Source of the DNA: an uncultured Actinomycetota bacterium | GTDB taxonomy: Bacteria > Actinomycetota > Actinomycetes > Streptosporangiales > Streptosporangiaceae | NCBI GenBank assembly: GCA_963725175.1 | Contig: CAVRXH010000006.1 | Coordinates: forward strand, 5,939,580-6,003,579 | DNA: 64,000 bases | Reading direction: 5' to 3' | In this document: positions 1 to 64,000 of the stretch, one piece after another | How positions within the stretch are numbered: the stretch's first letter is position 1 | Layout: every line of letters begins with the position of its first letter | The notes under the pieces: generated by a model | What the model saw: only the letters and a program-made list of their open reading frames with translations | Told to the model about the DNA's origin: nothing | The model's database searches: none | Position numbers and translations under genes: made by a program

Positions 1-147
1 CGCCATGGGGCGCACCGCGCCCTCTCCGCAAGCGACCTGCTGACTTGCGCGACGGCCGCGCATCACCACCTGGTGGTTCTGCACGACGACGGCAACTTCG
101 CGACAGTCGCCCAGTACCTGCCTGACCTCCGTGAGCGCACCATCTAG
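1..147 (+). CDS. PIN-domain (VapC-like) toxin, 3' fragment entering from the left edge
   Basis: Frame 1 is open from base 1 to TAG 145-147. It reads ..SASDLLTCATAAHHHLVVLHDDGNFATVAQYLPDLRERTI*, which fits the DLLIAATA..h.L.vLH.D.DF pattern of VapC C-termini. The start lies outside the window. Confidence 0.45.
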   Translation, partial: RHGAHRALSASDLLTCATAAHHHLVVLHDDGNFATVAQYLPDLRERTI

Positions 148-304
148 GACGCCCACCCGCGCTATAACCCGATGCTCGCGCCGTTGCGGTTCCGAGGCTG
201 AGCCCTGGGCGCGTGGCCGGCGATACCTGGGTACTGCCGGTCCTGGCCAGCCCGGTGAGGCTGGCCAGGACCGGAGTTGCTCGTCCCGCGAGCGGGCCCA
301 GCGG

Positions 305-2421
305 TTACCAGGCGACCTTGATCAGCGCTGCCATTTTTGGCGTGCCGATGCCCGTGGCCATGTCGTAGCCGGATGTGGTGGCGTACAGGCCGTTGCTGAG
401 GGCCGCGCGCTGCCGCCGCTCGAGGCCGGTGATGTCGGTGAAGTACCGGCGCGGGTCGGTGCGGAGCAGCGCGTATACCCACGGGTTGATGTTGCCGGAC
501 CGGTAGCCGTGGAAGCTGTCCCTGTCGGCGGTCATCGCCGCCCACAGCGGGCCGGACAGGCTGGTGCCGTTGGCCTCGAACCAGCCGGGTACCAGCTCGT
601 CGTCGCTGAACGTCGCGCAGGTGCTTTCGGGCTGGCGGGCCGTTCCCGTGCAGTACACGGACACGCCGGTCTGCGGGTCGGCGTTGGCGGACACGTCCGG
701 GTCCTCGCGGCACGGGGTGCCGGCCGCCGCGAGCGCGCACTCGGGGACGCCCGAGCCGTTCACCTTGCCGGACGCGTTCGGGTACGCCGGGTTACGCACG
801 CCCGGGCCGTGCTGGTAGAACGGCCGGCCCCAGTACTGGCTGAACCCGCCGCCGCCGGCGCCGACCGCCAGGCACCAGAACGGGCCGCCCTGGTTGTCGT
901 TGTCCGGCGCCGGGGCCTGCTGGCTGCACAGGTCATCGACGTTCCACACGGTCTCGGTGCCGGGCGGCGGCGGGCCGGGGTCGGGGTTCATCCTGGGGTT
1001 GTAGCTCTCCAGCGAGGTGCCGCCCGTGCCGGTCACCCAGGGCTGCGCGGACGGGTCGATCACGTTCTGGGTGAACGGGCCGGTCAGCGAGTCGACGCAC
1101 TCGTAGATGCCCCAGTCCCCGGAGCCGCTGAACATGCTCTGGCCCTGGAGCGCCAGCTGCTCGAAGATCTCGTTCTCGGCCTGCACGTAGCCGGCGGACA
1201 GGTCGTCCTCGCAGGTGGCCCAGCTCGCGCTGACCACGTCGGCAGTGTCCTGCCTGGCGATCGCCGCGTACTCGGCCAGGCTGGTCTGGCCGGTGGTGTC
1301 CTGCGGCGCGTTGTAGACCTCGACCCGCCGGGCGTCCGGGGCGATGGCCAGGTCGGCCTCGATGTCCCCGGCCGTCTCGATGTCCCCGGAGTAGCCGTTG
1401 ATGTCCGCCGGGCACGAGTCGCCGGACGGGCACTTCGGGTGCACAGGACCGCCGTCCACGTTGATGTTGACCAGGTGCGGGTGGTAGCGCGGCCCGTAGA
1501 AGTGCCGCGCCCAGGTGCCGATGTCCGAGCGCCGGTACGCCGACAGCTCGAACAGGCCGATCGTCACCCCGGCGCCCTTGGTGCGCGGGCCGCCGCGCGG
1601 CGCGCCGTAGATGGAGTTGAGCTGTGCGGGGGTCAGCCCGCTGCAGCCGGGGCCGGCGCCGTAGCCGACCGCGTTGGTCTGGGTGAAGATCGCCCCGGTG
1701 GCTACCTCGTTGAACAGCTGGGTCCTCGTGACGTAGGGCGCCTCGCAGTTCTTCCTCGCCGCCGGCTGGGCGGCCGCCGCCGGCCCCGGGCGGCCGGCCG
1801 CTTCGCGGTGCCCGGCGTCATCAGCATCGAGTGCGGTCGCGCGGTGTTCGTCAGGCCGGTCACGCCGAGCACGTCGCGGGCCAGGCCCGCGGGCAGCCGG
1901 GCCGCCGTCGAGTTGGCGAAGTAGCGGGTCCCGCTCCCGTTCCGGTAAGAACCGAGCGAGGTACGGAACGCGCCCTGCACCTGAGCGCTCGTTCCGGTGG
2001 CCCGGATTAGGAACGGCGACGGCGAGCCGGCCACCGTCAGCCCGGCCGAGCGCAGGTAGGCGATGACGGCGGACCGCACGGTGGCGGCCGGGGCGTACCT
2101 GGCGTCGAACTGCCCGGCGGCCAGCCACCGGTGGAAGGCGCCGCTGCCGGGGGTGTAGGCCGCGCGCAGCGCGGCGGCCAGACCGGCCGGGTCGCGCGGC
2201 GCCAGGGTCAGCTCGACCGACATCCGGGCGCTGGTGTAATTCCCCGTGCGCTGCCCGGTGATCAGCCCGGTGCTGTCGCGCAGCGCCGCGAACCCGGCCG
2301 CCGGGCCCGCGGGCCCGGCGGCCGACTCAGCCGAGGCGGTGGCGTAGCCGCCGCTTAGTACCGCTAAAGCTGCCGAGGCGGCCCCCGCGACCAGGACACG
2401 AGCCGGATTTATCCGCATCAT
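305..2421 (-). pseudogene. S53 sedolisin/kumamolisin-type serine peptidase (signal peptide, pro-kumamolisin activation domain, catalytic domain) with the frame broken near 1785-1805
   Basis: ATGATG at 2421 follows a GAGGAGGG SD. That frame (ORF 1702..2505) gives a signal peptide plus prodomain (..GLTNTARPHSMLM..). ORF 305..2128 carries the catalytic domain (..LTPAQLNSIYG.., ..SGSGDWG.., ..NGTSLSGPLWAA..). The two frames join in the GC run gcgaagcggccggccgccc. Confidence 0.8.
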
Positions 2422-2697
2422 GCTAGCCCTCCTCAATCGGGCGCTATGACCGGTTGCTCCGGCAAATGCTCCAGCGGCAGAAGCGCCATTCAGCGCCAGC
2501 TTCATAACTTTTCAGCGCCATCAAGGGAACCGGGTGGTCAGCGGCCACTCAGGCTGAACGCCCGTTCACTCCCGGCACGGTGCCGTGGGTCTCGTTTTGG
2601 CCACGAATGTGAGGGTGCTCCTTGCGCAGCAGCCCCTTCGTCGTGAACCTTGGTTCATCACTAACCGGTTGTGGCCACTCCAGCAAGGCAACGTCTG

Positions 2698-3576
2698 ATG
2701 AATAGTGATTCATCCGTGGTGCCGGCTCAGCGACCTGCGGCATCCGCGAGCGGGACCCTGGACGTGCGCGGGGTGACCGTGCGGTTCGGCGGCCTGACCG
2801 CGCTGGACGACGTGTCGCTCACCGCGGCCGGCCAGCAGGTGACCGGGATCATCGGCCCGAACGGCGCCGGCAAGACCACCCTGCTCAACGTCCTGTGCGG
2901 CTTTATCCGGCCGCAGTCGGGCCAGCTCAGCTTTGACGGGCAGCGACTGGCCCGGCTGCGGCCGCACAAGCTGGCCCGGCTGGGCATCGCCAGGACACTC
3001 CAGGGCGTCGGGCTGTTCGCCGGGCTGACGGTGGCCGAGAACGTGATGGCCGGCGCGGCCGGCGGCGACCGCGCGGGCGCGTGGCGGGCCGGCTTCTGGC
3101 CGGCCGCGCTCGGCCTGCCGGTGTCAGACGGCCGCCAGCGCGCGCTCCGCGCGCTGGCGATGGAGACGCTGGACCGGCTCGGCGTGGCGGACCTGGCCGA
3201 CGAGCTGCCCGGCGCGCTGCCGCACGGGCCGCGCAAGCGGGTCGCGCTGGCCAGGGCGATGGCGGCCCGGCCGAGGCTGCTGCTGCTCGACGAGCCGGCC
3301 AGCGGCCTGAGCGAGAGCGAGCTGCCTGAGCTGGGCGAGCTGATCACCGAGCTGGCCCGGCAGGCCACGGTCGTGGTGATCGAGCACCGGATGGACCTGA
3401 TGATGTCGGTCTGCGAGCAGATCTTCGTGCTCGACTTCGGCAAGGTGATCGCCTCGGGAACCCCGGCCCAGGTTCAGGCCGACCCGGCCGTCACCGCGGC
3501 CTACCTCGGCACCGAGCCGGAAGCGGGTCCGGTCGCCGAGACCGGGGACTCCGGCGAGGAGGCCGGCGATGAGTGA
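2698..3576 (+). CDS. livG: Branched-chain amino acid-type ABC transporter ATP-binding protein (LivG family)
   Basis: Walker A GPNGAGKTT, LSGG-type signature and a LivG-like C-terminal extension. The start is uncertain: the ORF opens at GTG 2671 and there is an ATG at 2698. Confidence 0.85.
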   Translation: MNSDSSVVPAQRPAASASGTLDVRGVTVRFGGLTALDDVSLTAAGQQVTGIIGPNGAGKTTLLNVLCGFIRPQSGQLSFDGQRLARLRPHKLARLGIARTLQGVGLFAGLTVAENVMAGAAGGDRAGAWRAGFWPAALGLPVSDGRQRALRALAMETLDRLGVADLADELPGALPHGPRKRVALARAMAARPRLLLLDEPASGLSESELPELGELITELARQATVVVIEHRMDLMMSVCEQIFVLDFGKVIASGTPAQVQADPAVTAAYLGTEPEAGPVAETGDSGEEAGDE

Positions 3577-4324
3577 GCCAGCCGCCGCCCCGGCGGCAAG
3601 CGCGGCGAGCGCCGCCCCGGTGCTGGAGGTCACCGACGTGGTGGCCGGCTACAACGCCGCGCCGGTGCTGGACGGGGTGAGCATCGCGGCCCCGGCCGGC
3701 ACGATCACCGCCGTGCTCGGCGCCAATGGCGCGGGCAAGACGACGCTGCTGCGGACCATCTCGGGCTTCCTGCGGCCGCGGGCTGGCCAGGTGCTGCTGG
3801 ACGGCGCCAGCCTCACCAGGCGCGCCCCGGAGGAGATCGCCAGGGCCGGCCTCGCGCACGTGCCCGAGGGCCAGGGCGTGATCACCGAGCTGACCGTCGA
3901 GGAGAACCTGCGGGTCGGGCTGCTGCTGCGGGACCGGGGCCAGCGCGCGGCGGCGCTGGCCGCCAGCTACGACCAGTTCCCGGTGCTGGGCAAGCGGCGG
4001 CGGGCGCTGGCCGGCTCGCTGTCCGGCGGCGAGCGGCAGATCCTGGTGATCGCCAGGGCGCTGCTCACCGCGCCGCGGGTGCTGCTGCTCGACGAGCCCT
4101 CCCTTGGCCTGGCACCCCGGATCGTCGCGCAGGTGATGGACCTGGTCAGGGGGCTACGCGACGACACGGGACTGACCGTGCTGCTGGTCGAGCAGAACGC
4201 GCGCGGCGCGCTGGCCATCGCCGATCAGGGCCTGGTGCTCAGCCTCGGCAAGGTCGTGGCCAGGGCGGGCGCCGCCGAGCTGGCCGCCGACGAGGGCCTG
4301 CGCCGGCACTACCTCGGCTTCTAG
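3569..4324 (+). CDS. livF: Branched-chain amino acid-type ABC transporter ATP-binding protein (LivF family)
   Basis: GANGAGKTTLL, LSGGERQ and LLLDEPS motifs. The ATG overlaps the livG stop by 8 nt. Confidence 0.88.
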   Translation: MSEPAAAPAASAASAAPVLEVTDVVAGYNAAPVLDGVSIAAPAGTITAVLGANGAGKTTLLRTISGFLRPRAGQVLLDGASLTRRAPEEIARAGLAHVPEGQGVITELTVEENLRVGLLLRDRGQRAAALAASYDQFPVLGKRRRALAGSLSGGERQILVIARALLTAPRVLLLDEPSLGLAPRIVAQVMDLVRGLRDDTGLTVLLVEQNARGALAIADQGLVLSLGKVVARAGAAELAADEGLRRHYLGF

Positions 4325-4337
4325 GAGAAGGGCGGTC

Positions 4338-5216
4338 ATGCAAGAGTTCCTTGAGTTCACGCTCGGCGGGCTCAGCACCGGGATGATCTACGCGGCGATC
4401 GCCCTGTCCCTGGTGCTGATCTGGCGCGGCACCCGGGTGCTCAACTACGCCCAGGGCGGCATGGCGATGTTCACCACCTACGTCGCGCTGCTGGTCATCA
4501 ACAGGACCGGGAACTACTGGCTGGGCTTCGCCGCGGCGCTGGCCGCCGGCCTGGTGCTCGGCGCGGTGCTCGAGCGCGCGGTGATCCGGCCGACCGCCCG
4601 CCGCCCCCCGCTGAACGCGGTCATCGTCACCATCGGGCTCCTTATCTTCCTGGAGGGCCTGGCCGGCATCCTGTACGGCGGCCAGTACCGGTCGTTCCCG
4701 CCCGCGTACTCGATCGTGGGCCTGAAGGCAGGCTCGCTGGCGCTTGGCGTCTCCCCGGACGGGATCTTCACGGCCGGGGCGGTGCTCGCCGCGGCGATCC
4801 TGCTCGCGGTCGTGTTCCGGTACACGCCGGCCGGCCTGCGGCTGCGGGCCACGGCGTTCAACCCGGATGTGTCCCGGCTGCTCGGAGTGCGGATCGGGCG
4901 GGTGCTGACCCTCGGCTGGGCGCTGGCCGGCCTGCTCGGCGCGCTGGCCGGGCTGCTGGTCACCCCGACCACGTTCCTCTACCCGAACAGCATGGACGCG
5001 ATCTTCGTCCTCGGCTTCACCGCCGCGGTGATCGGCGGCCTGGACAGCCCGCTCGGCGCGGTCATCGGCGGGCTGCTGCTCGGCGTGCTGCTCAGCTATG
5101 TCGGCGGCTACCTGGGCAGCGACCTGGTCGGCATCGCCGGCCTGGCCGCGCTGACCGCGGTGCTCATGCTGCGGCCCGCCGGGCTGTTCTCCTCCTCCTC
5201 GGTCCGGCAGGTGTGA
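4338..5216 (+). CDS. livH: Branched-chain amino acid ABC transporter permease (LivH family)
   Basis: 292-aa polytopic membrane protein with a typical LivH N-terminus (MQEFLEFTLGGLSTGMIYAAIAL). Confidence 0.85.
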   Translation: MQEFLEFTLGGLSTGMIYAAIALSLVLIWRGTRVLNYAQGGMAMFTTYVALLVINRTGNYWLGFAAALAAGLVLGAVLERAVIRPTARRPPLNAVIVTIGLLIFLEGLAGILYGGQYRSFPPAYSIVGLKAGSLALGVSPDGIFTAGAVLAAAILLAVVFRYTPAGLRLRATAFNPDVSRLLGVRIGRVLTLGWALAGLLGALAGLLVTPTTFLYPNSMDAIFVLGFTAAVIGGLDSPLGAVIGGLLLGVLLSYVGGYLGSDLVGIAGLAALTAVLMLRPAGLFSSSSVRQV

Positions 5217-5217
5217 C

Positions 5218-6263
5218 GTGACGCTCGCCAGGCATCTCGGCACGGCGCTGGTCGCCGGAGTGCTCCTGCTGCTGCTTTCCTACAAACTGGGTTCGTACCG
5301 TGACTACGAGCTCGCGGAGGTGGCGGCCTTCGTGGTCGCGGTCGCGGGGCTGACGGTGCTGATCGGGGTCAGCGGGCAGATCTCCATCGGGCACGGCGCC
5401 TTCATGGCCGTCGGGGCGTACGCGGCGGCGCTGCTGATGACGCACCTGCACTGGCCGCTTGAGCTGATCATCGCCGGCAGCGCGGTGATCACCGCCGCCG
5501 CCGGGGCGGTGGTCGGCGTCGCGGCCGCCCGGCTGCGCGGCCCCTACCTCGCGGGCGCCACGCTGATGCTCGCCGTCGCGCTGCCCTCGATCGCCGACCG
5601 TTACCAGGGTGTCTTCGGCGGCGATCAGGGCCTGGACATCAACGTGACGGCGCCTGGCTTCCTCGGCCCGGCGTTCCCGCTCACCCAGTGGCTGGCCCTG
5701 CTGTGCTGCGCCGCCGCGCTGATCACCCTGGTGCTGCTGGCCAACCTGGTGCGCAGCGGGACCGGCCGCGGCTGGCGGGCGATCCGCGACGATGAGGTGG
5801 CCGCCGCGCTGGCCGGCTACGCCGTGGCCCGGCTGCGGGTGCTGGCGTTCGTGGTGAGCGCCGCCTGCGCCGGGGTCGGCGGCGCGCTGCTCGCGGTCGT
5901 CACGGCCAACGTGTCGCCGGGCGCGTTCACCCTGACGCTGTCGATCGGGCTGCTCACCGCGGCCGTGCTCGGCGGCCTGGGCAGCATCGCCGGGGCGGTA
6001 TGGGGCAGCCTGCTGTTCGTCCTGGTGCCGAGCTACCTCACCAACCTCGCCGCCAGCCACGGCCTGTCGGGCGCGGCCAGCTCCAGCGTGCCGATCGCCG
6101 CGTACGGGCTGGTGCTCGTCCTGGTCATGCTCATCTTCCCCGCCGGAATCCAGGGCGGCGTACGCCGCCTGCTCGGACTGGCCGCGCCAGCGGCCGGCCC
6201 GCCATTGAGCGTCCTGCGCCGGCGCCGCCGGCCCGTGACGCGAAGGAGAAAGGCACCACATGA
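5218..6263 (+). CDS. livM: Branched-chain amino acid ABC transporter permease (LivM family); C-terminus probably frameshifted
   Basis: GTG at 5218 lies 1 nt after the livH stop, and the product is LivM-like up to ..PAGIQGGVRRLLG. As written, the frame has no stop until 6777, running 518 nt into the next gene as Arg-rich nonsense. The adjacent frame stops at TGA 6261-6263, overlapping the next ATG (ATGA). Confidence 0.75.
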
Positions 6264-7603
6264 AGAGAACACGCACAGTTACCCTTGCGCCGGTGGCTGG
6301 GCTGGCCGCCGTCGCGATGCTGCTCGCCGCGTGCGGTTCCAGCGGGTCCAGCGGCAGCGGCAAGTCAGGCTCGGGGTCGGCGCTGACCGCGTCGGCGCCT
6401 GGCGTCACCGCCACCACCATCACGATTGGCAGTCACCAGCCGCTCACCGGCATCGCCGCGCCCGGCTACGACGAGATCGCGCCCGCCGCCAACGCCTATT
6501 TCCAGTACCTGAACGCGCACGGCGGCATCTACGGCAGGAAGATCGACTACAAGTACCTCAACGACCAGTACAACCCGTCGCTGACCTCGACCGTCGTCCG
6601 CCAGCTCGTGCTCAAGGACAACGTGTTCGCGATCTTCAACGGGCTGGGCACGCCCACGCACCTGGCGGTCGCGCCGTTCCTGAACAGCGAGAAGGTGCCC
6701 GACGTGTTCGTCGCCTCGGGCTGCGAGTGCTGGAACGCGCCGTCCAAGTGGCCCTACACCTTCGGCTGGCAGCTTGACTACGTGCGCGAGGGCAAGATCC
6801 TCGGCCAGTACGTCGCGCAGCACTTCAAGGGGAAGAAGATCGGCTTCTTCTACCAGGACGACGAGTTCGGCCAGGACGGGGTCAAGGGCCTGGAGGACGA
6901 GATCCCCGCGAAGCAGGTCGTCGCCAAGGAGGCCTACGACCCGACCAACACCACGGTCGGCCCGCTGGTCGCCAAGCTCAAGGCGGCCGGGGCGCAGGTC
7001 GTCGTCTCGTTCTCGGTGCCGGCCTTCACCGCGCTGCTCAAGCTGAACGCGCTCGGGCTGAGCTACAACCCGCAGCTCGTGGTCAGCAACGTGGGCGCGG
7101 ACGCGATCACCCTGGCGGGCCTGCTTCAGGCGTTCGCCGCCAAGGCGCACCAGAAGGTGAACGGCAACGAGCTGACCCAGGGCATCATCACCGACGGCTA
7201 CCTGCCGACCCTGGGGGACACCAGCAACGGCTGGATCTCGCTGTTCAAGCAGATCCACGACAAGTACATCCCGAAGCTGCCGTTCGACGGGAACGTGCTC
7301 TACGGGATGTCGTCGGCCTACACCTTCGCCGAGGCGATGTTCAAGGCCGGGCGTAACCCGACCAGGCAGGATCTGGTCAACGCGATCAACGGCGGGCTGG
7401 CGCAGGGCGTGGCCATCGCGCCGTACGCCTACTCGGCGACCAACCACAACGGAGTCACCGGCGCCTACATCGGCATCATCAAGGACGGCGTGCTGGTGCA
7501 GACCGGCCCGGTGCTGGTCACCGACACCAGCCCGACCGGTGCCATCACGCCGGACACGACGCCGCAGCCGGCGGCGCCCGCGAACGGCATCCCGCCGCAC
7601 TGA
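6260..7603 (+). CDS. ABC transporter substrate-binding lipoprotein (LivK / Peripla_BP_6-like)
   Basis: AAGGAGAAAGG SD. Lipobox LLAAC followed by a Gly/Ser linker. 447-aa periplasmic-binding-protein-like sequence closing the liv operon. Confidence 0.85.
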   Translation: MKRTRTVTLAPVAGLAAVAMLLAACGSSGSSGSGKSGSGSALTASAPGVTATTITIGSHQPLTGIAAPGYDEIAPAANAYFQYLNAHGGIYGRKIDYKYLNDQYNPSLTSTVVRQLVLKDNVFAIFNGLGTPTHLAVAPFLNSEKVPDVFVASGCECWNAPSKWPYTFGWQLDYVREGKILGQYVAQHFKGKKIGFFYQDDEFGQDGVKGLEDEIPAKQVVAKEAYDPTNTTVGPLVAKLKAAGAQVVVSFSVPAFTALLKLNALGLSYNPQLVVSNVGADAITLAGLLQAFAAKAHQKVNGNELTQGIITDGYLPTLGDTSNGWISLFKQIHDKYIPKLPFDGNVLYGMSSAYTFAEAMFKAGRNPTRQDLVNAINGGLAQGVAIAPYAYSATNHNGVTGAYIGIIKDGVLVQTGPVLVTDTSPTGAITPDTTPQPAAPANGIPPH

Positions 7604-7609
7604 CCGCAC

Positions 7610-7650
7610 GGCCCGGTGCCCGCCGGTGATCATGAAGCGGGCACCGGGCC
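7610..7650 (+). terminator. Hairpin after the liv operon
   Basis: Perfect 14-bp stem GGCCCGGTGCCCGC / GCGGGCACCGGGCC with a 13-nt loop, starting 7 nt after the SBP stop. There is no T-run. Confidence 0.55.
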
Positions 7651-7681
7651 GGCGGGCGCCGGGGCGGACTGCCACACTGGT

Positions 7682-7710
7682 GCTGACCAGCGGAGTTCAC
7701 GCTGGTCAGC
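7682..7710. promoter_or_regulatory. Perfect 10-bp inverted repeat upstream of tetR (candidate operator)
   Basis: GCTGACCAGC-ggagttcac-GCTGGTCAGC, ending 35 nt upstream of the TetR start codon. Confidence 0.4.
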
Positions 7711-7744
7711 GTCCCGCCGCGACAGATCAGCAGAGGTAGCCAGC

Positions 7745-8358
7745 GTGAGTATCGCACCCAGCCGCAAGCCGGCCGCGCGGGACCGGCCGCCGGCCGAGCG
7801 ACTGCTGAGCGCGGCCGAGCGGCTGTTCGGCGAGCGCAGCTACCGGCGCACCACCGTGGCCGACATCTGCGCGCAGGCCGGCATCGCGACGGGCAGCTTC
7901 TACGCGCACTTCGGCTCCAAGTCCGACATCTTCGCGGCGGTCATCCGGCAGATCAACGCCGACCTGCGGGCGACTATGTCGGCGGCGCTGGACACCGCGG
8001 CGGGCAATCAGCGGGCCAGGGAGCGCGCCTCGTTCCGTGCCTATTTCGACCTCATGTCGGAGCGGCCGTGGATCTTCCGCATCGTCCGCGAGGCGGAGTT
8101 CCTGGCGCCGGGGGAGTTCCGCGCCTACTACGAGCGGCTGGCCAGGGGATACGCGCGGGGTGTCCGGGCGGCGCAGCTCGCCGGCGAGGTCGACGCGCGC
8201 TATGACCCGGAGGTCATCGCCTACGTCTACACCGGGCTCGGCAACTTCATCGGGATGCGCTGGGCCGAGTGGACCGCGGGCGGCCGGGTCCCCGACGACA
8301 TCTTCGAGGACGTGATGAGCGTCCTGGCCCGCGGCCTCCCCCCGCCGGCCCCGCCTAG
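7745..8358 (+). CDS. TetR/AcrR family transcriptional regulator; stop reached only after a frame correction
   Basis: GTG 7745 follows an AGAGG SD. HTH region ERSYRRTTVADICAQAGIATGSFYAHFGSKSDIF. As written, the frame runs on to 9022, through a palindromic repeat and antisense to bioY. A 1-nt shift in the C-run at 8338-8343 gives TAG 8356-8358 and a typical 204-aa TetR. Confidence 0.8.
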
Positions 8359-8390
8359 CTCGCCGGCCTGCCGCCGCGCCATCCCGGCTT

Positions 8391-8436
8391 ATCGGGTAGC
8401 GCTTTGGGCGTATGCGGCCCCAAAGCGCTACCCGAT
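8391..8436. repeat. REP-like palindromic element, copy 1
   Basis: Perfect 18-bp stem ATCGGGTAGCGCTTTGGG / CCCAAAGCGCTACCCGAT with a 10-nt loop. It lies between the convergent tetR and bioY genes. A second, inverted copy is at 63404-63459. Confidence 0.8.
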
Positions 8437-8446
8437 CATGAAGTAC

Positions 8447-9040
8447 TCAGCTGCTGGGGCGGCGGCCGGCGAGGGACCAGGCGGCGGGCAGCAGGCCGGC
8501 CGCGATGGCGGCCTTGATCGCGTCGCCGATCAGGAACGGGGTCAGCCCGTCGGCGATCGCGGCGGACACGCTCAGGTGCAGCGACACCGCCAGCCAGGTC
8601 ACGCCGACCGCGTAGATGACCACCTCGCCGGCCAGCATCACCGGCACCGAGCGGAGCACGGAGCGGTCGCCGCCCCGGCCGGCCAGGTAGCCGCACAGCG
8701 CCGCCGCCAGGAAGAACCCGACGATGTACCCGAACGACGCGCCCACGTAGCCGCTGGCGTGCCCGGCGAACCACGGCACGCCGGCCACGCCGGCCACCGC
8801 GTACAGGGCCATCGCGGCGGCGGCCCGGCGCCAGCCGAGCGCGGTGCCGGCGAGCAGCACGCCGAGGGTCTGCCCGGTGACCGGGACTGGCGTGAACGAC
8901 AGGTGGATCTGGAGCTGGGCGAGTACGCCGACGAACCCGGCCGCGCCGACCACGAGCAGGATGTCCCTGACCAGGGTGCCGGGCAGCAGGTCGGCCAGCA
9001 CCAGCGGGCGCGGGCGTCGTAGCGTATCTGAGTGCGACAT
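8447..9040 (-). CDS. bioY: Biotin transporter BioY
   Basis: ATG 9040 follows a GGAGG SD. 198-aa membrane protein with the BioY pattern (..FTPVPVTGQTLGVLLAG.., ..GYIVGF.., ..FLIGDAIKA..). Confidence 0.85.
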   Translation of the reverse strand: MSHSDTLRRPRPLVLADLLPGTLVRDILLVVGAAGFVGVLAQLQIHLSFTPVPVTGQTLGVLLAGTALGWRRAAAAMALYAVAGVAGVPWFAGHASGYVGASFGYIVGFFLAAALCGYLAGRGGDRSVLRSVPVMLAGEVVIYAVGVTWLAVSLHLSVSAAIADGLTPFLIGDAIKAAIAAGLLPAAWSLAGRRPSS

Positions 9041-9073
9041 CGGGGCGGAGCCTCCTACTGAAGGGCGCGTGAC

Positions 9074-9586
9074 GTGGAGCCGGACGTGCTGGGACGCTAC
9101 CACGAGGGTGCTTTGCCGACATTCCGGGCATCGAGCGCACCGGCTGCCGACGCCTCCGGGCCACCCCTGCCCGACCTGCTGAGCTACCTGCGCGGCGACT
9201 GGCAGGTGGCCCGCCGGCTCACCGATCACCGGTCCGGCACGGCGGGGGAGTTCACCGGCACCGCGTCGTTCCGCGCGCTGGGCAGGGCCGGGCTGGCGTA
9301 CCGGGAGGAGGGGGAGCTGCGGTTCGGGGGGCACCTGGGACCGGCCAGCCGAGACCTGATCTACCTCGCCGCTGCGGACGGCGCGCTAGATGTCCGGTTC
9401 GGCGACGGGCGCGCGTTCTACCGGCTGGAGGCGAGCGGCGGCCGGTGGACCGCCGGGCACCCGTGCGGCCTGGATCACTACCAGGTCACCGGCGAGCTGC
9501 TCGGCGCCGGCCGGTACGCCGAGCACTGGCAGGTCACCGGGCCCGCCAAGAATTACGAGATCGACTCCACGCTGGTCCGCCGGTGA
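9074..9586 (+). CDS. Hypothetical protein (possibly DUF6314-like), first gene of an operon divergent from bioY
   Basis: 170-aa ORF with coding-like GC3. Its stop overlaps the next start (GTGA). The family name is recalled from memory only, and the start is uncertain. Confidence 0.55.
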   Translation: MEPDVLGRYHEGALPTFRASSAPAADASGPPLPDLLSYLRGDWQVARRLTDHRSGTAGEFTGTASFRALGRAGLAYREEGELRFGGHLGPASRDLIYLAAADGALDVRFGDGRAFYRLEASGGRWTAGHPCGLDHYQVTGELLGAGRYAEHWQVTGPAKNYEIDSTLVRR

Positions 9587-11319
9587 CCGGCGCGGACGGC
9601 TACTCCGGCACCATTCCCCGGCTGCTCGCCCAGGCCGCCGGCCGGGACGCCGCAGGCACCTGGCTGCGCGCCGACTCGGGGACGCTGACCTTCGGCGGCG
9701 CGGCCGCCGCGACCGCGCTGACCGCGCAGGTGCTGACCGAGGCCGGGGTGCGCAAGGGCGACCTGGTGATGATGACCGCGCGGAACATCCCGCCCTACCT
9801 CATCTGCTGGCTGGCCCTGACCTCGCTCGGCGCGGTCACCGTCGCGGTGAACCCGCGCAGCCAGCCCGCCGAGCTGGCCGGGCTGATTTCCCAGGTCAGC
9901 CCGCGCGCCCTGATCACCGACGACACCCTCGCCGAGCTGACCGGCGTGGCCCTGGCCGGGGTCGCCGCACCCGGAGCGCCCGCACCCAGCTCCGCCGCAG
10001 CCGGCACCGCCGAGCCAGGAGTCGCTGGACCAGGGAGCTTCGCGTCCTTGGCCGCCGCGGCGCCGGCCGGGCTGGCCGTGCTCGACGTCGCCGGTCTGGT
10101 GCCGGCCGGCTGGGCCGACCCGGCCGCGATGGCCGCCGCCGCGCGCCGGGCCGGGCCGCTGCCCGACGTGGCCAGGCCGGACGACCCGGCCACCCTGATC
10201 CCGACCTCGGGTACCACCGGCCGGTCCAAGCTGGTCATCCAGACCCACCGGGCGTACGCGATGGCCGGCGAGGGTTTCCCGTACTGGATGGAGCTGACCG
10301 CCGCCGACCGGATGATGACCTCGCTGCCGCTGTTCCACGTCAACGCGCCCGCCTACTCCGTGCTCGGCTCGCTGGCCTGCGGCGCGGGGCTGGTGCTGCT
10401 GGAGCGGTTCTCGGCCAGCGGGTTCCTGGACGCGGCGCGGCGGCACGGGGCGACCGAGTTCAACGCCATCGGGGCGATGCTGGAGATGCTGATGCGCCAG
10501 CCCGAGCGGCCCGATGACGCCGGCACCCCGCTGCGGCTGTGCTACACAGGACCCGCGCCCGAGCGCGACCGGCACCTGGAGATGGAACGGCGGCTCGGCC
10601 TGCGGATCGTCGTCGGCTACGCGATGTCGGAGTCCCCGTACGGGCTGATCTGGGCGCGCGGCACCCGCCCGTACGGCACCCTCGGCTCGGTGCGCCAGCA
10701 CCCGGTGCTCGGCACCGTCAACGCCGCGCGGGTCGTCGCGCCGGACGGCACCGACCTGCGCCCCGGCGACAGCGGAGAGCTGCTGCTGCGCAACCCGGCC
10801 GTGACGCCGGGCTACTTCGGCATGCCGGAGGAGACCGCGCGGGTGATCACCGGCGGCTGGCTGCACACCGGCGACCTGGTCACGGTGAACGCCGACGGCA
10901 CCTACACGTTCGTGTCCCGGATCAAGGAAGTGATCCGCCGCCGTGGCGAGAACCTGTCGCCGCTCGAAGTCGAGGACGTCCTCGCCGCGCACCCGGCGGT
11001 GCTGGAGTGCGCCGTCACCGGGGTGCCCTCCGATCTCACCGAGGAAGAGGTCAAGGCCTTCGTCGTGACGGCCGGGGACCAGCGCGCCGACTTCGCCGAG
11101 CTGCATGCCTTCGCCGCCGCCCGGCTCGCCGCGTTCAAGGTGCCCCGGTACTGGCAGCAGGTCAGCGAGCTGCCCAGGACCCCGACGGCGCGAGTCGCCA
11201 AGCACCTGCTGCCGGCCGGGCACCCGCCCGGCGAGTACGACGCCCGCCCGCCGGACCAGGCCTCCGCCCACCCGGCCCAGCCCGCAGAGCCGGCCCAGCC
11301 CGCACAGGAGACCCCGTGA
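9583..11319 (+). CDS. AMP-dependent acyl-CoA synthetase/ligase
   Basis: AMP-binding motif TSGTTGRSK, plus ..GYAMSE.. and ..WLHTGD... GTG 9583 overlaps the previous stop. There is an Ala/Pro-rich insertion before the P-loop and a PAQPAEPAQPAQ tail. Confidence 0.85.
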   Translation: MTGADGYSGTIPRLLAQAAGRDAAGTWLRADSGTLTFGGAAAATALTAQVLTEAGVRKGDLVMMTARNIPPYLICWLALTSLGAVTVAVNPRSQPAELAGLISQVSPRALITDDTLAELTGVALAGVAAPGAPAPSSAAAGTAEPGVAGPGSFASLAAAAPAGLAVLDVAGLVPAGWADPAAMAAAARRAGPLPDVARPDDPATLIPTSGTTGRSKLVIQTHRAYAMAGEGFPYWMELTAADRMMTSLPLFHVNAPAYSVLGSLACGAGLVLLERFSASGFLDAARRHGATEFNAIGAMLEMLMRQPERPDDAGTPLRLCYTGPAPERDRHLEMERRLGLRIVVGYAMSESPYGLIWARGTRPYGTLGSVRQHPVLGTVNAARVVAPDGTDLRPGDSGELLLRNPAVTPGYFGMPEETARVITGGWLHTGDLVTVNADGTYTFVSRIKEVIRRRGENLSPLEVEDVLAAHPAVLECAVTGVPSDLTEEEVKAFVVTAGDQRADFAELHAFAAARLAAFKVPRYWQQVSELPRTPTARVAKHLLPAGHPPGEYDARPPDQASAHPAQPAEPAQPAQETP

Positions 11320-12187
11320 CCGAGTACCCGACCGCCATCGGCACCAGCGACGCCACCTCGATCTCGCTGCTCGGGCACGACCTGGCGGCGGAGCTGATGG
11401 GCCAGGTCAGCTTCGGCGAGCTGGCGTTCTGGCTGGTCGCGCTGCGGCGGCCGGCGCCGGGGGAGCTGCGGCTGTTCGAGGCGGTGCTGGTCGCGCTCGC
11501 CGATCACGGGTTCACCCCGTCGGCCATCGCCGCGCGGCTGACGCTGACCGGCGCGCCCGAGTCGGTGCAGGGCGCGCTCGCGGCGGGGCTGCTCGGCGGC
11601 GGGTCCCGGTACCTGGGCGTGACCGAGGACTGCGGCCGGTTCCTCGCGGACGCGCTGGCGGCGGCGCGCGGCGCTGACGGCGGCGGCCCCGGCGCCGGCC
11701 ATGACAGCGGCCCCGGCGACCGCCCTGGTGGCGACGCTGCCGCTAGGGCATCCCGGCTGCCAGCCGACGACGACGAGGCCGGCTGGGACGAACTGGCGGC
11801 CAGGGCGGTCCGCGCCAGGCGAGCGGCGGGCCTGCTAGTCCCCGGCCTCGGCCACCCGGTGCACAAGGACGGCGACCCGCGCACGCCCGTCATCTTCGCC
11901 ATCGCGCGCGAGGCGGGGGTGCTCGGCCCGCACCTGCGGCTGTTCGCGGCCGTGGGGCGGGTGCACCCCGCGATCCTGAACCGCACCCTGCCGCTGAACG
12001 GCGCCGGGGTGTGCGGCGCCGCCCTCGCCGACCTCGGCTTCGCGCCGGACATGCTGCGCGGCTTCGCCCTGCTGGCCCGCGCCGCCGGGCTGCTCGGGCA
12101 CCTGGCCGAGGAGATGCGCCGGCCGGCCGGCCCGGCATCTACCGAGCGGCCGACGAGTCGGTCCGCTACCAGCCGCCCGGCACCTGA
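11316..12187 (+). CDS. Citryl-CoA lyase / citrate-synthase-family protein; C-terminus frameshifted near 12120-12140
   Basis: GTG 11316 overlaps the previous stop (GTGA). Motifs include ..ALADHGFTPSA.., ..PGLGHPVHKDGDPR.. and ..NGAGVCGA... After ..HLAEEMRRPAG the written frame turns into Arg/Ser/Pro nonsense running to 12287. The adjacent frame reads GIYRAADESVRYQPPGT* and stops at 12185-12187. Confidence 0.75.
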
Positions 12188-12568
12188 GCCGCCGCCGGCC
12201 CGAACCCGCAGCCGAGCGCCCCGAGCCCGCGCGGCATCGCAGCGGGGTCGGTCACGCGCCGCCCGTTCAGGCACCGCCCGTTTCTAGCGCAATGCGCATG
12301 ACTCTTGACATGGAGTAATTTTACGTCTTGAATCATGTCTTGAAGTTAGGGCAGTACGTCGGGAGGAGCCCGGCTTGTCCGTCCCGCCCGCAGCGTCACT
12401 GACCGCACTCAGCCTCGCCTGGTTACCGGCGTCACCGGCTGCAACGCGGTCATCCGGGGGCACAGGCGCATCGCGGTCGCATCTTCCGTGGCACCAGTCG
12501 GGCCTGGCCGGCCTGAGCGGCCGGCCGTCGCGCCCGAGTCATCTCCCCAGTCTGGAGGCTGCACTCTG

Positions 12569-14006
12569 ATGTTCGACACCCCGCCGGCCCGGCCGGCCTT
12601 CATCCTGCGGCAGCGACGCCTGCTCGCCGCTATCGCGTCCGTCGTCACGTTACTCGGCGCCGCCGCGATCGCGGTCATCACGATGGCGCTGCCGGCCTCC
12701 GCCACCACCGTGCCGGCCCCGCCGGCCGGCTGGTCCACCGTGTTCAGCGACAACTTCGCCGGGGCGTCGGGCTCGCAGGTCAACTCGGCCAACTGGAAGT
12801 ACGACACCGGCGCCGGATCCACGTTCGGCACCGGCGAGATCGAGACGATGACCAACTCGACCAGCAACGTCTATCTCGACGGCAACGGCCACCTGGTGAT
12901 CAAGGCGATCAACTCCGGCGGCAACTGGACCTCCGGCCGGATCCAGACCAACAGCGCCAACGTCGGCGCGCCCGCCGGCGGCGAGCTTGAGGTCACCGCG
13001 TCGATCGAGCAGCCCAATCCGTCCAGCGGCCTCGGCTACTGGCCGGCGTTCTGGATGCTCGGCGCCGGCTCCTGGCCGTCCACCGGCGAGATCGACATCA
13101 TGGAGGACGTCAACGCGCTCTCCGAGCACTCGGGGACATTCCACTGCGGAGTCGACCCCGGCGGCCCGTGCAACGAGACCGACGGCATCGGCAGCGGCCT
13201 GGACGCCTGCTCGGGCTGCCAGACCGGCTACCACACCTACACGGTGATCGTGAACCGGACCAACGCCTCGGCCGAGTCGATCACCTGGTACCTGGACGGC
13301 ACGCAGTTCTTCCAGGTCAACGAGAGCCAGGTGCCGGTGGCGACCTGGCAGGCGGCCGTAGACCATAACTTCTCGATCATCTTCGACCTGGCGATGGGCG
13401 GCGGCTACCCGAACGGGGTTTGCAACTGCACCACGCCGACCAGCTCGACCACCTCGGGCGCGACGATGAGCGTCGCCTACGTCGCCGCGTACGAGACCAG
13501 CAGCGGCACCCCCACCCCGACGCCGACCCCGACCACCACCGGCCCCGGTGGCGGCGGAATCCTGCTCCACGACCGCGACCGCGGACATCTCGGCCGACTG
13601 CTACAACTCCAGCAAGGGCACCATCTCCGTCACCGCAGCCAGCGGGGACACCAACCCGTCCGGCGTGGACGGCAACCAGGCGTCCCAGCTCATCAACGGT
13701 GATTACCTCGAATACAACAACATCAACTTCGGCTCAGCAGGATCGAGCCAGTTCGATGCCAGAGTGGCCTCCGGGGCCGCGGGCGGGGTAAGCGGCCTGG
13801 TCGAGGTGGTCCTCGACAACCCGTCTAACGCCCCCGTCGGGAGCTTCGCGGTCGGCAATACCGGCGGCTGGAGCACCTGGAAGACGGTCCCGGCGAACAT
13901 CACCAAGACGACGGGCACGCACAACGTGTACCTGGAGTTCTCCTCGGCCGCGGGCGGTAATCCGGCGTTCGTGAGCCTGCATTACTTCAACTTCCCCACC
14001 GCGTAA
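12569..14006 (+). pseudogene. Secreted GH16 beta-glucanase with C-terminal CBM6-type carbohydrate-binding module; frame broken in the linker near 13545-13565
   Basis: ATG 12569 follows a TGGAGG SD, and a signal peptide is present. The GH16 active-site region is EIDIMED. A TPTPTPTPTTTGPGGGG linker follows, then the CBM continues in another frame (ORF 13548..14006: ..ADISADCYNSS..GDYLEYNNINFG..VSLHYFNF). Confidence 0.8.
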
Positions 14007-14016
14007 CGGCTGACGT

Positions 14017-14070
14017 ACGGCCGGCCCCGGTGCGCTGTCCACGGCGCCCGGGGCCGGCCGTCGGCGTTTC
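14017..14070 (+). terminator. Hairpin terminator after the GH16-CBM6 gene
   Basis: Perfect 14-bp stem ACGGCCGGCCCCGG / CCGGGGCCGGCCGT, followed by cggcgTTTCT. Confidence 0.6.
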
Positions 14071-14110
14071 TGGGCTGGTCCATGCCCGCAGGCCCGAGCC
14101 GTCTCTACTA

Positions 14111-14145
14111 TGCAAAGAAGTGTTTGCAAAGACTTGTTTGGAAAG
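14111..14145. promoter_or_regulatory. AT-rich overlapping palindromes upstream of the wHTH regulator (candidate operator/promoter)
   Basis: Sequence TGCAAAgaagtgTTTGCAAAgacttgTTTGGAAAG. It contains 6-bp arms TGCAAA/TTTGCA and the palindromic 8-mer TTTGCAAA, and ends 15 nt before ATG 14160. Confidence 0.45.
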
Positions 14146-14159
14146 CTATCTTGGCACCT

Positions 14160-14831
14160 ATGCCAGCCAAGCCAGCTCAGTCCGGGGCGCCGGGTCAGCC
14201 CGGCCGGACCGTCAAGCGGCTGACCGACCCCCGGGCGCTGCGAGCCCTCGCCCATCCGACCAGGCTCTCGCTGGTCGGCCTGCTGCGCAGGGACGGGCCG
14301 CTCACCGCCACCCAGGCCGGCCAGCGGCTCGGCGAGAGTTCCGCCAGCGCCTCGTTCCACCTGCGGCAGCTCGCCAAGTACGGGCTCGTGGAGGAGGCCG
14401 GGGGCGGCACCGGCCGGGAACGGCCGTGGCAGGCGACGACCCAGTTCACCGCCTGGCCCGAGGTCCCCGACGACGACGAGCAGGCCGCCGCCTCCGACCT
14501 GCTCGCCACCGTGATCGCCGATCGCTATTTCCAGTACCTCCAGCGGTGGCTGCTGGCCCGGCACACCGAGCCGGTCGCCTGGCAGGAGGCGGCCATGTTC
14601 GGCGACACCGTGATCTGGGTGACCGATGAGGAACTGGCCGGGCTCGCGGCGCAGGAGCGGGCGCTGGTGGACCGCTACCTCGACCGGGCGGAGCACGCCG
14701 AGCTGCGCCCGCCGGGCGCGCGCCTGGTGAGCTACCTGCACCTGGCCTTCCCCGGCGATCTCTCCGGTGCCGCGCCCGGGCCCGAGAAGCCCGCCCCCGT
14801 GACGGGCGAGGATGGGCGGGCGGCACGGTGA
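14160..14831 (+). CDS. ArsR-like winged-helix transcriptional regulator
   Basis: ..LRALAHPTRLSLVGLLRRDGPLTATQAGQRLGESSASASFHLRQLAKYGLVEE.. The ATG at 14160 lies within ORF 14082..14831. Confidence 0.8.
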   Translation: MPAKPAQSGAPGQPGRTVKRLTDPRALRALAHPTRLSLVGLLRRDGPLTATQAGQRLGESSASASFHLRQLAKYGLVEEAGGGTGRERPWQATTQFTAWPEVPDDDEQAAASDLLATVIADRYFQYLQRWLLARHTEPVAWQEAAMFGDTVIWVTDEELAGLAAQERALVDRYLDRAEHAELRPPGARLVSYLHLAFPGDLSGAAPGPEKPAPVTGEDGRAAR

Positions 14832-16174
14832 CGATGAGCGTGGCGCGGCTGACGCGGCGGGTGCCGCCGCTGCTGCGCGAGGTCACCTTCCGGCGGTACT
14901 GGACCGCGCAGTCGGTCTCCATGCTGGGTGACCAGGTCACCACCATCGCGATGCCGCTCGCCGCCGTTCTCGCGCTGCACGCCACCGCCAGCGACATGGG
15001 CTACCTGACCGCGCTGGAATGGCTGCCCAGCCTGCTGTTCGGCCTGGTCGCCGGCGCCTGGGTGGACCGGCGCGGCCGGCGCCGGGCGGTGATGATCGCC
15101 GCCGACCTCGGCAGGTTCCTGCTGCTCGCCAGCGTCCCGGTCTGCTACGGCCTGGGCGTGCTCACCCTCGGCCAGCTCTACGGCGTGGCGTTCGGGGCGG
15201 GCCTGCTGAGCATCTTTTTCACGGTGTCGGACGCCAGCATGTTCGTCGCCATCGTGCCCGAGGACCAGTACGTCGAGGGCAACTCGCTGGTGTACGGGAG
15301 CCGGGCGATGTCGTTCGTCGTCGGGCCGAGCGTCGGCGGGCTGCTGGTCCAGTTGCTGTCCGCGCCGGCGGCACTCGCGGCGGACGCGCTGTCCTTCCTC
15401 GGCTCGGCGTTCTCCCTCAGCCGGATCTCGCCGAAGGAGCCGCCGCCCGACCCCGGCGGCCGTGGCTCGGTCACCGCAGGCGCCCGGTACATCGTGGGCG
15501 CGCCCGTCGTCCGGGCCTCGCTGATGGCCGTCGCGGTGATCAACTTCTTCACGCTGATGTACTTCACCCTGTTCATCCTGTACGCCACCAGGGACCTGCA
15601 CGTCCGGGCCGGCCTGCTCGGCCTGGTGCTGGGCGCGGCCGCCGTGGGCGGGGTGCTCGGCGCGGTGCTGACCCGGCGGCTCGCGGCGGCCATCGGCGTG
15701 GGCTGGGCTTACATCGCCGGGTGCGCCGGGTACACCGCGCCGCTCGCCCTGGTGCCGCTGGCCGGCGGGGCGCGGCCCGAGGTGCTGGCGATGCTGTTCG
15801 CCGCCGAGTTCTGCTCCGGGTTCGGCGTGATGGTGCTGGACATCAGCATCGGATCGATCTTCGCGGCGGTGATTCCCGACAAGCTCAGGGCCAGGGTGAC
15901 CGGCGCGTTCCAGGCGGTGAACTACGGCACCAGGCCGGTCGGCGCCCTGGCCGGCGGCATCCTCGGCAGCTCGCTGGGGCTGCGCTCGACGCTGTGGATC
16001 GGCGTGGTCGGCGGTTTCGCCGGCGCGCTGCTGCTGCTCGCCTCGCCGCTGCCCAGGTTTCGCATGCCGGTCACGGACCCTGACGCGGAGTCCGATGCGG
16101 GGCCGAACGCGGCGCCGGACTTCGAGCCGGGCGTCGGGCCGGAGGATCAGCGGCCGGAGCCCGCTACTTCCTAG
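14828..16174 (+). CDS. MFS transporter
   Basis: 448-aa protein with 12 predicted TM segments. The start overlaps the regulator's stop (GTGA). Confidence 0.85.
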   Translation: MTMSVARLTRRVPPLLREVTFRRYWTAQSVSMLGDQVTTIAMPLAAVLALHATASDMGYLTALEWLPSLLFGLVAGAWVDRRGRRRAVMIAADLGRFLLLASVPVCYGLGVLTLGQLYGVAFGAGLLSIFFTVSDASMFVAIVPEDQYVEGNSLVYGSRAMSFVVGPSVGGLLVQLLSAPAALAADALSFLGSAFSLSRISPKEPPPDPGGRGSVTAGARYIVGAPVVRASLMAVAVINFFTLMYFTLFILYATRDLHVRAGLLGLVLGAAAVGGVLGAVLTRRLAAAIGVGWAYIAGCAGYTAPLALVPLAGGARPEVLAMLFAAEFCSGFGVMVLDISIGSIFAAVIPDKLRARVTGAFQAVNYGTRPVGALAGGILGSSLGLRSTLWIGVVGGFAGALLLLASPLPRFRMPVTDPDAESDAGPNAAPDFEPGVGPEDQRPEPATS

Positions 16175-17349
16175 CCCGCCATGCTCAGCCGGGCCAGCGC
16201 GGCCCCGTAGCGGATCGCGACAAGCTGGCCGACCGCTGAGTGCGCGCCCAGCGGGGCCACGCAGGGCGCGCCGAGGGCCGAGCTGATCGCTTCCAGCTCC
16301 CGCCGAGGAGTTTCCGGGCCGATCAGGCACGGGGCGATGACCGGCCGCTCGGCACCCGCCTCGCGGAGCCTGGCCAGCGCGGCGTCGATGCTGGCCGGGT
16401 CGTCGATCGAGGCCGGGGCCGTCGGCATGGCCAGCCGGGAGGCCAGCAGCACCGCCGCGACACCCGCCGCGCCAGTCGCCTCTACGCCGCGGTCGGCGAG
16501 CACTATGACGCCGTAGTTCGTGGTCGAGATAGACAGGCCGCGAGACCGCGCGTTGCGGGCCAGGCCCGCCTCCGCCAGCCGGGCGTGCAGCGCCTCGGCG
16601 ATCAGCGGGTGCGGTCCCAGGTGCGCGCCGAGCATGACCTGCCCGCCGGCGCCTTCCGCCGCCCTGGCCAGCGCCGCGTCTATGGCCTGATGCGGGCCCG
16701 CGAGCAGCGGCACGATCACGCCGCCGAGCGCTCGCTCGCCGGCCGGCACCTCGTCGAAACGCAGGCAGTCGGTCAGCCGGTGCGCGTCCCCGCCCAGGAA
16801 GCCGACCCGGATCTCGACGCCGGGGCACGAGGTTTCCGCGGTAGCCGCGATCTGCTCGATCGTCCCGATGTGCTCGCCGTCGGCGCCGCCTGGAACCGCG
16901 ATGACCAGGGCCGGCGCGTCCGAGGACACGCTCAGCCGGTGCGGGCTGCGGTGCCGCCCGGCCGGCCGGGTCCGCATGGTCCGCCGGGGCAGGGCGCCGT
17001 TTCGCTGCGGCATGTCGTCACCGCGCTGCGGCAGTCCTCCGTCGCGCTGGGGGAGCCCGCCGTCGCGCTGCGGGAGCCCGCCATCGCGCTGCGGGAGCGG
17101 CTCGCCGCGCCGGGGCAGCGACTCGGCCGCCGGCAGCGGCGCGAGCGAGTCGCTGGTGGTCTCGCTGGAGGCCGGCCGCTGCGGCCGTTCGAACAGGCTG
17201 CCGCCCGATGCGGTCGGGTTATCGCCGCCCGGCTGCCTGCGCCGGGGCAGCGGGGCTGACCCCGGCGAGGGTTCACGCCAAGGCGGCTGCTGCGGATCCG
17301 GGCTCTGGTCAATCACGATGACGTATCGTAATCGCTGGTGGCGGCGCAT
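16171..17349 (-). CDS. CbiX/SirB-type sirohydrochlorin chelatase (double CbiX domain) with a ~150-aa disordered Pro/Arg-rich N-terminal extension
   Basis: The C-terminal ~240 aa resemble two CbiX repeats (..LVIAVPGGADGEH.., ..VIVLADRG..). High GC3 persists through the N-terminal extension. The true start is uncertain. Confidence 0.7.
   Translation of the reverse strand: MRRHQRLRYVIVIDQSPDPQQPPWREPSPGSAPLPRRRQPGGDNPTASGGSLFERPQRPASSETTSDSLAPLPAAESLPRRGEPLPQRDGGLPQRDGGLPQRDGGLPQRGDDMPQRNGALPRRTMRTRPAGRHRSPHRLSVSSDAPALVIAVPGGADGEHIGTIEQIAATAETSCPGVEIRVGFLGGDAHRLTDCLRFDEVPAGERALGGVIVPLLAGPHQAIDAALARAAEGAGGQVMLGAHLGPHPLIAEALHARLAEAGLARNARSRGLSISTTNYGVIVLADRGVEATGAAGVAAVLLASRLAMPTAPASIDDPASIDAALARLREAGAERPVIAPCLIGPETPRRELEAISSALGAPCVAPLGAHSAVGQLVAIRYGAALARLSMAG
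17024..17107. repeat. 21-bp tandem repeat, about 4 units, inside the cbiX-like gene
   Basis: Units cgcgctgcggcagtcctccgt / cgcgctgggggagcccgccgt / cgcgctgcgggagcccgccat / cgcgctgcgggagcggctcgc. They encode GLPQRDG heptads on the minus strand. Confidence 0.85.
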
Positions 17350-17440
17350 TGTCTGTGTTCTGCGATGTTCGCACCTTAACTACGTATGTCACCGTTTCGT
17401 GCTACCGGCCTTGCCCGGTTTGTACCCTCTGCTGCCAGTG

Positions 17441-17809
17441 CTAGTCGTCCCGCAGCATGCTGCGGTAGACGGCGATGAGCGCACTCCGCTGCTCCGGGCT
17501 CAGCCGCCCCTCAGCCTTGATCGCGTCCTCTACACCCGGCGCAATCGCTGCCCCGCCGCCCGACCGGTCGTGCCGCAGCAAGCCGGCCTGAGCGAGCAGC
17601 GTCTCGGTTGAGACGTTCAGCGCGTCTGAGATCAGCCGGATCACCCGCACGCTCGGCTGGTGCAGCCCGCGCTCGATCTGGCTGAGGTAGGGGTTGGACA
17701 GCCGGGTGCGCTCAGCGAGCTGCCGCAGCGACAGGTTGGCGAGCTTGCGCTTGTCGCGAATGAAGGCGCCAAGCGCCTCCATCTGGCCATCCCACGGTGG
17801 TTCGGTCAT
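17441..17809 (-). CDS. XRE-family helix-turn-helix transcriptional regulator
   Basis: ATG at 17809. Motif ..LSLRQLAERTRLSNPYLSQIERGLHQPSVRVIRLISDALNVS... Confidence 0.85.
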   Translation of the reverse strand: MTEPPWDGQMEALGAFIRDKRKLANLSLRQLAERTRLSNPYLSQIERGLHQPSVRVIRLISDALNVSTETLLAQAGLLRHDRSGGGAAIAPGVEDAIKAEGRLSPEQRSALIAVYRSMLRDD

Positions 17810-17925
17810 CGGTGCCTGCCTGGCTTCACGGTCAGTGGTCAGTAGGTAGGTGCCTGGGTGCGTCGACGTCCGCCTGCCTGTCAGCGATCGGCGGCGGGCG
17901 GGCCTAGCAGCCCGCCCGCCGCCGA

Positions 17926-18921
17926 TCACGCCTCGGGCTTGTCAGCCTTCTGGCTGCCGCCCTTAGCCGTCCGGCTGGCCGCCTTCTTGGTCCCGGCCTG
18001 GCCAGCCGTGGTGTCCGTCTTCCCGGCCGTGCCCGTCTTCCCGGCCGTGCCCGTCTTCGCGGCGGCAGTGCCGCTCTTCCGGGCAGCGGTGGCGGACTTC
18101 GCGGCGATGGTGCCGGCTTTTCCGGCAGTGGTGCCGGTCTTCGCGGCGGTGGCGCTGGCCTTCGCGGAGCTCGTCGTCGGGCTCTTCTTCGGCGTGGTCT
18201 TCCGCGCCCGAGCCCGCGGCGTCGCGGTCTCGGTGGCGTCGCCCTGGCCGCCGTCCGTCCCGTCCGCGTCGCTCGCGGCGTTTCCGGCCGCAGCGGTGTC
18301 AGCGGCAGCGGTGTCAGCGGCAGCAGGGCTGGCGTGAGCATCGGCCGGGCCGGGCTTTGCCTGGCCGGTCGTCATGCTGCCGTGCGTGGCGCTCTCCTGC
18401 GCGGTGCCGGGGTCGTGCGCGACGGGCGTGCTGCTGGCTGTCCCCGAGCCGGGAAGCGCGGCGCGGACGGACTGGGCTGCCTGGACGGCCTGGCCAATCC
18501 GGTTCACGCCCTGGGCCAGCAGCGGCCCGGCGACCTGGGCGCCGCGCGCCAGGATCGGGCCAGCCGCCTCGGCGACCTGCCCAGCGATCCTGGTCCCGGC
18601 CGCGAACGCCTGCTCGGCGACGTCCTGTGCGCCGCTCAGCAGCTTCTCCCTGCTGGGCAGCTTCGGCATAGGCGGCGTCTGGATCTTGATGTCGGGCAGC
18701 TTCATCTCGGGCAGCTTGAGGTCCGGAAGCTGCGGCCGGAATGACTCGGCGGCGGCCGTCAGGCTCTTGACGACCTCGGCCACCGTCTCCTGGCCCTTGC
18801 GGAGCTGCTCGGGGGCGTTCTTCGCCTGCTGCTGTGCCTTGCGGGCCTGCTCCTGCGCCTTACGGGCGGCTCCGATGAGCTGATCTTGCAGCTCCTGCCC
18901 GACGGCCTTGGTGTCGATCAT
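17926..18921 (-). CDS. Coiled-coil protein with a Lys/Ala/Thr-rich repetitive C-terminal tail (HbhA / histone-H1-tail-like)
   Basis: 331 aa. N-terminal Gln/Lys/Ala-rich helical region, central Ala/Gly-rich region, and a C-terminal tail of AAKTGT/AGKTGT repeats (nt about 17985-18180). High GC3. Confidence 0.7.
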   Translation of the reverse strand: MIDTKAVGQELQDQLIGAARKAQEQARKAQQQAKNAPEQLRKGQETVAEVVKSLTAAAESFRPQLPDLKLPEMKLPDIKIQTPPMPKLPSREKLLSGAQDVAEQAFAAGTRIAGQVAEAAGPILARGAQVAGPLLAQGVNRIGQAVQAAQSVRAALPGSGTASSTPVAHDPGTAQESATHGSMTTGQAKPGPADAHASPAAADTAAADTAAAGNAASDADGTDGGQGDATETATPRARARKTTPKKSPTTSSAKASATAAKTGTTAGKAGTIAAKSATAARKSGTAAAKTGTAGKTGTAGKTDTTAGQAGTKKAASRTAKGGSQKADKPEA

Positions 18922-19017
18922 CGCGTGTGTCCTCCTCGCGTCTGCTGCAAACTATATCAAGCAAATCGCGTGCTATGCCAAGCGCCCCAGCTAGCGACGC
19001 CGGGGCGAGGCAGTTCC

Positions 19018-19125
19018 GCCAGGTCGGCCACGCCGGCACCGCTGCCAGGTCGGCTGCACCCGCATCTCCCTAGGTCGCCCACGACGGCATCGCCGCCACC
19101 TCGGCCACGCCGGCATCGGCATCCC
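19018..19125. repeat. Degenerate ~25-27-bp tandem repeats (about 4 units) upstream of the repeat-tail protein gene
   Basis: Units begin ccaggtcggccacgccggca / ccaggtcggctgcacccgca / ctaggtcgcccacgacggca / cctcggccacgccggcatcg. Confidence 0.6.
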
Positions 19126-19344
19126 GGCAACAGTGGATGCGGGTTTGCTGCGGTCGCCACGGCAGCAAAACCCGGCTCGCTGCCGCTGGGTCCGGCGTGC
19201 CCCCATCTGCTTCGCGCCCGCTGGGGGCGGTGCTACGCCCGCGCCGGCTCGCTGCCGCTGGGCCGCCGTCGGCTGCCGGCCACGCCGTGCTTGCTGCCTG
19301 CTGAGGTCGGCCGCCCGGCGGGCGAAACCCGCCGGGAACTAGCA

Positions 19345-19398
19345 ACAGTGAACCCGCTTTTACTGTCGCTGAAACGACAGTAAAAGCGGGTTCACTGT
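19345..19398. repeat. Perfect 24-bp inverted repeat (54-nt hairpin) with nested palindromes
   Basis: ACAGTGAACCCGCTTTTACTGTCG-ctgaaa-CGACAGTAAAAGCGGGTTCACTGT. Each arm is bounded by ACAGT..ACTGT. The element is more AT-rich than its surroundings. Confidence 0.9.
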
Positions 19399-19432
19399 CG
19401 TAGGCGTCCGCAGTTCAGCTGATAACAGCAAG

Positions 19433-19563
19433 AGGCAGGGCAGGGCAGGGCAGGGCAGGGCAGGGCAGGGCAGGGCAGGGCAGGGCAGGGCAGGGCAGGG
19501 CAGGGCAGGGCAGGGCAGGGCAGGGGCAGGGGCAGGGCAGGGGCAGGGGCAGGGGCGGGGCGG
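19433..19563. repeat. Pentanucleotide microsatellite (CAGGG)x17 grading into (CAGGGG)n; G-quadruplex-type tract on the + strand
   Basis: 17 perfect CAGGG units span 19436-19520. They are followed by CAGGGG x2, CAGGG, CAGGGG x3 and CGGGGCGG. Confidence 0.95.
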
Positions 19564-19716
19564 TGACTGGGGGAATGAAGATTCGGTTTGCGAAGGATTT
19601 GGCGGGGTGGAGGGCGGAATTTTGGGGGCCGGGGAAAGGCGGGGAGGTGGAGAGACGAGGGGATAGCCAGGGGTGGCGCGTAATGCGCCGGAAGTCGCGC
19701 CGAGGGGGGCGCGGGG

Positions 19717-20001
19717 CTAGCCGTGCAGGGGGTGCGGGCTAGCGGGCTTGCTCGCGACCACGTAGGCGGCGAAGAGAATCGCTCCGGCAATCAGCGTGAC
19801 CCTGGTCCACCTGGGGGCGCCTTTCCAGCTGAAGCCGGCGACCAGCATGGCGGGGACGGTGAGGATCGGAACGACGACTAGGCCGATGATGGCCGCGACC
19901 ACGGCGAATGTTCCGGTGCGCTTGCTGTTCAGCGCACCTTTCGGAATGAGTGCCACGCACTGAGCGTAACTCCGGGTAAACAATTCGTACAGGAATGGCA
20001 A
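19717..20001 (-). CDS. Small membrane protein (2 predicted TM segments)
   Basis: High GC3 from about codon 16 onward (..FAVVAAIIGLVVVPILTVPAMLVAGF..LIAGAILFAAYVV..). The first 15 codons are AT-rich, so the real start may be GTG 19956. Confidence 0.5.
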   Translation of the reverse strand: MPFLYELFTRSYAQCVALIPKGALNSKRTGTFAVVAAIIGLVVVPILTVPAMLVAGFSWKGAPRWTRVTLIAGAILFAAYVVASKPASPHPLHG

Positions 20002-20241
20002 CTGCGAGAATGATCACAGCGACCCTGGAGAGGCCCAAAATCCGTGGTCAGCCGTCCGGACGCGGCGAAAACGCAGGGGAAACGGCGCTGACGTGGCCGC
20101 CGGGTGCTGACCGGAATGCCAGTGGTCTCGCGCCAGAACGTCTATTTGTGCCAATCAGAGAACATCGCGTATCAAGCTTCCCGCGAACCATTGTTCGCTA
20201 TCCGAATAGCAGCGTGCGACATGTGTTGCTAGCGTTGCGGC

Positions 20242-20745
20242 ATGACCACCGAGCGAGTGCTCCCGGCCCTGGAGGCGGGAGACCGGCAGCTGCTCACGGC
20301 CTTCCTGGATTTCCAGCGGGCCACGCTGGCCACCAAGTGCGCGGGACTGGCCGATGACCAGCTCCGCGAGATGGCGGTCCCGCCGTCCAGCCTGTCGCTG
20401 CTCGGCCTGGTCCGGCACATGGCCGAGGTAGAGAAGAACTGGTTCCGCCCGCTGCTTGAGGGCGACGGCATGGCCGGGATCTGGGCGCCGGGGCTCGACG
20501 TTGAGCCGGCCTTTGACGAGGTGGCGTCGGCCGACGTCGCGGCGGCGTTCACGGCCTGGGACGCCGAGTGCGAGCACGCGCGGGAGCTGGTGGCGGCCGC
20601 GCCTTCGCTGGACGCCACCGGCATGCGCGGCGGCGAGCGGTTCTCGCTGCGCTGGGTGATCGTGCACCTGATCGAGGAGTACGCACGGCACAACGGGCAC
20701 GCGGACCTGCTGCGCGAGCGAATCGACGGCTCGACCGGCCAGTAG
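20242..20745 (+). CDS. DinB-family (DUF664 / mycothiol-transferase-like) protein
   Basis: ..LLTAFLDFQRATLATKCAGLADDQL.. and ..RWVIVHLIEEYARHNGHADLLRERIDG.. are hallmark DinB/DUF664 segments. Confidence 0.8.
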   Translation: MTTERVLPALEAGDRQLLTAFLDFQRATLATKCAGLADDQLREMAVPPSSLSLLGLVRHMAEVEKNWFRPLLEGDGMAGIWAPGLDVEPAFDEVASADVAAAFTAWDAECEHARELVAAAPSLDATGMRGGERFSLRWVIVHLIEEYARHNGHADLLRERIDGSTGQ

Positions 20746-20932
20746 CCGCGCCAGCCAACGCGCCCCGGCGGTGACGGACTCTTTGCCTGGCCCGGCGTTG
20801 ACATCGTGCGGACGCGGAGCCAGGCTCGAACCGCAAACGATTGTGGCATGAGGCGATAAGCCGGGATCTGTGCTGGCGCCCGTCGCGGTCACCCCCGCGC
20901 ACGTCGCCCGTGCATGACCCAGGCGAGGCGAG

Positions 20933-21889
20933 GTGGCCATGTCCGAGCTGAGTTCCGGTGGCCGGGCCGGCTGGCTGGGAACCGGGCGCATGGGGTCCGC
21001 GCTGGCCCGTCGGCTGCTGGCCGGCGGCTGCGACGTGACGGTGTTCAACCGGACCGCGAAGCGGGCCAGCCCGCTGGTCCAGGCGGGTGCCAGGCTGGCG
21101 GAAAGCGCCGCCGAGCTGGCCGGCCTGGACATCGTGTTCGTCACCGTCGGCACTTCCGACGACCTGATCACCGCGCTGCTCGGGCCGGACGGGGTGCTGT
21201 CGGGCCAGGGCGCGCCGCCGGTGGTGGTGGACTGCTCGACGGTGTCGGCCGACGCCTCGCTGCTAGTTCGCGAGCGGCTGGCCGGGCACGGCGCTGCGCT
21301 GCTGGCCGCCCCGGTGATGGGCAACCCGCGGGCCGCCGCGGCGGGCCTGGCGACGCTCGCGGTGTCCGGCCCGCGCACCGCGTTCGAGCAGGCGCGGCCC
21401 TACCTGAGCCTGCTCGGTTCTGGCGCGACCTACGTGGGCGATGGCGAGCAGGCCAGGGTGGTGAAGCTGTGCCACAACCTGTTCCTCGGGGTGGTGTCTC
21501 AGTCGCTGGCCGAGATCGCGGTGCTGGCGGAGAAGAGCGGCGTCAGCCGGCAGGCGCTGATGGCCTGCCTGAACGCCAGCGTGCTCGGCTCGGCGTTCAC
21601 CAGGTACAAGACGCCGGCGCTGGTCAACCTGGACTTCGAGGCGACGTTTACCGGCACGCTGCTGCGCAAGGACTTCGACCTGGGCCTGGCCGCCGCCAGG
21701 GAGCGCGAGGTGCCGATGCCGGTGGCCGCGCTGGTGCACCAGCTCGTGCAGGGGCTGGTCGGGCACGGCTACGGCGACCTCGACTTCGCCGCGCTGCTCG
21801 CGATCCAGGCGGCCTCGGCAGGCCTGGATCTGGCCAGCGAGGACGCCCCGGTCTCCGACGGCCTCGACCCGCCAGGCCCGCCGCCCTAG
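20933..21889 (+). CDS. NAD(P)-dependent beta-hydroxyacid dehydrogenase (HIBADH / 6PGDH-like)
   Basis: Rossmann motif GWLGTGRMGSALARRLLAGGCDVTVFNRT. An alternative ATG lies at 20939. Confidence 0.8.
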   Translation: MAMSELSSGGRAGWLGTGRMGSALARRLLAGGCDVTVFNRTAKRASPLVQAGARLAESAAELAGLDIVFVTVGTSDDLITALLGPDGVLSGQGAPPVVVDCSTVSADASLLVRERLAGHGAALLAAPVMGNPRAAAAGLATLAVSGPRTAFEQARPYLSLLGSGATYVGDGEQARVVKLCHNLFLGVVSQSLAEIAVLAEKSGVSRQALMACLNASVLGSAFTRYKTPALVNLDFEATFTGTLLRKDFDLGLAAAREREVPMPVAALVHQLVQGLVGHGYGDLDFAALLAIQAASAGLDLASEDAPVSDGLDPPGPPP

Positions 21890-21915
21890 CCGCCCGCCCG
21901 CGCGAGACCAGAGCC

Positions 21916-23115
21916 TCAGACCCAGATTGACCCCAGCGCACGGTAGATGTTGCCGCCGAGAACCGCGCGGATCTGGTCGTCGTCGTAGCCGTGGCTGACC
22001 AGCCAGCCGCAGATGTTGGCGAAATTCTCCGTCGGGTTCTCCAGTCCGTCCACGTACTCGACCCGCTCGAAGGCCGGCCCGCTGGTCGCTCGGCCGAGGC
22101 CGAGCAGGTGGCCGAACACCCGGTGCAGCCCGACATGATCCCCGTAGAGGGTGTCCGGGCCGAACGCGACGTGCTCCAGGCCGACCAGCTCCGCGCAGTA
22201 CTCGAAGTGATCCATCACCGAGGAGATGGTGTGCCGGGGATGCGCGCCGGACAGCGTGGTGTGCGGGGCGGCGGACATGCCGATCACCCCGCCGGTTCCC
22301 GCCACCGCGCGGAGCACCGCGTCGGGCTTCATCCGGGGCGTGTCCCAGACCGCCCGCGCGCCCGCGTGGGTGAGGAACACCGGCGCGCTGGTGAGCTCGC
22401 AGGTGTCCAGCGCGGTCCGGTCCGAGGAATGGGACAGGTCGATGGCCAGGCCTAGCCGATTCATCCGGGTCACCGCGCGGCGGCCGAGCGCGGTCAGCCC
22501 GCCGTCGCGGGCCTCGTTCAGCCCGCTGCCGAGGGCGTTGGCGTCGGAGTAGGCGATGCCGATCTGCCGCAGCCCCAGCCCGTACAGGACGTCGAGCCGG
22601 TCGATCTCGTTCTCGATGGGCGTCGCCGCCTCCAGCCCGAACACCAGCCCGACCCGCCCCGCCGCGTGCGCGGCGTCGATGTCGGCCAGGCAGCGGATCA
22701 CCGTCACCGCGCGCTGGTGGGCCAGGTCGGCCTGGCGCATGCCCAGGTCGGTGATGATGTCGTCCCACCGCCACGGCGCGTTCCCTGTGACGCAGGCGGT
22801 GCCGTCCATCATGTTGTCGAACACCACAGTCATCCCGGAGGCGGCCAGGCCCGCGTAGGCGGCGTGCTGCCGCCCGGTGCGGTTGTAGGCGGGCGTCTCC
22901 TCCATCCGGGCGGGGAACCTGACCGGGTGATCGTGCAGGCTGATCACCAGGCTGCCGTCCAGTAGCCGCGCCGCCCGCTCGCGCTGCGCGGGCGTGAGCC
23001 GCGCCGCGTAAGGCGGCACCCGGCCGAACTCCGGTGCCAGCTCGAACGCGGGGGAGTCGGCACCCGCGCCCAGGTAGGAGTACGCCGTATACGGCCGGCC
23101 AGGGTCGTCAGTCAT
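21916..23115 (-). CDS. Membrane (renal-type) dipeptidase, peptidase family M19
   Basis: ..VISLHDHP.., ..IDLSHSSDRT.., ..FLTHAGARAV.. 399 aa. Confidence 0.8.
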   Translation of the reverse strand: MTDDPGRPYTAYSYLGAGADSPAFELAPEFGRVPPYAARLTPAQRERAARLLDGSLVISLHDHPVRFPARMEETPAYNRTGRQHAAYAGLAASGMTVVFDNMMDGTACVTGNAPWRWDDIITDLGMRQADLAHQRAVTVIRCLADIDAAHAAGRVGLVFGLEAATPIENEIDRLDVLYGLGLRQIGIAYSDANALGSGLNEARDGGLTALGRRAVTRMNRLGLAIDLSHSSDRTALDTCELTSAPVFLTHAGARAVWDTPRMKPDAVLRAVAGTGGVIGMSAAPHTTLSGAHPRHTISSVMDHFEYCAELVGLEHVAFGPDTLYGDHVGLHRVFGHLLGLGRATSGPAFERVEYVDGLENPTENFANICGWLVSHGYDDDQIRAVLGGNIYRALGSIWV

Positions 23116-24529
23116 CGCCAGGTCCTCTCTCGCGCCGAGCCGGCTCGCGCCCGTCCGGAGTCGGCCCAGGCAAGCGAGCCGCGGCGAGCCGGTGCGGTCC
23201 CGCCGCGAGCAGCCGCCAGAGCATTTCCCAGGCTCGCATGCCCTCGCGCAGCCTGGCGATGCGCAGGAACTCGCCCGGCGCGTGCAGCCGCTCGTCCGAG
23301 GTCGAGAACGAGAAGAACAGCGTCTTCACCCCGAGCACTCGCTCGAACAGGTCGGTGGCCGGCAGCGTGCCGGCGATGGCGGCGTGCAGCACCGGCTGGC
23401 CGGGGTAGACCGACTCCAGGGCCGCCGTGGCGGCGCGGATGGCCGGGTGCGCGGCCGGGATCGTGTACGCGGGGACCCGCGCCTGGTCCGGGCGGGTCAG
23501 CACCCGGACGCCGGGCAGGTCCAGCCCGTGCACGTGCGCCTCGATCGCCGCCAGGACGCGATCGGGGTGCTGGCCCGGCACCAGGCGGCAGGACAGGTGC
23601 GCGGTGGCGGCGCGCGGGATGACGGTGTACTTCCCGCCGCCGGAGATCCCGTTGACCTCCAGCGTCGGCCGTTCCCAGAGCCGCTCAAGCGTGGAGTACC
23701 CCGGCTCGCCGTGCGCCTCGCGGAGCCCGAGTCCGCCCAGGTACTCCGTTTCGCTGAAATCGACAGCCGCGATCTGGCGGCGGCGTCCGGCGGGCAGTTC
23801 GGGTACCCCGTCGTAGAACCCGGCTACGGCGACGCCGCCGTCGCGGTCATGCAGGCTCGCGACGATCGCGGCCAGGGCGTGCAGCGGGTTGGCGACCGTG
23901 CCGCCGTACCGGCCCGAGTGCAGGTCGGCAGCCGCGCCCTCGACGGTGATGTCCAGGCTCGCCAGTCCCTTGGAGGCCAGCGCCAGCGATGGCTCGCCCG
24001 GCCGCCACATGGCGCCGTCGGCCGAGATGACCAGGTCGGCGGCGAGCGCGGCGGCGTGCTGGCGGACGAACTCCGGCAGGTGCGGGCTGCCGATCTCCTC
24101 CTCGCCCTCGATGAGGAACTTCACGTTCAGCGGCAGCGCGCCCTCCTGGCCGAGGAACGCCTGCGCGGTCTTGAGCACCAGGTAGACCGGGCCCTTGTCG
24201 TCGGTGACGCCCCGGCCGACCGCGATATCGCCGCGCACCGTCAGCTCGAACGGCGGCGAGGGCCAGTCGGCCAGGTCGCCGGGCGGCTGCACGTCGTAGT
24301 GCCCGTAGACCAGCACGGTCGGCGCGCCCGGCGCGCCCAGCCACTCGCCGAGCACCACCGGGTGCCCGGCGGTGGGCAGCACCCGCCCGCCGGCGAAGCC
24401 GAGCTGCCCGGCTACCCAGTCCGCGGCGGCCCGCATCACGGCGGCACCGGCGTGCCTGCTGACGCTCGGCACGGCGACGTACTGAGCCAGCTCGCCGAGG
24501 TAGCGCGCGTCGTAGCCGAGGGTGAGCAT
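23108..24529 (-). CDS. M20-family dipeptidase/desuccinylase-like metallopeptidase
   Basis: ..VLVYGHYDVQPPGD..W.SPPFE..GRGVTDDKGP.. and ..FLIEGEEEIGSP... It overlaps the M19 gene by 8 nt. Confidence 0.85.
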   Translation of the reverse strand: MLTLGYDARYLGELAQYVAVPSVSRHAGAAVMRAAADWVAGQLGFAGGRVLPTAGHPVVLGEWLGAPGAPTVLVYGHYDVQPPGDLADWPSPPFELTVRGDIAVGRGVTDDKGPVYLVLKTAQAFLGQEGALPLNVKFLIEGEEEIGSPHLPEFVRQHAAALAADLVISADGAMWRPGEPSLALASKGLASLDITVEGAAADLHSGRYGGTVANPLHALAAIVASLHDRDGGVAVAGFYDGVPELPAGRRRQIAAVDFSETEYLGGLGLREAHGEPGYSTLERLWERPTLEVNGISGGGKYTVIPRAATAHLSCRLVPGQHPDRVLAAIEAHVHGLDLPGVRVLTRPDQARVPAYTIPAAHPAIRAATAALESVYPGQPVLHAAIAGTLPATDLFERVLGVKTLFFSFSTSDERLHAPGEFLRIARLREGMRAWEMLWRLLAAGPHRLAAARLPGPTPDGREPARRERGPGDD

Positions 24530-24538
24530 GGCCGCGCG

Positions 24539-25234
24539 CTAGCTGTGCCCGCCGTCGATGGCGATGACCTGGCCGGTCACCCACGACGACTGCGGCGCGG
24601 CGAAGAACAGCACCCCGTTGGCGATGTCGGCCGGGTCGCCAAGCCGCCGCATGGCGATGCCCGCGACCAGGTCGCGCTGGCCGCCCGGGCCGTAGCTCTG
24701 CCACTGCGCGATGGTGGTCGGGTTGGACAGGATGAAGCCGGGCGCGATGCAGTTGACCGTGATGCCGAACGGGCCGAGCTCGTGCGCGAGCTGGCGGGTC
24801 AGCCCGATCTGCGCCGCCTTAGCGCTCGCGTAGGCCTGGATGCCCGTCTTGCTGACGCCAAGCCCGGCGGCCGAGGAGATGGTGACGATCCGGCCCCAGC
24901 GGCGCTGCTTCATGCCAGGAACCACCGCCCTGGTGCACAGGAACGCGGTGGTCAGGTTGGCGTTCACCACCGCGGCCCAGTCCGCGTCCGGCACGTCCTC
25001 CAGCGGCCTGCCGACCTGCCCGGCGACCCCGCCCGCGTTGTTGACGAGGATGTCCACCGGGCCGGCCGCGGCGAAGAACGCGCGCACCTGACCGGGGTCC
25101 GACAGGTCGGCGGTGTCGGTGTCCACCGGGTGCACCGTCGCCCCGGCGTCCCGCAGGGCGGCGGCGATGGCCGCGCCGATGCCGTGCGCGGTGCCCGTCA
25201 CCACGGCGTTCTTCCCGGCCAGCCCGGTCGTCAT
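24539..25234 (-). CDS. SDR-family oxidoreductase (FabG-like)
   Basis: GKNAVVTGTAHGIGAAIA, NNAG and YASAKAA motifs. Confidence 0.85.
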   Translation of the reverse strand: MTTGLAGKNAVVTGTAHGIGAAIAAALRDAGATVHPVDTDTADLSDPGQVRAFFAAAGPVDILVNNAGGVAGQVGRPLEDVPDADWAAVVNANLTTAFLCTRAVVPGMKQRRWGRIVTISSAAGLGVSKTGIQAYASAKAAQIGLTRQLAHELGPFGITVNCIAPGFILSNPTTIAQWQSYGPGGQRDLVAGIAMRRLGDPADIANGVLFFAAPQSSWVTGQVIAIDGGHS

Positions 25235-25367
25235 CGGGAGCGATCACCTGCCTCGCGGTGCCGTCGCGAGGCAGCCGCGGCGGTCGTCCCGATGTTAACG
25301 CAAACGTGTTACTAGCGTATATAGGGCATTTACCCTGAACGGGGATGCTCGGCGCCAGCCGCCGTTC

Positions 25368-26222
25368 TCAGGCGCTGATCAGGATGATGCCGACCGCGAT
25401 GACGATCGCGGCGGCGACCCGCCTGGTACCGAAGCGCTCCCGGAAGAAAACCATCCCGATCAGCGCCGCGAACACCACGCTGACCTCGCGGATGGCGGCG
25501 ACCTCGGCCATCGGCGCGCGGGCCTGCGCCCACAGCACCACCCCGTAGGCCAGCGCGGCCAGCGCCCCGGCCAGCAGGCCGCGGCTCACCAGCCGGGCGT
25601 CGCGCCAGGCCGCGGCCGGCCGCCGGGCCAGCGCCGCGATCAGGAACGGCGGCCCCTGGAGCACGAACAGCAGCCCGGTGTAGGAGTAGGGATCATGCGC
25701 GGCCCGCACGCCGATGCCGTCCACCACCGTGTAGCTGGCGATGGTGACGCCGGTCAGCAGCGCGACCCCGATGGCCGGCAGCTCGGCCCGGCTCGGCCAG
25801 CCCGCCGACAGCGCGAGGCTCATCAGCCCGGCGGCCAGGATCGCCACCCCGGCCAGCGCCCCGGCGGCCAGGTGCTCGTGGGCGAACACGGCCGCGCCGA
25901 GCGCGACCAGCAGCGGTGAGGTGCCGCGGGCGATCGGGTACACCTGGTTGAACGAGCCCAGCCGGTAGGAGGCCATCAGCCCGGCCTCGTACGCGATGTG
26001 AATGGCCGCCGAGATGATCGCCAGCAGCACGGCCTTGCCAGGCGGCAGCCCGGCCAGCCCGAGCGCGACCGCGCCGCCCGCCGTCAGCGCGACGCCGATC
26101 AGCGCGAACGCCATCAGCCGGTCGCTGATGTCCTTGGCGATCGCGTTCCAGGTGGCGTGCAGCGCGCCCGCGCCGATCACGATGACCACGATCAGCCCGG
26201 TGAGCTGCGGCTGACCGCCCAT
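25368..26222 (-). CDS. EamA/DMT-family transporter
   Basis: 284 aa with 10 predicted TM segments and a duplicated EamA-like architecture. Confidence 0.8.
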   Translation of the reverse strand: MGGQPQLTGLIVVIVIGAGALHATWNAIAKDISDRLMAFALIGVALTAGGAVALGLAGLPPGKAVLLAIISAAIHIAYEAGLMASYRLGSFNQVYPIARGTSPLLVALGAAVFAHEHLAAGALAGVAILAAGLMSLALSAGWPSRAELPAIGVALLTGVTIASYTVVDGIGVRAAHDPYSYTGLLFVLQGPPFLIAALARRPAAAWRDARLVSRGLLAGALAALAYGVVLWAQARAPMAEVAAIREVSVVFAALIGMVFFRERFGTRRVAAAIVIAVGIILISA

Positions 26223-26230
26223 GCCCGGGG

Positions 26231-27061
26231 CTACGCCCGGCCCGGCCGGTCAGCCGGCCTGGTGCCGGCCACGATCGTCGCGCCCAGCTCGGGGTCGTGC
26301 ATCGACCCGCCGCGCAGCCCGGCGTCCGCGACCGCCCGCACGGCGCTCGCGAGCTGCCGGTCGCTGGTCTCGATGAGCAGCCAGCCACCGGGCGCGAGCC
26401 AGGACGGCGCGCCCGCGGCGACCCGGCGCAGCAGGTCAAGGCCGTCCGGGCCGCCGTCCAGCGTGGCCGCCGGCTCGTGGTCCCGCGCCTCGGGCGGCAG
26501 CAGCGCGATCTCGGCGGTCGGCACGTACGGCACGTTCGCCGTGATCAGGGTGACCCGGCCGCGCAGGCTCGCGGGCAGCGCGTCGTACAGGTCGCCGGCG
26601 TAGACCCGCCCGGCCGCGCCGAGGTTGGCACGGGCGCAGGCCACGGCCGCCGGATCGGCGTCGGCCGCGTGCAGCTCAGTGCTGCCAGCGCCCAGCCCGC
26701 CCAGCCCGGCCAGCACGGCCGCGCCGATCGCGGCGGAGCCGCAGCACAGGTCGACGACGACGTGCGGCCCGGCGGACCGGCGGGCCAGCGCGATAGCGTG
26801 GCGGGCCAGGAACTCGGTGCGGCGGCGCGGGATGAACACGCCCGGCGTGACAGCAATGCGCAGCCCGCAGAACTCCGCCCAGCCCAGCACCAGCTCAAGC
26901 GGCAGCCCGTCCGCGCGCCGCGCGGCCAGCTCCGCGGCCTGCGCCGGGCTCGCCGCCGCCTGCGTGATCAGCCGGGCCTCGTCCTCGGCGAAGACACAGC
27001 CGGCGGCCCGGAGCAGCGCCACGAGGGCTGGATCCGGCGGGGGAGCGGGGAATTCAGGCAT
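26231..27061 (-). CDS. PrmC-related putative protein N5-glutamine methyltransferase
   Basis: ATG 27061 lies within ORF 26231..27373. SAM motif VVDLCCGSAAIG and catalytic motif NVPYVP. Confidence 0.75.
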   Translation of the reverse strand: MPEFPAPPPDPALVALLRAAGCVFAEDEARLITQAAASPAQAAELAARRADGLPLELVLGWAEFCGLRIAVTPGVFIPRRRTEFLARHAIALARRSAGPHVVVDLCCGSAAIGAAVLAGLGGLGAGSTELHAADADPAAVACARANLGAAGRVYAGDLYDALPASLRGRVTLITANVPYVPTAEIALLPPEARDHEPAATLDGGPDGLDLLRRVAAGAPSWLAPGGWLLIETSDRQLASAVRAVADAGLRGGSMHDPELGATIVAGTRPADRPGRA

Positions 27062-27111
27062 GCAACCCGAAACCCTATCCAGGGCCGCGCGCCGCCCGGC
27101 CGTGCGGGGGC

Positions 27112-28356
27112 TCATCCCGGCAGCGGCGCGGGATCTGGCCCCAGGGCTGGCGGCCGCGCGGCGGCGGCGAGCGCGAGGACGGCCACGGCGCTGAGCAGCG
27201 CCGCGGCGGCGTAGGGCAGCCGGTAGGACAGGTGCGCGATGGCGGCGGCGCCGATCGCCTGGCCGAACGGCACCACCCCGAACAGCAGGAAGGACCACGC
27301 CGCCGACACCCGGCCCTGCAGCTGCTCGGGGGTCAGCCGCTGACTGAGATTGATCACCGCGACCACGGTCCACGGCAGCGCGAACCCGGCCAGCGCGTAC
27401 GCCGCGAGGTCCAGGCCGAGCACCGGGATCGTGAGCAGCGCCGAGGCCAGCGCGCAGTTGACCAGGCCGGCTAGCTGGAGGAACCGCTCGCCCCTGCGGC
27501 GGATGATCCTGGCGCTGACCAGGCCGGCCACGACTGAGCCCGCGCCGAGCATCGCGCTGAAGACGCCGAGGAACGCCGGGCGCTGGTGCACCGCCGTGAC
27601 CATGCTGTACTGCGCGCCCGAGCTGAGGCTAGAGGCGAACATGGCCAGCGTCGCGGCCAGCGTCGCCGACCGCAGGCCAGGCGTCCGCCAGACGTGGCTG
27701 AACCCCGCGACCGCCTCGGTGCGCCACCGGCCCGCCGGCCGGCCGCGCCGGGGCTCGGTGATCCGCAGCCGGGACAGCGCGGCCACCGCGACCAGGAAGG
27801 TGGCCGAGTCGAGCGCGGCCACGACGCCGCCGCCGAACAGCTCGAACAGGCCCGCGCCGAACAGCGGCGCGACCAGCTTGCCGCCCTCGGTGATGCTCAT
27901 CATCAGGCCGTTGATCCGGCGGCGCTCGCTGAGGGAGAACATCGTGTAGAACAGCCCGCTCGACGCCGGCCCGTCCACGACCATGGACAGGCCGTAGCAG
28001 GCCATCACCGCGTAGATCATCCACACGGCAGCGGAGGTGCGGACCGCGAGCAGCGGCAGCAGGACCAGTGCCATCGCCAGGTTCACCGCGATCAGCAGCC
28101 GCCTCCTGGGCAGCCGGTCGGCCAGCATCCCGGCCGGCGCCGCGAGCAGCGTCGGCGCGTAGACGCAGACCTGGGCCAGCGCGGCCATCGAGCTGCTGCC
28201 GGTCAGCTCCTTGACCCAGATCCCCGCCACCAGGCTCATCGCGCCATTGCCCAGCAGCGAGGCCGACACCCCGGTCAGGTAAATGCGCGCGTTCCTGCGC
28301 TGCTCCGCCTGGCCGGGCGCCCCGCCCGGCGTTCGGACGGCGGGCGGGGTGGTCAT
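27112..28356 (-). CDS. MFS transporter
   Basis: 414 aa with 12 predicted TM segments and the MFS loop motif ..LADRLPRRRLL... Confidence 0.85.
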   Translation of the reverse strand: MTTPPAVRTPGGAPGQAEQRRNARIYLTGVSASLLGNGAMSLVAGIWVKELTGSSSMAALAQVCVYAPTLLAAPAGMLADRLPRRRLLIAVNLAMALVLLPLLAVRTSAAVWMIYAVMACYGLSMVVDGPASSGLFYTMFSLSERRRINGLMMSITEGGKLVAPLFGAGLFELFGGGVVAALDSATFLVAVAALSRLRITEPRRGRPAGRWRTEAVAGFSHVWRTPGLRSATLAATLAMFASSLSSGAQYSMVTAVHQRPAFLGVFSAMLGAGSVVAGLVSARIIRRRGERFLQLAGLVNCALASALLTIPVLGLDLAAYALAGFALPWTVVAVINLSQRLTPEQLQGRVSAAWSFLLFGVVPFGQAIGAAAIAHLSYRLPYAAAALLSAVAVLALAAAARPPALGPDPAPLPG

Positions 28357-28605
28357 TAATCCACTCTAAGCCGCATTTCTTATTCGCGCGGTCCTGATAG
28401 CCGCTGACGTGGCCGGATCTGAATAAGTCGGGCCTGGTTCATATTCTCGGTATATGAGATTTACTGCGGTGATAATGCGCCTGGTAATTGCACTCCGACC
28501 GCCGCCCGGCAATTTCGCGCGTCCTTGGCTTATCAGGAGGGCTGGCCTGCCGCCGTGAGCAGCCCGCTCAGGGTGCCTGCCGTGCCGGAGGCCGGGACGC
28601 GCGGC

Positions 28606-28974
28606 TCAGCCGCGGTCGTGGAGGGTCACCTGGTAGCCGTCGGGGTCGGCGAACGTGAAAGTGCGGCCGAACGGCCCGTCGGCGGGCGCTGAGATGATCG
28701 TCGTGCCGGCGGCGGCGAGGGCGTCGTGGATGTCCTGCGCGTCGGGGGCGTGCAGCCACAGCGCCATTCCCTGGCCCGGCTGGGCGATCGCGTCCAGGTC
28801 GGTGCCCGCGATGACGTCGCGGACGGCGAGCGCGATCGGCCTGGTTTCGAACACGACGGCGTGCGGCGGTCCCGCCTCGGAGCGCTTCAGCCCCAGGTAC
28901 CGCTCGTAGAAAGCGGCGGAGCGCTCCAGGTCGCGCACCTGCAGTGAGATGAAGTCGGGTCCGGTGACGGCCAC
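28606..28974 (-). CDS. VOC/glyoxalase-family protein
   Basis: GTG 28974 follows a GAGGAGG SD. Motifs ..FISLQVRDLERSAAFYERYLGL.. and ..FADPDGYQVTLH... Confidence 0.8.
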   Translation of the reverse strand: MAVTGPDFISLQVRDLERSAAFYERYLGLKRSEAGPPHAVVFETRPIALAVRDVIAGTDLDAIAQPGQGMALWLHAPDAQDIHDALAAAGTTIISAPADGPFGRTFTFADPDGYQVTLHDRG

Positions 28975-28995
28975 GATCGTTACCTCCTCATGGGA

Positions 28996-29039
28996 TGTCA
29001 GTCTTCTGACACACCTCACTGTATGTCAGACTACTGACA
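28996..29039. promoter_or_regulatory. Two 16-bp perfect palindromes in the VOC/MarR divergent intergenic region (candidate MarR operators)
   Basis: TGTCAGtcttCTGACA (28996-29011) and TGTCAGactaCTGACA (29024-29039). The second abuts the MarR ATG. Confidence 0.65.
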
Positions 29040-29500
29040 TGAGTCAAGGCGAGCCGGGAATCGAGCTGGGCACATCGCTGGGGTACATGCTGAAGGCGGC
29101 CGCGAGCGCCCTGCACGCTGCCCTGGAGGCCGTGCTGAGGCCGCTGGGCATGACGATCACCCACTACGCCTGCCTGGAGCTGCTTGCCCAGCGGCCGGGC
29201 CTGTCGAACTCCGAGCTTGCCCGCGGCGCCTTCGTCACCCGGCAGTCGATGAGCGTGCTCCTGCAGGCCCTCGAACGCCAGGGACTCGTTATCCGCGCGG
29301 CACGGGCACCCGTCGGCAGGGCCCTGCCCACCGAGCTGACCGCCCGCGGGCGCCGCCAGCTCACGATGGCCAGCGCCGCGGTCCGCCGCGTCGAGCAGGA
29401 CATGCTGGCCAGCCTGGACGCCAGCGAGCAAGATCAGATGCGGCTCCTGCTCACCGCGTGCATCACCGCACTGACCGAACCGCCCGCACCGGCGACGTAG
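29039..29500 (+). CDS. MarR-family transcriptional regulator
   Basis: ..LGYMLKAAASALHAALEAVLRPLGMTITHYACLELLAQRPGLSNSELARGAFVTRQSMSVLLQALERQGLV... Confidence 0.85.
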   Translation: MSQGEPGIELGTSLGYMLKAAASALHAALEAVLRPLGMTITHYACLELLAQRPGLSNSELARGAFVTRQSMSVLLQALERQGLVIRAARAPVGRALPTELTARGRRQLTMASAAVRRVEQDMLASLDASEQDQMRLLLTACITALTEPPAPAT

Positions 29501-29600
29501 CTGCCCCGGAATCTACGACTCTGTCGGCCGGCCAGCTCACCAAGGCCGGCGCGCGCCGCCTGACGACCCTGCTCGAACGCGTCCTGGTGCGAGCGGCAGG

Positions 29601-30484
29601 CTAGATAACGGCCAGGTCGAGAGCGGCCAGCCTGGCCCGGTCAGCGATCAGCTCGTAGCCGCTGATCTTCTCGCCCTCGATGGTGACGGCCAGGGCCAGC
29701 AGCAGCCGGCCGCGCGGGGCGACCAGGAGGCCGGCCGCGCCGTTGATCAGGGCCAGCTCGGCGACGGCGGCGTTCTGGCCGAACGCGGCGATCTCCCTGG
29801 CCACCACACCCGCGCCGCGGACCTCGGCCGGCCAGCCGCCGGCATCGCCACCCGGTCGGCGCGGCGGACCACGTCCGGGGCCAGCACCGCCAGCACCGCG
29901 TCCACGTCGCCGGCCCGCGACGCGGCCAGGAACGCCTCCACCATCCGGCGGTGCCTGGCCAGCTCGGCGGCGGGCACCGCCGGCCTGCCGCGAACCTTCT
30001 GCCGCGCCCGGCTGGCTAGCTTCTTCGCCGCGGCCGCCGTCTTCCCGACCACCGGGGCGATCTCCCCGAACGGCACGGCGAGCATGTCATGCAGCACGAA
30101 CGCGACCCGCTCGTCCGGGCTGAGCGCATCCAGCACCACCAGCAGCGCGCGGCCCGCCTCCTCGGCCAGCACCGCCTCCCGCTCGGGATCGCCGGCCGCC
30201 GCGGCGGCTCCCGGTCCGGCCGCGTCGGCGGGCATCTCGCCCGCCAGGTCCTCCCGCCGCGCCGCGCGGGCGCGCAGCATGTCCAGGCAGATGCGGGACG
30301 CCGTGGTCCGCAGCCAGCCGCCCAGGCTGGCGATCTCGCCGACGTCGGCGCGCTCCAGCCGCAGCCAGGTCTCCTGGACCGCGTCCTGCGCCTCCTCCAG
30401 CGAGCCGAGCATCCGGTAGGCGACGCCCTGGAGCTGCCCGCGCCGCGACTCGAAGTCCCTCGCCAGCGCCTCGCGCTCGTTCAC
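29601..30484 (-). pseudogene. ECF-type RNA polymerase sigma-70 factor with a SnoaL-like C-terminal domain; frame broken near 29836-29850
   Basis: ORF 29747..30484 carries sigma regions 2 and 4 (..AQDAVQETWLRL.., ..LSPDERVAFVLHDMLAVPFGEIAPVVGKT..). The C-terminal domain continues in ORF 29601..29807 (..VAREIAAFGQNAAVAELALINGAAGLLVAPRGRLL..). The junction reads GWPAEVRGAG in the second frame, within the run ggccggccagccgcc. Confidence 0.8.
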
Positions 30485-30546
30485 CGGTCACCTCTGCTCC
30501 TTCGGGCCCGTCAATAGTAGGGAGCCCGCGGAGGAGGACATTGATC

Positions 30547-31209
30547 ATGGAGGTCCACGAGGCGGTACTGAGCCGCCGGGCGGTGCGCGGTTTCACCAGC
30601 GAGCCGGTTCCGGCGGGCGTGCTGGAGCGGGTGCTGGCCGTCGCCGCCCGCGCGCCATCCGGCGGAAACCTGCAGCCCTGGCACAGCTACGTGCTCACCG
30701 GGCCATCGCTGGCCGAGCTCAAGAAGCGCGTCGGCGAGCGGCTGGCGGCAGGCGACGCCGGCGACGAGCGCGAGTTCGAGATGTACCCGGCCGGGCTGGA
30801 GCCGCCATACCGGGAACGCCGCGCCGCCGCCGGGGAGCAGCGGTACGCGGCGCAGGGCATCGCCCGCTCCGACCGGGCCGGCCGCGCGCGGGCGGTGGCC
30901 GCGAACTGGGACTGCTTCGGCGCGCAGGCCGCGCTGTTCTGCTACATCGACCGCGGCATGGGCCGGCCCCAGTGGGCCGATCTCGGCATGTACCTCCAGA
31001 CCGTCATGCTGCTGCTGCGAGCCGAGGGCCTGCACAGCTGCCCGCAGCTGGCCTGGACGGTGTACCGGACGTCAGTCGCGGAGGTGGCGACGCCGCCGCC
31101 GGGGCTGCTGATGTTCTGCGGCATGTCGATCGGCTACGCCGACCCGGCCGCCCCCCGCCCCCGCATCACCCGCGCCCCCCTAGCCGAGACAGTCACCTTC
31201 CTGAACTAG
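30547..31209 (+). CDS. Nitroreductase-family protein
   Basis: ..AVLSRRAVRGFTSEPVP..VLAVAARAPSGGNLQPW.. The ORF opens at 30541, with an ATG at 30547. Confidence 0.8.
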   Translation: MEVHEAVLSRRAVRGFTSEPVPAGVLERVLAVAARAPSGGNLQPWHSYVLTGPSLAELKKRVGERLAAGDAGDEREFEMYPAGLEPPYRERRAAAGEQRYAAQGIARSDRAGRARAVAANWDCFGAQAALFCYIDRGMGRPQWADLGMYLQTVMLLLRAEGLHSCPQLAWTVYRTSVAEVATPPPGLLMFCGMSIGYADPAAPRPRITRAPLAETVTFLN

Positions 31210-31279
31210 CCAGCCCGGGTCGGTGCCGTCCCGGCAGGCGGGGCCGGCTGGCGGCAAAGCCGCGTCGGCGCACGGCGGG

Positions 31280-32722
31280 TTACCGGGGCGCGGGGGTCTC
31301 CGGGGCGTCGGGGACGGCGTGCAGGCCGGGCGGCGCGGTGGCGGGCGGCTGGGCCGGGGGGTCCGCTGCTGGCTCGGGCGCCGTCTCGGGTCCGGCGGCC
31401 GGGGTGACGGCCGCAGCCTCGGTGACGGCCGGGTCGGCGGCGGGCAGCTCGGGGACGGGGACCGCGCCGCCGGCTGCGGTGTCCGCGGGCAGCGTCCCGG
31501 CGGCGCGGTTCGCGCCCGCCGTCGCGGACCTGAGCGTGTCCAGGATGGTCAGGCCCTGGCCGACCAGGCCGGTCATGACCTGGCCGACGCCCTCGGTGCC
31601 GTTCAGGATGGTCAGGTTCGAGGCAGCGATGCCCTGCGCCGCGGAACCGACCAGCGACGGCAGGCTGTCCACGATGGCGGCGGCCGCCAGCAGCTCCTGA
31701 TGCCCGCCGGCCAGCGACGCGGCCCGCAGGTTGTTGGCGTCGGCCTGGGCCATCGCCGTCGCCCGCTGAGCATAGGCCTCGGCGTCCGCGCGGATCCGGG
31801 CGGCCTGCGCTTCCGCCCCGGCCAGGGTCGTCTGCCGGAACGCCTCGCCCTCGGCGGTGAACTTGGCCCGGTCCCTGGCGGCCTCGGCCAGCGCGCGCTG
31901 CTTGTACGCCTCGGCGTCGGCCGGGCGGCGAACCTCGGCCTCCAGCCGCTGCGCGGCCAGGTCGGCGCGGCGCTGGGCGAGCATGGTCTGCTGCTCGATG
32001 ACCTCCTGCGAGGCGCGGGCCTCGGCCAGCGGCCCGGACTGCGCGGCCCTGGCCTTGGCCTCCTCGGTCTCGGCCTGGAACCCGGACACCTTGATGGCCA
32101 GGTCGCGCTCGTACAGCGCCTTCATCGCGGCGGCCTGCTGCTCCTGCTCGGCGGCCTCCTGGTCGGCGCGCGCCCGCGCGATGCGGGCCTGGCTGGCCAC
32201 CGAGGCGGCGTGCGGCGCTGACAGGTTGTTGATGTACCCGGACAGGTCCTCGATCTCCTGGATCTCCAGGGCGTCCACCACGATGCCGAGCTTCTCCATC
32301 TCGGCGTGGCTGCCCTCCTTGATCTCCTGCGCCACCCGGTCCCGCTCCCGGATGATCTGCTCCACCGTGAGCCCGCCGATGATGGACCGCAGGTGACCGG
32401 CGAACACCCGGCCGACCAGGATCTCCATCTTGTCCTGCTCCGACAGGAACCGGCGGGCGGCGTTGGCGATCGACGCCGAGTCGTCGCCGACCTTGAACGC
32501 GGCCACGGCCCGGACGTTCAGCCGGATGCCCTGGCTGGTGATGCAGTCCTCGACGATCTCCGCCTCGCGCAGGGCCAGGGACAGCACCCGGGCCTGGCGG
32601 ACGACGGGCACCACGAAGCTGCCGTGGCCGGTGATGATCCGGAACTGGGTGTCCTGCCGGCGTCGCTTCGACCCGGAGATCAGCAGCGCTTCATTGGGTG
32701 CCGGGACATGCCAGAAAAACAT
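31280..32722 (-). CDS. Flotillin / SPFH (band 7) domain protein
   Basis: ATG 32722 (MFFWHVPAPNEALLISG..). An SPFH domain is followed by a long Ala/Glu/Gln/Arg coiled-coil flotillin region and an Ala/Pro-rich tail. Confidence 0.85.
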   Translation of the reverse strand: MFFWHVPAPNEALLISGSKRRRQDTQFRIITGHGSFVVPVVRQARVLSLALREAEIVEDCITSQGIRLNVRAVAAFKVGDDSASIANAARRFLSEQDKMEILVGRVFAGHLRSIIGGLTVEQIIRERDRVAQEIKEGSHAEMEKLGIVVDALEIQEIEDLSGYINNLSAPHAASVASQARIARARADQEAAEQEQQAAAMKALYERDLAIKVSGFQAETEEAKARAAQSGPLAEARASQEVIEQQTMLAQRRADLAAQRLEAEVRRPADAEAYKQRALAEAARDRAKFTAEGEAFRQTTLAGAEAQAARIRADAEAYAQRATAMAQADANNLRAASLAGGHQELLAAAAIVDSLPSLVGSAAQGIAASNLTILNGTEGVGQVMTGLVGQGLTILDTLRSATAGANRAAGTLPADTAAGGAVPVPELPAADPAVTEAAAVTPAAGPETAPEPAADPPAQPPATAPPGLHAVPDAPETPAPR

Positions 32723-32745
32723 GATGGGCTCCAGGATTGGCCGTG

Positions 32746-33018
32746 CTAGGGAACCGGGGTGACGAAGACGGAGCGCGCGGACAGGCACTCCACCACCGCG
32801 ACGCGGCTGTGCCGCCGGATGGGCTCATCTGACCAGGCGGCGAACGCCTCGGTGCCGCCGCGGATGGGCAGCAGCACCTCGCCGGGACCCCCGGCCGGGA
32901 TGGAGACGGTTACCCGTCCGATGGCTCCGAGCAGGCTCTGCTCCGCGTCAGCCACGGCCCCCGACCAGCTTTCCGGCCATGTTCGCCTCGTCTTATCGCA
33001 CCGCGCCCGCCTTGCCAT
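32746..33018 (-). CDS. NfeD-like small OB-fold protein, upstream partner of flotillin
   Basis: ..LLGAIGRVTVSIPAGGPGEVLLPIRGGTEAFAAWSDEPIRRHSRVAVVECLSARSVFVTPV matches the NfeD C-terminal pattern. The real start may be GTG 32955. Confidence 0.65.
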   Translation of the reverse strand: MARRARCDKTRRTWPESWSGAVADAEQSLLGAIGRVTVSIPAGGPGEVLLPIRGGTEAFAAWSDEPIRRHSRVAVVECLSARSVFVTPVP

Positions 33019-33165
33019 TCGCGGCCTTCCCGATCATTATGCTCCCGCCGCGCGGGGCCGCTGACCGGCCGGCCTCGCGCCGGCCACCGCGCGCGGCGGC
33101 CAGGGCTAGAAGTCGACCCGCATCACGACGCGGCCTAGTGCTGGACCGGCTGGTGAGCGCCGGAG

Positions 33166-34212
33166 TTACGGGCGGGGTCCCTCGGTGGACAGCAGAACGA
33201 CGGTGGCCGACGGGCCCAGGCCGAGCCCGGCTAGCGGGAGCTCGCGGACGGCGGCCAGGGCGGCTGCCCCGCAGGGGCCGGCGGCGACCCCGTGCGCGGC
33301 GAGGTCGCCCGCCGCGATGGCCGCCTGCTCCTCGGAAACGGCGATCGCTCCCGACAGGCCGTTCCGCAGCGAAGGCCAGGCCAGGGCGGACGGCGTCGGG
33401 CAGTTCAGGCCCGCCATCCGGGTGCGGCCCGTGCTGACCGTGACCGGGCGGCCGGCCAGCAGGCTGCGGCGGACGCAGTCGGCGCTGTCCGGCTCGGCCG
33501 TGACGACGTGCGCGCGGCCCCGGTAGTGCGTGACGATCGCCTGGGCCAGCGCGCCGACCCCGGCCGGCACCACGACCAGGTCCGGGTCGGCGAGGTCGTC
33601 GATCTCGGCGGGCAGCGTGCTGTAGCCGTCCGCGATCCAGCCCGGCACCTGCGTGTACCCGTCCCAGGCGGTGTCCTGCACCAGCTCGGCGCCGGTGCCG
33701 GCGGCGCACTTGGCTGCCCGGCGCACGGCCTCGTCGTAGTCCCCGGCGACCCGGCGGATGACCGCGCCCTCGGCCGCGATGAGGTCGGCGGCCGCGTGGT
33801 CCACCGCGTCCGGCACGAAGATCTCCGACCGCGCGCCGAGCAGCGCGGCCATCCGGGCGACCGCCCGGCCGTGGTTGCCGTCCGTCGCGGCGGTGAACGC
33901 CAGGCCGGGAGGGACGACGGCGCGCAGGCTGGCCAGCGTGATCGCGTCACGGGCCAGGCCGGCGCGGCTGGCCAGCAGGCGGGCGATCGCCCAGGAGGCA
34001 CCGAGGATCTTGAACGCCGGGAGTCCGAGGCGGCACGATTCGTCCTTGGCCAGGACCCGGCCGACGCCGAGTTCGGCCGCGAGGGCGGGCAGGTCGGCGA
34101 GCGGGGTCGGCGCGTAACCGGGCAGCCGGGCGTGGAACGCGCGCACCTCCGGCCCCGGGCGCAGCGGCGGCGCGCCGCCGCGCAGGTCACGGGCCTGCGG
34201 ACGAAGGAACAT
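33166..34212 (-). CDS. PLP-dependent enzyme, diaminopropionate ammonia-lyase family
   Basis: ..LPGYAPTPLADLPALAAELGVGRVLAKDESCRLGLPAFKILGASWA.. and ..TATDGNHGRAVA... Confidence 0.75.
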   Translation of the reverse strand: MFLRPQARDLRGGAPPLRPGPEVRAFHARLPGYAPTPLADLPALAAELGVGRVLAKDESCRLGLPAFKILGASWAIARLLASRAGLARDAITLASLRAVVPPGLAFTAATDGNHGRAVARMAALLGARSEIFVPDAVDHAAADLIAAEGAVIRRVAGDYDEAVRRAAKCAAGTGAELVQDTAWDGYTQVPGWIADGYSTLPAEIDDLADPDLVVVPAGVGALAQAIVTHYRGRAHVVTAEPDSADCVRRSLLAGRPVTVSTGRTRMAGLNCPTPSALAWPSLRNGLSGAIAVSEEQAAIAAGDLAAHGVAAGPCGAAALAAVRELPLAGLGLGPSATVVLLSTEGPRP

Positions 34213-34271
34213 GGCCGCATCATCGCCGCAGAGCGATCATTCAGTCCAGTGCCGAGCCGGGCCGGCCGGGC

Positions 34272-35225
34272 TCAGAGCCCCAGCGCCTCGCTGATGTCCG
34301 CGCGCGCGAGCTGGGCCACGCACCAGGCGAAATGCCCGTCGCTGCCGTCGGAGGTGAACGCGTTGCTCGTCGCGACCGCGTAGACCGCCTGGAAGATCAG
34401 CAGCACCTCGGGCGGATAGCCAAGCTCCCTGGCGAACCGGGCCGTCAGGTCGCGGGTGATCTCCGCCGCCTGCGGCCCGTACATGTTCATGCACGCCGCC
34501 GTGATGGCCGCGTCGAGCCGGGCGTCGCCCGCCGTGGTGACGAACCCGAAATCGAGCACCGCGGTCGGCCGGGCCGCCTCGTCGACCAGGATGTTCGAGC
34601 CGAGCAGGTCGCCGTGAATCGGCACGTCCGGGCACCCGCCGAGGCCCGCCAGCCGGTCCAGCAGCGCCGCGTGGCGGCGGTCGAAGTCCGGTAGCCGGCT
34701 CCTGATGACCGGCCCGAACCTGGCGACGCGCCGGTCCAACAGCCCGCGCAGGGCCGCGGGGAAGCTGTCCGCGCCCGCCCACAGCGGCCGGTCCTCGTCC
34801 ACGACCGCCAGCTCGCGCATGCTGGCGGTGGCCGGAACCGTGGCGAGCGCGGCCAGGATGGCGGTCACGCAGGCGACCGCGGGCTCCCCTGTCTCCCGTT
34901 CCCCGGCCGCGAACCGGTGCTGCAGCTGCTCGCCGGGCAGCTTGCGCTCGTAGGTCACCGATCGGCCAGCTATCCGCTCGATGGAAAGGATCTCCGGCGT
35001 CTCGAACGGCAGCCCAGCGGCGGCCACGTCCGCGTAGAACGCCTGCATGCGCTCCAGGGTGGCGACGCCGCGCTCGCGCCAGACCTTCGCGACCAGCCCG
35101 CCGCCCAGGTCATAGATGGCGCCCTCCATCCCGGCCGCCAGCGGCGCGGGATCATGGCCCTGCCGCGCGAACCGGTCCAGCCACTGCTGGCTGTGCCGCT
35201 GCACGTTATCCGGCACGGCGGTCAC
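34272..35225 (-). CDS. Aminoglycoside/phosphotransferase-family kinase (APH fold)
   Basis: ..VAKVWR.. and catalytic IHGDLLGSNILVDEAARPTAVLDFGF. GTG 35225 follows a GGGAGGA SD. Confidence 0.8.
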   Translation of the reverse strand: MTAVPDNVQRHSQQWLDRFARQGHDPAPLAAGMEGAIYDLGGGLVAKVWRERGVATLERMQAFYADVAAAGLPFETPEILSIERIAGRSVTYERKLPGEQLQHRFAAGERETGEPAVACVTAILAALATVPATASMRELAVVDEDRPLWAGADSFPAALRGLLDRRVARFGPVIRSRLPDFDRRHAALLDRLAGLGGCPDVPIHGDLLGSNILVDEAARPTAVLDFGFVTTAGDARLDAAITAACMNMYGPQAAEITRDLTARFARELGYPPEVLLIFQAVYAVATSNAFTSDGSDGHFAWCVAQLARADISEALGL

Positions 35226-35231
35226 GTCCTC

Positions 35232-35255
35232 CCGGTGCTGGCGTGAATACTGGAG
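35232..35255. repeat. 24-nt conserved motif, copy 1 (CCGGTGCTGGCGTGAATACTGGAG)
   Basis: 23/24 identical to 41674-41697. It lies 7-30 nt upstream of the APH start, in the opposite orientation. Confidence 0.85.
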
Positions 35256-35384
35256 TTCGTGCGCCGCCTCGGTGATCCGGCCCGCCGGCGTTGATCGCGG
35301 TGCACGGCGGTCCGGCCTGGCGGTGGCCAGGTGAAACGAGCGCCCCTATCCGTGCTGCACAACGGAGCCGGGTGCCGTCACGGC

Positions 35385-35726
35385 CTAGCCGGCGGCATGG
35401 CCGATTCCGAAGGCATAGGCGAGGAAGATAACGCCGACCACGCAGGGTGCGAGGCTGATGGTCCACCCGATCGGCAGCCCGCCACCGAAGCTACCGCGCA
35501 TGCGCCCGGTCTGCGGGACCAGGCGGCAGACGATGTAGGCGGCCAATGCTGCCACCTCGATGACGCCGGACCAGGCGAGCAGCGGGCCGGCCCAGCCGCG
35601 GCTCAGCCTGATAGCCAGGATGAGCGCGAGTGGCTGGGCGATGATGCCGGCTGTTACCCCGGCCAGCCGTGCGGGGGAGACGCGGAGCACGGCCAGCGCG
35701 CTCCGCGAGCCGCTATCGCCGGCCAT
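35385..35726 (-). CDS. Small membrane protein (3-4 predicted TM segments)
   Basis: ATG 35726 overlaps the GNAT stop by 1 nt (TGATG). Sequence ..AGIIAQPLALILAIRL..VIEVAALAAYIVC..LAPCVVGVIFLAYAFG... Confidence 0.6.
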   Translation of the reverse strand: MAGDSGSRSALAVLRVSPARLAGVTAGIIAQPLALILAIRLSRGWAGPLLAWSGVIEVAALAAYIVCRLVPQTGRMRGSFGGGLPIGWTISLAPCVVGVIFLAYAFGIGHAAG

Positions 35727-36295
35727 CAGTGGCTGTCCTGCAACGCTTGCCAGTCTTCCCTGGTCAGGGCGTACTCCACCTCGCCCTGGTCCGCGCCGGG
35801 GATGTCGGGGGCATGGCCCGAGCTGTACGTCCGCGCGAACGTCAGCCCGGACTTCTCCATCACCCGGCGGGACGCCTGGTTGACCGCCATCGTGCGCGCG
35901 ATCACCCGGCGCAGGCCCTGCCGCGCGAAGCCGTGGTCGATGAGCGCCCGCGAGCCCTCCGTGCCGTAGCCCTTTCCCCATGCTGCCTTCCGCAGCCGGT
36001 AGCCCAGCTCGACTTCGCCGTCAGCGCTGTCCGGGCCCGGCCGGAAATGGAACCAGCCAAGGAACTCGCCGGTCGCCTTGTCCAGCGCGGCCCAGAAGCC
36101 CAGGCCGTCGAACCGCTCGTAGAAGCTGAGGAAAAACGGGATCACCCGGTCCCGCACCTCCTCGCGCGGCGTCGGCTGGCCGCCGGTGAGGAACCACATC
36201 ACGTCCGGGTCGGCGTTCAGCTCGACCAGCAGGTCGATGTCGGCCTCAGTGAACCGCCGCAGCACCAGCCGCTCAGTCTCCAGGAAGATGGTCAC
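35726..36295 (-). CDS. GNAT-family N-acetyltransferase (RimJ/RimL-like)
   Basis: MTIFLETERLVLRRFTEADIDLLVELNADPDVMWF.. and ..GYRLRKAAWGKGYGTEGSRALIDHGF... Confidence 0.85.
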   Translation of the reverse strand: MTIFLETERLVLRRFTEADIDLLVELNADPDVMWFLTGGQPTPREEVRDRVIPFFLSFYERFDGLGFWAALDKATGEFLGWFHFRPGPDSADGEVELGYRLRKAAWGKGYGTEGSRALIDHGFARQGLRRVIARTMAVNQASRRVMEKSGLTFARTYSSGHAPDIPGADQGEVEYALTREDWQALQDSH

Positions 36296-36353
36296 TGACC
36301 CATTATCGGCCGGTGCGGTCGCCGCGATTCCCCGGCGAGCGGGAGGTCGGCCG

Positions 36354-36764
36354 CTAAGGGAGATACAGGCAGAACGGGTGGCCGGCCGGGTCGATCATGA
36401 CCCGGACATTCTCCTGCGGCTGGTAGTCAGCCAGCACCGCGCCCGCCTCGGTGGCCCAGACGACTGCCGCGTCGAGGTCATCGGCGGCGATGTCCAGGTG
36501 CACGGTGGTGTGCTGCTTGCCCGCCTCGCTCGGCCACGTCGGCCGGATGTACTCCGCCTCGTACTCGAAGCTCAGCACCATGCCGGGCTGTCCCGCCGGC
36601 GGCCGCAGCTGCGCCCAGCCATCCTCCGGCGGGAAGCCGGGCCGCCCCGCTTCCTCAACGGCCACGGGCCAGCCGAGCAGCCGCGCGTAAAACGCGGCCA
36701 GCTCACGCGGCGCGGGCGCGCCGATCGTCACCGACGTCACGTCCAGCCGCGGTCGCCGCGTCAT
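36354..36764 (-). CDS. VOC/glyoxalase-like protein
   Basis: ..VTIGAPAPRELAAFYARLLGW.. and ..VHLDIAADDLDAAV..MIDPAGHPFCL... Confidence 0.75.
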   Translation of the reverse strand: MTRRPRLDVTSVTIGAPAPRELAAFYARLLGWPVAVEEAGRPGFPPEDGWAQLRPPAGQPGMVLSFEYEAEYIRPTWPSEAGKQHTTVHLDIAADDLDAAVVWATEAGAVLADYQPQENVRVMIDPAGHPFCLYLP

Positions 36765-36950
36765 CTCAGCGGACGCCCTGAAGATCGTGCGGAAACCTGG
36801 TCAGCATCGCGCAATCCCCTAGATGCGGCATCGGGGCGAACGTAGCACGGCCGGGGTCCAGGCAGATGAATGACTTCGCCGCGCGTGCCGTTGCCAGTCG
36901 AGGAGAATACTCAGTATGCTACTCGGCATGCTATCGAGAGTGGCCAGTTC

Positions 36951-37541
36951 ATGAGCGTGCGGCACGCGATGCTCGCGCTGCTGAGCGAGGGGCCTAAGTA
37001 CGGGCTGCGACTCCGCGAGGAGTTCGAGGAGCGCACGGGCGAGGTCTGGCCGCTGAACGTGGGCCAGGTGTACACCACGCTGCAGCGGCTGGAGCGCGAT
37101 GGCCTGGTCGAGTCCGACGGGACCGGCGAGGACGGCCCGCAGAAGGTCTTCCGGATCACCGCCGATGGCGAGCGGGAGCTGGCCTGGTGGCTGCGCACGC
37201 CGCCCGACCTGAGCTCGCCGCCGCGCGACGAGCTCGTGATGAAGGTGCTGATCGCCCTGCGGGTGCCTGGTGCCGATCCGCATGAGGTCATCCAGGCGCA
37301 CCGGCGCTACCTGATGCAGCTCATGCAGCAATGGACGCGGATCAAGGAAGACGAAGCCGGCGGCCTGGGCCTGGCGCTGGCGGTCGACGCCGAGCTGCTC
37401 CGGCTTGACTCGGTGATCAGGTGGCTGGACGTCGCAGATACCCGCATCAAGCGGGCTGGCGCCGGCGCCTTCGCACCCGAGCCCGAGCAAGGCCAAGCGC
37501 CGCTGCCACGGCACCGGCGGGAACTGAGGATGCCCAGATGA
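36951..37541 (+). CDS. PadR-family transcriptional regulator
   Basis: MSVRHAMLALLSEGPKYGLRLREEFEERTGEVWPLNVGQVYTTLQRLERDGLVE.. Confidence 0.85.
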   Translation: MSVRHAMLALLSEGPKYGLRLREEFEERTGEVWPLNVGQVYTTLQRLERDGLVESDGTGEDGPQKVFRITADGERELAWWLRTPPDLSSPPRDELVMKVLIALRVPGADPHEVIQAHRRYLMQLMQQWTRIKEDEAGGLGLALAVDAELLRLDSVIRWLDVADTRIKRAGAGAFAPEPEQGQAPLPRHRRELRMPR

Positions 37542-38263
37542 AGTCGCTAGAGCTGCACCAGGTGTCCAAGTCCTACGGGCAGGGCACCGCCGAGGTACAC
37601 GCCCTCCGCGGCGTCAGCCTGTCGGCCGACGAGGGCGCGATGGTCGCGGTCATGGGGCCGAGCGGGTCGGGCAAGAGCACGCTGCTCACCATCGCGGGGA
37701 CGCTGGAGGAGCCGACAAGCGGCGAGGTGCTGATCGCCGGGCAGGCCGTCGCGGGCATGTCCCGCAACGCCAGGGCGCGGCTGCGGCGGCGCGCCATCGG
37801 GTACGTGTTCCAGGACTTCAACCTGCTGCCCGGGCTGACCGCCGCCGAGAACGTGGCGCTGCCGCTCGAGCTGGACGGCATGCCCGCCCGCAGGGCAGGG
37901 GTCGCCGGCCGCGAGGCGCTGGAGCGTCTCGGCCTGGGCGAACGGGCCGCGCACTACCCCGACCAGCTCTCCGGCGGAGAACGGCAGCGGGTGGCGATCG
38001 CCCGCGCGATGGTGGGCGAGCGGAAGCTGCTGCTCGCCGACGAGCCCTCGGGCGCGCTGGACTCGGTCAACGGCGAGGCGGTGATGCGCCTGCTGCACAC
38101 CGCGTGCAAGGAAGGCGGGATGACCGCGGTGGTGGTGACCCACGACGCGCAGCTCGCCGCGTGGGCCGACCGGGTGATGTTCCTGCGGGACGGCCGGGTG
38201 ACCGACCAGACCGCCCCGGCACCGGGACCTGAGTCGCTGCTCGCACCGGGGGACGCGCGATGA
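37538..38263 (+). CDS. ABC transporter ATP-binding protein (MacB/LolD/FtsE-like)
   Basis: ATGA overlap with the padR stop. Motifs GPSGSGKSTLL, LSGGERQRVAIARA and LLLADEPSGALD. Confidence 0.88.
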   Translation: MKSLELHQVSKSYGQGTAEVHALRGVSLSADEGAMVAVMGPSGSGKSTLLTIAGTLEEPTSGEVLIAGQAVAGMSRNARARLRRRAIGYVFQDFNLLPGLTAAENVALPLELDGMPARRAGVAGREALERLGLGERAAHYPDQLSGGERQRVAIARAMVGERKLLLADEPSGALDSVNGEAVMRLLHTACKEGGMTAVVVTHDAQLAAWADRVMFLRDGRVTDQTAPAPGPESLLAPGDAR

Positions 38264-40800
38264 GCACGGGTCTGCGGGAACGGCCAGCCGCCGGGAGGGC
38301 GCCGAACGGGGGCGCTCCCGCCCGCCGCGCGGTCATCCGCTGGGGAGTGCGGCTGCTGCGCCGCGAGTGGCGGCAGCAGCTGCTGATCCTGGGGCTGATC
38401 ACGGTCGCGGTGGCGGCCGCGGTCGTCGCCTCGGCGGTCGCGACCGATACCCCGGCCCCGATAGCCGGGGTGCTCGGCACCGCGCAGGATGCCGCCACGC
38501 TCACCGGCACGCCCGCGAAGATCAGTGCCGGGATCAGCGACCTCGCAAGCCGCTACGGCAGGACCGACGTCATCGAGAACGAGGCCGTGCCGATCCCCGG
38601 CACCCGCCGCACGTTCGACCTGCGGGCGCAGAATCCGCGCGGGCCGTTCGGCCGCCCGATGCTGTCCCTGGCCAGCGGTCATTACCCGGCCACGGCGGAC
38701 CAGATCGCGGTGACCAGCGGCGTCGCCGCCGACTTCGGGCTCAGCACCGGCCGCGGCTGGACCATCGCCGGCAAGACCTGGAAAGTGACCGGCATCGTCC
38801 AGAACCCGCAGAACCTGCTGGACGAGTTTGCCCTGGTCATGCCCGGCCAGGTCGCCGCGCCTGACAACGTCACGGTCCTGTTCAGCGCTCCGGGCCAGAC
38901 CGCGCAGGGCATCCAGGCGGCCACCGGCATCGACGTCACCACCGCCCAGACGGTGGCGAACGCCAACGTGATCAACCCCCAGACGATCTCGATCTCGGCC
39001 GCCGTCCTGGGCATGCTGCTGATCGCGCTCGTCGGAATCGGCGGCTTCACGGTCCTGGCGCAGCGCAGGCTGAGGGCGATCGGCATGCTCGCCGCCCAGG
39101 GCGCGACGCCGCGGCACATCGGGCTCGTCGTCAGGGCCAACGGCGCCGCGACCGGCGTCGCGGGCGCGGTGGCCGGCTTCGTGCTCGGCTTCCTCGCCTG
39201 GCTCGCTTACCGCCCGCAGGCCGAGCAGAGCGCACATCACCTGATGGGCGTGTTCCAGCTGCCGTGGACCGTCATCGGCATCTCCATGGCCCTCGCGGTC
39301 ATCGCCACCTACTTCGCCGCCTCCCGGCCGGCGAGGGCCATCGCCGGAGCCTCCATCGTGGCGGCGCTGGCCGGCCGCCCGCCCGCGACGAAGAAGACCG
39401 GCCACCTCGCGGTCCCCGTCGGCCTTGGCTTCCTCGTCGTGGCCTTCCTCCTGCTCGGCGCCGCCGGCGCCATCGGCACCGGGGGCGGCGACCAGAGCGG
39501 CCATATCCGCGAGCTCGTCCTCGGCTTCCTGGTGCTCGCGGTCGCCATCGTGCTGCTCGCCCCGGCCTGCCTGGTGGTCCTCGCCGCCGCCGGACGGCGG
39601 GCACCCATATCGGTGCGGCTCGCCCTGCGGGACCTCGCGCGCTACCGGGCACGATCGGGCCCGGCGCTGGCGGCGATCAGCCTCAGCACCCTGATCGCGG
39701 TCATCATCTGCGTGGCCAGCGCCGCCCGGCTGGACAACGTCCTCGACTATGCCGGCCCGAGCCTGACCTCCAGCCAGCTCATCGTCTACGCCCCGGCCAG
39801 CGGGATGGGCAAGCAACCGGGCGGCCCGCCAGGGCCGAGCACCGCCCCGCCGGTCAGCATGGCGAAAGCGCGGCAGGTCGCCGGCCAGATCGCCGCCGGC
39901 CTCGGCACCACTCGCATGATCACGCTGGAGTCGACCAGCGCGTGCGTGCGGCACGCCGGGGCCGGGCGGCAATGGGACGGTGCGGTCTACGTGGCCACCC
40001 CGCAGCTGCTCAGCGCGTTCGGCATCAGGCAGTCGCAGGTCAGTCCCGACGCCGACCTGCTCACGATGCGCCCAGGCCTGTCCACCATGAGCCTGATGCA
40101 GCTCGCCACCGGCCCGTCGTGCGGCGGGAACCCCGGCAGCGGCAACCCCTTCGCCTGTCCGCCGGGCTCGTGTGTGAGCAGCCCGCCGATCCAGGAGTTC
40201 AGCCAGCTCCCGTCCGGCGTCTCCGCGCCGAACACGGTGATCACGCAGCACGCGATCACCGCGCTCCGCCTGCAGAGGTCGGTCACCACGGACGGCTGGC
40301 TCATCACCGCGCCGCGCGACCTCACCGCCGCGCAGATCGCCAGGGCGCAGCAGCTCGCGGCCGGAGCGTCCGGGATGAGCGTCGAGACCCGCAACAGCAT
40401 CCCGTCGCTGGCCCAGATCATCGACGCGGCCACGATCTTCGGCATCGTTCTCGCGCTCGGCATCCTCGGCATGAGCGTGGGCCTGGTCCGCAGCGAGGCG
40501 GCCGGCGACCTGCGGACGCTCACCGCCGCGGGCGCGGCCCCCGCCACCCGCCGCACCATCACCGCGGCCACCGCCGGGGCGCTCGCCTTCACCGGGGCCG
40601 TGATCGGCATCGCCGGCGGCTACCTGGCGGCGATCGGCTTCTTCCGGAGCAACCAGCTAGACGGCCTGTCCTCGCTATCCAGCATCCCGGTGACCAACCT
40701 GCTGGTGATCCTCGTCGGCATGCCGCTGGCCGCCGTGGTCATCGGCTGGCTGACCGCGGGCCGCGAGCCGGCCAGCATGTCCCGCCAGCCCCTCGAATAA
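38260..40800 (+). CDS. ABC transporter permease with duplicated FtsX domains
   Basis: 846 aa. ATGA overlap with the ATPase gene. Two FtsX-like 4-TM blocks are separated by large extracytoplasmic regions. Confidence 0.8.
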   Translation: MSTGLRERPAAGRAPNGGAPARRAVIRWGVRLLRREWRQQLLILGLITVAVAAAVVASAVATDTPAPIAGVLGTAQDAATLTGTPAKISAGISDLASRYGRTDVIENEAVPIPGTRRTFDLRAQNPRGPFGRPMLSLASGHYPATADQIAVTSGVAADFGLSTGRGWTIAGKTWKVTGIVQNPQNLLDEFALVMPGQVAAPDNVTVLFSAPGQTAQGIQAATGIDVTTAQTVANANVINPQTISISAAVLGMLLIALVGIGGFTVLAQRRLRAIGMLAAQGATPRHIGLVVRANGAATGVAGAVAGFVLGFLAWLAYRPQAEQSAHHLMGVFQLPWTVIGISMALAVIATYFAASRPARAIAGASIVAALAGRPPATKKTGHLAVPVGLGFLVVAFLLLGAAGAIGTGGGDQSGHIRELVLGFLVLAVAIVLLAPACLVVLAAAGRRAPISVRLALRDLARYRARSGPALAAISLSTLIAVIICVASAARLDNVLDYAGPSLTSSQLIVYAPASGMGKQPGGPPGPSTAPPVSMAKARQVAGQIAAGLGTTRMITLESTSACVRHAGAGRQWDGAVYVATPQLLSAFGIRQSQVSPDADLLTMRPGLSTMSLMQLATGPSCGGNPGSGNPFACPPGSCVSSPPIQEFSQLPSGVSAPNTVITQHAITALRLQRSVTTDGWLITAPRDLTAAQIARAQQLAAGASGMSVETRNSIPSLAQIIDAATIFGIVLALGILGMSVGLVRSEAAGDLRTLTAAGAAPATRRTITAATAGALAFTGAVIGIAGGYLAAIGFFRSNQLDGLSSLSSIPVTNLLVILVGMPLAAVVIGWLTAGREPASMSRQPLE

Positions 40801-40830
40801 CCGAGGCCGGACTGGCCGATCGTGCCAGCC

Positions 40831-41550
40831 TTAGCCGCCGAGCTGGCTCGAGCCGGGCATCTTGACGGTACGGGCCACGAGGAAGACCGGCTTGCGGTCG
40901 GCGTCGTGTGCCTGGTCCCAGTCCGGCGCCGGCAGCGGCTCAGCCATCTGGTCCAGCCACAGGTCGTGCCGCCGGAGCGTGTTGAGGTAGGTCGACAGCA
41001 TCCGGTGACTGGCGCCCACCTGGCGGCGCAGCGTGGACAGGGCGTCCTGCGCCGTCCAGTGCCCTTCGTCGTAGTAGCTTCCCGCCGTTGGCCAGGAGCC
41101 CGAGACGTCCTTCCCGCCGGCGAAGCACGGGTGCAGGATCGAGAAGACGAACCGCCCGCGTGGCCGCAGCGCGGCGCTGACAGCCGCGATCGCGCCGTCG
41201 AGGTCGTCAATGTCGGAGAGCCCGAAACTGCAGGTCGCCACGTCGAACGGGGCCTTGCTCGGGAGCCCGGATGTCACGTCGGCGTGGATATAGCGGATGC
41301 CGCGCGGCTCGTCCCGCTCAGCTTCCCCGGCTTTCCTGAGCAGGTTCCCGGAGATATCAATCCCCACGACTTCCGCGCCGCGTCTGGACAGCTCGCGGGT
41401 GATCCGGCCGTGCCCGCAGGCGACATCCAGTACCCGCAGGCCATCGACCGGCCCCACGAGGTCGAGAAGGGCAACGGACACCGAATCGTCCGTGACGTCG
41501 AACCCGCTGATGTAGAAGTCCGCGACCGCGTCATACCTGGCCAGCACCAT
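40831..41550 (-). CDS. Class I SAM-dependent methyltransferase
   Basis: Motif I VLDVACGHGRITRELSRRGAEVVGIDIS. Confidence 0.8.
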   Translation of the reverse strand: MVLARYDAVADFYISGFDVTDDSVSVALLDLVGPVDGLRVLDVACGHGRITRELSRRGAEVVGIDISGNLLRKAGEAERDEPRGIRYIHADVTSGLPSKAPFDVATCSFGLSDIDDLDGAIAAVSAALRPRGRFVFSILHPCFAGGKDVSGSWPTAGSYYDEGHWTAQDALSTLRRQVGASHRMLSTYLNTLRRHDLWLDQMAEPLPAPDWDQAHDADRKPVFLVARTVKMPGSSQLGG

Positions 41551-41630
41551 GCCCCGACTCTAGGTAGCCGGTCCTCCTGGCCGGCGCGGATTCGCAGTGA
41601 GCGGATTCTTGCTGGCCGGCTGGGAGGTCG

Positions 41631-42626
41631 GTGCTGAGGGTGCCCCAGGTGCCCTGCTGGGTGACGGCCCCGACCGGTGCTGTCGTGAATACTGGAGCGG
41701 TGCCTGGCGGTTCCCCTGCGGTTGACGGCGAAGTCATCGCGGCCGGGGGAGTGAAGCAGTTCGTGCGCCGTCTGGGCGACCCGGCCCTGCCGACGCTGAT
41801 CGTGGTGCACGGCGGTCCGACCTGGGACCACTCTTACCTGCTGCCCGCCGTCGCGGAGCTTGCCGACCTTGCTCACGTCGTGCTGTTCGACCTGCGCGGC
41901 TGCGGCCGGAGTTCCCGTACGCCGCCGGCGGGTGACCTTCCGGTGGCCGCCCTGCAGCCCGACCTGGTGGCCGACGATGTCGCCGCGCTAGCCCGGCGCT
42001 ACGGCGCGGACCCCGCGGCCCGCGTGGATGTGCTCGGCTTCTCCTACGGCGGGCGGGTCGCCATGCGCGTAGTGGATCAGTATCCCGGCCTCGTCCGCCG
42101 GCTGATCCTGGCCTCCACCACGGCCTACCAGGACTATCAGGCCGACCTGGAGGCGTCCGCCGACTATCGGGCCCGCGCCGCGCTGAGCACGCCCGTCGCG
42201 TGGGACGACCCGGCGCTGACCGGCCCGAAGGCGGAGGACGGCGCGTTCAGCCGGGCGATGGCCTACGCCAGCGCGCCCTACGACATCTGGCACCTGGAAC
42301 GGATGCGCGACTGGCACCGGGTTCTGGACCAGGTCCGGTTCAGCAGTGACTGGAACGCCCCCTACGCGGATGGCCAGCTCCGGCCCGGAGCACCCGACGA
42401 CGCCGAACGCATCCTGCGTGACTGGGCCAGGCCCGTGCTCATCGTGCACGGCCGCCGGGAAATGACCTTCCCGGTCAGCGTCGCCCGGCGGCTGCACACC
42501 GCGCTGCCCGCCAGCACCCTCGCCGAGATCCCCGGCGCCGCGCACATGGCGCACTTCGACAACCCCGGCGCCTGGCTGGCCGCCATCCGCGCCTTCCTCA
42601 GCCTCCCCGAGCCGCTCGGGCGCTGA
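41631..42626 (+). CDS. Alpha/beta hydrolase (proline-iminopeptidase-like)
   Basis: ..LIVVHGGPTWDHSYL.., nucleophile elbow GFSYGG, and ..GAAHMAHFDNP... The start is uncertain: in-frame GTGs lie at 41685 and 41700. Confidence 0.8.
   Translation: MLRVPQVPCWVTAPTGAVVNTGAVPGGSPAVDGEVIAAGGVKQFVRRLGDPALPTLIVVHGGPTWDHSYLLPAVAELADLAHVVLFDLRGCGRSSRTPPAGDLPVAALQPDLVADDVAALARRYGADPAARVDVLGFSYGGRVAMRVVDQYPGLVRRLILASTTAYQDYQADLEASADYRARAALSTPVAWDDPALTGPKAEDGAFSRAMAYASAPYDIWHLERMRDWHRVLDQVRFSSDWNAPYADGQLRPGAPDDAERILRDWARPVLIVHGRREMTFPVSVARRLHTALPASTLAEIPGAAHMAHFDNPGAWLAAIRAFLSLPEPLGR
41674..41697. repeat. 24-nt conserved motif, copy 2 (CCGGTGCTGTCGTGAATACTGGAG)
   Basis: 23/24 identical to 35232-35255. It lies in the divergent methyltransferase/hydrolase region. 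Confidence 0.85.
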
Positions 42627-42656
42627 GGCTATGCGCGCGTGCCACGAGCTCGCCGT

Positions 42657-43562
42657 TCAGCCCCGGTACGCCACCGTCACGTAGTCCGACGACTTCGCCC
42701 CATAGCTGGACCCGGTCACGTACACCCTGGTACCGGCCGGGCTGACCGCCACCGTGTAGGCGAAGTCGTGGCTGTTGCCCGGCCCCTGGTAGCGGGCCGC
42801 CCACAGTCGCGCCCCGGTCGCCGCGCTGTACGCCACCGTCGCGTAGTCAGACGACTTCGCCGCCTGGCTGCGCCCGGTGACGAACACCCTGGTCCCGCCC
42901 CGGCTGACCGCGATGGCGTTAGGGCTGTCGTAGCCGTACTTGCCGGCGCCGTTGTAGCGGGCCGCCCACAGCCGAGCGCCGGTCGCGGCGCGGTACGCCA
43001 CCGTGGCGTAGTCAGTCGACGTTGACCCGTCGCTGGACCCGGTGACATACACCCTGTTCCCGCCGGGGCTGACCGCCACGGCGGAGGCGTAGTCGTTGCC
43101 GTTGGCCGGGCCGTTGTACCTGGCCACCCATAGCCGCGCGCCGGTCGCGGCGTTATAGGCCACCGTCGCGAAGTCAGCCGACGCTGGCCCCTGCCTGGAT
43201 CCGGTGACGTAGACCGTGGCCCCGTCCGGGCTCACCGCCAGGGCGGCAGCGGTGCCGTCGCGGTAGCGCGCCGTCCACAGCCGCGCGCCGGTCGCGGCGC
43301 TGTACGCCACCGTCGCGTAACCAGTCGGCGTCGCCTGGCTGGACCCGGTCACGTATACCCGGAGCCCGCCCGGGCCGACCGCCAAGGCGGTGGCGGTCCC
43401 GTTGCGGTGGCGCGCCAGCCATAGCCGCGCGCCGCCCGCAGGAACCGGCCGGCCGGCCGCTCCCTCGGCGGCACCCGATGCGGCCAGAGCCGATGCCGCC
43501 AGCGCCATACCTAACGCCGCCGCGCACAATCCGCGCGCCACGTTCCCGCCCATCGGAGTCAT
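42657..43562 (-). CDS. Secreted six-repeat beta-propeller protein (SBBP-type repeats)
   Basis: A signal peptide is followed by six ~43-aa repeats of the form YATVAY.AATGARLW.ARY.G......A.AVAVSP.G.RVYVTGSS. Confidence 0.75.
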   Translation of the reverse strand: MTPMGGNVARGLCAAALGMALAASALAASGAAEGAAGRPVPAGGARLWLARHRNGTATALAVGPGGLRVYVTGSSQATPTGYATVAYSAATGARLWTARYRDGTAAALAVSPDGATVYVTGSRQGPASADFATVAYNAATGARLWVARYNGPANGNDYASAVAVSPGGNRVYVTGSSDGSTSTDYATVAYRAATGARLWAARYNGAGKYGYDSPNAIAVSRGGTRVFVTGRSQAAKSSDYATVAYSAATGARLWAARYQGPGNSHDFAYTVAVSPAGTRVYVTGSSYGAKSSDYVTVAYRG

Positions 43563-43888
43563 TCCCCTCGTGAGGCCAGGCGCCCGGGAACCGCGCCCAG
43601 GGCTGGCGCGCGACGTCTGCCGTCCGGGAGAACCACCGGCCTGGAATCGCCGTCACCTGCGCTGACGACCCCCGGCCGCACCGGCCGGGTTTACCAGCTC
43701 GCGCTACCAGCGTCGCACAACCACCGCGACCGCGCTGCCTCCCGCCATGCCTGCCGACGGCGCCTAGTCCTGCAATTCGGTCAGCAGGGCCGAGTCTGTC
43801 GGCAACGTGCCGGGACAGCGCGGCGGCACATGCGGCGGTCGGCCGTTGGAGTAGTGGGAAAGTGGCCGCCGAGGCCTACTCTGGTGTC

Positions 43889-44119
43889 ATGACGATGACT
43901 GTCCACCTGCACGGCGATTTGGCTGCCGCGCTGGAGGCCGAGGCCGCCCGCCGCGGCCAGAGCCCCGAGCAGGTCGCCGCCGACCTGCTCGCTGAGCGGC
44001 TGCCGCCCGGCGGGAAGCGCCGCCGCAGGCTCGCCTTCGCTGGGGTCGGCGAGTCCGCCTCCGGCCGGTCAGCCTCCGAGGCTGACCGGATGCTGGCCGA
44101 GGGGTTCGGGCGCGACTAG
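43889..44119 (+). CDS. vapB: Ribbon-helix-helix antitoxin (VapB-like)
   Basis: MTMTVHLHGDLAAALEAEAARRGQSPEQVAADLLAE.. plus the C-terminal motif LAFAGVGESASGRSASEADRMLAEGFGRD. It is followed immediately by a PIN start. Confidence 0.7.
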   Translation: MTMTVHLHGDLAAALEAEAARRGQSPEQVAADLLAERLPPGGKRRRRLAFAGVGESASGRSASEADRMLAEGFGRD

Positions 44120-44227
44120 GTGCTGATCGTGGACACCGGGCCACTGGTCGCGGCGGCCGGTCTCCACATTCGGAGACCGGCCTTAAACCCGGACTGTGCG
44201 TGGGCGGTACTGGGATTGAACCAGTGA
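44120..44227 (+). pseudogene. Truncated vapC (only about 14 PIN-domain codons remain)
   Basis: GTG 44120 lies 1 nt after the vapB stop and encodes VLIVDTGPLVAAAG (compare the intact VapC MLIVDTGPLVAYLN at 48046). The frame then runs through the tRNA-operon hairpin into tRNA-Val and stops at 44227. Confidence 0.7.
44155..44182 (-). terminator. Hairpin downstream of the tRNA-Gly/Cys/Val operon
   Basis: Perfect 11-bp stem GGCCGGTCTCC / GGAGACCGGCC with a 6-nt loop, 19 nt past the 3' end of tRNA-Val(GAC). Confidence 0.55.
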
Positions 44228-44272
44228 CCCCTACCGTGTCAGGGTAGTGCTCTCCCGCTGAGCTAACCGCCC
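44201..44272 (-). tRNA. tRNA-Val (anticodon GAC)
   Basis: The reverse complement is GGGCGGTTAGCTCAGCGGGAGAGCACTACCCTGACACGGTAGGGGTCACTGGTTCAATCCCAGTACCGCCCA. It folds as a cloverleaf with a 7-bp acceptor stem and anticodon loop CTGACAC. Confidence 0.9.
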
Positions 44273-44276
44273 GCAG

Positions 44277-44348
44277 AGGCGGAAGCGGGAATCGAACCCG
44301 CGTAAGGGGCTTTGCAGGCCCCTGCCTAAGCCACTCGGCCATTCCGCC
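44277..44348 (-). tRNA. tRNA-Cys (anticodon GCA)
   Basis: The reverse complement is GGCGGAATGGCCGAGTGGCTTAGGCAGGGGCCTGCAAAGCCCCTTACGCGGGTTCGATTCCCGCTTCCGCCT. Anticodon stem GGGGC/GCCCC, loop CTGCAAA. Confidence 0.85.
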
Positions 44349-44429
44349 ACAAGCCGCCCCGGGGAGCTGGCCTGAGTATCTCTGAGCCGTACTGGCCGTC
44401 GACTCGCGAGACGGCTTCCGGCGCTTCCG

Positions 44430-44502
44430 AGCGGACGACGGGATTCGAACCCGCGACCCTCACCTTGGCAAGGTGATGCTCTACCAACTGAGCCACGTCC
44501 GC
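44430..44502 (-). tRNA. tRNA-Gly (anticodon GCC)
   Basis: The reverse complement is GCGGACGTGGCTCAGTTGGTAGAGCATCACCTTGCCAAGGTGAGGGTCGCGGGTTCGAATCCCGTCGTCCGCT. The anticodon loop contains TTGCCAA. Confidence 0.9.
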
Positions 44503-44800
44503 GTACTGCCAGCCGCTCCGGGCTGGCCCGGAGTACCACTGGCGTGCGTTCAGAACTGTAGCCGATCCTGACCGGCCCGCAAACTCGGCTGGGCCAGGGG
44601 ACCCGCGACCAGGGCGGGCAGACGGGGCATGCAGGGCGGTCGCCGCGCGTCAGGCCCGTTTCGTCCCAATTCCCTTCCCTGCCCCGCCCGCCGGGCCAGC
44701 GTCCCCGGAGCGAGCGCCGCAGCGACAGCGAACCTAGGTGCCAGGCCAGCAATCACGGCCCCCATCGCGGGAACTTATGCCCGGATGGGAGGCTGCTCCC

Positions 44801-46339
44801 ATGCGAACTGTGATCGTCTCCGGCGACGCCCTGACCGTGGATGACGTCGTTGACGTCGCACGCGGTGCCGCGCGCGCCGAGCTTGGCCCTGACGTGGCCA
44901 GGCGAATGGAATTCAGCCGGGATGTCGTGACGGCAGCGATCGCCGGTGACAGCCCGGTTTACGGCGTGAACACCGGCTTCGGGGCACTGGCCGACACCGC
45001 CGTCGGCGAGGCTGACCTGAGCAAGCTCCAGCGGGCGATCATCGTCTCGCACGGCGCGGGAGTCGGGCAGCCCCTGGACGACGCCGCGGTCCGGGCCATC
45101 CTGCTGCTCCGCGCCAGGACCCTGGCGGCCGGGCTGTCCGGGGTGCGCACCGACCTGCCGCGCCGCCTGCTTGAGCTGCTCGACCGCAACCTGCTGCCGG
45201 TCATCCCCGGCAAGGGCTCGGTCGGCGCGTCCGGGGACCTGGCGCAGCTCGCGCACCTGGCCCAGCCGCTGATCGGCGCGGGCCGGCTGCGCGCCGAAGG
45301 GGACGGGCCGCAGGGCCGGCCCGCCAGCGAGGTGCTGGCCGAGCATGGCATCGAGCCGCTGGTTCTCGGCCCGAAGGAGGGCCTGTCCCTGGTCAACGGC
45401 ACCGAGCCGATGCAGGCCCTGCTCGCGTTCTCGGTGCACGACGCGGCGCTGCTGGCGCAGGCCGCCGACGTGGCCTGCGCCATGTCGATCGAGGCGCTGC
45501 TCGGCACGGACCGCCCCTATGACGAGCGGGTCCAGGTGATCCGGCCGCATCAGGGCCAGCAGGACAGCGCCGCGAACCTGCGGGCGCTGCTGGCCGGCTC
45601 GCAGCTGATGGCCAGCCACCGGCATAGCCGCCACGCGGTCCAGGACGCCTACTGCCTGCGCTGCGCTCCCCAGGTGCACGGCGCCGTCCGGGACGTGCAC
45701 CGCTTCGCCAGGGGCGTGATCGACACCGAGCTGGGCGCGGTGGTGGACAACCCGGTCATCGTCGCCGACGGCGAGGTCATGACGACTGGAAACTTCCACG
45801 GCGAGCCGCTGGCGTTCGCGGCCGACATGCTCGGCATCGCCGTCGCCGAGTTCGCCAGCATCAGCGAGCGGCGGGTGGACCGGATGCTGGACCCGGCGTT
45901 CTCCCGCGGCCTGCCCGCGTTCCTGGCCCCGGACGCGGGCACGAACTCCGGCTTCATGCTGGCCCAGTACACCGCCGCATCCCTGGTCAGCGAGAACAAG
46001 GTGCTCGCCCATCCCGCCAGCGTCGACACCATCCCGACCTCGGGGAAGCAGGAAGATCACGTGTCGATGGGCTGGACGGGGGTCCGCAAGCTGCGGGAGA
46101 TCGTGGAGAATGTCCGGGCCTGCCTGGCGGTCGAGATCCTCTGCGCCGCCCAGGGCGTCGGCCTGCGTGCCGACATCGCGGCGCCGAGCGCCCCGGTCGC
46201 GGCGGTGCACGAGCTGATCAGGGCCCACGTGCCGAGCATGGATGTCGATCGCGAAGTTTCCGATCAGATAGCCGCCATCGACCAGCTACTGCCAGATATA
46301 TGCGCAACGGCCGCGCAGGCGTGCGGCGGGCTCAGATAG
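44801..46339 (+). CDS. hutH: Histidine ammonia-lyase
   Basis: ATG 44801 follows a GGGAGG SD. MIO-forming ASG triad in GSVGASGDLAQLAHLA. The ..IIVSHGAGVG.. segment carries the Ser-His pair typical of HAL rather than PAL/TAL. Confidence 0.88.
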   Translation: MRTVIVSGDALTVDDVVDVARGAARAELGPDVARRMEFSRDVVTAAIAGDSPVYGVNTGFGALADTAVGEADLSKLQRAIIVSHGAGVGQPLDDAAVRAILLLRARTLAAGLSGVRTDLPRRLLELLDRNLLPVIPGKGSVGASGDLAQLAHLAQPLIGAGRLRAEGDGPQGRPASEVLAEHGIEPLVLGPKEGLSLVNGTEPMQALLAFSVHDAALLAQAADVACAMSIEALLGTDRPYDERVQVIRPHQGQQDSAANLRALLAGSQLMASHRHSRHAVQDAYCLRCAPQVHGAVRDVHRFARGVIDTELGAVVDNPVIVADGEVMTTGNFHGEPLAFAADMLGIAVAEFASISERRVDRMLDPAFSRGLPAFLAPDAGTNSGFMLAQYTAASLVSENKVLAHPASVDTIPTSGKQEDHVSMGWTGVRKLREIVENVRACLAVEILCAAQGVGLRADIAAPSAPVAAVHELIRAHVPSMDVDREVSDQIAAIDQLLPDICATAAQACGGLR

Positions 46340-46496
46340 GCCAGTCACCCCGCGGGTAATTCCGGCGGAAAAGGCGCCGGTCCCGATATTGCGGGGGCGG
46401 GGCGGGGCGCCAGTGACGTGAGTGGCATTCTTACATGCGCCGGCCCGGCTCTCCAGCGAACCGGGCCGGGGTGCCGGCCGAGGGCCGGCGAGGTGC

Positions 46497-46919
46497 TCAG
46501 GCGCGCCAGAGCAGCTCGTCAAGCTCGGTGTCGACGTCGAGGAACTCGCCCTCGCGCCCGGCCGAGATCATGTCAAAGGTCCTGGTGAGGAACGCGGCGG
46601 TCGCCTCGCGCGGCGCCTCGAAGTGTGCCTCGCCGAACGGTGAGGACAGGGCCAGGTTCAGCACCGGCCTGCCGCGCTCATTCGACGGCCAGACCTGGAC
46701 ATCGCCCTCGCCGGCCGGGCCGTCGAGGCCCGCCGTGAGCAGCTCGCGTGCGAAGATCCACTCCACCGGCTCGTCGGCGCCGACGTGGAACGACATGCGG
46801 ATCGCATACGGGTCGTCGGCGCTGTAGCACAGGCTGGCCACGAGGGGAACGGCTCCGTGCTCGGGAACCACCAGGCTGAGACCAAGCTCAGCGGTCACGG
46901 TAGCGCTGCTGTTCATCAT
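46497..46919 (-). CDS. ssgB: SsgA-like sporulation/cell-division protein (SsgB-type SALP)
   Basis: ..ELGLSLVVPEHGAVPLVASLCYSADDPYAIRMSFHVGADEPVEWIFARELLTAGL..GDVQVWPS.. aligns by eye with SsgB. Confidence 0.8.
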   Translation of the reverse strand: MMNSSATVTAELGLSLVVPEHGAVPLVASLCYSADDPYAIRMSFHVGADEPVEWIFARELLTAGLDGPAGEGDVQVWPSNERGRPVLNLALSSPFGEAHFEAPREATAAFLTRTFDMISAGREGEFLDVDTELDELLWRA

Positions 46920-47394
46920 CGGGTCAGACCTTCTGCCTTGTCGTGTCCCGGATTGCCGGGCTTCATTATTGGTGTGCGTTTGCCATCACTTATGGCACTT
47001 AACGTGCCGCTGGAATGTCATCGCAGGAAGTAGATTCCGCGAATTGAGTCGCTCGTAACCTCGGTCAGCGTTCAACAAAACCGGCTTCACTAGCCCCGAC
47101 CTGGTCAAACGCTTCGGCAGATAAAACACGCTTTCCGGAGCGTCCTGTTCCATCCGGCCCCACGACCCAATGTGACCTTCGTCTCACTCGGGCCTGCTCC
47201 GGCGCGTCGCGCTTGCGGATCTGGCTCGCATGAGTGCGGAACAGCCTGCTGGGCAGGGGATTCCAGTCCGCCGCGACAGGCTGCCCGGAGACGACCTCGA
47301 ACTAACACAAAGGCCATAAATAGTAATAACTGGACAGGGCTATTGCCGCCGTCTCTGCCGTGACCAGTCATTCCCCGGGGTGATCTATGGGGCT

Positions 47395-47441
47395 CTGCGG
47401 GGGCCGCCGGCCGCCCGGAGGCGGTGGCCGCAGAGTTTTTT
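47395..47441 (+). terminator. Orphan Rho-independent terminator (candidate sRNA 3' end)
   Basis: GC-rich hairpin with outer stem CTGCGG/CCGCAG, inner stem GCCGCC../GGCGG.. and tetraloop CGGA. It is followed 2 nt later by TTTTTT. There is no plus-strand CDS upstream. Confidence 0.55.
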
Positions 47442-47584
47442 CCGGATCTCGCGCGGCGGCCCGGTCCTGGCACGGGCACGGCGGCCGGAAGCGGGACTAA
47501 CCGCCCGGGCCGGGCGCGGCGCCGCCCGTCCGCCGGATGCGCTAATCTGAGACCGCCGTCACGGACCCGGTCAGGCCGTGCCAC

Positions 47585-47656
47585 GGGCGATTGGCTCAGC
47601 GGAAGAGCGCTGCCTTCACACGGCAGAGGTCGCTGGTTCGAACCCAGCATCGCCCA
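47585..47656 (+). tRNA. tRNA-Val (anticodon CAC)
   Basis: GGGCGATTGGCTCAGCGGAAGAGCGCTGCCTTCACACGGCAGAGGTCGCTGGTTCGAACCCAGCATCGCCCA. Acceptor GGGCGAT/ATCGCCC, anticodon loop TTCACAC. Confidence 0.9.
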
Positions 47657-47671
47657 CACAGCATCGCCCAC
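47645..47671 (+). repeat. 13-bp perfect direct duplication of the tRNA-Val 3' end
   Basis: CAGCATCGCCCAC occurs at 47645-47657 (the last 12 nt of the tRNA plus 1) and again at 47659-47671. Confidence 0.9.
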
Positions 47672-47689
47672 CAGCACTAGTTCACCGAC

Positions 47690-47725
47690 AGGTCCCGCCC
47701 GGCACGCCGGGCGGGACCTTTTCTC
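47690..47725 (+). terminator. Rho-independent terminator of tRNA-Val(CAC)
   Basis: Perfect 13-bp stem AGGTCCCGCCCGG-cacg-CCGGGCGGGACCT followed by TTTCTC. Confidence 0.8.
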
Positions 47726-47804
47726 ATCTGCGGGGCAGCCGCTAATCATGTTGCCCTCGCTAGCGGCTATCTGGACCGGCACCGGAGAACGCGATGGGAA
47801 GCTC

Positions 47805-48059
47805 ATGCAGGCAGGCCGCTCCGTGCTGACGTACGCTGGGTTTGTGACAGCGGCTGACTACAGCGATCTCCACGAGCTCATTGACCGCCTGGAACCAGAA
47901 CAGGCCGAGGAGCTGCGTGAGCACGTACTCAGGCTGATTCACCCGGTTCGGAGCCGGTTTAAGGTGCTGCGGACCTTCAGCGGCCCCGAGGCCAACCTCG
48001 GCGTCAGGGCGCGGGAAGTCATGCGCGCTGACTTCGAGCGTGACGATGCTGATCGTTGA
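47805..48059 (+). CDS. vapB: Antitoxin of the VapBC-type module
   Basis: 84 aa. The C-terminal FKVLRTFSGPEANLGVRAREVMRADFERDDADR resembles the toxin-binding tail of the 43889 antitoxin. It overlaps the PIN gene by 14-20 nt. An alternative ATG lies at 47748. Confidence 0.65.
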   Translation: MQAGRSVLTYAGFVTAADYSDLHELIDRLEPEQAEELREHVLRLIHPVRSRFKVLRTFSGPEANLGVRAREVMRADFERDDADR

Positions 48060-48456
48060 TACCGGCCCGCTCGTCGCTTACCTGAATCACAACGATCCAG
48101 ATCACGCTCGCTGCGCCGAACTTCTGGACTCGCGCACCGATGATCTTCTCGTGACCCCCTACGTCATCACCGAGGCCTGTTACCTCGTCGGGAAGTACGT
48201 CGGACCGGAGGCCGAGATCAACCTGGTTGAGGCGCTCGCCGCGGGGGACCTGAGCCAGATTGATGTCCCGGCAGGAGATCTGATCCGCATGGCCGAACTC
48301 ATGCGGCAGTACATCGGCTTCCCGCTGGGTGTTGCCGATGCGTCGGTCATCGCCACCGCCGAGCGCCTTCGGGCCACCGAGGTGGCCACACTGGACCGGC
48401 GGCACTTCCACGCGGTACGACCGGCCCACGTGACGGCGCTGAAGCTGCTTCCTTAA
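48040..48456 (+). CDS. vapC: PIN-domain ribonuclease toxin VapC
   Basis: MTMLIVDTGPLVAYLN..LLVTPYVITEACYLV..GVADASVIATAERL..VATLDRRHF carries the conserved acidic PIN residues. Confidence 0.85.
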   Translation: MTMLIVDTGPLVAYLNHNDPDHARCAELLDSRTDDLLVTPYVITEACYLVGKYVGPEAEINLVEALAAGDLSQIDVPAGDLIRMAELMRQYIGFPLGVADASVIATAERLRATEVATLDRRHFHAVRPAHVTALKLLP

Positions 48457-48533
48457 GGCTGTCGGGGCTGCCGTCCGATAGGAGAGTTGGCGGGGCGGGC
48501 AGGGAAATCGGGCAGACGGGACCGGCTGGTCCT

Positions 48534-49976
48534 GTGCAGACTGGCGGCGTGCTGCTGACGATCTCCACGACTCATGCTCCGGCGTCCGATCTCGGGTACC
48601 TGCTGCATAAGCACCCCGGCCGGGTTCAGGCGTTCCCGCAGTCGGTGGGCACCGCGCACGTCTTCTACCCGGCGGTCAGCGACGAGCGCTGCACGGTGGC
48701 GCTGCTGCTGGAGGTTGACCCGGTGGCGCTGGCGCGCGGCCGGGCGGGCCGGCGCGGCGAGGCGTTCCCGCTGGGGCAGTACGTCAGCGACCGGCCCTAT
48801 GTCGCGTCCAGCATGCTCGCGATGGCGCTCAAGGATGTCTTCCGCACGGCGCTGACCGGGCGCTGCGACGCCCGTCCGGAACTGGCCGCCGCGGCGATCC
48901 CGCTGGAGATCGGAATCCCGGCGGTGCCCAGCCGCGGCGATGCGGACCTGCCCCGGCGGCTGTTCGGGCCGCTGGGCTGGCAGGTCGCGGCGGCTCGCGG
49001 GCCGCTTGACCCGGAGATCCCGGACTGGGGCGACTCGCCGTACGCCGATGTCCGGCTCACCGGCGAGCTCCGGCTGGCCGATGCCCTGAACCACCTGTAC
49101 GTGCTGCTCCCGGTGCTGGACGACGCCAAGCACTACTGGGTCAGCGAGGACGAGATCGGCAAGCTGCTCCGCGCGGGCGAGGGCTGGCTGCCGTCGCACC
49201 CGGAGCAGGAACTGATCACCCGGCGGTACCTGTCGCACCAGCGGGACCTGGCCAGGTCGGCGCTGGCCCGGCTGGCGGAGGCCGACGACGCCGGGCCGGC
49301 CGAGTTCGACAACGCCCCGGACGGCGCGGTCGCGCTCGATGACCCGCGGCGGCCAGGCGAGCTGGCCGGGCAGCGGCGGGCGGCGGTGCTCGCCGCGGTG
49401 CTGGCGTCGGGGGCGCGCCGGGTCGGTGACCTGGGCTGCGGCGAGGGCCTGCTGGCGGCGGACCTGCTGGCCGCGCCGGGCATCGAGCAGGTAGTGGCCA
49501 CCGACGTGTCGGCGCGGGCGCTCCAGATCGCCGCGCGGCGGCTGGGCCTGGACCAGATGCCGGACCGGCAGCGGCAGCGCCTGGAGATCTTCCAGTCGGC
49601 GCTGACCTACCGCGACGACCGGCTGGCGGGCCTGGACGCCGCCGTCCTGATGGAGGTGATCGAGCACATCGACCCGCCGCGGCTGGACACGCTGGAACGG
49701 GTGGTTCTCGGCCACGCGGCCCCGGCCACGGTGATCATCACCACCCCGAACGCGGAGCACAACGTGCTGTTCGACGGCCTGCGAGCGGGCGGGCTGCGGC
49801 ACGCGGACCACCGGTTCGAGTGGACGCGCGAGCAGTTCAGGGCCTGGGCGAGCCGGGCGGCGGCCGCCTACGGGTACACGGCCGCGTTCGCCGGAATCGG
49901 CCCCGACGACCCGCGGGTCGGGCCGCCGACCCAGCTCGCCATCCTGACCAGGACCGGGGCGGAGGTGCCCGCATGA
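48534..49976 (+). CDS. hen1: 3'-terminal RNA ribose 2'-O-methyltransferase Hen1 (bacterial RNA repair)
   Basis: N-terminal Hen1 ligase-activating domain (..LLTISTTHAPASDLGYLLHKHPGRVQ..) and C-terminal methyltransferase (..VGDLGCGEGLL.., ..LMEVIEHIDPPRL.., ..HRFEWTREQF..). The start may be GTG 48549. Confidence 0.85.
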   Translation: MQTGGVLLTISTTHAPASDLGYLLHKHPGRVQAFPQSVGTAHVFYPAVSDERCTVALLLEVDPVALARGRAGRRGEAFPLGQYVSDRPYVASSMLAMALKDVFRTALTGRCDARPELAAAAIPLEIGIPAVPSRGDADLPRRLFGPLGWQVAAARGPLDPEIPDWGDSPYADVRLTGELRLADALNHLYVLLPVLDDAKHYWVSEDEIGKLLRAGEGWLPSHPEQELITRRYLSHQRDLARSALARLAEADDAGPAEFDNAPDGAVALDDPRRPGELAGQRRAAVLAAVLASGARRVGDLGCGEGLLAADLLAAPGIEQVVATDVSARALQIAARRLGLDQMPDRQRQRLEIFQSALTYRDDRLAGLDAAVLMEVIEHIDPPRLDTLERVVLGHAAPATVIITTPNAEHNVLFDGLRAGGLRHADHRFEWTREQFRAWASRAAAAYGYTAAFAGIGPDDPRVGPPTQLAILTRTGAEVPA

Positions 49977-52558
49977 GCGCGGAACTGGGTGTCCCCGAGC
50001 TGAGCCTGATCGTGCTGATCGGCGTCACGGGGTCGGGAAAATCGACGTTCGCCCGGACGCGCTTCCGGCCGACTGAGGTCATCTCCTCGGACTTCTGCCG
50101 CGGCCTGGTCGCCGACGACGAGAACGACCAGTCGGCGACGCCCGAGGCCTTCGAGCTGCTCTCCTACATCGTCGGCAAGCGCCTGGCGGGGGGCCGGCTG
50201 ACCGTGGTGGACGCGACCAGCGTCCAGCCGGGCGCCCGCAGGCCGCTGGTCGCCCTGGCCAGGGAGCACGACGTGCTGCCGGTCGCGATCGTGCTGGATG
50301 TCCCCGAGGGCACCTGCGCGGCCAGGAACGCGGCGCGGCCGGACCGGGACTACGGCAGCCAGGTGGTCCGCCGCCAGCACGACCAGCTCCGGCGCGGTCT
50401 CAGCGGGCTGCGCCGGGAGGGCTTCCGCGCGGTCCACGTGCTGCGCGGCACGGCCGAGATCGACGCGGCGAGCATCACCAGGACCCGGCTGTACAACGAC
50501 CTGCGTGCCGAGAACGGGCCGTTCGACGTCATCGGCGACGTGCACGGCTGCCGCGCCGAGCTGGAAGGGCTGCTGGCCGAGCTGGGCTACGAGATCACCA
50601 GGGACGGCCAGGGCCGTGCCACGGGCGCGCACCACGAGGGCCGCCGGGCGGTCTTCGTCGGGGACCTGGTGGACCGGGGCCCGGACACTCCCGGCGTGCT
50701 GCGGCTGGTGCTGGGGATGGTCTCCGCCCAGGACGCGTACTGCGTGATGGGCAATCACGAGAGCAAGCTGCTGCGGGCCCTGCGCGGCAGCAAGGTCCAG
50801 GTCAGTCACGGCCTCGCGCAGTCGCTGGCGCAACTGGAGTCGGAGCCGCAGGAGTTCAGGATCGAGGTTGAGCGGTTCCTCGACGGGCTGATCAGCCACT
50901 ACGTCTTTGACGGCGGGCGGCTGGTGGTGGCGCACGCGGGCCTGATCGAGCGGTACCAGGGCCGCGCGTCGGGACGGGTCCGGTCGTTCTGCCTGTACGG
51001 CGACACCACGGGGGAGACCGACGAGTACGGGCTGCCGGTCCGCTACCCGTGGGCCCGCGACTATCGCGGCGCGGCGATGGTGCTGTACGGGCACACGCCG
51101 GTGCCCGCGCCGGAATGGGTCAACAACACGCTCTGCCTGGACACCGGCTGCGTGTTCGGCGGCCGCCTCACGGCGCTGCGCTATCCCGAGCGGGCGATCG
51201 TCTCGGTGCCCGCCACCGCCGTGCACTACGAGCCGGCCAGGCCGTTCCCGGCCAGCCCGGAGGCGGGCGGCGAGACCGGGCCGGAGGCCGGCGGGGCGGT
51301 GGCGGGCCGCCGGGAGCCCGACGTGCTCGACATCACCGACGTCACCGGGACGCGGGTCATCGAGACGGCGTACCAGCCGCGCATCGGGGTGCGCGAGGAG
51401 AACGCGGCGGCGGCGCTTGAGGTGATGAGCAGGTTCGCGATCGATCCCCGCTGGCTGGTGTACCTGCCGCCGACCATGAGCCCGGTCGCCAGCTCGGCCG
51501 AGCCCGGCCTGCTGGAGCACCCGGCGCAGGCGTTCGACTACTTCAGGACCGCCGGCGTCGGCCAGGTCGTGTGCGAGGAAAAGCACATGGGCTCGCGGGC
51601 GGTCGCGCTGGTCTGCCGGACGCCGGGCGAGGCCAGCGCCAGGTTCGGCGTGCCGGACGGCCAGGCGGGAGCGGTGTGGACCCGCACCGGGCGGGCGTTC
51701 TTCCGCGACGAGCTGACCGGGCAGTTCACCGGCCGGCTGCGGGAGGCAGCCGAACGGGCCGGGCTGTTCGTCGAGCTGGACACCCCCTGGCTGCTGTTCG
51801 ACGCCGAGCTGATGCCGTGGAGCGCCAAGGCCGGCCCGCTGCTGCGCGACCAGTACGCGGCGATCGGCGCGGCGGCCCGTGCCGCGCTCCCGGCCGCCGT
51901 GGCGACCCTGGAGCAGGGGGCAGCGGCCGGGCTGGACCTGGGCGAGTTGCTCGGCCGCATGAAGGGGCGGGAGGCCCGCGCCGCCGCGTTCACGGCTGCC
52001 TACCGGCGGTACTGCTGGCCGGTTGCGGAACTAGCTGGCATCAGGTTCGCGCCGTTCCAGCTCCTGGCCAGCGCGGGGGCGGTGCACCAGGAGCGGCCGC
52101 ACGGCTGGCACCTGGCCCTGGCCGACCGGCTGGCCGGCGCCGACCCGGAGCTGATCGCGGTCACCCGGCGGACTGTCGTGGACGTCACGGACCCAGGCTC
52201 GGTCGCGGCGGGGTGCGAGTGGTGGGCCCGGCTGACCGGGGACGGTGGCGAGGGCATGGTGGTCAAGCCGGCCCGGAACCTGGCCAGGGACCGCAAGGGG
52301 CTGGTGCAGCCGGGCCTGAAGGTGCGCGGCCGGGAGTACCTGCGGCTGATCTACGGCCCCGACTACACCGAGCCGGCGAACCTGGAACGGCTGCGCACCC
52401 GGAGCCTGGGCCACAAGCGCTCGCTGGCGCTGCGCGAGTACGCGCTCGGCCTGGAGGCGCTGGACCGGCTAGCCAGGGGCGAGCCGCTGTGGCGAGTACA
52501 CCAGTGCGTCTTCGCCGTCCTGGCCCTCGAATCCGAGCCAGTCGACCCGCGCCTGTAG
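49973..52558 (+). CDS. pnkp: Polynucleotide kinase-phosphatase-ligase Pnkp (bacterial RNA repair)
   Basis: ATGA overlap with hen1. Kinase P-loop GVTGSGKST. Metallophosphatase motifs GDVHGC, GDLVDRGP and GNHE. A C-terminal ligase-like domain is present. 861 aa. Confidence 0.88.
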   Translation: MSAELGVPELSLIVLIGVTGSGKSTFARTRFRPTEVISSDFCRGLVADDENDQSATPEAFELLSYIVGKRLAGGRLTVVDATSVQPGARRPLVALAREHDVLPVAIVLDVPEGTCAARNAARPDRDYGSQVVRRQHDQLRRGLSGLRREGFRAVHVLRGTAEIDAASITRTRLYNDLRAENGPFDVIGDVHGCRAELEGLLAELGYEITRDGQGRATGAHHEGRRAVFVGDLVDRGPDTPGVLRLVLGMVSAQDAYCVMGNHESKLLRALRGSKVQVSHGLAQSLAQLESEPQEFRIEVERFLDGLISHYVFDGGRLVVAHAGLIERYQGRASGRVRSFCLYGDTTGETDEYGLPVRYPWARDYRGAAMVLYGHTPVPAPEWVNNTLCLDTGCVFGGRLTALRYPERAIVSVPATAVHYEPARPFPASPEAGGETGPEAGGAVAGRREPDVLDITDVTGTRVIETAYQPRIGVREENAAAALEVMSRFAIDPRWLVYLPPTMSPVASSAEPGLLEHPAQAFDYFRTAGVGQVVCEEKHMGSRAVALVCRTPGEASARFGVPDGQAGAVWTRTGRAFFRDELTGQFTGRLREAAERAGLFVELDTPWLLFDAELMPWSAKAGPLLRDQYAAIGAAARAALPAAVATLEQGAAAGLDLGELLGRMKGREARAAAFTAAYRRYCWPVAELAGIRFAPFQLLASAGAVHQERPHGWHLALADRLAGADPELIAVTRRTVVDVTDPGSVAAGCEWWARLTGDGGEGMVVKPARNLARDRKGLVQPGLKVRGREYLRLIYGPDYTEPANLERLRTRSLGHKRSLALREYALGLEALDRLARGEPLWRVHQCVFAVLALESEPVDPRL

Positions 52559-52724
52559 TCGTCAGCGTGCTCGCGCGCCGCGAACCTCCCGCATTCCCGC
52601 GCGCCGTGGACCGATCGCCCCGTCATCCGCCAACTGGAAAGGAAAACCCGGCCCACAAGGAGCCGGGTGGTATATAGGGCAACTATAACGCGCTTACCGT
52701 GAGCCTGCTTCCCGGTGACGGGAA

Positions 52725-53456
52725 CTACCAGCCATCTGGGCGCTGGTACTGGCCAGCCGGATTCGGGAGCTGATGGTTCTTGAGGTCGGCAGCTGTCAGT
52801 CTGGCCCACCAGTGCCGCCCGGCCCCGGCTGCGGGATCTCCGCGCAAATCACCAGCCAGGTAGTTGCGCGAAGGATTGATCAGGCCGACCGGGACGTGCA
52901 GCCGGGCTTGCTCGACGGGGAACCGCAGGTCACTGTCATTGGAGATGACAAGTGCCGCGTCGACAGCACCGCCCAGAACGTCCAGCAGCAGGTGCGCTGC
53001 CACGTTGACGTCAGAGCCCTTTTCCTCGCGATTGGCATACGACACCATGAATACCGCATCCGAGACAGGGCCGCCTCGGCCGTCCTGGACCATCACCGGC
53101 CAGGTGGGTCCGACCAGTTCGGGCCGCCCCTGCTGGTCTTTCACCGCGAGCGGGGCAGTCTTCACCCGAGCCACATAAGTTCCATACTCGATGTGGTCGA
53201 CGCTGCCCGTCGCTAGCAGGGCCTTGAGGTAGACGTCCTGATCAGCCTGCCCGGAGGGGTTTGAGACGCCGTCGATCCGAGCGGTGCGGTACACCACCCT
53301 GTCCACCTGCGCGCCGCGCCAGCTCGCTCGCCGCCCTGTCAGGTCCGACGCCAGCGTGCGCAGGTCCAGCCAGCGCCATCCCGGAGTGCTCCGGCCGCAC
53401 AGGCCTCGGGCACCGTAGTACACATTGAAGCCATCCACGTACACACCGACGCGCAT
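52725..53456 (-). CDS. NYN-domain (LabA/DUF88-like) predicted ribonuclease
   Basis: [15 protein letters not shown].. (first acidic motif), ..[16 protein letters not shown].. and ..[10 protein letters not shown].. follow the NYN pattern. GC content looks lower than in neighbouring genes. Confidence 0.75.
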
Positions 53457-53722
53457 TGACGGAAGCTAGCAGCAGCTACCGACACGCGCTCGCAGTAACG
53501 GGCGGGTGGCCCGGTGGTGCGCGAAGCTGAGCAAGGGAGGCCGCACGGTAGCGGCGATTTGTCCCGGCGCCCGCTCCCGGCCGTTTGGTTTGGTTACGTT
53601 GTGTGAAAGTGGCAAAGCTATGTGTAGTCATAGCAGTGCCGGCATCGTGCTGATCCGCTGATCTGCCTTACGAGCGTCGGCGCGAGAGAAGTCAGCTGCT
53701 GCCGCGCTTGTGAGGACGCGCC

Positions 53723-54040
53723 GTGCCCGGACCACTCGCCGCCGCGACCCGCGTCATCGGCGGTCACTCGGCCAAGGTGGCGCTCTCGCTGTCCGCGCGG
53801 CAGATTGTCATCATCTGCGTCATCCTGGGCGCGTTCGCCGTCCTGGTGATCCTGCCGGTGCTGGGCGGCATGCTGGTGGACGTGGTCAGCGCTGGCGCGG
53901 CCAAGTTCGGCGTGGCGGTGTTCTTCATGGGCCTGGGCACGCTGGGCCTCGGGCTGATCGCCAGCGTGCAGTTTCTCACCGTCATCGGGGCCTGCCTGGT
54001 CGGCGCCGTCGTCCTCGGCGCGATCTTCGACAACTACTAG
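53723..54040 (+). CDS. Small membrane protein (3 predicted TM segments)
   Basis: Strong GC3 bias throughout. Sequence ..IVIICVILGAFAVLVILPVLGG.., ..FGVAVFFMGLGTLGLGLIA.., ..VIGACLVGAVVLGAIF... Confidence 0.65.
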   Translation: MPGPLAAATRVIGGHSAKVALSLSARQIVIICVILGAFAVLVILPVLGGMLVDVVSAGAAKFGVAVFFMGLGTLGLGLIASVQFLTVIGACLVGAVVLGAIFDNY

Positions 54041-54142
54041 CCCCCTCGCGCTGCCCGCGTCGGCGTCCATTTCTTAAAGATTTGGTAAAGGGCGCTGACC
54101 GGCCGAAACTTGCGGCATCGCTCCTGCATACTCGATGCGGTG

Positions 54143-54562
54143 ATGACTCTTCGGATTCAAATAGTCACAAAGCGTAGTATTCGCTGCGCCCTTGCCTCGA
54201 CGGGGCTGGCTGCCGCCCTGGCGCTGACCGGCTGCGGCGGAAGTTCCGCGCCGTCAGCGAGCGCCCAGCCGAGCACCAGCTCCGCGTCTAGCACGGCGCA
54301 CGCGGCCGCCGACTCGGTGGTCATTCACATGTTCGCGTTCCACCCCGGCACCCTGACGGTGTCGCCGGGCGCGACGGTCAAGGTCCGCAACGCGGACTCG
54401 ACGACGCACACGCTGACGGACAAGGCCAATCCGAAGCTGTTCAGCACCGGCGATATCGGCCCCGGTCAGACCAGGACCTTCAAGGCGCCGACCAAGCCCG
54501 GAAGCTATCCGTTCTTCTGCCAGATCCACCAGTACATGACCGGGACCCTCGTCGTGAGCTAG
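54143..54562 (+). CDS. Cupredoxin (amicyanin/plastocyanin-like blue-copper) lipoprotein
   Basis: Lipobox LALTGC. Type-1 copper ligand pattern His (..STTHTL..) plus C-x2-H-x2-M (FFCQIHQYM). Confidence 0.75.
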   Translation: MTLRIQIVTKRSIRCALASTGLAAALALTGCGGSSAPSASAQPSTSSASSTAHAAADSVVIHMFAFHPGTLTVSPGATVKVRNADSTTHTLTDKANPKLFSTGDIGPGQTRTFKAPTKPGSYPFFCQIHQYMTGTLVVS

Positions 54563-54596
54563 CCGATCAGGGCCTCCGCAACACGAGGGAGGGCAC

Positions 54597-55469
54597 ATGG
54601 AACTTGACGAGGCCGCGCTGCGCGGGCTGACCGAGGAATCGCGAGATACCCATGCCGACGCGATCCGCGCGATCTCCGAACCTCTGGACGACATGGTCGA
54701 CCTCGGCCGCCAGGCGAGGTCGCGAAACGCCCTGGACCCGGACGAGAACGCCAGCTTCGCCGGCCTGAACCGGCGGCAGCTCGCGGCCACCGCCCGGCGG
54801 GGCGGCGGCCTGCTCGCCGCTACCGGAGTCCTCGCGGCGCTCGCCGACTTCATCGGCAGCCCCGCCTTCGCCGCGTCGGGAACCGACATCCAGGTGCTGC
54901 AGACGGCCTCCTCGATCGAGGTCCTGGCCATCTCCACCTACAAGACCGCGCTCACCCTCCCGTACATCGGCGGCAGCTCCGCGAACCCGGTCATCAAGGC
55001 CTTCGCGACCACCACGAAGAAGCAGCACCAGGACCACCTGGCGGCCTTCCAGGCCGCGACCACCGCGCTGGGCGGGAAGAAGCAGACCAAGCCCGACCCG
55101 AAGTTCGTGCCGGTGGTGGACAAGGCCGTCAAGTCGATCACCAAGGCCTCGCCGGCCAAGGGATCGCTGCTGGTCGTCGGCCTGGCCCTGGAGCTGGAGA
55201 ACATCGCGGCGGAGACCTATGTCAACAACATGAGCCTGCTCGCCGACGCGAACGCGAAGAAGGTCACCGCGAGCATCATGGGCGTGGAGGCTCAGCACGT
55301 CGCCATCCTGCTGGCGGTCCGCGCCCTCCTGAAGGCGGGCGACGCGGCCGACATCACGCTGCCCCCGCCGACGGCCAAGCTCCCGGCCGCCGCCGGCAAG
55401 GTCGGCTTCCCGAACGCCTTCTACCCGACGAGCAGCGCTGCCCCGGCAGCTCAGGGAGCAGTGAAATGA
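54597..55469 (+). CDS. Ferritin-like-domain protein with an internal twin-arginine signal
   Basis: ..NRRQLAATARRGGGLLAATGVLAALA.. is followed by ..LQTASSIEVLAISTY.., ..HQDHLAAF.. and ..LELENIAAETY..MGVEAQHVAIL.. (di-metal ferritin-like helices). Confidence 0.7.
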   Translation: MELDEAALRGLTEESRDTHADAIRAISEPLDDMVDLGRQARSRNALDPDENASFAGLNRRQLAATARRGGGLLAATGVLAALADFIGSPAFAASGTDIQVLQTASSIEVLAISTYKTALTLPYIGGSSANPVIKAFATTTKKQHQDHLAAFQAATTALGGKKQTKPDPKFVPVVDKAVKSITKASPAKGSLLVVGLALELENIAAETYVNNMSLLADANAKKVTASIMGVEAQHVAILLAVRALLKAGDAADITLPPPTAKLPAAAGKVGFPNAFYPTSSAAPAAQGAVK

Positions 55470-56305
55470 CCGCCATCGATCCCGGCTCGCACCTGTCAGA
55501 CGGCGAGATCCGCAGCATGACCCAGGATCTGGACGCCCTGCATCACGACCTCACCCTGCCCGCCCTGACGGACAGCCTCAGCGAGTGGGCGGAGGAGATC
55601 CACGAGCGCGATGCCTCCGGCGAGGACGAGCAAGAGGATGCCGCGCAGTCGGCGTTCCTCGCCCGCCGCAGGTTCCTGGTCGCCACGGGCGGCATCGCGG
55701 GCGCGGCCCTCATCGCGGCCTGCGGCAGCTCCGCGGCGCCCCAGTCAGGCTCCAGCCCGTCCGGCTCCGCGCAGGCGACGAGCGGCGGCGAGGGGCAGCA
55801 GCTCAGCGGCGACCTGCGGGTGGTCGCGATGGCCGCGAGCCTGGAGAACTCCGGCATCGCGACCTACAAGTCCGGCCTCAAGGCGGCCAAGGCCGGCAAG
55901 CTCGGCACGGTACCGCCGGCCATCGTCACCTTCGTGGAGACGGTGATGGGCCAGCACCAGGACCATCAGAAGGCGTGGAACGCCGTGCTCACCTCGGCGG
56001 GCAAGCAGCCGGTGACCACCGTTGATCCGGTGATCCAGCCCACCATCAACACGGCTTTCGGGAAGGTGACCACGGTCACCGGGCTGGCCAAGCTTGCCCT
56101 GCAGGTCGAGAACATCGCGGGCGAGACCTATCAGAACGGGCTGTCGGTCATCAAGAGCCCGGCCGGGATCAAGACCGCCGCCTCGATCCAGCCAGTCGAG
56201 TTCCAGCACGCCGCGATCCTGTCCTACGTCCTCGGCAAGTACCCGGTGCCCAGCGCCTTCACCGGCACCACCCTCGCCAGGCCGCCGAGCGACTACCGCA
56301 CCTAG
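55466..56305 (+). CDS. Ferritin-like-domain Tat lipoprotein (paralogue of the previous gene)
   Basis: ATGA overlap. ..ARRRFLVATGGIAGAALIAAC.. is followed by ..ASLENSGIATY.., ..HQDHQKAW.., ..LQVENIAGETY.. and ..VEFQHAAIL... Confidence 0.7.
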   Translation: MTAIDPGSHLSDGEIRSMTQDLDALHHDLTLPALTDSLSEWAEEIHERDASGEDEQEDAAQSAFLARRRFLVATGGIAGAALIAACGSSAAPQSGSSPSGSAQATSGGEGQQLSGDLRVVAMAASLENSGIATYKSGLKAAKAGKLGTVPPAIVTFVETVMGQHQDHQKAWNAVLTSAGKQPVTTVDPVIQPTINTAFGKVTTVTGLAKLALQVENIAGETYQNGLSVIKSPAGIKTAASIQPVEFQHAAILSYVLGKYPVPSAFTGTTLARPPSDYRT

Positions 56306-56408
56306 GGGCACGGCGAAGCGGGCGGTGGCCGGCAGCGGATCGTGAGCGCTGACGGCCGCCGCCCGCCGCGCGCCGCAGCGGAATGCAGCGCGGTGTCATG
56401 CGCAGATG

Positions 56409-56468
56409 AGCAACCAAGGGTTGCGCTTGAGGTCACGCCTCGCTACAGTGATGTGCAACCAAACGTTG
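56409..56468. promoter_or_regulatory. Two near-identical 15-bp palindromes upstream of the SRPBCC-ArsR operon (candidate ArsR operators)
   Basis: GCAACcaaggGTTGC (56409-56423) and GCAACcaaacGTTGC (56454-56468), with centres 45 bp apart. Confidence 0.65.
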
Positions 56469-56494
56469 CGAAAAGTGGCCGAGAGGCGGGGGCT

Positions 56495-56956
56495 ATGGAA
56501 TACGGCTCGATCGAGCGGGAGATCCGGATCGACGCGCCGCCGGAGATCGTCTTCGACGTGGTGAGCGACCCGGTGCACGTCCAGCAGTGGTGGCCGGACG
56601 AGGCCAGCTACGAGGCGGTGCCGGGCAGCTCGGGGGAGATCGTCTTCATCAGGGACGGCGAGCGGGTCCCGATGGCCTTCCAGGTGGTCGACGCGGTCCC
56701 GCCCCGGCTGTTCTCGTTCCGCTGGACGCAGCCAGACGGCGAGCCCGCCAGGCCGGACAACTCTTTCCTGGTGACCTTCGATCTGGAGCCGGCCGGCGGC
56801 GGCACGCTGCTGCGGATGACCGAGACGGGCTTCCGGGAGCGCGGCTGGGAGGCCGCCGTCCTGGAGGAGGCCTACCGGGACCACGCCAGCGGCTGGGACC
56901 ACTACCTGCCGCGGCTGGCGCCCTACATCCAGAAGTACCTCGAATCGGCGCGATGA
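56495..56956 (+). CDS. SRPBCC-family (Aha1/BPI-like) protein
   Basis: MEYGSIEREIRIDAPPEIVFDVVSDPVHVQQWWPDE.. is the typical start of ArsR-linked SRPBCC proteins. Confidence 0.8.
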   Translation: MEYGSIEREIRIDAPPEIVFDVVSDPVHVQQWWPDEASYEAVPGSSGEIVFIRDGERVPMAFQVVDAVPPRLFSFRWTQPDGEPARPDNSFLVTFDLEPAGGGTLLRMTETGFRERGWEAAVLEEAYRDHASGWDHYLPRLAPYIQKYLESAR

Positions 56957-57348
56957 GCAGCGTCGTGACCAACACCGGCGCGTTGAGCACCGTGGACGAC
57001 GCGCTCTGGTCCGCGGTGGGCGACCCGACCCGGCGGCGGATGCTCGACCTGCTGCTCGCCGAGGGCAGCGGGACCGCGACCAGCCTGAGCGCGCGGCTCC
57101 CGGTGACCAGGCAGGCGGTCGCCAAGCACCTCGTGGTGCTGGACCGGGCCGGCCTGGTGCGCGGCGTCACCGCCGGGCGGGAGAAGCAGTACCGAGTCGA
57201 CTCCGCGCAGCTCGCGCGGGCCGTCGCGCAGCTCGCCGAGGTGGGCGCCAGCTGGGACCGGCGGCTGCGGCGGATCAAGGAGATCGCCGAGGCCATCGGG
57301 GAGCGGGCCCGCGAGCAGGCCGAGAAGGACGATGGGAAGGAGCAGTGA
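56953..57348 (+). CDS. ArsR/SmtB-family transcriptional regulator
   Basis: ATGA overlap. Sequence ..VGDPTRRRMLDLLLAEGSGTATSLSARLPVTRQAVAKHLVVLDRAGLV... Confidence 0.85.
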   Translation: MSSVVTNTGALSTVDDALWSAVGDPTRRRMLDLLLAEGSGTATSLSARLPVTRQAVAKHLVVLDRAGLVRGVTAGREKQYRVDSAQLARAVAQLAEVGASWDRRLRRIKEIAEAIGERAREQAEKDDGKEQ

Positions 57349-57350
57349 CA

Positions 57351-57497
57351 ATGCCAGACATCCTGCACCGCATCGGCGTCGAGGGATCGACGTCCAGCAC
57401 CAAGCGGGGCTCGTTCCTGATGAGCCTCAAGCAGCTCCTGGAGACCGGCGAAGGGGCACCGGACCCCCGCGACGTGCACATCAGCGACTGGCACTGA
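57351..57497 (+). pseudogene. 48-codon remnant of a third operon gene, apparently internally deleted
   Basis: It encodes MPDILHRIGVEGSTSSTKRGSFLMSLKQLLETGEGAPDPRDVHISDWH*. The N-terminal MPDILHRIGV and the C-terminal SLKQLLETGEG.P.P...ISDW look like the two ends of a ~150-aa ArsR-associated protein, but this family assignment is from memory only. Confidence 0.4.
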
Positions 57498-57530
57498 GCC
57501 GTTCGACTGGCAATGAGCCGTTCGCAGTTC

Positions 57531-57564
57531 CCGGCGGAGTCCTTCTCCCGAAGGGCTCCGCCGG
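57531..57564 (+). terminator. Hairpin after the ArsR operon
   Basis: CCGGCGGAGTCCTTC-tccc-GAAGGGCTCCGCCGG forms a 15-bp stem including one G-U pair. There is no T-run. Confidence 0.55.
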
Positions 57565-57716
57565 AACGCGTGCCGGCCGCGCGGTGGTCCGCGCTTATGC
57601 ACAGCGGACGGGCCGGATCAAGGAGCAAATGGTGTGCTACGCCATTCTCTGGGCGACACGTTACTGATCGTTTACGCCGGCAATAGGTTCCCCGCTAATC
57701 GAGTCGGGTACGCACC

Positions 57717-59087
57717 GTGACGCTGAGTAACTATGATGACGCTCACAGTTACGCACGGTCAGAGCGTGGCTGCGGGCGGTGGCGCAGACGGGGGAACGGC
57801 GTGTTCAGTGTTCGGGGGGCTAGCAAGCAGGCGGGCCCGGTCAAGGAGCGGCCTGCGACTCTGCCGGTGACGGGTGAGCCAGGGCACGGGCCCGGCCTGC
57901 CGCCGGAACCGCCACAGGGCGGGCCCGGCCGGCCAGGCGGGCACCAGCGCAAGATGATCATCCTGGCCGGCGCCTGCGCCCTCGCGGTGATCGCCGCCGC
58001 GGCCGGCTACGCGCTGACGCACACCGGCGGCTCGTCCGCTGGCTCCGGCAAGAGCGGCGGCGGCAGCGGCCTGGTGGCCGCGCTGCGGGTCGCGTCGGTG
58101 ACCCCGGTCACGGGCGACCGGCGCGTCGACGGCAGCGCCCCCATCATCATCCAGTTCAACGCCCCGCTGGCGGCCGGCTCGCCGATGCCGGTCATCACCC
58201 CGCCGGTCCGCGGCACCTGGACCAGGGTCGCCAACGACGCGACGTTCATCCCGGCAACGGCGTTCGCGCCCTACCACCGCTACACCGTCAGGGTCCCGGC
58301 CGGCGCCTCGGGCGTCCGGATCGCGGGCGGCAAGACGCTGGCCAGCCCCGTGGTGAGTCACTTCACCACCCGGGGCTACTCGCCGCTGCGGATGGCGCAG
58401 CTGCTCAGTCAGCTCGGTTACCTGCCACTGACCTGGTCGCCGGCTACCGGTGGCGCGGCCCGTTCAGAGGAAATGAACGGGGGCCTGCCCTCCAGCCAGC
58501 AGGCACTGGCCTTCGACCCGCCGGCCGGCTCGTTCAGCTGGCAGGCCGCCTACCCGGCGCTGCTCACCGATCAGTGGCAGCCCGGCCAGTGGAACGTGGT
58601 CGTCAAGGGCGCGGTCATGGCGTTCCAGTCCGAGCACCACCTGACCATCGACGGCAGCACGGGCCCGGCGCTGTGGGGCGCGCTGTTCCGCGCGGTCCGC
58701 GCCGACCAGCGCAACGCCAACGGCTACACCTACGCGGTGGCCAGCAAGTCGCTGCCGGAGACGCTGACGATCTGGCACGACGGGCGGCAGGTCTTCCGCA
58801 GCCTGGCCAACACGGGCATCCCGGTGTCGCCGACGGTGGACGGCACGTTCCCGGTCTATGAGAAGTTCCGGTTCCAGATCATGCGCGGCGTCAATCCGGA
58901 CGGCAGTTCCTACGCCGACCCGGTGTCATTCGTCTCCTATTTCAACGGCGGCGACGCGGTGCACTACTTCCCGCGCGGCTCCTACGGATTCCAGCAGAGC
59001 CTGGGCTGCGTGGAGCTGCCGTACAGCTCGGCCGAGCAGGCTTACCCGTACCTCACCTACGGGAGCCTGGTCACAGTCGCCGGCTGA
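57717..59087 (+). CDS. L,D-transpeptidase-family protein (TM anchor, Ig-like region, PG-binding domain, YkuD-like domain)
   Basis: PG_binding-like ..VKGAVMAFQSEHHLTIDGSTGPALWGAL.. and catalytic region ..GDAVHYFPRGSYGFQQSLGCVELP... The start is uncertain, with GTG 57801 as an alternative. Confidence 0.75.
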   Translation: MTLSNYDDAHSYARSERGCGRWRRRGNGVFSVRGASKQAGPVKERPATLPVTGEPGHGPGLPPEPPQGGPGRPGGHQRKMIILAGACALAVIAAAAGYALTHTGGSSAGSGKSGGGSGLVAALRVASVTPVTGDRRVDGSAPIIIQFNAPLAAGSPMPVITPPVRGTWTRVANDATFIPATAFAPYHRYTVRVPAGASGVRIAGGKTLASPVVSHFTTRGYSPLRMAQLLSQLGYLPLTWSPATGGAARSEEMNGGLPSSQQALAFDPPAGSFSWQAAYPALLTDQWQPGQWNVVVKGAVMAFQSEHHLTIDGSTGPALWGALFRAVRADQRNANGYTYAVASKSLPETLTIWHDGRQVFRSLANTGIPVSPTVDGTFPVYEKFRFQIMRGVNPDGSSYADPVSFVSYFNGGDAVHYFPRGSYGFQQSLGCVELPYSSAEQAYPYLTYGSLVTVAG

Positions 59088-59342
59088 GCCCGCCTGCCAG
59101 CCGGCCGCCCGCCCGGTTCCCCGCCACGGGGGTCCGGGCGGGCTCATGTCCGGACCTGGCAGGCGCTGACCTGCGTTCACGCCCGGATCGCCGGTGGTTC
59201 ACCGATCTGGGTGACAAAGTCGTATCCGTTTCTTAACGATCATTTATGCGCGCTTGCCAGAGCGGCTAACTGGCTTCCGTACCTGCGAAGTCCTGGTATA
59301 CATCAGGTCATCCGACGTATCGCCCGTCCTTGAGAGGGCTGG

Positions 59343-60536
59343 GTGCGTAGGCGAGGGAGCGCACTGTTGTCTGTTCTGGGTACCTTGCGTGGTCGTATCG
59401 CGATCCTGGGTGGCGTGATCGTCGTCTTGCTTGCCGCCGGGACCTGGATAGCGCTCACCCATGCGTCCGCCCAGCCGACCGTCCCCGTCGCGGCTGACGG
59501 GCACGCCTCGGCGCCGCCCAAGGCGACCCCGCTGAGCGTGGTGTCGGTCACGCCGGCCGAGCACGCCAAGGAAGTCAACGGCGCGGCCCCGGTCAAGATC
59601 ACGTTCTCCGCCGCCCTCGCCTCGGACTCGCCGATGCCGGAGGTGAAGCCGCACGTCGCCGGGCACTGGCAGAAGGCCGGCGCCGACGCGGTCGAGTTCG
59701 TCCCCGCCCGCGGCTTCGGCGAGTGGACGCACGTCAAGGTGCACATCCCCGGCGGCCCGGCGGGCCTGCAGGCCTCCGACGGCGGCCAGCTGGCGCACGG
59801 CAAGACGGTGAAGTTCGAGACGGGCGGGTATTCGCCCGAACGGCTCGCCGAGGTGCTCGCCCAGCTCGGCTACCTGCCGCTCACCTGGACCGCGGCCTCC
59901 GGCCAGGCTGCGCCGGGCATGGGCGACTCCGGCCAGGAGGCCGCGGCGTTCTCGCCCCCCACCGGTGACTACGCCTGGAAGCCCGGCTACCCGCACCACC
60001 TGCGGGACTACTGGGACAACGGGTCGCCAAGCGGCCTGATCGTCAGGGGCGCCGTGATGGCCTTCGAGTCCCAGCACGACCTCACCCTGGACGGCATCGC
60101 CGGCAAGGAGGTCTGGAAGTCGCTGCTCAAGGCCGCGACCAAGGACGAGGCCAACAGCTACGGCTACACCTACGCGCTGGCCAGCGAGCACCTGCCGGAG
60201 ACCCTCTCGGTCTGGCACGACGGCCACCGGATCCTGCACGGGCTGGCCAACACCGGCATCCCGGCGGCGCCCACCACGCTCGGCACCGCCCCGGTGTACC
60301 TGAAGTACAAGTACCAGGTGATGCGCGGCAAGAACCCGGACGGCAGCAAGTACGCCGACCCGGTCTGGTACGTGTCCTACTTCCGGGCGGGCGAGGCGGT
60401 GCACTACTTCGACCGCGCCTCCTACGGGTTCCAGCAGAGCCTGGGCTGCGTCGAGCTGCCGATGTCGGAGGCCAAGTACATCTGGCCGTACCTGACCTTC
60501 GGCACGCTGGTCACGGTCACGACCGCGAAGCCCTGA
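59343..60536 (+). CDS. L,D-transpeptidase-family protein (paralogue of the previous gene)
   Basis: Same architecture: ..VRGAVMAFESQHDLTLDGIAGKEVWKSL.. and ..GEAVHYFDRASYGFQQSLGCVELP... Confidence 0.78.
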   Translation: MRRRGSALLSVLGTLRGRIAILGGVIVVLLAAGTWIALTHASAQPTVPVAADGHASAPPKATPLSVVSVTPAEHAKEVNGAAPVKITFSAALASDSPMPEVKPHVAGHWQKAGADAVEFVPARGFGEWTHVKVHIPGGPAGLQASDGGQLAHGKTVKFETGGYSPERLAEVLAQLGYLPLTWTAASGQAAPGMGDSGQEAAAFSPPTGDYAWKPGYPHHLRDYWDNGSPSGLIVRGAVMAFESQHDLTLDGIAGKEVWKSLLKAATKDEANSYGYTYALASEHLPETLSVWHDGHRILHGLANTGIPAAPTTLGTAPVYLKYKYQVMRGKNPDGSKYADPVWYVSYFRAGEAVHYFDRASYGFQQSLGCVELPMSEAKYIWPYLTFGTLVTVTTAKP

Positions 60537-60694
60537 CGGGGCGCGCCGGGCCAGCCTCGCGGGCGGGCGCGGCGGCTGGAGCCAGGAGAGCCGGCGATTA
60601 CTGCCGCGCGCCAGGGCCGCCCGCCTCGGTAGCATCGGGTCCGGGACTGTAGCGGGCGCCCGCCCGCGCCCGCCATCGAGCCAAGGAGCCTGCC

Positions 60695-62755
60695 GTGCCT
60701 GCCGACCAGCTGCGCATCACTCTCGCCGGACGCGAGCATGTGGTGGACGGCGGCACGACGGCGGCCAGCCTGCTGGCCGGCGCGGACGGCGCGGACGGCG
60801 CGGCGGCCATCGCGGCGCGGGTGAACGGCGTGCTGAGCGACCTGGCGGCACCGCTCGCGGACGGCGACGTGGTCGAGCCGGTCATCGCTGCCAGCCCGGA
60901 CGGGCTGTCCATCCTGCGACACTCCACCGCCCACGTCCTCGCCCAGGCCGTGCAGGAGCTGTTCCCCGACGCGAAGCTGGGCATCGGCCCGCCGGTCGAG
61001 AACGGCTTCTACTACGACTTCGACGTGCTGCAGCCGTTCGGCCCCGATGACCTCAAGGCCATCGAGCAGCGGATGCGCCAGATCGTCAAGCAGGGTCAGC
61101 GGTTCGCCCGCCGCGCCGTCACCGACGAGCAGGCCCGCGCCGAGCTGGCCGGCGAGCCGTACAAGCTGGAGCTGATCTCGCTCAAGGGCAGCGGCCCGGC
61201 CGCCGGGGCGGCCGGCACCGAGCTGGCCGCCGCCGACGTCGCGGCCGCCGGCACCCCGAGCGCCGTGGCGGTCAGTGACGAGGAGGCCGTCGAGGTGGGC
61301 GGCGGCGAGCTGACCATCTACGACAACCTCAACGCCAAGACCGGCGAGACCTGCTGGAAGGACCTGTGCCGCGGGCCGCACCTGCCCACCACCCGGCACA
61401 TCCCGGCCTTCAAGCTGATGCGCAGCGGCGGCGCGTACTGGCGGGGCAGCGAGAAGAACCCGCAGCTCCAGCGGATCTACGGGACCGCGTGGGCCTCCCG
61501 CGAGGCGCAGGACCAGTACCTGACCCTGCTGGCCGAGGCCGAGAAGCGCGACCACCGCAAGCTGGGCACCGAGCTCGACCTTTTCTCCTTCCCGACCGAG
61601 ATCGGCAGCGGCCTGGCCGTCTTCCACCCCAAGGGCGGGCTGGTCCGCAAGATCCTGGAGGACTACTCGCGGCAGCGGCACGAGGCCGCCGGGTATGAGT
61701 TCGTCAACACCCCGCACATCACCAAGTCGGAGCTGTTCGAGATCTCCGGGCACCTGGGCTGGTTCGGCGAGAACATCTTCCCGCCCATGGAGATGGAAGG
61801 CGCCAAGTACTACCTCAAGCCCATGAACTGCCCGATGCACATCCTGATCTACCGGTCCCGCGGCCGGTCCTACCGGGACCTGCCGCTGCCGCTGTTCGAG
61901 TTCGGCACCGTGTACCGGTACGAGAAGTCGGGCGTGGTGCACGGGCTGACCCGGGTGCGCGGGCTGACCATGGACGACGCGCACATCTTCTGCACCCGCG
62001 AGCAGGCCGGCGAGCAGCTGCGCAAGCTGCTCACCTTCGTGCTCGACCTGCTCCGCGACTACGGCCTGGACGACTTCTACCTGGAGCTGTCAACCCGCGA
62101 CGACGTCAAGGACAAGTGGGTCGGCAGCCTGGAGGACTGGGAGCAGGCCACCGAGGAGCTGCGCCAGGCGGCGGTGTCGTCCGGCCTGGAGCTGGTCGCC
62201 GACCCCGGCGGCGCGGCGTTCTACGGGCCGAAGATCTCGGTGCAGGCCAGGGACGCCATCGGCCGGACCTGGCAGCTCTCCACCATCCAGGTCGACTACA
62301 ACCTGCCCAAGCGGTTCGGCCTGGAGTACCAGGCCGCCGACGGCTCCCGGCAGCAGCCGATCATGATCCACCGGGCGCTGTTCGGGTCCATCGAGCGGTT
62401 CTTCGGCATCCTGGTCGAGCACTACGCCGGGGCCTTCCCGCCGTGGCTGGCGCCCGTCCAGGTGACCGGCATCCCGATCGCGGACGCGCACGTGCCGTAC
62501 CTGGAGCAGGTCGCCGCCCGGCTGCGGGAGCGGGGCATCAGGATCGAGGTCGACGCCTCGGACGACCGGATGCAGAAGAAGATCAGGACCGCGCAGCGCC
62601 AGAAGGTGCCGTACATGCTGCTGGCCGGGGACGAGGACGTGTCCAAGGGCGCGGTCTCGTTCCGGTACCGCAGCGGCGAGCAGCGCAACGGCGTCCCCGT
62701 AGACGAGGCCATCGAGGAGATTGTCTCGGCGGTGGCCCGGCGGATCCAGGTCTGA
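60695..62755 (+). CDS. thrS: Threonine--tRNA ligase
   Basis: GTG follows an AAGGAG SD. TGS domain, editing-domain motif ..[12 protein letters not shown].., class II core ..[10 protein letters not shown].., ..[11 protein letters not shown].., ..FTMDDAHIF... 686 aa. Confidence 0.92.
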
Positions 62756-62760
62756 GACCC

Positions 62761-63318
62761 GTGTCCGATCCTCAGCCAGCAGGCGTCCCGGAGCCGGAGC
62801 CGCAGGACGGTGCCGGCACGCCGGACGGGTTCCAGCGGCTGTGGATGCCGCACCGGATGGCCTACATCAAGGGCGAGGGCAAGCCGGGGGAGTCGGGAGA
62901 ATGCCCGTTCTGCCGCATCCCCGGCCTGCCGGACGCCGACGGGCTGATCGTGGCCCGCGGCGTGCTGGTCTTCGCGATCCTGAACCTCTACCCGTATAAC
63001 AGCGGGCACCTGATGGTGCTGCCGTACCGGCACGTGGCGGACTACACGGACCTGGACGACAAGGAGACGGCGGAGCTCGCGGAGTTCACGAAGCGGGCGA
63101 TGACGGCACTGCGCGCGGCGTCGGGGGCGCAGGGCTTCAACCTCGGCATGAACATGGGCGCGGTCGCGGGCGCGGGGATCGCCGCTCACCTGCACCAGCA
63201 CGTGGTGCCGCGCTGGGGCGGCGACGCGAACTTCATGCCGGTTATCGGCCGCACCAAGGTGCTCCCTCAGTTGCTCGCCGACACGCGAGAGCTGCTCGCC
63301 GAAGCCTGGCCCCGCTAG
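62761..63318 (+). CDS. HIT-family protein (Ap4A-phosphorylase-like, as found downstream of thrS in mycobacteria)
   Basis: ..CPFCRI.. and the histidine-triad region ..GAGIAAHLHQHVVPRW... GTG 62761 lies 5 nt after the thrS stop. Confidence 0.8.
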   Translation: MSDPQPAGVPEPEPQDGAGTPDGFQRLWMPHRMAYIKGEGKPGESGECPFCRIPGLPDADGLIVARGVLVFAILNLYPYNSGHLMVLPYRHVADYTDLDDKETAELAEFTKRAMTALRAASGAQGFNLGMNMGAVAGAGIAAHLHQHVVPRWGGDANFMPVIGRTKVLPQLLADTRELLAEAWPR

Positions 63319-63403
63319 CGGGGCCAGCCGGCGGCCGGGGCCAGCCCGGCCCGGCCCGGCCGACGCAACCCGGCCCGACCTGGGCCGCGCCGATCGGGCC
63401 GCT

Positions 63404-63459
63404 TCATGATCGGGTAGCGCTTTGGGCCACATACGCCCCAAAATGCTCCCCGATCATGA
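63404..63459. repeat. REP-like palindromic element, copy 2 (inverted relative to copy 1)
   Basis: TCATGATCGGGTAGCGCTTTGGG-ccacatacg-CCCCAAAATGCTCCCCGATCATGA. One arm is identical to copy 1, the other has 3 mismatches, and the loop is roughly the reverse complement of the copy-1 loop. Confidence 0.8.
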
Positions 63460-63844
63460 GAGTCACCCGGTGGCGGCGCCCGCCCAGTCACACGCATCAC
63501 TCCAGCGCCGTCGCCGGGCGGGGCAGGCGTGATCTTCAGGATCACGGGTCAGCGGGGGCCTGCGAAGCGGACGGGTGCTGGCTGGGGTTAGGGCGGCTGG
63601 GGCTGGGGGTTTGTATTGCCCGGGGGGTAACCCCCGGACCCCCAGACCGGGGGGCGGAGCCCCCCCGGAGCCCCCTCTGCCGGCCGCTCGGGCCGGGCCG
63701 GCAGGGCCCGACCCTCGCGGACGGCATTGCTGTGGCTGGGGTTTCCGGGCGGGCGGGTGGGCGGGCGTGGCTCGACCCGGTCCGGGCGACGCGGCTCACC
63801 CCGCCCTCAGCCGGCCAGGCCGGCCCCGCCGGGCCGGGCCCATC

Positions 63845-64000
63845 AGTCGGCCTTGGACTCCTCGGCTACCTTGCCCGCCAGGTGGCTGGGCAGCGGCTCA
63901 TGGCGGAGGTAGGAGCGGCTGAACGAGCCTGTGCCGTGGGACATGGAGCGGAGGTCGATGGCATAGCGGGTGATCTCCAGCTCGGGGATCTCCGCCTTGA
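63845..64000 (-). CDS. Elongation factor G-family GTPase, C-terminal fragment (gene continues past the right edge)
   Basis: The minus strand reads ..KAEIPELEITRYAIDLRSMSHGTGSFSRSYLRHEPLPSHLAGKVAEESKAD*, the EF-G domain V / C-terminal pattern. Confidence 0.7.

Follow-up and report, generated by a model that had tools for sequence, protein, structure and literature searches.

A lineage-specific, low-copy palindrome between convergent genes of a Streptosporangiaceae bacterium as a candidate 3′-end hairpin

Introduction

In high-G+C Actinobacteria, intrinsic terminators with a U-tract are scarce, and both the ending of converging transcription and the protection of mRNA 3′ ends are debated. A palindrome that recurs between convergent genes in such a genome raises the question of whether it serves the transcripts on either side or is DNA without a role for its host. 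An earlier note on the window analysed here (the whole stretch of DNA, 64 kb with 72% G+C, to which the in-window copy counts below refer) described such a palindrome, present twice, as a REP-like element of a dispersed family. Here, we compare the two copies with each other and with the same spacers in related genomes, and weigh what the element may do.

Results

Two copies of the palindrome lie in convergent spacers

Copy 1 lies between tetR and bioY. Its core palindrome (8391–8436, no strand assigned) has perfect 18-nt arms at 8391–8408 and 8419–8436 (ATCGGGTAGCGCTTTGGG and CCCAAAGCGCTACCCGAT, inverted, 18 of 18 positions paired), separated by a 10-nt loop that reads CGTATGCGGC on the + strand; the coordinates, the perfect 18-bp stem and the location in the earlier note were all reproduced. 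The core is placed 32 nt past the ancestral tetR stop (8356–8358) and 10 nt short of the bioY stop codon (8447–8449). The two genes, tetR (+) and bioY (−), are convergent, syntenic relatives show the Pfam domains TetR_N and BioY at these places, and the gene order liv-ABC / tetR(+) / bioY(−) / DUF6314 is syntenic among relatives. The best matches of the window TetR and HIT proteins are from MAGs labelled Streptosporangiaceae bacterium. Together with its outer motifs copy 1 spans 8386–8443 (no strand), and over this span it aligns with the HIT-locus palindromes (alignment A1, below) and scores 68 bits with covariance model R1. The right outer motif, GATCATGAAG, occupies 8434–8443 and ends 3 nt from the bioY stop, and at the left outer end CTT is directly followed by ATC, corresponding to CTTCATGATC minus CATG. 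The RNA is predicted to fold at −36.3 kcal/mol in the bioY sense (z = −5.5) and at −38.3 kcal/mol in the tetR sense (z = −6.8).

At the 3′ end of tetR (8340–8358) the window has one base fewer than the closely related contig L007 in a C-rich run (ctccccccg-ccggcc versus ctccccccgcccggcc), and the conserved TAG (8356–8358) is therefore out of frame. The tetR ORF (7616–9022) runs on through the palindrome and antisense bioY to give 468 aa. This probable frameshift would be either real, making tetR a pseudogene, or a homopolymer sequencing error. The open frame of the element (…RVALW…PKRYPIMK) matters for annotation, since it lengthens spurious ORFs and masks the probable tetR frameshift; the spurious peptide KRYPIMK, which had been noticed before, was found in ORFs 7616–9022(+) and 63315–63545(−).

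Copy 2 (63402–63462, no strand) lies between the HIT gene (+, stop 63316–63318) and an EF-G-like gene (−, stop 63843–63845, running off the window), which are also convergent; thrS (60695–62755) is upstream of HIT and distinct from the EF-G-like gene. The arms of copy 2 (63404–63426 and 63437–63459) are 23 nt long with 3 mismatches, the unit scores 84 bits with R1, and its RNA folds are predicted at −42.6 and −46.3 kcal/mol. It starts 84 nt past the HIT stop and ends ~380 nt short of the EF-G-like stop. As the earlier note had it, one arm (63409–63426) is identical to the copy 1 arm and the other (63437–63454) differs by 3 mismatches. The same source placed copy 2 in the opposite orientation. 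This holds for the loop, CCACATACGC, which is the reverse complement of the copy 1 loop; the flanks give no clear inversion of the whole element, and so its "orientation" is set by the loop alone.

The length of the HIT/EF-G-like spacer ranges between 9 and 524 bp in relatives, and the spacer contains other features. A GGGTTAGGGC(T/G)GCTGGGGCTGG-like motif is found once at window 63570–63610 and about 3 times in the related contig L029 (~3510–3610). Between two near-identical metagenome contigs, L025 carries a 255-bp segment with long inverted repeats (CCCCCGGACCCCCAGACCGGG…) at 10562–10825, exactly between the HIT and EF-G-like stops, which L024 lacks (10562–10570). A partial homolog of this segment is present at window ~63626–63760 and L029 ~3625–3760. 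The difference between L025 and L024 indicates that the spacer hosts a second, unrelated foldback-type element.

The palindrome is a repeat distinct from other 3′ hairpins of the window

The element is a unit of ~60 bp, written as (CTT)CATGATC-RGGKAGSRYTTTGGG(C), a 7–10 nt loop and the complement. Its G+C content is 45–60%, against 72% for the genome. Allowing up to 3 mismatches, the window contains 4 matches to the arm sequence, where dinucleotide shuffles predict 0.06, and GATCATGAAG occurs 3 times (7628, 8434 and, on the minus strand, 63402) against 0.04 expected. No third copy was found in the 64-kb window by nhmmer, blastn-short or the covariance model with filters off. Hairpins are common downstream of genes in the window, such as those at 237–274, 7609–7666 and 17886–17927. 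These other 3′ hairpins are G+C-rich (81% at 17886–17927) and unique in sequence, whereas the palindrome is A+T-richer and present at two loci.

Both window copies are found in convergent spacers, to which an approximate gene map assigns ~15% of intergenic bases (P ~0.02 for both copies), and all four instances now known, counting the two orthologs below, lie extragenically at 3′ ends in such spacers. The positional bias is statistically weak, because only two loci and four instances are known.

The third occurrence of GATCATGAAG, at 7628–7637 (+), is a solo motif in the loop of a GC-rich hairpin 3′ of the liv substrate-binding-protein gene, as had been reported. A 13-nt stretch here, GATCATGAAGCGG, recurs exactly in the flank of copy 2, and the GATCATGAAG motif there is conserved in L007. 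The rare motif GTGATCATGAAG, which is the outer 10 nt of the palindrome arm, is present in the liv hairpin loop of both the window and L007, and the motif TGATCATGA/GATCATGAAG is also found at the unoccupied bioY 3′ end of L007. The liv-loop motif may be a target site, a remnant of decayed copies, an independent signal or a coincidence. We considered the liv-loop GATCATGAAG as a TetR operator and rejected this, since the motif is absent from L008, a more distant syntenic relative.

Orthologous copies keep their arms complementary

Two JGI metagenome contigs carry the palindrome in the HIT/EF-G spacer. L026, in which HIT is ~98% identical, has CTCCATGATCGGGGAGCATTTTGGGC-CACATAC-GCCCAAAATGCTCCCCGATCATGAGAA with perfect 23-nt arms, and L029 has CTTCATGATCAGGGAGGATTTTGGGC-TTATATG-GCCCAAAATCCTCCCTGATCATGAGAA with perfect 24–26-nt arms. 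Alignment A1 combines these with copies 1 and 2 over 23 stem pairs. Pairing is 95.5%, and of the 23 pairs 5 differ in both arms and none has a one-sided change, a pattern drawn from only four related sequences and carrying no formal significance test. When the partner arm was slid by 1–3 columns as a register-shift control, pairing fell to 31–51%. Outside copy 2, which tolerates 3 mismatches, each arm substitution is matched by a change in the opposite arm. The hairpins of the instances range from −36 to −50 kcal/mol, with z = −5.5 to −10.3 relative to shuffled sequence. The compensatory changes in the relatives' orthologous copies support the idea that the palindrome has been maintained as a hairpin-forming sequence.

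The perfect copies contain no G-U pairs, all of their pairs being Watson-Crick, and the symmetry of the arms may thus stem from DNA conversion within the palindrome and not from selection on RNA. The outer CATGATC, GG, AG, TTTGGG and parts of the loop are invariant over the four instances. Rather than a purely structural constraint, the low G+C, the invariant CATGATC and the related loops point to recognition of a specific sequence or to recent common descent.

Exchange between loci, loop inversion, gain and loss

Comparison of copy 2 with the other instances reveals two halves of different affinity. The 25 nt on the HIT side (CTTCATGATCGGGTAGCGCTTTGGG) equal copy 1, and the distal 25 nt (CCCAAAATGCTCCCCGATCATGAGA) equal the L026 ortholog. 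Judged by these matches, copy 2 is chimeric, part copy-1 type and part L026 type, which implies sequence exchange between two loci 55 kb apart. Both arms of L026, and of the more distant L029, have the G..AT state. Most simply, one arm of copy 2 would have acquired copy-1-type sequence (T..GC) from the other locus, through gene conversion or templated copying.

At the HIT/EF-G locus, the L029 loop reads as the reverse complement of that in L026 and copy 2 (by eye, 7 of 9 positions identical when flipped against 2 of 9 when direct; alignment score 5 against 1–2), and this fits an inversion of the loop between the arms. We had considered that the copies are co-oriented with the nearest upstream gene, as a strand-specific RNA element would be; this was rejected because the L029 loop is inverted at the same locus.

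Presence of the element is polymorphic among close relatives, both at bioY (the window versus L007 and L028) and at HIT (L029 versus L027). In L007 (TetR 97% identical) the spacer at bioY is of similar length and retains GTGATCATGAAGT and a ~75%-similar remnant of the bioY-side arm (CCCAGCGCCGCCCTACGTGATCATGAAG versus CCCAAAGCGCTACCCGATCATGAAG); the L007 tetR–bioY spacer contains no inverted partner and no structure beyond that of shuffles. In L028 (94%) the tetR and bioY stops abut and there is no palindrome at bioY. At HIT, L027 lacks a ~100-nt segment that holds the palindrome, with flanks ~95% identical to L029, and L024, L025 and L027 have other sequences or unrelated hairpins in the HIT/EF-G spacer. 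The element is dispensable, since close relatives have nothing or unrelated hairpins in these spacers. This presence/absence pattern is that of a duplicative element, which it supports.

Copy 1 as a clean recent insertion relative to L007 was rejected, since L007 has a diverged arm homolog and the spacer lengths are similar; reconstruction of an empty site from L007 needs extra indels. The indels that remove the palindrome are imprecise, and the candidate target duplication, (G)ATC, is itself palindromic and indistinguishable from a terminal inverted repeat.

The element is confined to a narrow clade

We searched 185,579 species-representative genomes and the JGI metagenome collection with the pattern ATCGGGNAGCNNTTTGGGN{6,16}CCCAAA, which tolerates all arm variants then known, and found no true further copies; 20 of 20 matches were low-G+C chance matches without a second arm. 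Absence from the metagenome collection is weak evidence, since L026 matches the pattern and was missed, the collection being incomplete. The L029 arm (ATCAGGG) lies outside the pattern, which makes its non-recovery uninformative. A broader, family-wide degenerate pattern gave 0 matches in viral contigs, and blastn against plasmid and phage collections gave only noise (E ~0.4). Every open-frame translation of the element was compared with 5.8 billion protein clusters for read-through ORFs, with no match at E up to 10. Rfam, at gathering and relaxed thresholds, returned only tRNAs and sub-threshold matches to generic miRNA hairpins, and nhmmer and R1, the latter with filters off, found no diverged copies above the generic-hairpin level in the window and 9 related loci. 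Together, these searches say that the element is confined to a narrow clade, where it is probably low-copy. A dispersed family, as first proposed, is not what emerged from two known loci and collection scans without true further copies, and both a genome-wide family and a link to RAYT are unproven.

A classical terminator is unlikely and the scanned window ORFs include no transposase

No U-tract follows the hairpin on either strand, and no terminator-like sites were found in 7400–9200 or 62700–64000. A bidirectional terminator of the classical intrinsic kind, one of the functions suggested earlier, is therefore unlikely. Purified mycobacterial RNAP does not terminate at hairpins without U-tracts (PMC3993855). 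Pfam scanning of 30 window ORFs found no transposase domain, including RAYT/IS200-like domains; among the same ORFs there was no autonomous IS with the same ends, and the plasmid and phage collections held nothing similar.

Other palindromes in the window and its relatives

Further palindromes were observed in the course of these comparisons. A perfect palindrome at window 19345–19398 has 24-nt arms (ACAGTGAACCCGCTTTTACTGTCG), a 6-nt spacer and ~48% G+C; unrelated in sequence to copies 1 and 2, it lies within a 1.3-kb non-coding gap (18951–20233). Directly downstream, at 19434–19554, is a G-rich tandem array of GGCAG (x23, 96% matches), which may form G-quadruplexes. L008 has a perfect 26+26-nt palindrome at 2736–2792 (TCATGGATGTCTGATTGGTATCGCTA|TAGCGATACCAATCAGACATCCATGA, 44% G+C), inside the 3′ end of a called 568-aa gene, which resembles copies 1 and 2 in being A+T-rich and bounded by TCATG…CATGA. 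A TTTGCAAAG-containing palindrome at window 14108–14145 and L008 17288–17341, conserved in position just ahead of an HTH_20 (ArsR-like) regulator gene or across its start, is probably the operator of this regulator. An A+T-rich inverted repeat at 28995–29040 (ATGTCAGTCTTCTGACACAC / GTATGTCAGACTACTGACAT), at the 5′ end of the glyoxalase-family gene 28606–29025(−), is a possible operator. The window also encodes, at 48264–52558, a Hen1 (Hen1_L + methyltransferase) and Pnkp (kinase-phosphatase-ligase) pair, a bacterial RNA repair operon.

Discussion

We propose, at a probability of about 0.5, that the element is a lineage-specific, low-copy REP/TRIT-like palindrome which provides a 3′-end hairpin for both converging transcripts, a function inferred from its position and the conservation of its structure. 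Located in a convergent spacer, the palindrome would be transcribed from both sides, and either transcript would fold into an 18–26 bp hairpin of −36 to −50 kcal/mol. Such a structure at the 3′ end could block 3′-to-5′ exonucleases and/or help to stop or mark the end of converging transcription; as there is no U-tract, termination would probably need Rho or another factor. The element would spread by copying between loci at the DNA level, double-sided changes would keep its arms complementary, its loop would flip between the arms, and the element would be gained or lost among very close relatives. These DNA-level behaviours, namely inter-locus copying, arm co-evolution, loop flip and gain or loss, are directly supported by the sequences compared. 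The putative role as an mRNA 3′-end hairpin or stabiliser is a reasonable deduction by analogy.

The main rival reading, at odds that we would put clearly below even, is that the palindrome is neutral or selfish DNA with no host role, which arose as a minimal MITE-like or foldback element or was left behind by hairpin-templated repair. It would then be copied into TGATCATGA-like sites, its symmetry would result from gene conversion within the palindrome, and convergent spacers would merely be harmless places to land. Presence and absence between near-identical relatives is expected of such DNA, and the hybrid copy 2 and the flipped loop are DNA-level events. The perfect Watson-Crick arms without G-U pairs and the dispensability of the element in close relatives somewhat favour this reading. 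The low G+C looks foreign, the TGATCATGA/GATCATGAAG motif stands at sites without the element, namely the liv hairpin loop and the L007 bioY 3′ end, and in L025, but not in L024, the HIT/EF-G spacer also carries the unrelated 255-bp insert with long inverted repeats. However, there is no unambiguous target-site duplication, the junction GATC/ATC itself being palindromic, and the indels that remove the palindrome are not precise excisions. Neither the 30 window ORFs contain an autonomous element or transposase nor do the plasmid and phage collections contain anything similar, and the large collections yielded no extra copies, unlike what an actively spreading element would leave.

Quite unlikely, in our estimate, is a protein-binding site that acts as duplex or cruciform, at which a dimeric protein would recognise, be it as a regulator, as a nucleoid protein or as a site-specific nuclease or recombinase, the invariant CATGATC ends and the TTTGGG/CCCAAA top of the stem. 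The invariant blocks of the four instances and the recurrence of GATCATGAAG outside the palindrome would suit such recognition, as would the factor, binding a dsRNA motif, that the authors of the TRIT study proposed (PMC3152330). Yet arms of 18–26 bp are far longer than usual operators, the copies are at gene 3′ ends and not at promoters, and no gene for a candidate protein is linked. The five double-sided changes keep the pairing and not the sequence, as base-pairing predicts and a fixed protein recognition code does not. Chance likeness of two independent terminator hairpins, or an assembly artefact, is effectively refuted: although hairpins abound downstream of window genes, the loci share 25 nt exactly, the four arm matches compare with 0.06 expected, and two independent JGI metagenome assemblies contain the same element.

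More speculatively, and we regard this as doubtful, the palindrome and the TGATCATGA/GATCATGAAG motif could form an undescribed 3′-end system of a Streptosporangiaceae lineage. This would be either a TRIT-like, factor-dependent bidirectional terminator or RNA-processing signal, or a transposase-independent, loop-flipping palindrome that propagates at the motif by hairpin-templated copying or gene conversion. For the 3′-end hairpin that we favour, the compensatory evolution of a convergent-gene palindrome, combined with its turnover among near-identical strains, offers a small and tractable test case outside Mycobacterium. Its importance is modest, since the evidence covers two loci only.

Comparison with known systems

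The palindrome is best placed by comparison with other hairpin repeats. REPs, at 20–40 nt, are shorter and imperfect palindromes that carry a conserved GT(A/G)G on the 5′ side, occur in tens to hundreds of copies and are linked to a RAYT gene of the Y1 (IS200/IS605-like) kind, which REPs usually flank. The element resembles the REP/REPIN and RAYT systems of Enterobacteria, Pseudomonas and Stenotrophomonas (SMAG) in being extragenic, at 3′ ends or in convergent spacers, and strain-variable, and in producing a hairpin RNA able to act as stabiliser or terminator. It differs in that its palindromes are long (46–60 nt) and perfect, apart from the 3 mismatches of copy 2, and in that the 30 window ORFs scanned include no RAYT. 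GTAG is confined to the copy-1-type arm, inside the stem; the corresponding bases are GGAG in L026, in L029 and in the distal arm of copy 2. A combined function as terminator and stabiliser has been described for REPs, whose presence between convergent genes correlates with higher expression of both (bioRxiv 10.64898/2026.03.23.713779).

MITEs and Correia-type elements share terminal inverted repeats, presence/absence polymorphism and an intergenic location with the palindrome, which at only ~60 bp consists of two arms and a loop, shows no clear target-site duplication and has no parent IS with matching ends that we could find. The hairpin-only ("I-shaped") putative terminators of high-G+C Actinobacteria are likewise stable, lack a U-tail and follow stop codons, whereas the palindrome is A+T-richer than the ordinary 3′ hairpins of the window and recurs at two loci.

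TRIT (Tuberculosis Rho-independent terminator motif) comprises 147 palindromic, mostly bidirectional copies at M. tuberculosis gene termini (Gardner et al. 2011, PMC3152330). Most TRIT copies fall within the coding sequence, at about −8 from the stop codon, and the authors describe the motif as restricted to Mycobacterium and propose a factor that binds its conserved double-stranded RNA motif (PMC3152330). In a comparison made by description, both are actinobacterial, sequence-conserved palindromic hairpins of narrow lineage which lie at gene termini, are usable on both strands and lack a classical U-tract. The present element is found at 2 loci against 147 copies, and it starts 3–84 nt past stops: 3 nt (motif) or 10 nt (arm) from bioY, and 84 nt (window) or 23 nt (L026) from HIT.

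By analogy, the palindrome would work like the enterobacterial REP and the mycobacterial TRIT while being homologous to neither, with TRIT set apart by description. Although not demonstrably a REP or a MITE, it is no new kind of element but a small and young relative of the REP-like hairpin repeats, in low copy number.

Follow-up and report, generated by a model that had tools for sequence, protein, structure and literature searches.

Genes around the array

All genes near the repeat array are on the minus strand of the window, which here means the whole 64-kb stretch of DNA that was analysed (72% G+C). They include a small membrane-protein gene, a gene for a 331-aa protein and the gene of an XRE-type HTH regulator, which are listed in Table 1 along with the elements between them. 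The gap between the first two genes is 795 bp long (18922-19716). The array begins 156 nt past the TAG stop of the membrane-protein gene, in that gene's 3' flank, and lies 515-639 nt upstream of the ATG of the 331-aa gene. An earlier reading of the sequence alone had placed the array in an intergenic region of about 800 bp, downstream of the membrane-protein gene and about 500-640 bp upstream of the gene for the Lys/Ala/Thr-rich protein, and these distances bear it out. Since both flanking genes are on the minus strand, the G-rich strand of the array is the template for each of them, as that reading had also said.

The 79-aa membrane protein is rare, with six sequences in its 90%-identity cluster, and identical copies of it are P0130/P0158. 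Searches of Pfam, NCBIfam and PDB gave no match to the 331-aa protein, and a homologue search with it returned distant matches only, with the low-complexity tail swamping the search. Among the relatives its orthologues range from 247 to 375 aa. The best matches of the HTH protein are from soil metagenomes and from MAGs labelled Streptosporangiaceae. The gene pair formed by the XRE HTH regulator and the basic repeat protein is syntenic throughout the relatives, and it may resemble the mycobacterial Rv0474-hbhA neighbourhood. In-frame 21-nt tandem repeats occur in the 331-aa gene (18005-18167), where they encode KTGTAG-type units of the basic tail, and also in a CbiX-like gene (16171-17349), where they lie at 17003-17140 and encode three to four copies of GGLPQRD in the N-terminal region.

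Table 1. Features of the array locus, listed in the direction of transcription.
Feature	Position	Strand	Remarks
Small membrane-protein gene	19717-19956	-	79 aa; GTG start, as called in syntenic relatives; GC3 0.84
Non-repetitive C-rich tract (in transcript)	19561-19716	-	between membrane-protein stop and array; plus strand 83 G, 23 C
Degenerate array edge	19521-19560	+	CAGGGG x2, CAGGG, CAGGGG x3, CGGGG (7 variant units)
Perfect array core	19436-19520	+	17 x CAGGG; minus strand reads (CCCTG)17
Block B, GCCTCTTGCTGTTATCAGC	19418-19435	-	~18-19 nt; invariant in the window and L001-L004; promoter-side edge of the variable slot (alignment A1)
Perfect 24-bp inverted repeat	19345-19398		6-nt loop; 37 nt from array
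Second hairpin	19314-19336		G+C-rich; 9-bp stem CCCGGCGGG/CCCGCCGGG; RNA and DNA folds
Predicted promoter of 331-aa gene	18951-18981	-	TTGGCA (18976-18981), 19-nt spacer with TG, TATAGT (18951-18956)
Shine-Dalgarno of 331-aa gene, GAGGAGGA	18930-18937	-	
331-aa protein gene	17926-18921	-	ATG at 18921; Lys/Ala/Thr-rich repetitive tail
XRE-type HTH regulator gene	17441-17806	-	

Structure and limits of the array

The whole array is about 125 bp long and holds 24 near-perfect units (19434/19436-19560), so the limits first assigned to it, 19433-19563, were slightly wide. The perfect core was found by unit parsing, by TRF and as repeat family D1, and the parsing confirms the earlier description of 17 perfect CAGGG units followed by units of the CAGGGG type. 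Shifting the register to GGCAG gives 18 perfect units, or 90 nt, from 19434 onward. TRF reports the array at 19434-19554 with a period of 5, 23.4 copies and a score of 206, and it is by far the strongest short-unit repeat of the window. The 15-mer (CAGGG)3, with up to two mismatches allowed, has 19 matches where 0.78 are expected. With 17 perfect and seven variant units arranged head to tail without interruption, and a unit within the 1-6 nt range, the array is a simple sequence repeat (SSR) in the usual sense. No second SSR with a unit of 4-7 nt and at least six perfect copies was found within the window.

The plus strand of the array contains 78 G and 24 C. These form 24 tracts of G3-4, 23 of them spaced by a 2-nt CA loop. 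More than 25 such tracts had been claimed; the 25th (GGGGG, at 19569) lies outside the array.

Elements of the spacer

The transcript of the non-repetitive tract between the membrane-protein stop and the array is 15% G and 53% C over its 156 nt. Within this tract, positions 19601-19678 have the most extreme G/C asymmetry of any 78-nt stretch in the 64 kb (plus strand G47:C9). The longest and strongest G/C-asymmetric stretch of the window, 347 nt at 19406-19752, has its peak in this non-repetitive part. Only the close relatives keep the tract, and small indels separate their versions of it. Folding of the minus-strand RNA predicts a centroid that is unstructured for about 230 nt and then forms two strong hairpins.

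The perfect inverted repeat folds as DNA with -30.1 kcal/mol (z = -11.9) and is a likely terminator or pause hairpin of the membrane-protein transcript. A search of 18850-20300 against Rfam 15 gave nothing at gathering score, and at E<=1 only generic-hairpin or miRNA-like matches to the palindrome. In the L001 ortholog (~2979-3030) the inverted repeat is imperfect, with arms that differ in the central 6-7 nt. Because it is perfect in the window and imperfect in L001, the palindrome looks like a recently 'corrected' quasi-palindrome, and comparison of the two sequences suggests a template-switch mutation. At the same site, L002 has single CGACAG...CTGTCG-type units only.

Beyond the hairpins, toward the promoter, lie about 330 nt of GC-rich sequence full of repeats. 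A 26-nt period is repeated four times at 19009-19123 (TRF score 102), and an exact 19-nt direct repeat, CCGGCTCGCTGCCGCTGGG, is found at 19172-19190 and again at 19244-19262, a spacing of 72 nt. A further hairpin at 19160-19200, GGGTTTTGCTGCCG...CGCAGCAAACCC, has paired changes in the L001 ortholog, where it reads CAGGTTTGCTGTCG...CGGCAGCAAACCTG. The promoter-distal repeat-rich segment is wholly missing from L003/L004.

The promoter of the 331-aa gene was predicted from conservation, using alignment A1 and the more distant relatives. In L245-L248 and L252, whose membrane protein is 65-67% identical, the promoter/leader block is kept as TTGACA...TGATATAGT...GAGGAGGA. Since the distant relatives conserve only this proximal block, the real promoter is predicted to lie near the ATG, at about 60 nt or less from it, and the rest of the spacer turns over freely. 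This would put the array 455 nt upstream of the -35 element. A consensus promoter and terminator scan of 18700-20300 called no sites.

Comparison with relatives

Four syntenic contigs with the same gene order were compared with the window: L001, whose HTH protein is 98% identical, L002 (94%) and L003/L004 (93%). Over about 1.2 kb they match the window at 88-95% DNA identity. The flanks that bracket the array, CGAATCTTyAT on one side and block B on the other, are kept in all four contigs, and the array is absent from the slot between them in every one. Instead the slot holds 20 nt in L001 and about 70 nt in L002 and in L003/L004, and these contents are C-rich and mutually non-homologous. The slot of L002 contains CACCCCGCCCCGCCTGCCCCGCCCCGCCCCG, a (CCCCG)n-like proto-repeat similar to the degenerate edge of the window's array, and that edge shades into this CCCCG-type sequence. 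A slot that lacks the array between conserved flanks, or that has a short proto-repeat there, is what would be expected in the relatives of a genome whose SSR was made by slippage. Because the flanks are conserved and the content of the slot differs among relatives, the array is, judged from the alignment, a lineage-specific expansion at an indel hotspot.

The array is also absent from L245-L252. In L245-L248 there is no C-rich tract, and other palindromes stand in its place. These are long palindromes with CATGATC-type ends (L245 3241-3420 and the equivalent positions of L246-L248), for example CATGATCCCGGAGGATT...AATCCTCCGGGATCATG, and they are reminiscent of the inverted-repeat elements of Micromonospora described below.

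Two contigs come from the same lineage as the window or nearly so. The P0130 contig (2851 nt) ends 130 nt past the stop, about 27 nt short of the array, and the L244 contig, of the same or a near-identical lineage, ends about 17 nt into the slot. Short-read contigs that end at the slot are the pattern expected of an unassemblable repeat. Metagenomes were also scanned for the conserved 17-mer CCTCTTGCTGTTATCAG, and the result was set aside: the matches (at least 120) were at chance level and none of those listed was orthologous by blastn, with L082 sharing only about 21 nt.

Origin of the array

The best reading of the array, and in our judgement probably the right one, is that it is a young, lineage-specific microsatellite which grew by replication slippage, a step that we infer. 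One end of the array has degenerate CCCCG/CCCCTG units and the other has 17 identical ones, and this gradient of purity fits recent slippage. The starting point would have been a few C-rich units of the CCCCG/CCCCTG type, forming a short proto-repeat in a C/G-asymmetric non-coding 3' tract that is an indel hotspot. Slipped-strand mispairing would then have expanded the proto-repeat to 17 identical CCCTG units and left older degenerate units at one edge. The sequence-only reading, which had taken the array for a microsatellite prone to slippage, is supported in that the microsatellite is genuine. It is presumably still unstable in length and close to neutral.

Actinomycetota have neither MutS nor MutL, and the mismatch repair that they do have, by NucS, leaves insertion/deletion loops uncorrected. 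The array may persist because it interrupts no reading frame and is well separated from the downstream promoter, and because loops formed by slippage would escape post-replicative correction by NucS. The same gap in repair might explain why such arrays are found in Actinomycetota. Given its position, the array would probably be transcribed as (CCCUG)n in a 3' UTR, ahead of the two strong hairpins. Its presence is explicable without a specific function. All four close relatives have a C-rich slot although its sequence has turned over, and this could be a sign of selection on composition and not of neutrality.

Short tandem repeats (STRs) are depleted overall in prokaryotes, and the density of pentanucleotide STRs in bacteria is correlated with polymorphism for indels, which fits slipped-strand mispairing (PMC12699852). 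The array resembles the bacterial SSRs attributed to this process (PMC12699852, PMC7015867) in its head-to-tail 5-nt units, its near-perfect purity, its non-coding position and its restriction to one lineage. It differs from typical prokaryotic SSRs in being much longer (24 units, 125 bp).

Similar arrays in other genomes

One genome per species was scanned for (CAGGG)8, covering 185,579 species. Runs of at least eight perfect CAGGG units were found in at least 119 places, mostly in high-GC bacteria and archaea. An array of this kind had been called very unusual for a bacterial chromosome; this is true per genome, as the array is the sole such SSR in 64 kb, and it is not true in the sense of unique. 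Literature searches found no published description of bacterial (CAGGG)n arrays.

Among the matches listed, the arrays are 40-145 bp in size and about eleven are 100 bp or longer. By their record titles 76 of the 119 matches listed are from Actinomycetota, a raw count that is not normalised for database composition or G+C. These comprise Streptomyces (28), Micromonospora (15), Kitasatospora (4), Actinokineospora (4) and others (25), and the remaining matches listed are from Pseudomonadota, Planctomycetota, Bacillota, Chloroflexota and haloarchaea. When flanks were compared with flanks by blastn, nearly all of the listed arrays proved to be at unrelated loci, so (CAGGG)n arrays arose independently.

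The gene context of the arrays was judged with a crude, GC3-based gene finder which recovered only 68% of the sequence as coding, so that the proportion of arrays found outside coding-like ORFs (66 of the 71 that could be classified) is approximate. Convergent (3'-3') spacers hold 37% of the arrays against 23-25% in the background (p ~0.03), a marginal excess that is likewise approximate. In tandem settings the transcribed sequence is G-rich in 14 cases and C-rich in 18, which is no bias. Other SSRs cluster within 300 nt of the arrays, with eight in about 71 kb against five in the remaining ~0.9 Mb, and they are often variants of the same motif. Altogether (CAGGG)n arrays are rare per genome but recurrent, and they behave like mutational products that are tolerated in non-coding 3' regions.

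A strong hairpin (z<-3) adjoins the 5' side in 13% of the arrays and the 3' side in 7%, compared with 4% of controls. A general link between arrays and hairpins was considered on these figures and rejected as weak, as it is driven by the Micromonospora loci.

Structure potential of the two strands

Tracts of G3-4 with 2-nt loops are strongly prone to form G-quadruplexes. The G-rich strand of the array has 24 such tracts where four tracts of at least three G with short loops would do, and it scores highly in G4Hunter, with 1.87 over the whole array and a maximum of 2.64 over 25 nt. The strong G-quadruplex potential first claimed for the array therefore stands as a high predicted propensity, and the G-rich template strand probably folds into tandem G-quadruplexes in vitro. 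Neither strand is predicted to form a significant Watson-Crick hairpin (z = 0.56 for the G-rich strand, in a nearest-neighbour DNA fold that does not model G-quadruplexes). Strong i-motif potential had been claimed for the other strand. Stable i-motifs at neutral pH are reported to need about five C per tract (PMC7015867), while the C-tracts here are only C3-C4, so that claim is not supported and an i-motif at neutral pH is not plausible for the array.

Known regulatory G-quadruplexes include that of the nas promoter in Paracoccus denitrificans (PMC5123632), and promoter-proximal enrichment of potential G-quadruplexes has been reported in bacteria (PMC12563890). The array is like these in having G3-4 tracts and short loops and in lying between genes of a high-GC genome. 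It is unlike them in having 24 tracts rather than about four and in standing on the template strand of a 3' flank. It also lacks the conserved position near a promoter that would be expected of a regulatory G-quadruplex, being unconserved in L001-L004 and L245-L252. Because it is absent from four syntenic close relatives and 455 nt from the predicted promoter, the array is not a conserved regulatory element.

Possible roles and other explanations

Roles as a roadblock, a contingency element, a Rho-loading site or a binding platform receive no comparative support. The most credible functional reading is a Rho-loading or roadblock insulator to which the array, the G-quadruplexes of the template strand and the two hairpins would each contribute. 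In this reading the array would be a working part of a terminator or insulator: either its (CCCUG)n RNA would lengthen a C-rich, G-poor, unstructured tract on which Rho loads, or tandem G-quadruplexes on the template strand would stall RNA polymerase. Read-through from the membrane-protein gene into the 331-aa gene would be limited in both cases, with an efficiency tuned by the number of units. We consider this unlikely. In its favour are the strongest G/C asymmetry of the window, with its peak of G47:C9 in 78 nt, the predicted order of about 230 nt of unstructured RNA and then two strong hairpins, the C-richness common to the slots of all four close relatives though their sequences differ, and the G4Hunter score of the template strand (1.87). 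However, slots of 20-70 nt are enough for the close relatives, so the array is dispensable there, and L245-L248 do without any C-rich tract. The arrays of other genomes show no preference for the C-rich strand as transcript, and the G-quadruplexes would have to form within duplex DNA in vivo.

Rho utilisation (rut) regions offer a comparison. They are stretches of C-rich, G-poor and unstructured RNA that lie past a gene and ahead of pause sites. The tract at 19561-19716 and the array together provide more than the 80 nt of C-rich, G-poor, unstructured sense RNA past the stop that would be looked for, and the likeness covers composition, predicted lack of structure, the place after the stop codon and the hairpins further on. 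As rut sites have no defining sequence, this is a likeness of composition only, and the distant relatives lack the tract.

A related and more speculative idea starts from Micromonospora. Of 14 Micromonospora arrays whose 5' flank could be read, 12 start 0-8 nt after a terminal-inverted-repeat element of 70-85 nt, and so does one array from Actinoplanes (Micromonospora L125, L137, L140, L150, L162, L171, L194, L201, L211, L215, L222 and L230; Actinoplanes L177). The inverted repeats are of the types GATCTTGCACTT...AAGTGCAAGATC, GATCATGGAGT...ACTCCATGATC and GATCGACTCC...GGAGTCGATC, with a loop of 40-50 nt, and a C-rich stretch is often found on the far side of the element. The elements occur without arrays too, with two more in L211. 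They have no Rfam match and none were found in the literature. Such an element could be REP/MITE-like, with a G-rich flank that seeds expansion, or a true composite element. An array with a long palindrome might then be a recurrent composite of actinobacterial 3' ends that acts as a length-tunable barrier to transcription or replication, and at the present locus the 24-bp palindrome and the array of 24 units would together keep read-through from reaching the 331-aa gene; we regard this as improbable.

It is very improbable that the array is a contingency (phase-variation) locus, in which gain and loss of 5-nt units would switch or tune either the membrane protein or the 331-aa protein, which is surface- or DNA-binding-like. 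The length changes of the CTCTT pentamers of Neisseria opa genes and of the tetranucleotide repeats of Haemophilus switch expression in this way. The array shares with them a long perfect tract of short units, which is expected to be hypermutable and to change length frequently. A membrane protein and a basic repeat protein are plausible environment-facing products, and the short-read assemblies of the same lineage break at the slot. Against this, the classic repeats are inside reading frames or between promoter elements, where a change in length switches the frame or the promoter, whereas the array is outside any ORF (as judged from GC3 and from indels in relatives), is separated by 156 nt from the stop of the gene before it and by 455 nt from the conserved -35 of the gene after it, and is absent in close relatives. 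The known cases are also from host-adapted bacteria, whereas the array belongs to a free-living soil actinobacterium.

We give very little credence to the array being an artefact of assembly or polishing that is absent, or much shorter, in the organism. Low-complexity repeats are error-prone in assembly, and CAGGG and CAGGGG differ in homopolymer length, which can go wrong in the polishing of long reads. Yet the array is internal, its unique flanks are collinear with four independent assemblies, its degenerate edge makes biological sense, comparable arrays are present in many finished genomes, and two independent short-read contigs of the same lineage stop at the slot as an unassemblable repeat predicts. 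The exact number of units could be off by a few, because the G3 and G4 differences are homopolymer calls.

A coding origin can be dismissed with near certainty: a 132-aa open frame (19392-19790, minus strand) that would encode (ALPCP)n does span the array, but it extends over the 3' end of the true gene for the membrane protein, has no Pfam match, has GC1/GC2/GC3 that are flat at 0.68/0.71/0.67 in its non-repeat part against a GC3 of 0.84-0.93 in real genes, and is matched in relatives by sequence without the repeat and with indels that are not multiples of 3 and break the frame. ORFs across the array were rejected as genes in general on the same flat profile (GC1=GC2=GC3 ~0.7) and the indels in relatives.

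Significance

If the array is only a product of slippage, it has value as a marker, since strains of an uncultured Streptosporangiaceae lineage could be typed by such a hypervariable locus, and it serves as a warning that short-read assemblies break at it. Going by the scan, high-GC Actinomycetota, whose repair repertoire has the gaps noted above, seem to acquire long G-rich pentanucleotide arrays repeatedly, and the arrays bear on whether repair repertoire shapes the microsatellite load of prokaryotes. Should the array form G-quadruplex roadblocks or modulate termination, it would amount to a natural insulator that can be tuned by its length.

Other repeats

A large tandem repeat elsewhere in the window, at 42666-43434, has a period of 162/144 nt and about 4.6 copies that are 76-79% identical (TRF scores 723 and 391), and presumably encodes a protein domain in several copies. 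Among the matches of the scan, positions 531-723 of L165, a contig of a Metamycoplasmataceae MAG (43% G+C), hold (CAGGG)29 adjoining (TAGGG)n. This sequence looks telomere-like and eukaryotic, and may be host contamination of the bin. At 4103-4204 of Micromonospora L194 the array is in two segments, 125 bp and 101 bp, parted by a run of N. As the assembly or record is gapped or masked inside the repeat, the true array there may exceed 300 bp.

What the first reader, a model, noticed from the sequence alone, without database searches (positions are those of the whole stretch)
35232..35255. 24-nt motif shared (23/24) by two unrelated promoter regions: APH gene and methyltransferase/hydrolase divergon
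CCGGTGCTG[G/T]CGTGAATACTGGAG occurs at 35232-35255 and at 41674-41697. This is far too long and AT-containing for chance in this genome.

Read on the minus strand, it lies 7-30 nt upstream of the APH start (just before its GGGAGGA SD) and about 125-150 nt upstream of the SAM-methyltransferase start.

Read on the plus strand, its AATACT could be a -10 box placed 6-8 nt before a GTG. In copy 2 that GTG (41700) is in frame with the hydrolase, which would give a leaderless mRNA. In copy 1 the GTG (35259) opens only an 11-codon ORF antisense to the membrane/GNAT genes.

Either way, two small-molecule-modifying enzyme genes (a kinase and a methyltransferase or hydrolase) seem to share a cis element. 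That suggests a common regulon, for example an antibiotic-responsive one.
Basis: seen in the sequence. Interest (0 to 1): 0.5.

Follow-up and report, generated by a model that had tools for sequence, protein, structure and literature searches.

The report
Decayed duplicate of a hydrolase promoter
The 24-base "shared motif" is real, but it is the best-preserved piece of a broken, duplicated copy of one gene's promoter and first codons, so it is a leftover of genome rearrangement and not a regulatory signal linking two genes.

Summary
The 24-nt match (35232-35255 and 41674-41697, 23/24) is confirmed and far beyond chance. It is only the first block of a longer gapped repeat: 35232-35320 (89 nt) matches 41674-41825 (152 nt), apart from a 62-nt deletion and a 1-nt deletion. 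Copy 2 is the core promoter plus the first ~42 codons of an intact alpha/beta-hydrolase gene. Homologue N-termini place the start at GTG 41700. AATACT begins 12 nt upstream of it, where close orthologues carry CATAAT, which is the geometry of a leaderless-mRNA promoter. Copy 1 encodes the same peptide pieces (VNTG / FVRRLGDPA / PALIAVHGGPAW) in three different frames and then stops, so it is a dead gene fragment. It lies in a 501-nt segment between GNAT and APH that four related strains lack. In three of those strains the motif is the ~40-nt divergent intergenic region between a glyoxalase-GNAT-APH-PLP operon and the hydrolase. The locus is rearranged differently in every strain examined. The similarity is therefore explained by common descent. 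Nothing supports an operator or a shared regulon: no dyad symmetry, no third copy in the window, and homology that continues into coding sequence. This is an ordinary finding of low interest.

The parts
41674..41697 (+). Motif copy 2: positions -26 to -3 of the hydrolase start, meaning the core promoter region. Its left end coincides with the right boundary of the strain-specific 4.9-kb block.
41688..41693 (+). AATACT, the putative -10 hexamer. Its first base is 12 nt before GTG 41700, and close orthologues have CATAAT at the same place.
   Evidence: PMC3160421; PMC4895711
41700..42626 (+). Intact alpha/beta-hydrolase gene (Abhydrolase_1/6, HGGPTW motif). The start is inferred at GTG 41700 (308 aa), so the mRNA is probably leaderless.
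41698..41759 (+). 62-nt stretch of the hydrolase 5' end (start codon and the first ~20 codons) that is deleted in the relic. The deletion junction carries AG microhomology.
41758..41825 (+). Hydrolase codons for KQFVRRLGDPALPTLIVVHGGPTW, the part that is homologous to the relic's coding block.
35232..35255 (+). Motif copy 1: the promoter part of the relic.
35232..35320 (+). The whole hydrolase relic: promoter plus truncated 5' coding sequence. It reads GAGVNTG / EFVRRLGDPA / PALIAVHGGPAW in three different frames, and similarity ends at 35320.
35259..35294 (+). 11-codon ORF plus stop that follows the relic's -10 box (GTG 7 nt after AATACT). It is created by the 62-nt deletion and is probably meaningless.
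35218..35718 (.). 501-nt segment present in the window but absent from the closest relative L054, where the GNAT stop and the APH start are 1 nt apart. It contains the relic, a 64-nt spacer and the orphan membrane-protein gene.
35385..35726 (-). Orphan 113-aa membrane-protein gene. Its ATG overlaps the GNAT stop (TGATG) and GC3 is 0.88-0.93. It has only three weak homologues among 1.8 billion representatives.
34272..35216 (-). APH-family phosphotransferase gene. The likely start is GTG 35216 (314 aa), with SD GGGAGGA at 35227-35233 abutting the relic.
35726..36764 (-). GNAT acetyltransferase (35726-36295) and glyoxalase-fold gene (36354-36764). In relatives these head the operon glyoxalase-GNAT-APH-PLP, which is divergent from the hydrolase.
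36769..41673 (.). 4.9-kb block (PadR, ABC ATPase, FtsX permease, SAM methyltransferase). In this strain it separates the glyoxalase gene from the hydrolase promoter. It is absent in L055, L059 and L060 and replaced by unrelated DNA in L054.

Best explanation
The 24-nt motif is the promoter-proximal part of a small divergent intergenic region that, in the ancestor of this strain group, separated a glyoxalase-GNAT-APH-PLP operon (minus strand) from an alpha/beta-hydrolase gene (plus strand).

Copy 2 (41674-41697) still does that job for the hydrolase. Its AATACT is a -10 box placed so that transcription starts at or next to GTG 41700, giving a leaderless mRNA.

Copy 1 (35232-35255) is the first block of an 89-nt relic (35232-35320) of a duplicated hydrolase promoter plus its first ~42 codons. 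The relic has lost 62 nt (including the start codon) and a further 1 nt, is out of frame, and is truncated after HGGPAW. It sits with an orphan membrane-protein gene in a 501-nt segment between GNAT and APH. The two copies are alike because they descend from one sequence, not because a regulator selects for the motif.

Shown: the extended gapped homology, the frame disruption, the absence of the relic from the same site in relatives, and the ancestral intergenic arrangement. Inferred: the promoter and leaderless function of copy 2, and the lack of function of copy 1. Unresolved: whether the relic was inserted in this lineage at a microhomology with the native APH upstream sequence (CCTCCCGG--CTGGCG), or is ancestral and was deleted in the relatives.
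For: 1. Extended homology: three collinear blocks at offsets 6442, 6504 and 6505 (D16 and D12), with blastn E = 6e-17 for the coding block.
2. Coding content: the relic translates to GAGVNTG, EFVRRLGDPA and PALIAVHGGPAW in three frames, against the hydrolase's TGAVVNTGAV...KQFVRRLGDPALPTLIVVHGGPTW. tblastn with the hydrolase finds only the gene itself and the relic in the window.
3. Start and promoter: about 60 homologues start at M/V-P/S-E/G, aligned to GTG 41700. CATAAT lies 6-7 nt before the GTG in L002, L013, L021 and L043. Over-extended gene calls in many homologues read H-N-R-x-(V/M), i.e. CAY AAY. The geometry matches the published leaderless signal.
4. Relatives: L055, L059 and L060 have glyoxalase CAT-CTCA-TCCTCC directly followed by GGGTGCTG(T)TCGTGAATACTGGAGCC-GTG and the hydrolase 5' end. 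L054, L055, L059 and L060 have GNAT adjacent to APH with no relic.
5. Age: the relic, the window hydrolase and the L055 hydrolase are about equidistant (88%, 86% and 85% identity in the coding block).
6. Real sequence: independent Logan contigs are 100% identical across the relic and copy 2.
Against: - No transcription data exist, so the -10/leaderless assignment rests on geometry and comparative conservation.
- AATACT lacks the first T of TANNNT, there is no recognisable -35, and the consensus promoter scan finds nothing in either region.
- The motif is 22-23/24 identical in all three pairwise comparisons (copy 1, copy 2, L055) while the adjacent coding block is 85-88%. That leaves room for some constraint on the motif, including in the relic, although the difference is not significant (p = 0.44).
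- Only a 64-kb window of a 7.3-Mb genome could be searched, so additional copies elsewhere cannot be excluded.
Confidence: 0.8

Rival explanations
1. Shared operator. The 24-mer is a binding site for a transcription factor that co-regulates APH and the methyltransferase/hydrolase divergon as one regulon.
For: Two copies at 23/24 identity, both in intergenic DNA next to small-molecule-modifying enzyme genes. The motif block is nominally better conserved than the adjoining block.
Against: - Homology continues for 67 more nt into hydrolase coding sequence with frame-breaking indels, so descent explains the identity.
- There is no dyad or direct-repeat symmetry, no third copy in the window with up to 3 mismatches, and no hit in the metagenome scan.
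- The extra conservation is not significant.
- Proximity to the methyltransferase is a strain-specific consequence of the 4.9-kb block.
- Relatives express APH from GNAT-adjacent positions without the full motif.
Confidence: 0.05
2. Functional relic. The duplicated module (SD, motif and hydrolase 5' end) still works. Either it is a plus-strand orphan promoter firing from about 35258, antisense to the membrane-protein and GNAT genes. Or, on the minus strand, it is a copy of the operon's original upstream region that now gives APH-PLP its own SD, 5' UTR or internal promoter.
For: - The -10 hexamer, the 14 nt upstream of it and a GTG 7 nt downstream are intact in the relic.
- The arrangement start codon / SD TCCTCC / motif is the same in front of APH in the window as in front of the glyoxalase gene in L055, L059 and L060.
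- In L059 and L060 the hydrolase body is deleted but the motif plus about 95 nt next to the glyoxalase gene persist.
Against: - There is no convincing minus-strand -10/-35 in the shared region, and promoter scans are empty.
- L054 couples APH translationally to GNAT with no such module, and the L055 clade has the SD without the rest, so the module is dispensable for APH.
- There is no terminator or structured RNA.
- The 11-codon ORF is a deletion by-product.
Confidence: 0.12
3. Recombination or attachment-site repeat. The two copies are attL/attR-like direct repeats bounding an integrated 6.4-kb element (35320-41674), or the ends of a mobile element.
For: Direct repeats in the same orientation, 6.4 kb apart. 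The interval differs between strains.
Against: - There is no integrase, transposase or recombinase in the interval.
- GNAT and glyoxalase inside the interval are syntenic backbone genes in all relatives.
- There are no terminal inverted repeats or target duplications at the block ends, and GC content is uniform.
- The repeat copies are 88% identical with indels, not a sharp identical core.
Confidence: 0.02
4. Assembly artefact or chance match.
For: None beyond the general possibility in MAG-like assemblies.
Against: 0 of 100 shuffles give even one match. Independent Logan contigs of ERR12035940 reproduce both copies and both block junctions at 100% identity. The copies differ by substitutions and indels, unlike a collapsed or chimeric repeat.
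Confidence: 0.01

Closest known systems
Actinobacterial sigma-A type -10 promoters of leaderless mRNAs (TANNNT about 12 bp before the start codon; Zheng et al. 2011, PMC3160421; Jeong et al. 2016, PMC4895711)
   Same: For copy 2, an A2/T6 hexamer starts 12 nt before the inferred GTG start, with no usable SD spacing (GGAG ends 2 nt before the GTG). The same geometry, with CATAAT, occurs in close orthologues.
   Different: The hexamer is AATACT and lacks the first T. No -35 is recognisable and no TSS has been mapped. GTG is the less preferred start codon for leaderless mRNAs in S. coelicolor (AUG 76%).
Gene remnants or pseudogene fragments left by segmental duplication, deletion and illegitimate recombination in bacterial genomes
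   Same: For copy 1, there is extended homology to an intact gene in the same genome, frame-breaking indels, truncation, absence from the orthologous site in relatives, and microhomology at the junctions (AG at the 62-nt deletion; CCTCCCGG..CTGGCG at the APH side).
   Different: The fragment retains the promoter rather than only coding sequence, and it sits inside an operon in antisense orientation, so residual promoter activity is conceivable.
Transcription-factor operators shared across a regulon (for example TetR, PadR or MerR boxes)
   Same: A short conserved sequence occurs in two intergenic regions near enzyme genes.
   Different: There is no symmetry, the flanks are homologous rather than unrelated, only two copies are seen, and one copy is embedded in a dead gene fragment.

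Membership tests
Leaderless-mRNA -10 promoter (copy 2) | TANNNT-like hexamer whose first base lies about 12 nt upstream of the start codon | tested here: met
   AATACT at 41688-41693 and GTG at 41700. A2 and T6 are present but T1 is absent, so this is a partial consensus match. Reference geometry comes from PMC3160421.
Leaderless-mRNA -10 promoter (copy 2) | The start codon assignment is correct, so the motif is upstream of the coding sequence and not inside it | tested here: met
   The N-termini of about 60 homologues align to VPG, which is GTG 41700. Typical lengths are 294-305 aa, against 331 aa for the longest ORF.
Leaderless-mRNA -10 promoter (copy 2) | Geometry conserved in orthologues | tested here: met
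   CATAAT lies 6-7 nt before the GTG in L002, L013, L021 and L043. The motif itself is retained in L055, L059 and L060. Other, more distant orthologues use an SD instead.
Leaderless-mRNA -10 promoter (copy 2) | Transcription start at or within a few nt of the start codon | not testable with these tools
   Needs dRNA-seq or 5'-RACE.
Gene remnant from duplication (copy 1) | Homology to an intact gene extends beyond the short motif into coding sequence | tested here: met
   35254-35320 matches 41758-41825 at 87-88%, E = 6e-17.
Gene remnant from duplication (copy 1) | Reading frame destroyed or truncated | tested here: met
   A 62-nt deletion, a 1-nt deletion, and similarity ending at 35320. The peptide pieces lie in three frames. 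No further hydrolase similarity exists in 35321-35800.
Gene remnant from duplication (copy 1) | Not part of the conserved gene order in relatives | tested here: met
   L054, L055, L059 and L060 have GNAT next to APH without the relic.
Regulon operator / TF-binding motif | Similarity confined to the site, with non-homologous flanks | tested here: not met
   The flanks are homologous on the 3' side. The 5' boundary coincides with rearrangement breakpoints in both copies.
Regulon operator / TF-binding motif | Internal dyad or direct-repeat symmetry | tested here: not met
   By inspection of the 24-mer against its reverse complement, the best register gives about 6/12 for CGTGAATACTGG. No inverted repeat was reported there.
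Regulon operator / TF-binding motif | Recurrence upstream of further genes | tested here: inconclusive
   There are only 2 copies in the 64-kb window with up to 3 mismatches, and 0 exact hits in the metagenome collection. The rest of the 7.3-Mb genome could not be searched.
Regulon operator / TF-binding motif | Bound by a regulator, with co-regulated targets | not testable with these tools
   Needs EMSA, ChIP or pull-down, and expression data.
Mobile element / att-site repeat | Recombinase gene, terminal repeats, target-site duplication, multiple copies | tested here: not met
   No recombinase domain in 33-44 kb. No repeats at the block ends and uniform GC. Backbone genes lie inside the interval.

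The most novel reading that the evidence does not exclude
The relic is not inert. Its intact -10 box still fires, producing a leaderless 11-codon transcript that runs antisense into the orphan membrane-protein and GNAT genes. Alternatively the duplicated divergent-promoter module gives APH-PLP an internal promoter. Either way, a piece of a dead gene would have been co-opted as a regulatory element and would respond to the same signals as the live hydrolase promoter.
Probability: 0.1. Interest if true: 0.3.

Novelty: new member of a known kind. Interest (0 to 1): 0.12.

Why it matters
The main value is as a correction. A long, exact-looking "motif" shared by two intergenic regions should be extended with a gapped alignment and checked against nearby coding sequence before a regulon is inferred. 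Here that check turns a candidate operator into a gene relic. The analysis also gives some locally useful annotation: the hydrolase start at GTG 41700 (probably leaderless), the APH start at GTG 35216, and a real orphan 113-aa membrane-protein gene. It documents a small hypervariable locus in a clade of soil Streptosporangiaceae-like actinomycetes, where one hydrolase gene is intact, frameshifted, 5'-truncated or nearly erased in different strains. None of this is surprising to a specialist.

Tried and rejected
1. Consensus sigma-70 promoter and terminator scans of both regions found nothing. This is uninformative for high-GC promoters without a -35.
2. An exact scan of the metagenome collection for GGTGCTGKCGTGAATACTGGAG gave 0 hits. 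The collection evidently lacks even the L055 contig, so this is weak negative evidence only.
3. The synteny search around 52 hydrolase loci from genome representatives found no conserved neighbours. The useful relatives came instead from APH homologues.
4. More distant APH homologues (L056 and L057, 71-73% identity) have unrelated contexts.
5. An exact-protein look-up of the window's GNAT found nothing on record.
6. The idea that 35321-35726 is further degraded hydrolase was rejected, because there is no DNA or protein similarity. It is a separate small gene.
7. The Rfam scan and RNA folding of the intercistronic region on both strands gave nothing significant: z about -0.8, and only a sub-threshold SAM-SAH hit inside the FtsX gene.
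8. The mobile-element or att-site reading was rejected.
9. A test for extra constraint on the motif relative to the dead coding block was not significant.
10. The direction of the event (insertion in the window lineage, or ancestral with independent deletions) could not be resolved. The L059/L060 junction CTGGCG|CCATCAG is exactly what a simple 476-nt deletion from the window arrangement would leave. The relic is also as diverged as the clades are. Both points lean towards an ancestral relic, but a microhomology-mediated insertion fits equally well by parsimony.

Full report
**Observation.** With up to three mismatches allowed they are the only matches in the window, and none occurred in 100 dinucleotide-preserving shuffles. 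The match is real and not due to chance.

**The repeat is longer than 24 nt.** Repeat finding and pairwise alignment show two more collinear blocks. 35254-35283 matches 41758-41787 (87%) and 35281-35320 matches 41786-41825 (88%) (D16 and D12). blastn gives E = 6e-17 for this block. Copy 1 (35232-35320, 89 nt) is therefore copy 2 (41674-41825, 152 nt) minus 62 nt (41698-41759, with an AG microhomology at the junction) and minus one T (41788). Similarity stops at 35320/41825. The "24-nt motif" is just the first ungapped block of this alignment.

**What copy 2 is.** It lies at the 5' end of an alpha/beta-hydrolase gene (Abhydrolase_1/6).
- The longest ORF starts at 41631. However, about 60 homologues (mostly 294-305 aa) begin at M/V-P/S-E/G, which aligns with VPG and so with GTG 41700.
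- The motif then occupies -26 to -3, and AATACT (41688-41693) starts 12 nt and ends 6 nt before the start codon.
- In the closest orthologue loci from genome representatives (L002, L013, L021, L043), CATAAT sits at the same distance from the GTG.
- Many over-extended homologue calls read H-N-R-x-(V/M) just before the start, i.e. CAY-AAY.
- This is the published signature of leaderless genes in high-GC bacteria: a TANNNT-type signal starting about 12 bp upstream of the initiation codon (PMC3160421). Roughly a fifth of Streptomyces coelicolor mRNAs are leaderless (PMC4895711).
- The GGAG at 41694-41697 is only 2 nt from the GTG, which is too close to serve as an SD (my own knowledge of SD spacing).

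No TSS data exist, and the consensus scan, which requires a -35, finds nothing.

**What copy 1 is.** Translated in three frames, it yields GAGVNTG, EFVRRLGDPA and PALIAVHGGPAW. The live gene reads TGAVVNTGAV...KQFVRRLGDPALPTLIVVHGGPTW. The 62-nt and 1-nt deletions both shift the frame, the hydrolase start codon is gone, and nothing beyond 35320 resembles the hydrolase at the DNA or protein level. It is a dead fragment comprising the promoter plus about 42 codons. The deletion happens to bring the GTG of the FVRR codons to 7 nt after AATACT, which creates the 11-codon ORF at 35259-35294.

**Context from relatives.** APH homologues led to four related contigs: L054 (93-98% nt identity to the window), and L055, L059 and L060 (about 80-92%). 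All four share the backbone glyoxalase-GNAT-APH-PLP.
- In L055, L059 and L060 the glyoxalase start is followed directly by the motif and the hydrolase 5' end. In window orientation this reads CAT-CTCA-TCCTCC-GGGTGCTG(T)TCGTGAATACTGGAGCC-GTG. The motif is therefore essentially the whole ~40-nt divergent intergenic region between that operon and the hydrolase.
- In the window, a 4.9-kb block (36769-41673: PadR, ABC ATPase, FtsX permease, SAM methyltransferase) lies between the glyoxalase gene and the motif. Its right boundary is the left end of motif copy 2. This is why the methyltransferase appears to share the element.
- The block has no repeat ends or compositional signature.
- In L054 the same interval, plus two-thirds of the hydrolase, is replaced by 3.2 kb of unrelated genes.

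**The relic's site.** None of the four relatives has the relic.
- In L054 the GNAT TGA and the APH GTG are 1 nt apart. Relative to L054 the window carries an extra 501 nt (35218-35718).
- That segment holds the relic, a 64-nt spacer and a 113-aa membrane-protein gene (35726 to 35388, minus strand). The gene's ATG overlaps the GNAT stop (TGATG) and its GC3 is 0.88-0.93.
- The protein is an orphan. It is the only hit to itself in the indexed search and has three weak homologues in the exhaustive search.
- The L055 clade has CACGGCGGTCACGGCCTCCCGG--CTGGCG(A/C)CATCAGG between APH and GNAT. That is the SD plus the left 12 nt of the motif (with a 2-nt gap), fused to the GNAT stop.

Two histories fit. 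In the first, a microhomology-mediated insertion or template switch occurred between this native APH-upstream sequence and the hydrolase promoter. The G at the single mismatch is the APH-side state, which would make copy 1 a hybrid junction. In the second, the relic is ancestral and was removed by independent deletions. The L059/L060 junction CTGGCG|CCATCAG is exactly what deleting window 35244-35719 would leave. The relic, the window hydrolase and the L055 hydrolase are about equidistant (88%, 86%, 85%), which mildly favours an old relic. I could not resolve this.

**Tests of the regulatory reading.**
- The motif has no dyad or repeat symmetry (inspection).
- There is no third copy in the window and no hit in the metagenome scan (weak evidence).
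- The motif is not significantly better conserved than the adjoining dead coding block (1/24 against 9/68 differences, p = 0.44).
- There is no known RNA family and no unusual structure on either strand, and no terminator.
- APH homologues and the genome's own gene call are 314 aa. APH therefore starts at GTG 35216, with its SD GGGAGGA 10 nt upstream, abutting the relic.
- In relatives APH is expressed from positions lacking the motif's -10 half, so APH does not need the motif.

**Artefact check.** Logan contigs from ERR12035940 are 100% identical to the window over 32446-36065 (the relic), 36038-36989 (the left junction of the 4.9-kb block) and 41120-43449 (copy 2).

**Verdict.** The feature is an ordinary promoter-bearing gene remnant in a strain-variable locus. 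A residual possibility (about 10%) is that the relic's intact -10 still fires antisense to the membrane-protein and GNAT genes, or serves APH on the other strand. Only TSS mapping or reporter fusions can decide that. Interest is low.

Noticed in passing
window 41700-42626; L054 4268-4579; L055 144-600; L059 4502-4639; L060 4580-4717: The same hydrolase gene is in a different state in every related strain. It is intact in the window. It is frameshifted (17-nt tandem duplication plus a 1-nt deletion) and truncated in L055. Only the 3' 250 nt remain in L054. It is reduced to 39 nt plus about 95 nt in L059 and L060. The interval between the aromatic-lyase gene and the glyoxalase gene is a small hypervariable region.
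   Followed up: partly
L041, L042, L043, L045, L046, L050, L051: Isolated N- or C-terminal fragments of this hydrolase family occur inside long contigs of other soil Actinomycetota MAGs. L043 keeps the CATAAT promoter and residues 11-90, while the same MAG also holds a full copy (L021). Fragmentation of this gene seems recurrent.
   Followed up: no
window 35385-35726 (-): An orphan 113-aa predicted membrane protein, translationally coupled to GNAT (TGATG overlap). It is absent from all four related strains and has only three weak homologues (P0242-P0244, 44-49% identity) among 1.8 billion representatives.
   Followed up: partly
window 42657-43562 (-): A 301-aa PQQ_2-like repeat protein built from about five repeats of roughly 54 aa (about 162 nt; D1-D3). 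In L059 and L060 it has collapsed to about one repeat unit.
   Followed up: no
L059 3795-4038; L060 3873-4116: A partial second copy of the glyoxalase gene (82% identity to window 36476-36719) lies upstream of the intact one. This is another duplication relic in the same locus.
   Followed up: no
window 35216-35225 and 41631-41700: The longest-ORF starts are probably wrong. APH starts at GTG 35216 (314 aa), not 35225. The hydrolase starts at GTG 41700 (308 aa), not at 41631 or at the 41649 start used in the public gene call (P0001, 325 aa).
   Followed up: yes
window 36763-36775: In this strain the glyoxalase gene has lost the GGAGGA SD that precedes it in L055, L059 and L060. The 4.9-kb block begins 4 nt upstream of its ATG, so its translation signal here is unclear.
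   Followed up: no
window 40607-40651 (+): A sub-threshold SAM/SAH riboswitch hit (20.6 bits against a gathering score of 40, E = 0.63) lies inside the FtsX permease gene, near the SAM-methyltransferase gene. It is most likely chance.
   Followed up: no
window 37421-37541: The PadR ORF (36870-37541) and the ABC ATPase ORF (37421-38263) overlap by about 120 nt as longest ORFs. The ABC start is probably further downstream.
   Followed up: no

What the first reader, a model, noticed from the sequence alone, without database searches (positions are those of the whole stretch)
43889..44227. Decapitated vapC: a vapB antitoxin followed by only ~14 PIN codons that run into the tRNA-operon hairpin and tRNA-Val
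vapB (43889-44119) is intact. The toxin gene starts 1 nt later (GTG 44120) and encodes VLIVDTGPLVAAAG. That matches 11 of 14 residues at the N-terminus of the intact VapC at 48046 (MLIVDTGPLVAYLN).

The frame then enters the 11-bp hairpin at 44155-44182 and tRNA-Val(GAC). So the Gly-Cys-Val tRNA operon, or whatever brought it here, replaced the body of the toxin and left an orphan antitoxin.

Together with the VapC tail at 1-147, the window holds three PIN loci. Two of them bracket the tRNA/hutH/ssgB segment at 44.2-47.7 kb.
Basis: seen in the sequence. Interest (0 to 1): 0.5.

Follow-up and report, generated by a model that had tools for sequence, protein, structure and literature searches.

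The report
Toxin gene lost, antitoxin left behind
A two-gene toxin–antitoxin pair next to a tRNA gene has lost almost all of its toxin gene through one 425-base deletion, leaving an intact antitoxin gene; this is an ordinary, well-known way for such gene pairs to decay.

Summary
vapB (43889-44119) is intact. It is followed at once by the first 13 codons of its own PIN toxin gene (44120-44158). The frame then runs through an 11-bp hairpin (44155-44182) and stops at 44227, inside the antisense of tRNA-Val(GAC).

The tRNA Gly-Cys-Val / hutH / ssgB / tRNA-Val(CAC) block is conserved in 80 related Streptosporangiaceae genomes. The vapB DNA lies in the variable flank outside that block.

Two metagenome contigs from very close relatives (L090, L091; 92-96% DNA identity, VapB 75/76 aa) carry a complete vapB plus a 136-aa vapC. 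In both, the pair sits at this same site, next to the same hairpin and the same tRNA-Val.

The window equals that arrangement minus 425 nt. The deletion lies between two 5-nt GGCCG direct repeats, one in vapC codons 13-14 and one in the left arm of an ancestral 16-bp palindrome. The remnant keeps one of the four catalytic acidic residues, so the toxin is dead.

vapB keeps its upstream region, and differs from L091 by 7 synonymous and 1 non-synonymous change. It is either a decaying relic or a retained "anti-addiction" antitoxin.

An independent vapC-body deletion occurs in L009. This is a known kind of event (an orphan antitoxin from a degraded TA locus) and is of low interest.

The parts
43762..43766 (.). 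Left junction. Relative to L091 the window lacks 321 nt here (L091 368-688), which in L091 include a 43-nt direct repeat of the tRNA-Val(GAC) 3' part.
   Evidence: blastn: window 43393-43761 matches L091 1-367 and window 43767-44159 matches L091 689-1091. The repeat is L091 519-562, 38/43 identical to the tRNA 3' part. No such repeat exists anywhere in the window.
43846..43888 (+). Upstream region of vapB, shared with distant members of the module. It holds a -10-like TACTCT at 43877-43882, 6 nt before the ATG, which would give a leaderless mRNA (inferred).
   Evidence: The region aligns with L001, L002, L005, L090 and L091. The sigma-70 consensus scan found no canonical promoter, so the promoter assignment is inference from sequence conservation.
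43889..44119 (+). vapB: an intact 76-aa antitoxin gene, with a likely ribbon-helix-helix N-terminus and a C-terminal toxin-binding tail ending ...MLAEGFGRD.
   Evidence: 237 homologues were found. All invariant family columns are kept. It is 75/76 identical to P0121 and P0123, which precede a 136-aa PIN gene. Pfam RHH_1 gives E 0.034 and the family profile against VapB26 (5X3T_A) gives E 0.064. Against L091 there are 7 synonymous and 1 non-synonymous differences.
44120..44159 (+). vapC remnant: 13 codons plus 1 nt of the cognate PIN toxin (VLIVDTGPLVAAA). Only the first catalytic Asp (D5) is retained.
   Evidence: 39/40 nt identical to L091 1052-1091. Identical to the first 13 aa of L002 and L091 VapC. 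The catalytic residues of VapC26 are Asp4, Glu42, Asp97 and Asp116 (PMC5737657).
44120..44227 (+). Chimeric 35-codon ORF: the vapC head fused to hairpin, spacer and antisense tRNA-Val sequence. It has no homologues as a unit.
   Evidence: no family hit. In relatives the same start opens a 136-aa PIN gene.
44155..44159 (.). Deletion junction: the single remaining GGCCG of two 5-nt direct repeats that flank the 425 nt lost (L091 1092-1516).
   Evidence: L091 has ...GGCGGCCG|ACCGCG... in vapC and ...TAAGGCCG|GTCTCC... in the hairpin arm. The window reads GGCGGCCGGTCTCC.
44155..44182 (.). GC-rich hairpin with an 11-bp stem and 6-nt loop, 17 nt beyond the 3' end of tRNA-Val(GAC). It is the trimmed remnant of a 16-bp palindrome (TTAAGGCCGGTCTCCG/CGGAGACCGGCCTTAA) seen in L090 and L091. 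It is a probable terminator without a U-tract (inferred).
   Evidence: The consensus terminator scan found nothing because there is no T run.
44200..44272 (-). tRNA-Val(GAC), the last gene of the Gly-Cys-Val tRNA operon. Similarity to related species ends at its 3' end.
44276..44502 (-). tRNA-Cys(GCA) 44276-44348 and tRNA-Gly(GCC) 44429-44502.
47808..48456 (+). Second, intact TA pair just beyond tRNA-Val(CAC) (47585-47657): an 83-aa antitoxin candidate (47808-48059) and a PIN toxin VapC2 (48046-48456). VapC2 is 50% identical to the lost toxin.
   Evidence: Pfam PIN E 1e-15. VapC1 (L091) against VapC2: 50% identity, E 2e-41. The two antitoxins show no detectable similarity. An orthologue is present only in L015 among 80 relatives.

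Best explanation
This is a decayed type II VapBC toxin-antitoxin module: a ribbon-helix-helix-type antitoxin plus a PIN-domain RNase toxin whose closest solved relative is M. tuberculosis VapBC26.

Shown:
- The module lies in the variable DNA directly beyond the 3' end of tRNA-Val(GAC).
- In very close relatives the same site holds the complete pair.
- The window's sequence equals that arrangement minus 425 nt bounded by two GGCCG repeats. One repeat is in vapC codons 13-14. The other is in the left arm of a 16-bp palindromic hairpin that lies 17 nt downstream of the tRNA.
- The deletion removed vapC codons 14-136, its stop codon and the 49-nt spacer.
- It fused the 13-codon head to the hairpin and to antisense tRNA sequence.

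Inferred:
- The deletion arose by replication slippage or illegitimate recombination between the short repeats, helped by the palindrome.
- The remnant cannot fold as a PIN nuclease, because it keeps 1 of 4 catalytic acidic residues and 10% of the protein.
- vapB is probably still transcribed from its conserved upstream region and still makes a DNA-binding, toxin-binding protein.
- The order of loss (toxin first, antitoxin spared) is what selection imposes on TA pairs, because losing the antitoxin first is lethal.
- With no close cognate toxin detected in the genome, vapB is most likely a relic on its way out. Less likely, it is kept because it neutralises incoming copies of the same vapBC family.
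For: Homologues of VapB at 75-99% identity are followed immediately by a 136-aa PF01850 gene in L001-L008, L090, L091 and one further contig.

L091 and L090 share the window's flanks on both sides, at 92-96% identity. On one side is the beta-propeller gene upstream region. On the other are the hairpin, the 17-nt spacer, tRNA-Val(GAC) and tRNA-Cys.

The ancestral 16-bp stem against the window's 11-bp stem comes.

The cognate VapC matches VapC26 (5X3T_B) at E 6e-20. Its four catalytic acidic residues are given in PMC5737657.

The tRNA/hutH/ssgB block is conserved across the 80 related species loci. None of the 80 has a vapB homologue there, and similarity stops at the tRNA-Val 3' ends.

No other piece of this vapC is in the window.

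None of the 120 closest homologues of the lost toxin (74% identity or more) comes from the 7,333,967-nt source contig.

L009 carries an independent 353-nt deletion that removes vapC codons 25 to the end and leaves vapB intact.

vapB differs from L091 by 7 synonymous and 1 non-synonymous change.

Orphan antitoxins left by degraded TA loci in the same context as valid pairs are documented as common (PMC7192599).
Against: - The RHH assignment of VapB is weak by sequence (Pfam E 0.034, below the cut-off; VapB26 profile E 0.064).
- No canonical sigma-70 promoter or U-tract terminator was found, so expression of vapB and the terminator role of the hairpin are inference.
- The 7:1 substitution ratio reflects the whole divergence from L091. 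It does not show selection since the deletion.
- Only 64 kb of the genome could be read directly. The absence of a close VapC elsewhere rests on a top-120 list.
- The deleted allele was seen only in this assembly, and the raw reads could not be inspected.
Confidence: 0.9

Rival explanations
1. One reading: the Gly-Cys-Val tRNA operon, or a segment carrying it together with hutH and ssgB, was inserted into a pre-existing vapBC locus and overwrote the body of vapC.
For: The vapC frame runs directly into the hairpin and tRNA-Val. PIN loci lie on both sides of the 44.2-47.7 kb segment.
Against: The tRNA/hutH/ssgB/tRNA-Val(CAC) block is conserved in order across the 80 related species loci. It is the flanks that vary. 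L090 and L091 carry a full vapC next to the same hairpin and the same tRNA-Val, so the tRNA was already there before the truncation. The two flanking PIN toxins are only 50% identical and their antitoxins are unrelated, so they are not halves of one split locus.
Confidence: 0.03
2. The orphan VapB is kept by selection, not merely left over. It would act as an anti-addiction or immunity factor that neutralises VapC toxins of the same family arriving on mobile elements. Alternatively it cross-regulates or neutralises the resident VapC2.
For: The same vapBC family (VapB 86-89% identical) sits among transposases, serine recombinases and PRiA4_ORF3 genes on many contigs. vapB and its upstream region are intact, with a 7:1 synonymous to non-synonymous ratio. 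vapC loss with vapB retention recurs independently in L009. Anti-addiction is a recognised proposal for orphan antitoxins (PMC7354431; PMC7192599).
Against: There is no functional test. The deletion may simply be recent, so the sequence is intact by default. VapC2 is only 50% identical to the lost toxin, and its own antitoxin is unrelated to VapB. Toxin-first loss is expected under neutral decay as well.
Confidence: 0.2
3. Assembly artefact: the genome really has a full vapC, and the assembler collapsed 425 nt.
For: The deleted allele was found only in this assembly. Three metagenome contigs show the intact form.
Against: The junction is a clean deletion between 5-nt repeats, with unique sequence on both sides and no long repeat for an assembler to collapse. 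An independent, similar deletion exists in L009. The window also differs from L091 by other indels (321 nt and 10 nt) and by 4-8% substitutions, so it is a distinct lineage.
Confidence: 0.03
4. The 35-codon ORF (44120-44227) encodes a new functional small protein, or acts as an antisense regulator of tRNA-Val.
For: It has a start codon placed for translational coupling to vapB, and it overlaps the tRNA 3' end in antisense.
Against: It has no family hit. Its last 22 residues are read from hairpin, spacer and tRNA antisense sequence that in the nearest relatives is non-coding. The fusion is not seen anywhere else.
Confidence: 0.01

Closest known systems
Mycobacterium tuberculosis VapBC26 (Rv0581/Rv0582; PDB 5X3T)
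   Same: It is an antitoxin-first bicistronic pair with a PIN-domain toxin of about 135 aa. The toxin that belongs to this vapB (L091 VapC) aligns end to end with VapC26 at E 6e-20, and all four acidic active-site positions are conserved. The antitoxin N-terminus resembles the RHH of VapB26.
   Different: In the window the toxin is reduced to 13 codons. Antitoxin similarity to VapB26 is marginal (E 0.064). [quoted passage not shown]
Orphan antitoxins left by degraded type II TA loci (for example the Klebsiella pneumoniae survey, PMC7192599)
   Same: [quoted passage not shown]
   Different: A different phylum (Streptosporangiaceae). Here the precise deletion, its microhomology and the ancestral allele can all be reconstructed.
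Anti-addiction chromosomal antitoxins (Erwinia chrysanthemi chromosomal ccd against F-plasmid CcdB; reviewed in PMC7354431)
   Same: A chromosomal antitoxin closely related to antitoxins carried with their toxins on mobile DNA.
   Different: Neutralisation is untested here. In the Erwinia case a complete chromosomal pair is present.
tRNA-gene-targeting integrative elements and genomic islets (for example actinomycete integrative elements of the pSAM2 type; from general knowledge)
   Same: In L091 the vapBC segment (about 1 kb) lies between the intact tRNA-Val(GAC) and a 43-nt direct repeat of its 3' part. Relatives show the same kind of repeat-bounded segments at this tRNA, and L027 and L029 have tyrosine-integrase remnants.
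   Different: There is no integrase inside the 1-kb segment. The window itself has lost the distal repeat.

Membership tests
Type II VapBC toxin-antitoxin system | Antitoxin gene first, with the toxin gene starting at or overlapping the antitoxin stop codon | tested here: met
   TAG at 44117-44119 is followed by GTG at 44120. L001 and L091 have the same geometry, where a full PIN gene follows.
Type II VapBC toxin-antitoxin system | Toxin is a complete PIN domain with the conserved acidic active-site residues | tested here: not met
   The window keeps 13 of 136 codons and only D5. There is no Pfam hit. The feature is met in the ancestral-type alleles L090 and L091 (PF01850; VapC26 E 6e-20). The window locus is therefore a relic of a VapBC system, not a working one.
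Type II VapBC toxin-antitoxin system | Antitoxin with an N-terminal DNA-binding fold (RHH here) and a C-terminal toxin-binding tail | tested here: inconclusive
   Pfam RHH_1 gives E 0.034 and FitA-like RHH E 0.076, both below their cut-offs. The family profile against VapB26 gives E 0.064. Two homologues carry a precomputed PF01402 hit. No structure was predicted.
Type II VapBC toxin-antitoxin system | The toxin inhibits growth and the antitoxin neutralises it | not testable with these tools
   This needs expression of L091-type VapC with and without the window's VapB.
Orphan antitoxin from a degraded TA locus | Intact antitoxin ORF highly similar to the antitoxin of a valid pair | tested here: met
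   75/76 identical to P0121 and P0123, which are paired with 136-aa PIN genes.
Orphan antitoxin from a degraded TA locus | No functional toxin adjacent, and the same genomic context as the valid pair | tested here: met
   Both flanks are shared with L091, and a 425-nt deletion removes the toxin body.
tRNA-targeting integrative element or islet | Direct repeat of the tRNA 3' part bounding the inserted DNA | tested here: not met
   There is no second copy of the tRNA-Val(GAC) 3' part in the 64-kb window. The feature is met in L091 (519-562, 38/43) and in L026, L027, L039, L065 and L080.
tRNA-targeting integrative element or islet | Integrase or other mobility genes within the segment | tested here: not met
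   The genes to the left of vapB are a beta-propeller protein, an alpha/beta hydrolase, a methyltransferase, an ABC/FtsX transporter and PadR. There is no GC shift.

The most novel reading that the evidence does not exclude
The roughly 1-kb, TA-only segments bounded by 43-45-nt repeats of the tRNA-Val(GAC) 3' part are found in several related genomes: L091 (vapBC), L026 (a PIN pair), and two tandem ones in L027 with 100%-identical repeats (HepT/MNT, and DUF6247 plus a small ORF).

On the novel reading these are not random leftovers. They would be non-autonomous integrative cassettes, moved in trans by tyrosine integrases of co-resident elements. The window's toxin-less vapB would then be retained as immunity against re-invasion by this mobile vapBC family.
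Probability: 0.1. Interest if true: 0.5.

Novelty: new member of a known kind. Interest (0 to 1): 0.17.

Why it matters
It has little importance on its own. It is a clean, fully reconstructable example of how a chromosomal toxin-antitoxin pair decays: one microhomology-mediated deletion anchored in a palindrome, with the toxin lost first and the antitoxin spared.

It is useful for annotation. vapB should be labelled an orphan antitoxin, 44120-44159 a vapC pseudogene fragment, and the 35-codon ORF should not be called a gene.

It also corrects the direction of events. The tRNA block is resident DNA and the TA module is the newcomer at an integration hot spot. The recurring TA-only, repeat-bounded segments at tRNA-Val(GAC) in this uncultured Streptosporangiaceae clade are the only aspect that might repay further work.

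Tried and rejected
- An exact-sequence look-up of the window's own 85-aa vapB product found no record.
- tblastx without low-complexity filtering gave meaningless, saturating hits in this 70-75% GC DNA. It was replaced by blastn.
- The consensus promoter/terminator scan found nothing in 43560-44760. Promoter and terminator roles therefore remain inference.
- The search for a second copy of the tRNA-Val(GAC) or tRNA-Val(CAC) 3' end in the window, as att-site evidence, found none. No GC shift marks an island.
- The search for the missing vapC body in the window gave only the 13-aa stub and the 50%-identical paralogue at 48046. The PIN-like tail at 1-144 is unrelated.
- The hairpin/spacer pattern scan of JGI metagenome contigs returned only the contig already held as L090. 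The frequency of the deleted allele in nature is unknown.
- The idea that the two antitoxins (43889 and 47808) are paralogues was rejected: no detectable similarity.
- Rfam found only the four tRNAs in 43000-48600.
- I considered whether the end of vapC in L091 contains a tRNA T-arm remnant (GTTCGAAC). I rejected this because that sequence encodes the family-conserved C-terminus ...ELLP, also present in L001 and L002.

Full report
**What is in the sequence**

ARAGORN and Rfam place tRNA-Gly(GCC) at 44429-44502, tRNA-Cys(GCA) at 44276-44348 and tRNA-Val(GAC) at 44200-44272, all on the - strand. A second tRNA-Val(CAC) lies on the + strand at 47585-47657.

On the + strand a 76-codon ORF runs from 43889 to 44119 and ends in TAG. 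The next base starts a GTG ORF that reads VLIVDTGPLVAAAGLHIRRPALNPDCAWAVLGLNQ*. It stops at 44227, 28 nt inside the antisense of tRNA-Val.

The inverted repeat GGCCGGTCTCC / ACATTC / GGAGACCGGCC occupies 44155-44182. Its 61-nt context folds at about -34 kcal/mol on either strand (z about -4.5).

**Is the upstream ORF an antitoxin, and is the stub a toxin head?**

Pfam alone is weak for the 76-aa protein (RHH_1 E 0.034, FitA-like RHH E 0.076). The protein nevertheless has 237 homologues, mostly 76-77 aa long and 70-91% identical. The window's copy keeps every invariant column of the family.

In nine contigs read for two of these homologues, eight have a 136-aa PF01850 (PIN) gene starting at or overlapping the antitoxin stop. 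The first 13 residues of those PIN proteins are VLIVDTGPLVA(A/V)A, and in L002 they are identical to the window's stub.

The cognate toxin aligns end to end with M. tuberculosis VapC26 (PDB 5X3T_B, E 6e-20). The four acidic active-site residues of VapC26 are Asp4, Glu42, Asp97 and Asp116 (PMC5737657). Only the first of these lies within the stub. A profile of the antitoxin family touches the ribbon-helix-helix N-terminus of VapB26 (E 0.064).

The locus is therefore a VapBC26-like type II module whose toxin is reduced to 10% of its length.

**Which side is resident and which is the newcomer?**

A scan of one genome per species with the adjacent HutH protein returned 80 loci. All are from uncultured Streptosporangiaceae or Actinomycetota MAGs, with HutH 73-84% identical. 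The order tRNA-Gly-Cys-(Val) / hutH / ssgB / tRNA-Val(CAC) recurs throughout them.

blastn similarity between the window and these loci covers 44200-47657. It stops at the 3' ends of the two outward-facing tRNA-Val genes; the commonest HSP ends are 44200 and 47657. None of the 80 has a vapB homologue near hutH, and only L015 has an orthologue of the second toxin at 48046.

The tRNA/hutH/ssgB block is thus ancestral and the TA modules sit in the variable flanks.

**The ancestral allele**

The 90% cluster of the window's VapB contains proteins that differ from it by one residue (R67Q).

Their contigs L091 (ENA, 1736 nt) and L090 (JGI, 1028 nt; the same contig as L092) align with the window on both sides at 92-96% DNA identity. 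From left to right they carry:
- the upstream region of the beta-propeller gene (L091 only; the L090 contig begins about 110 nt upstream of vapB);
- the vapB upstream region and vapB;
- a full 136-aa vapC;
- a 49-nt spacer;
- the palindrome TTAAGGCCGGTCTCCG-TATT-CGGAGACCGGCCTTAA;
- the same 17-nt spacer as in the window;
- tRNA-Val(GAC) and tRNA-Cys.

A third contig, for which only the gene table was available, has the same vapB followed by a 136-aa PIN gene.

**The deletion**

The window is L091 minus positions 1092-1516, which is 425 nt. The left end lies in vapC (...GCGGCGGCCG|ACCGCG...). The right end lies in the left arm of the palindrome (...TTAAGGCCG|GTCTCC...). Both ends carry GGCCG, and one copy survives at 44155-44159.

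The deletion took vapC codons 14-136, the stop codon and the spacer. It also trimmed the stem from 16 to 11 bp.

A short direct repeat with one copy inside a strong palindrome is the classic setting for replication slippage or illegitimate recombination. That mechanism is inferred here, not shown.

DNA 44120-44159 is 39/40 identical to L091. No other fragment of this vapC is present in the window.

**State of vapB**

Against L091, vapB has 7 synonymous and 1 non-synonymous difference. Its upstream 120 nt are conserved apart from a 10-nt indel.

The stretch just before the ATG is conserved even in distant members of the module. It includes TACTCT at 43877-43882, 6 nt ahead of the start codon, which suggests a leaderless transcript. 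The sigma-70 scan did not call a promoter, so this remains inference.

I conclude that vapB is intact and plausibly expressed. The substitution ratio cannot show selection since the deletion.

**Is there a toxin left for it?**

The neighbouring VapC2 (48046-48456) is 50% identical to the lost toxin. It has its own antitoxin candidate, which is unrelated to VapB.

Among the 120 closest homologues of the lost toxin (74% identity or more), none is recorded on the 7,333,967-nt contig that carries the window's proteins. This is indirect evidence only, because the whole genome could not be searched.

**Recurrence and mobility of the family**

In L009 an independent 353-nt deletion removes vapC from codon 25 to beyond its stop and leaves vapB intact. 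Toxin-first decay therefore recurs in this family.

Copies with 86-89% identical VapB lie among transposases, serine recombinases and PRiA4_ORF3 genes on many contigs, so the module travels on mobile DNA.

Orphan antitoxins derived from degraded TA loci in the original context are common in other bacteria. They have been proposed to be relics, regulators or anti-addiction factors (PMC7192599; PMC7354431).

**Context at the tRNA**

In L091 the vapBC segment is bracketed by tRNA-Val sequence. A 43-nt direct repeat of the tRNA 3' part, running from the anticodon loop to the 3' end, lies at 519-562 (38/43 identical). A 22-nt D-arm-like fragment (20/22 identical) lies between the vapC stop and the palindrome.

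The window has lost both: the first in a 321-nt gap at 43762-43766 and the second within the 425-nt deletion. It has no second tRNA-Val 3' copy anywhere. The genes to its left are ordinary (beta-propeller, hydrolase, methyltransferase, ABC/FtsX, PadR) and there is no GC shift.

Relatives show the same kind of 43-45-nt repeats bounding small segments at this tRNA:
- L026: a PIN pair, with a relaxase-like ORF beyond the repeat (assigned by reading the sequence, not by a family search).
- L027: two tandem segments with identical repeats (HepT/MNT, and DUF6247 plus a small ORF), with an ORF just outside whose C-terminus reads like a tyrosine integrase (not scanned against Pfam).
- L065, L080, L029: endonuclease VII-type segments (Pfam hit for L065; L080 and L029 by similarity of sequence). 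L029 also carries an integrase remnant (PF00589, E 1.6e-7).

The tRNA-Val(GAC) 3' flank is thus an integration hot spot where TA modules accumulate. The window's locus is a further-decayed, now immobile, version of such a segment.

**Verdict**

It is a new instance of a well-known phenomenon, and interest is low. The only open and mildly novel thread concerns the repeat-bounded, TA-only 1-kb segments at this tRNA. They may be mobilisable cassettes, and the orphan antitoxin may be kept as immunity against the mobile vapBC family.

Noticed in passing
L091 519-1557; L026 8073-9181; L027 2520-4722; L065 1407-2177; L080 2139-2733; L029 6299-7427; L039 6723-8651: Small segments of 0.6-1.9 kb lie next to tRNA-Val(GAC), bounded by 31-45-nt (mostly 43-45-nt) same-orientation repeats of the tRNA 3' part. 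Several carry only a toxin-antitoxin pair (vapBC, a PIN pair, HepT/MNT, DUF6247 plus a small ORF). Others carry an endonuclease VII gene. Integrase remnants lie beside the repeats in L027 and L029.
   Followed up: partly
L024, L042, L052, L068 (tRNA-Cys to tRNA-Val(GAC) gap); L040 100-825: In four relatives, 3.4-7.5 kb is inserted between tRNA-Cys and tRNA-Val(GAC). L040 has two tandem tRNA-Val(GAC) copies about 650 nt apart. In about twenty relatives no Val(GAC) was found next to Gly-Cys in the stretch read.
   Followed up: no
window 48534-52558: A bacterial Hen1 gene (PF12623, E 2e-114) and a Pnkp gene (PNKP_ligase, E 2e-178) form an RNA-repair operon that starts 78 nt after the intact PIN toxin gene at 48046-48456. 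The result is an RNA-cutting toxin gene directly beside an RNA-repair system. L011 and L062 have the repair genes in this position without that TA pair.
   Followed up: partly
window 47645-47730: The last 12 nt of tRNA-Val(CAC), AGCATCGCCCAC, are repeated in tandem immediately after the gene. They are followed by a canonical GC-rich hairpin with a T run (GGTCCCGCCCGG...CCGGGCGGGACCTTTTCT), and then by the second TA pair.
   Followed up: no
L002-L009 (about 6800-9150 in each): In the mobile copies of this vapBC family, the pair is followed about 0.5 kb downstream by a gene of about 650-660 aa of the PRiA4_ORF3 family. The unit is surrounded by transposases and large serine recombinases, and several near-identical copies occur per metagenome.
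   Followed up: no
window 42657-43562 (- strand): The gene next to vapB encodes a 301-aa secreted-looking protein built of about five 54-aa repeats (YATVAY...ATGARLW). Pfam hits are PQQ_2 and SBBP beta-propeller. The repeats are also visible at DNA level with a 162-165-nt period.
   Followed up: partly
window 19414-19538: A long run of the pentamer GGCAG (about 20 or more copies) was reported by the repeat finder.
   Followed up: no
window 1-147 (+ strand, frame 1): An ORF running off the left edge ends ...ASDLLTCATAAHHHLVVLHDDGNFATVAQYLPDLRERTI*. This is weakly PIN C-terminus-like (E 0.006, below Pfam's cut-off). It may be a third PIN gene cut by the window edge, and it is unrelated to the lost vapC body.
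   Followed up: partly
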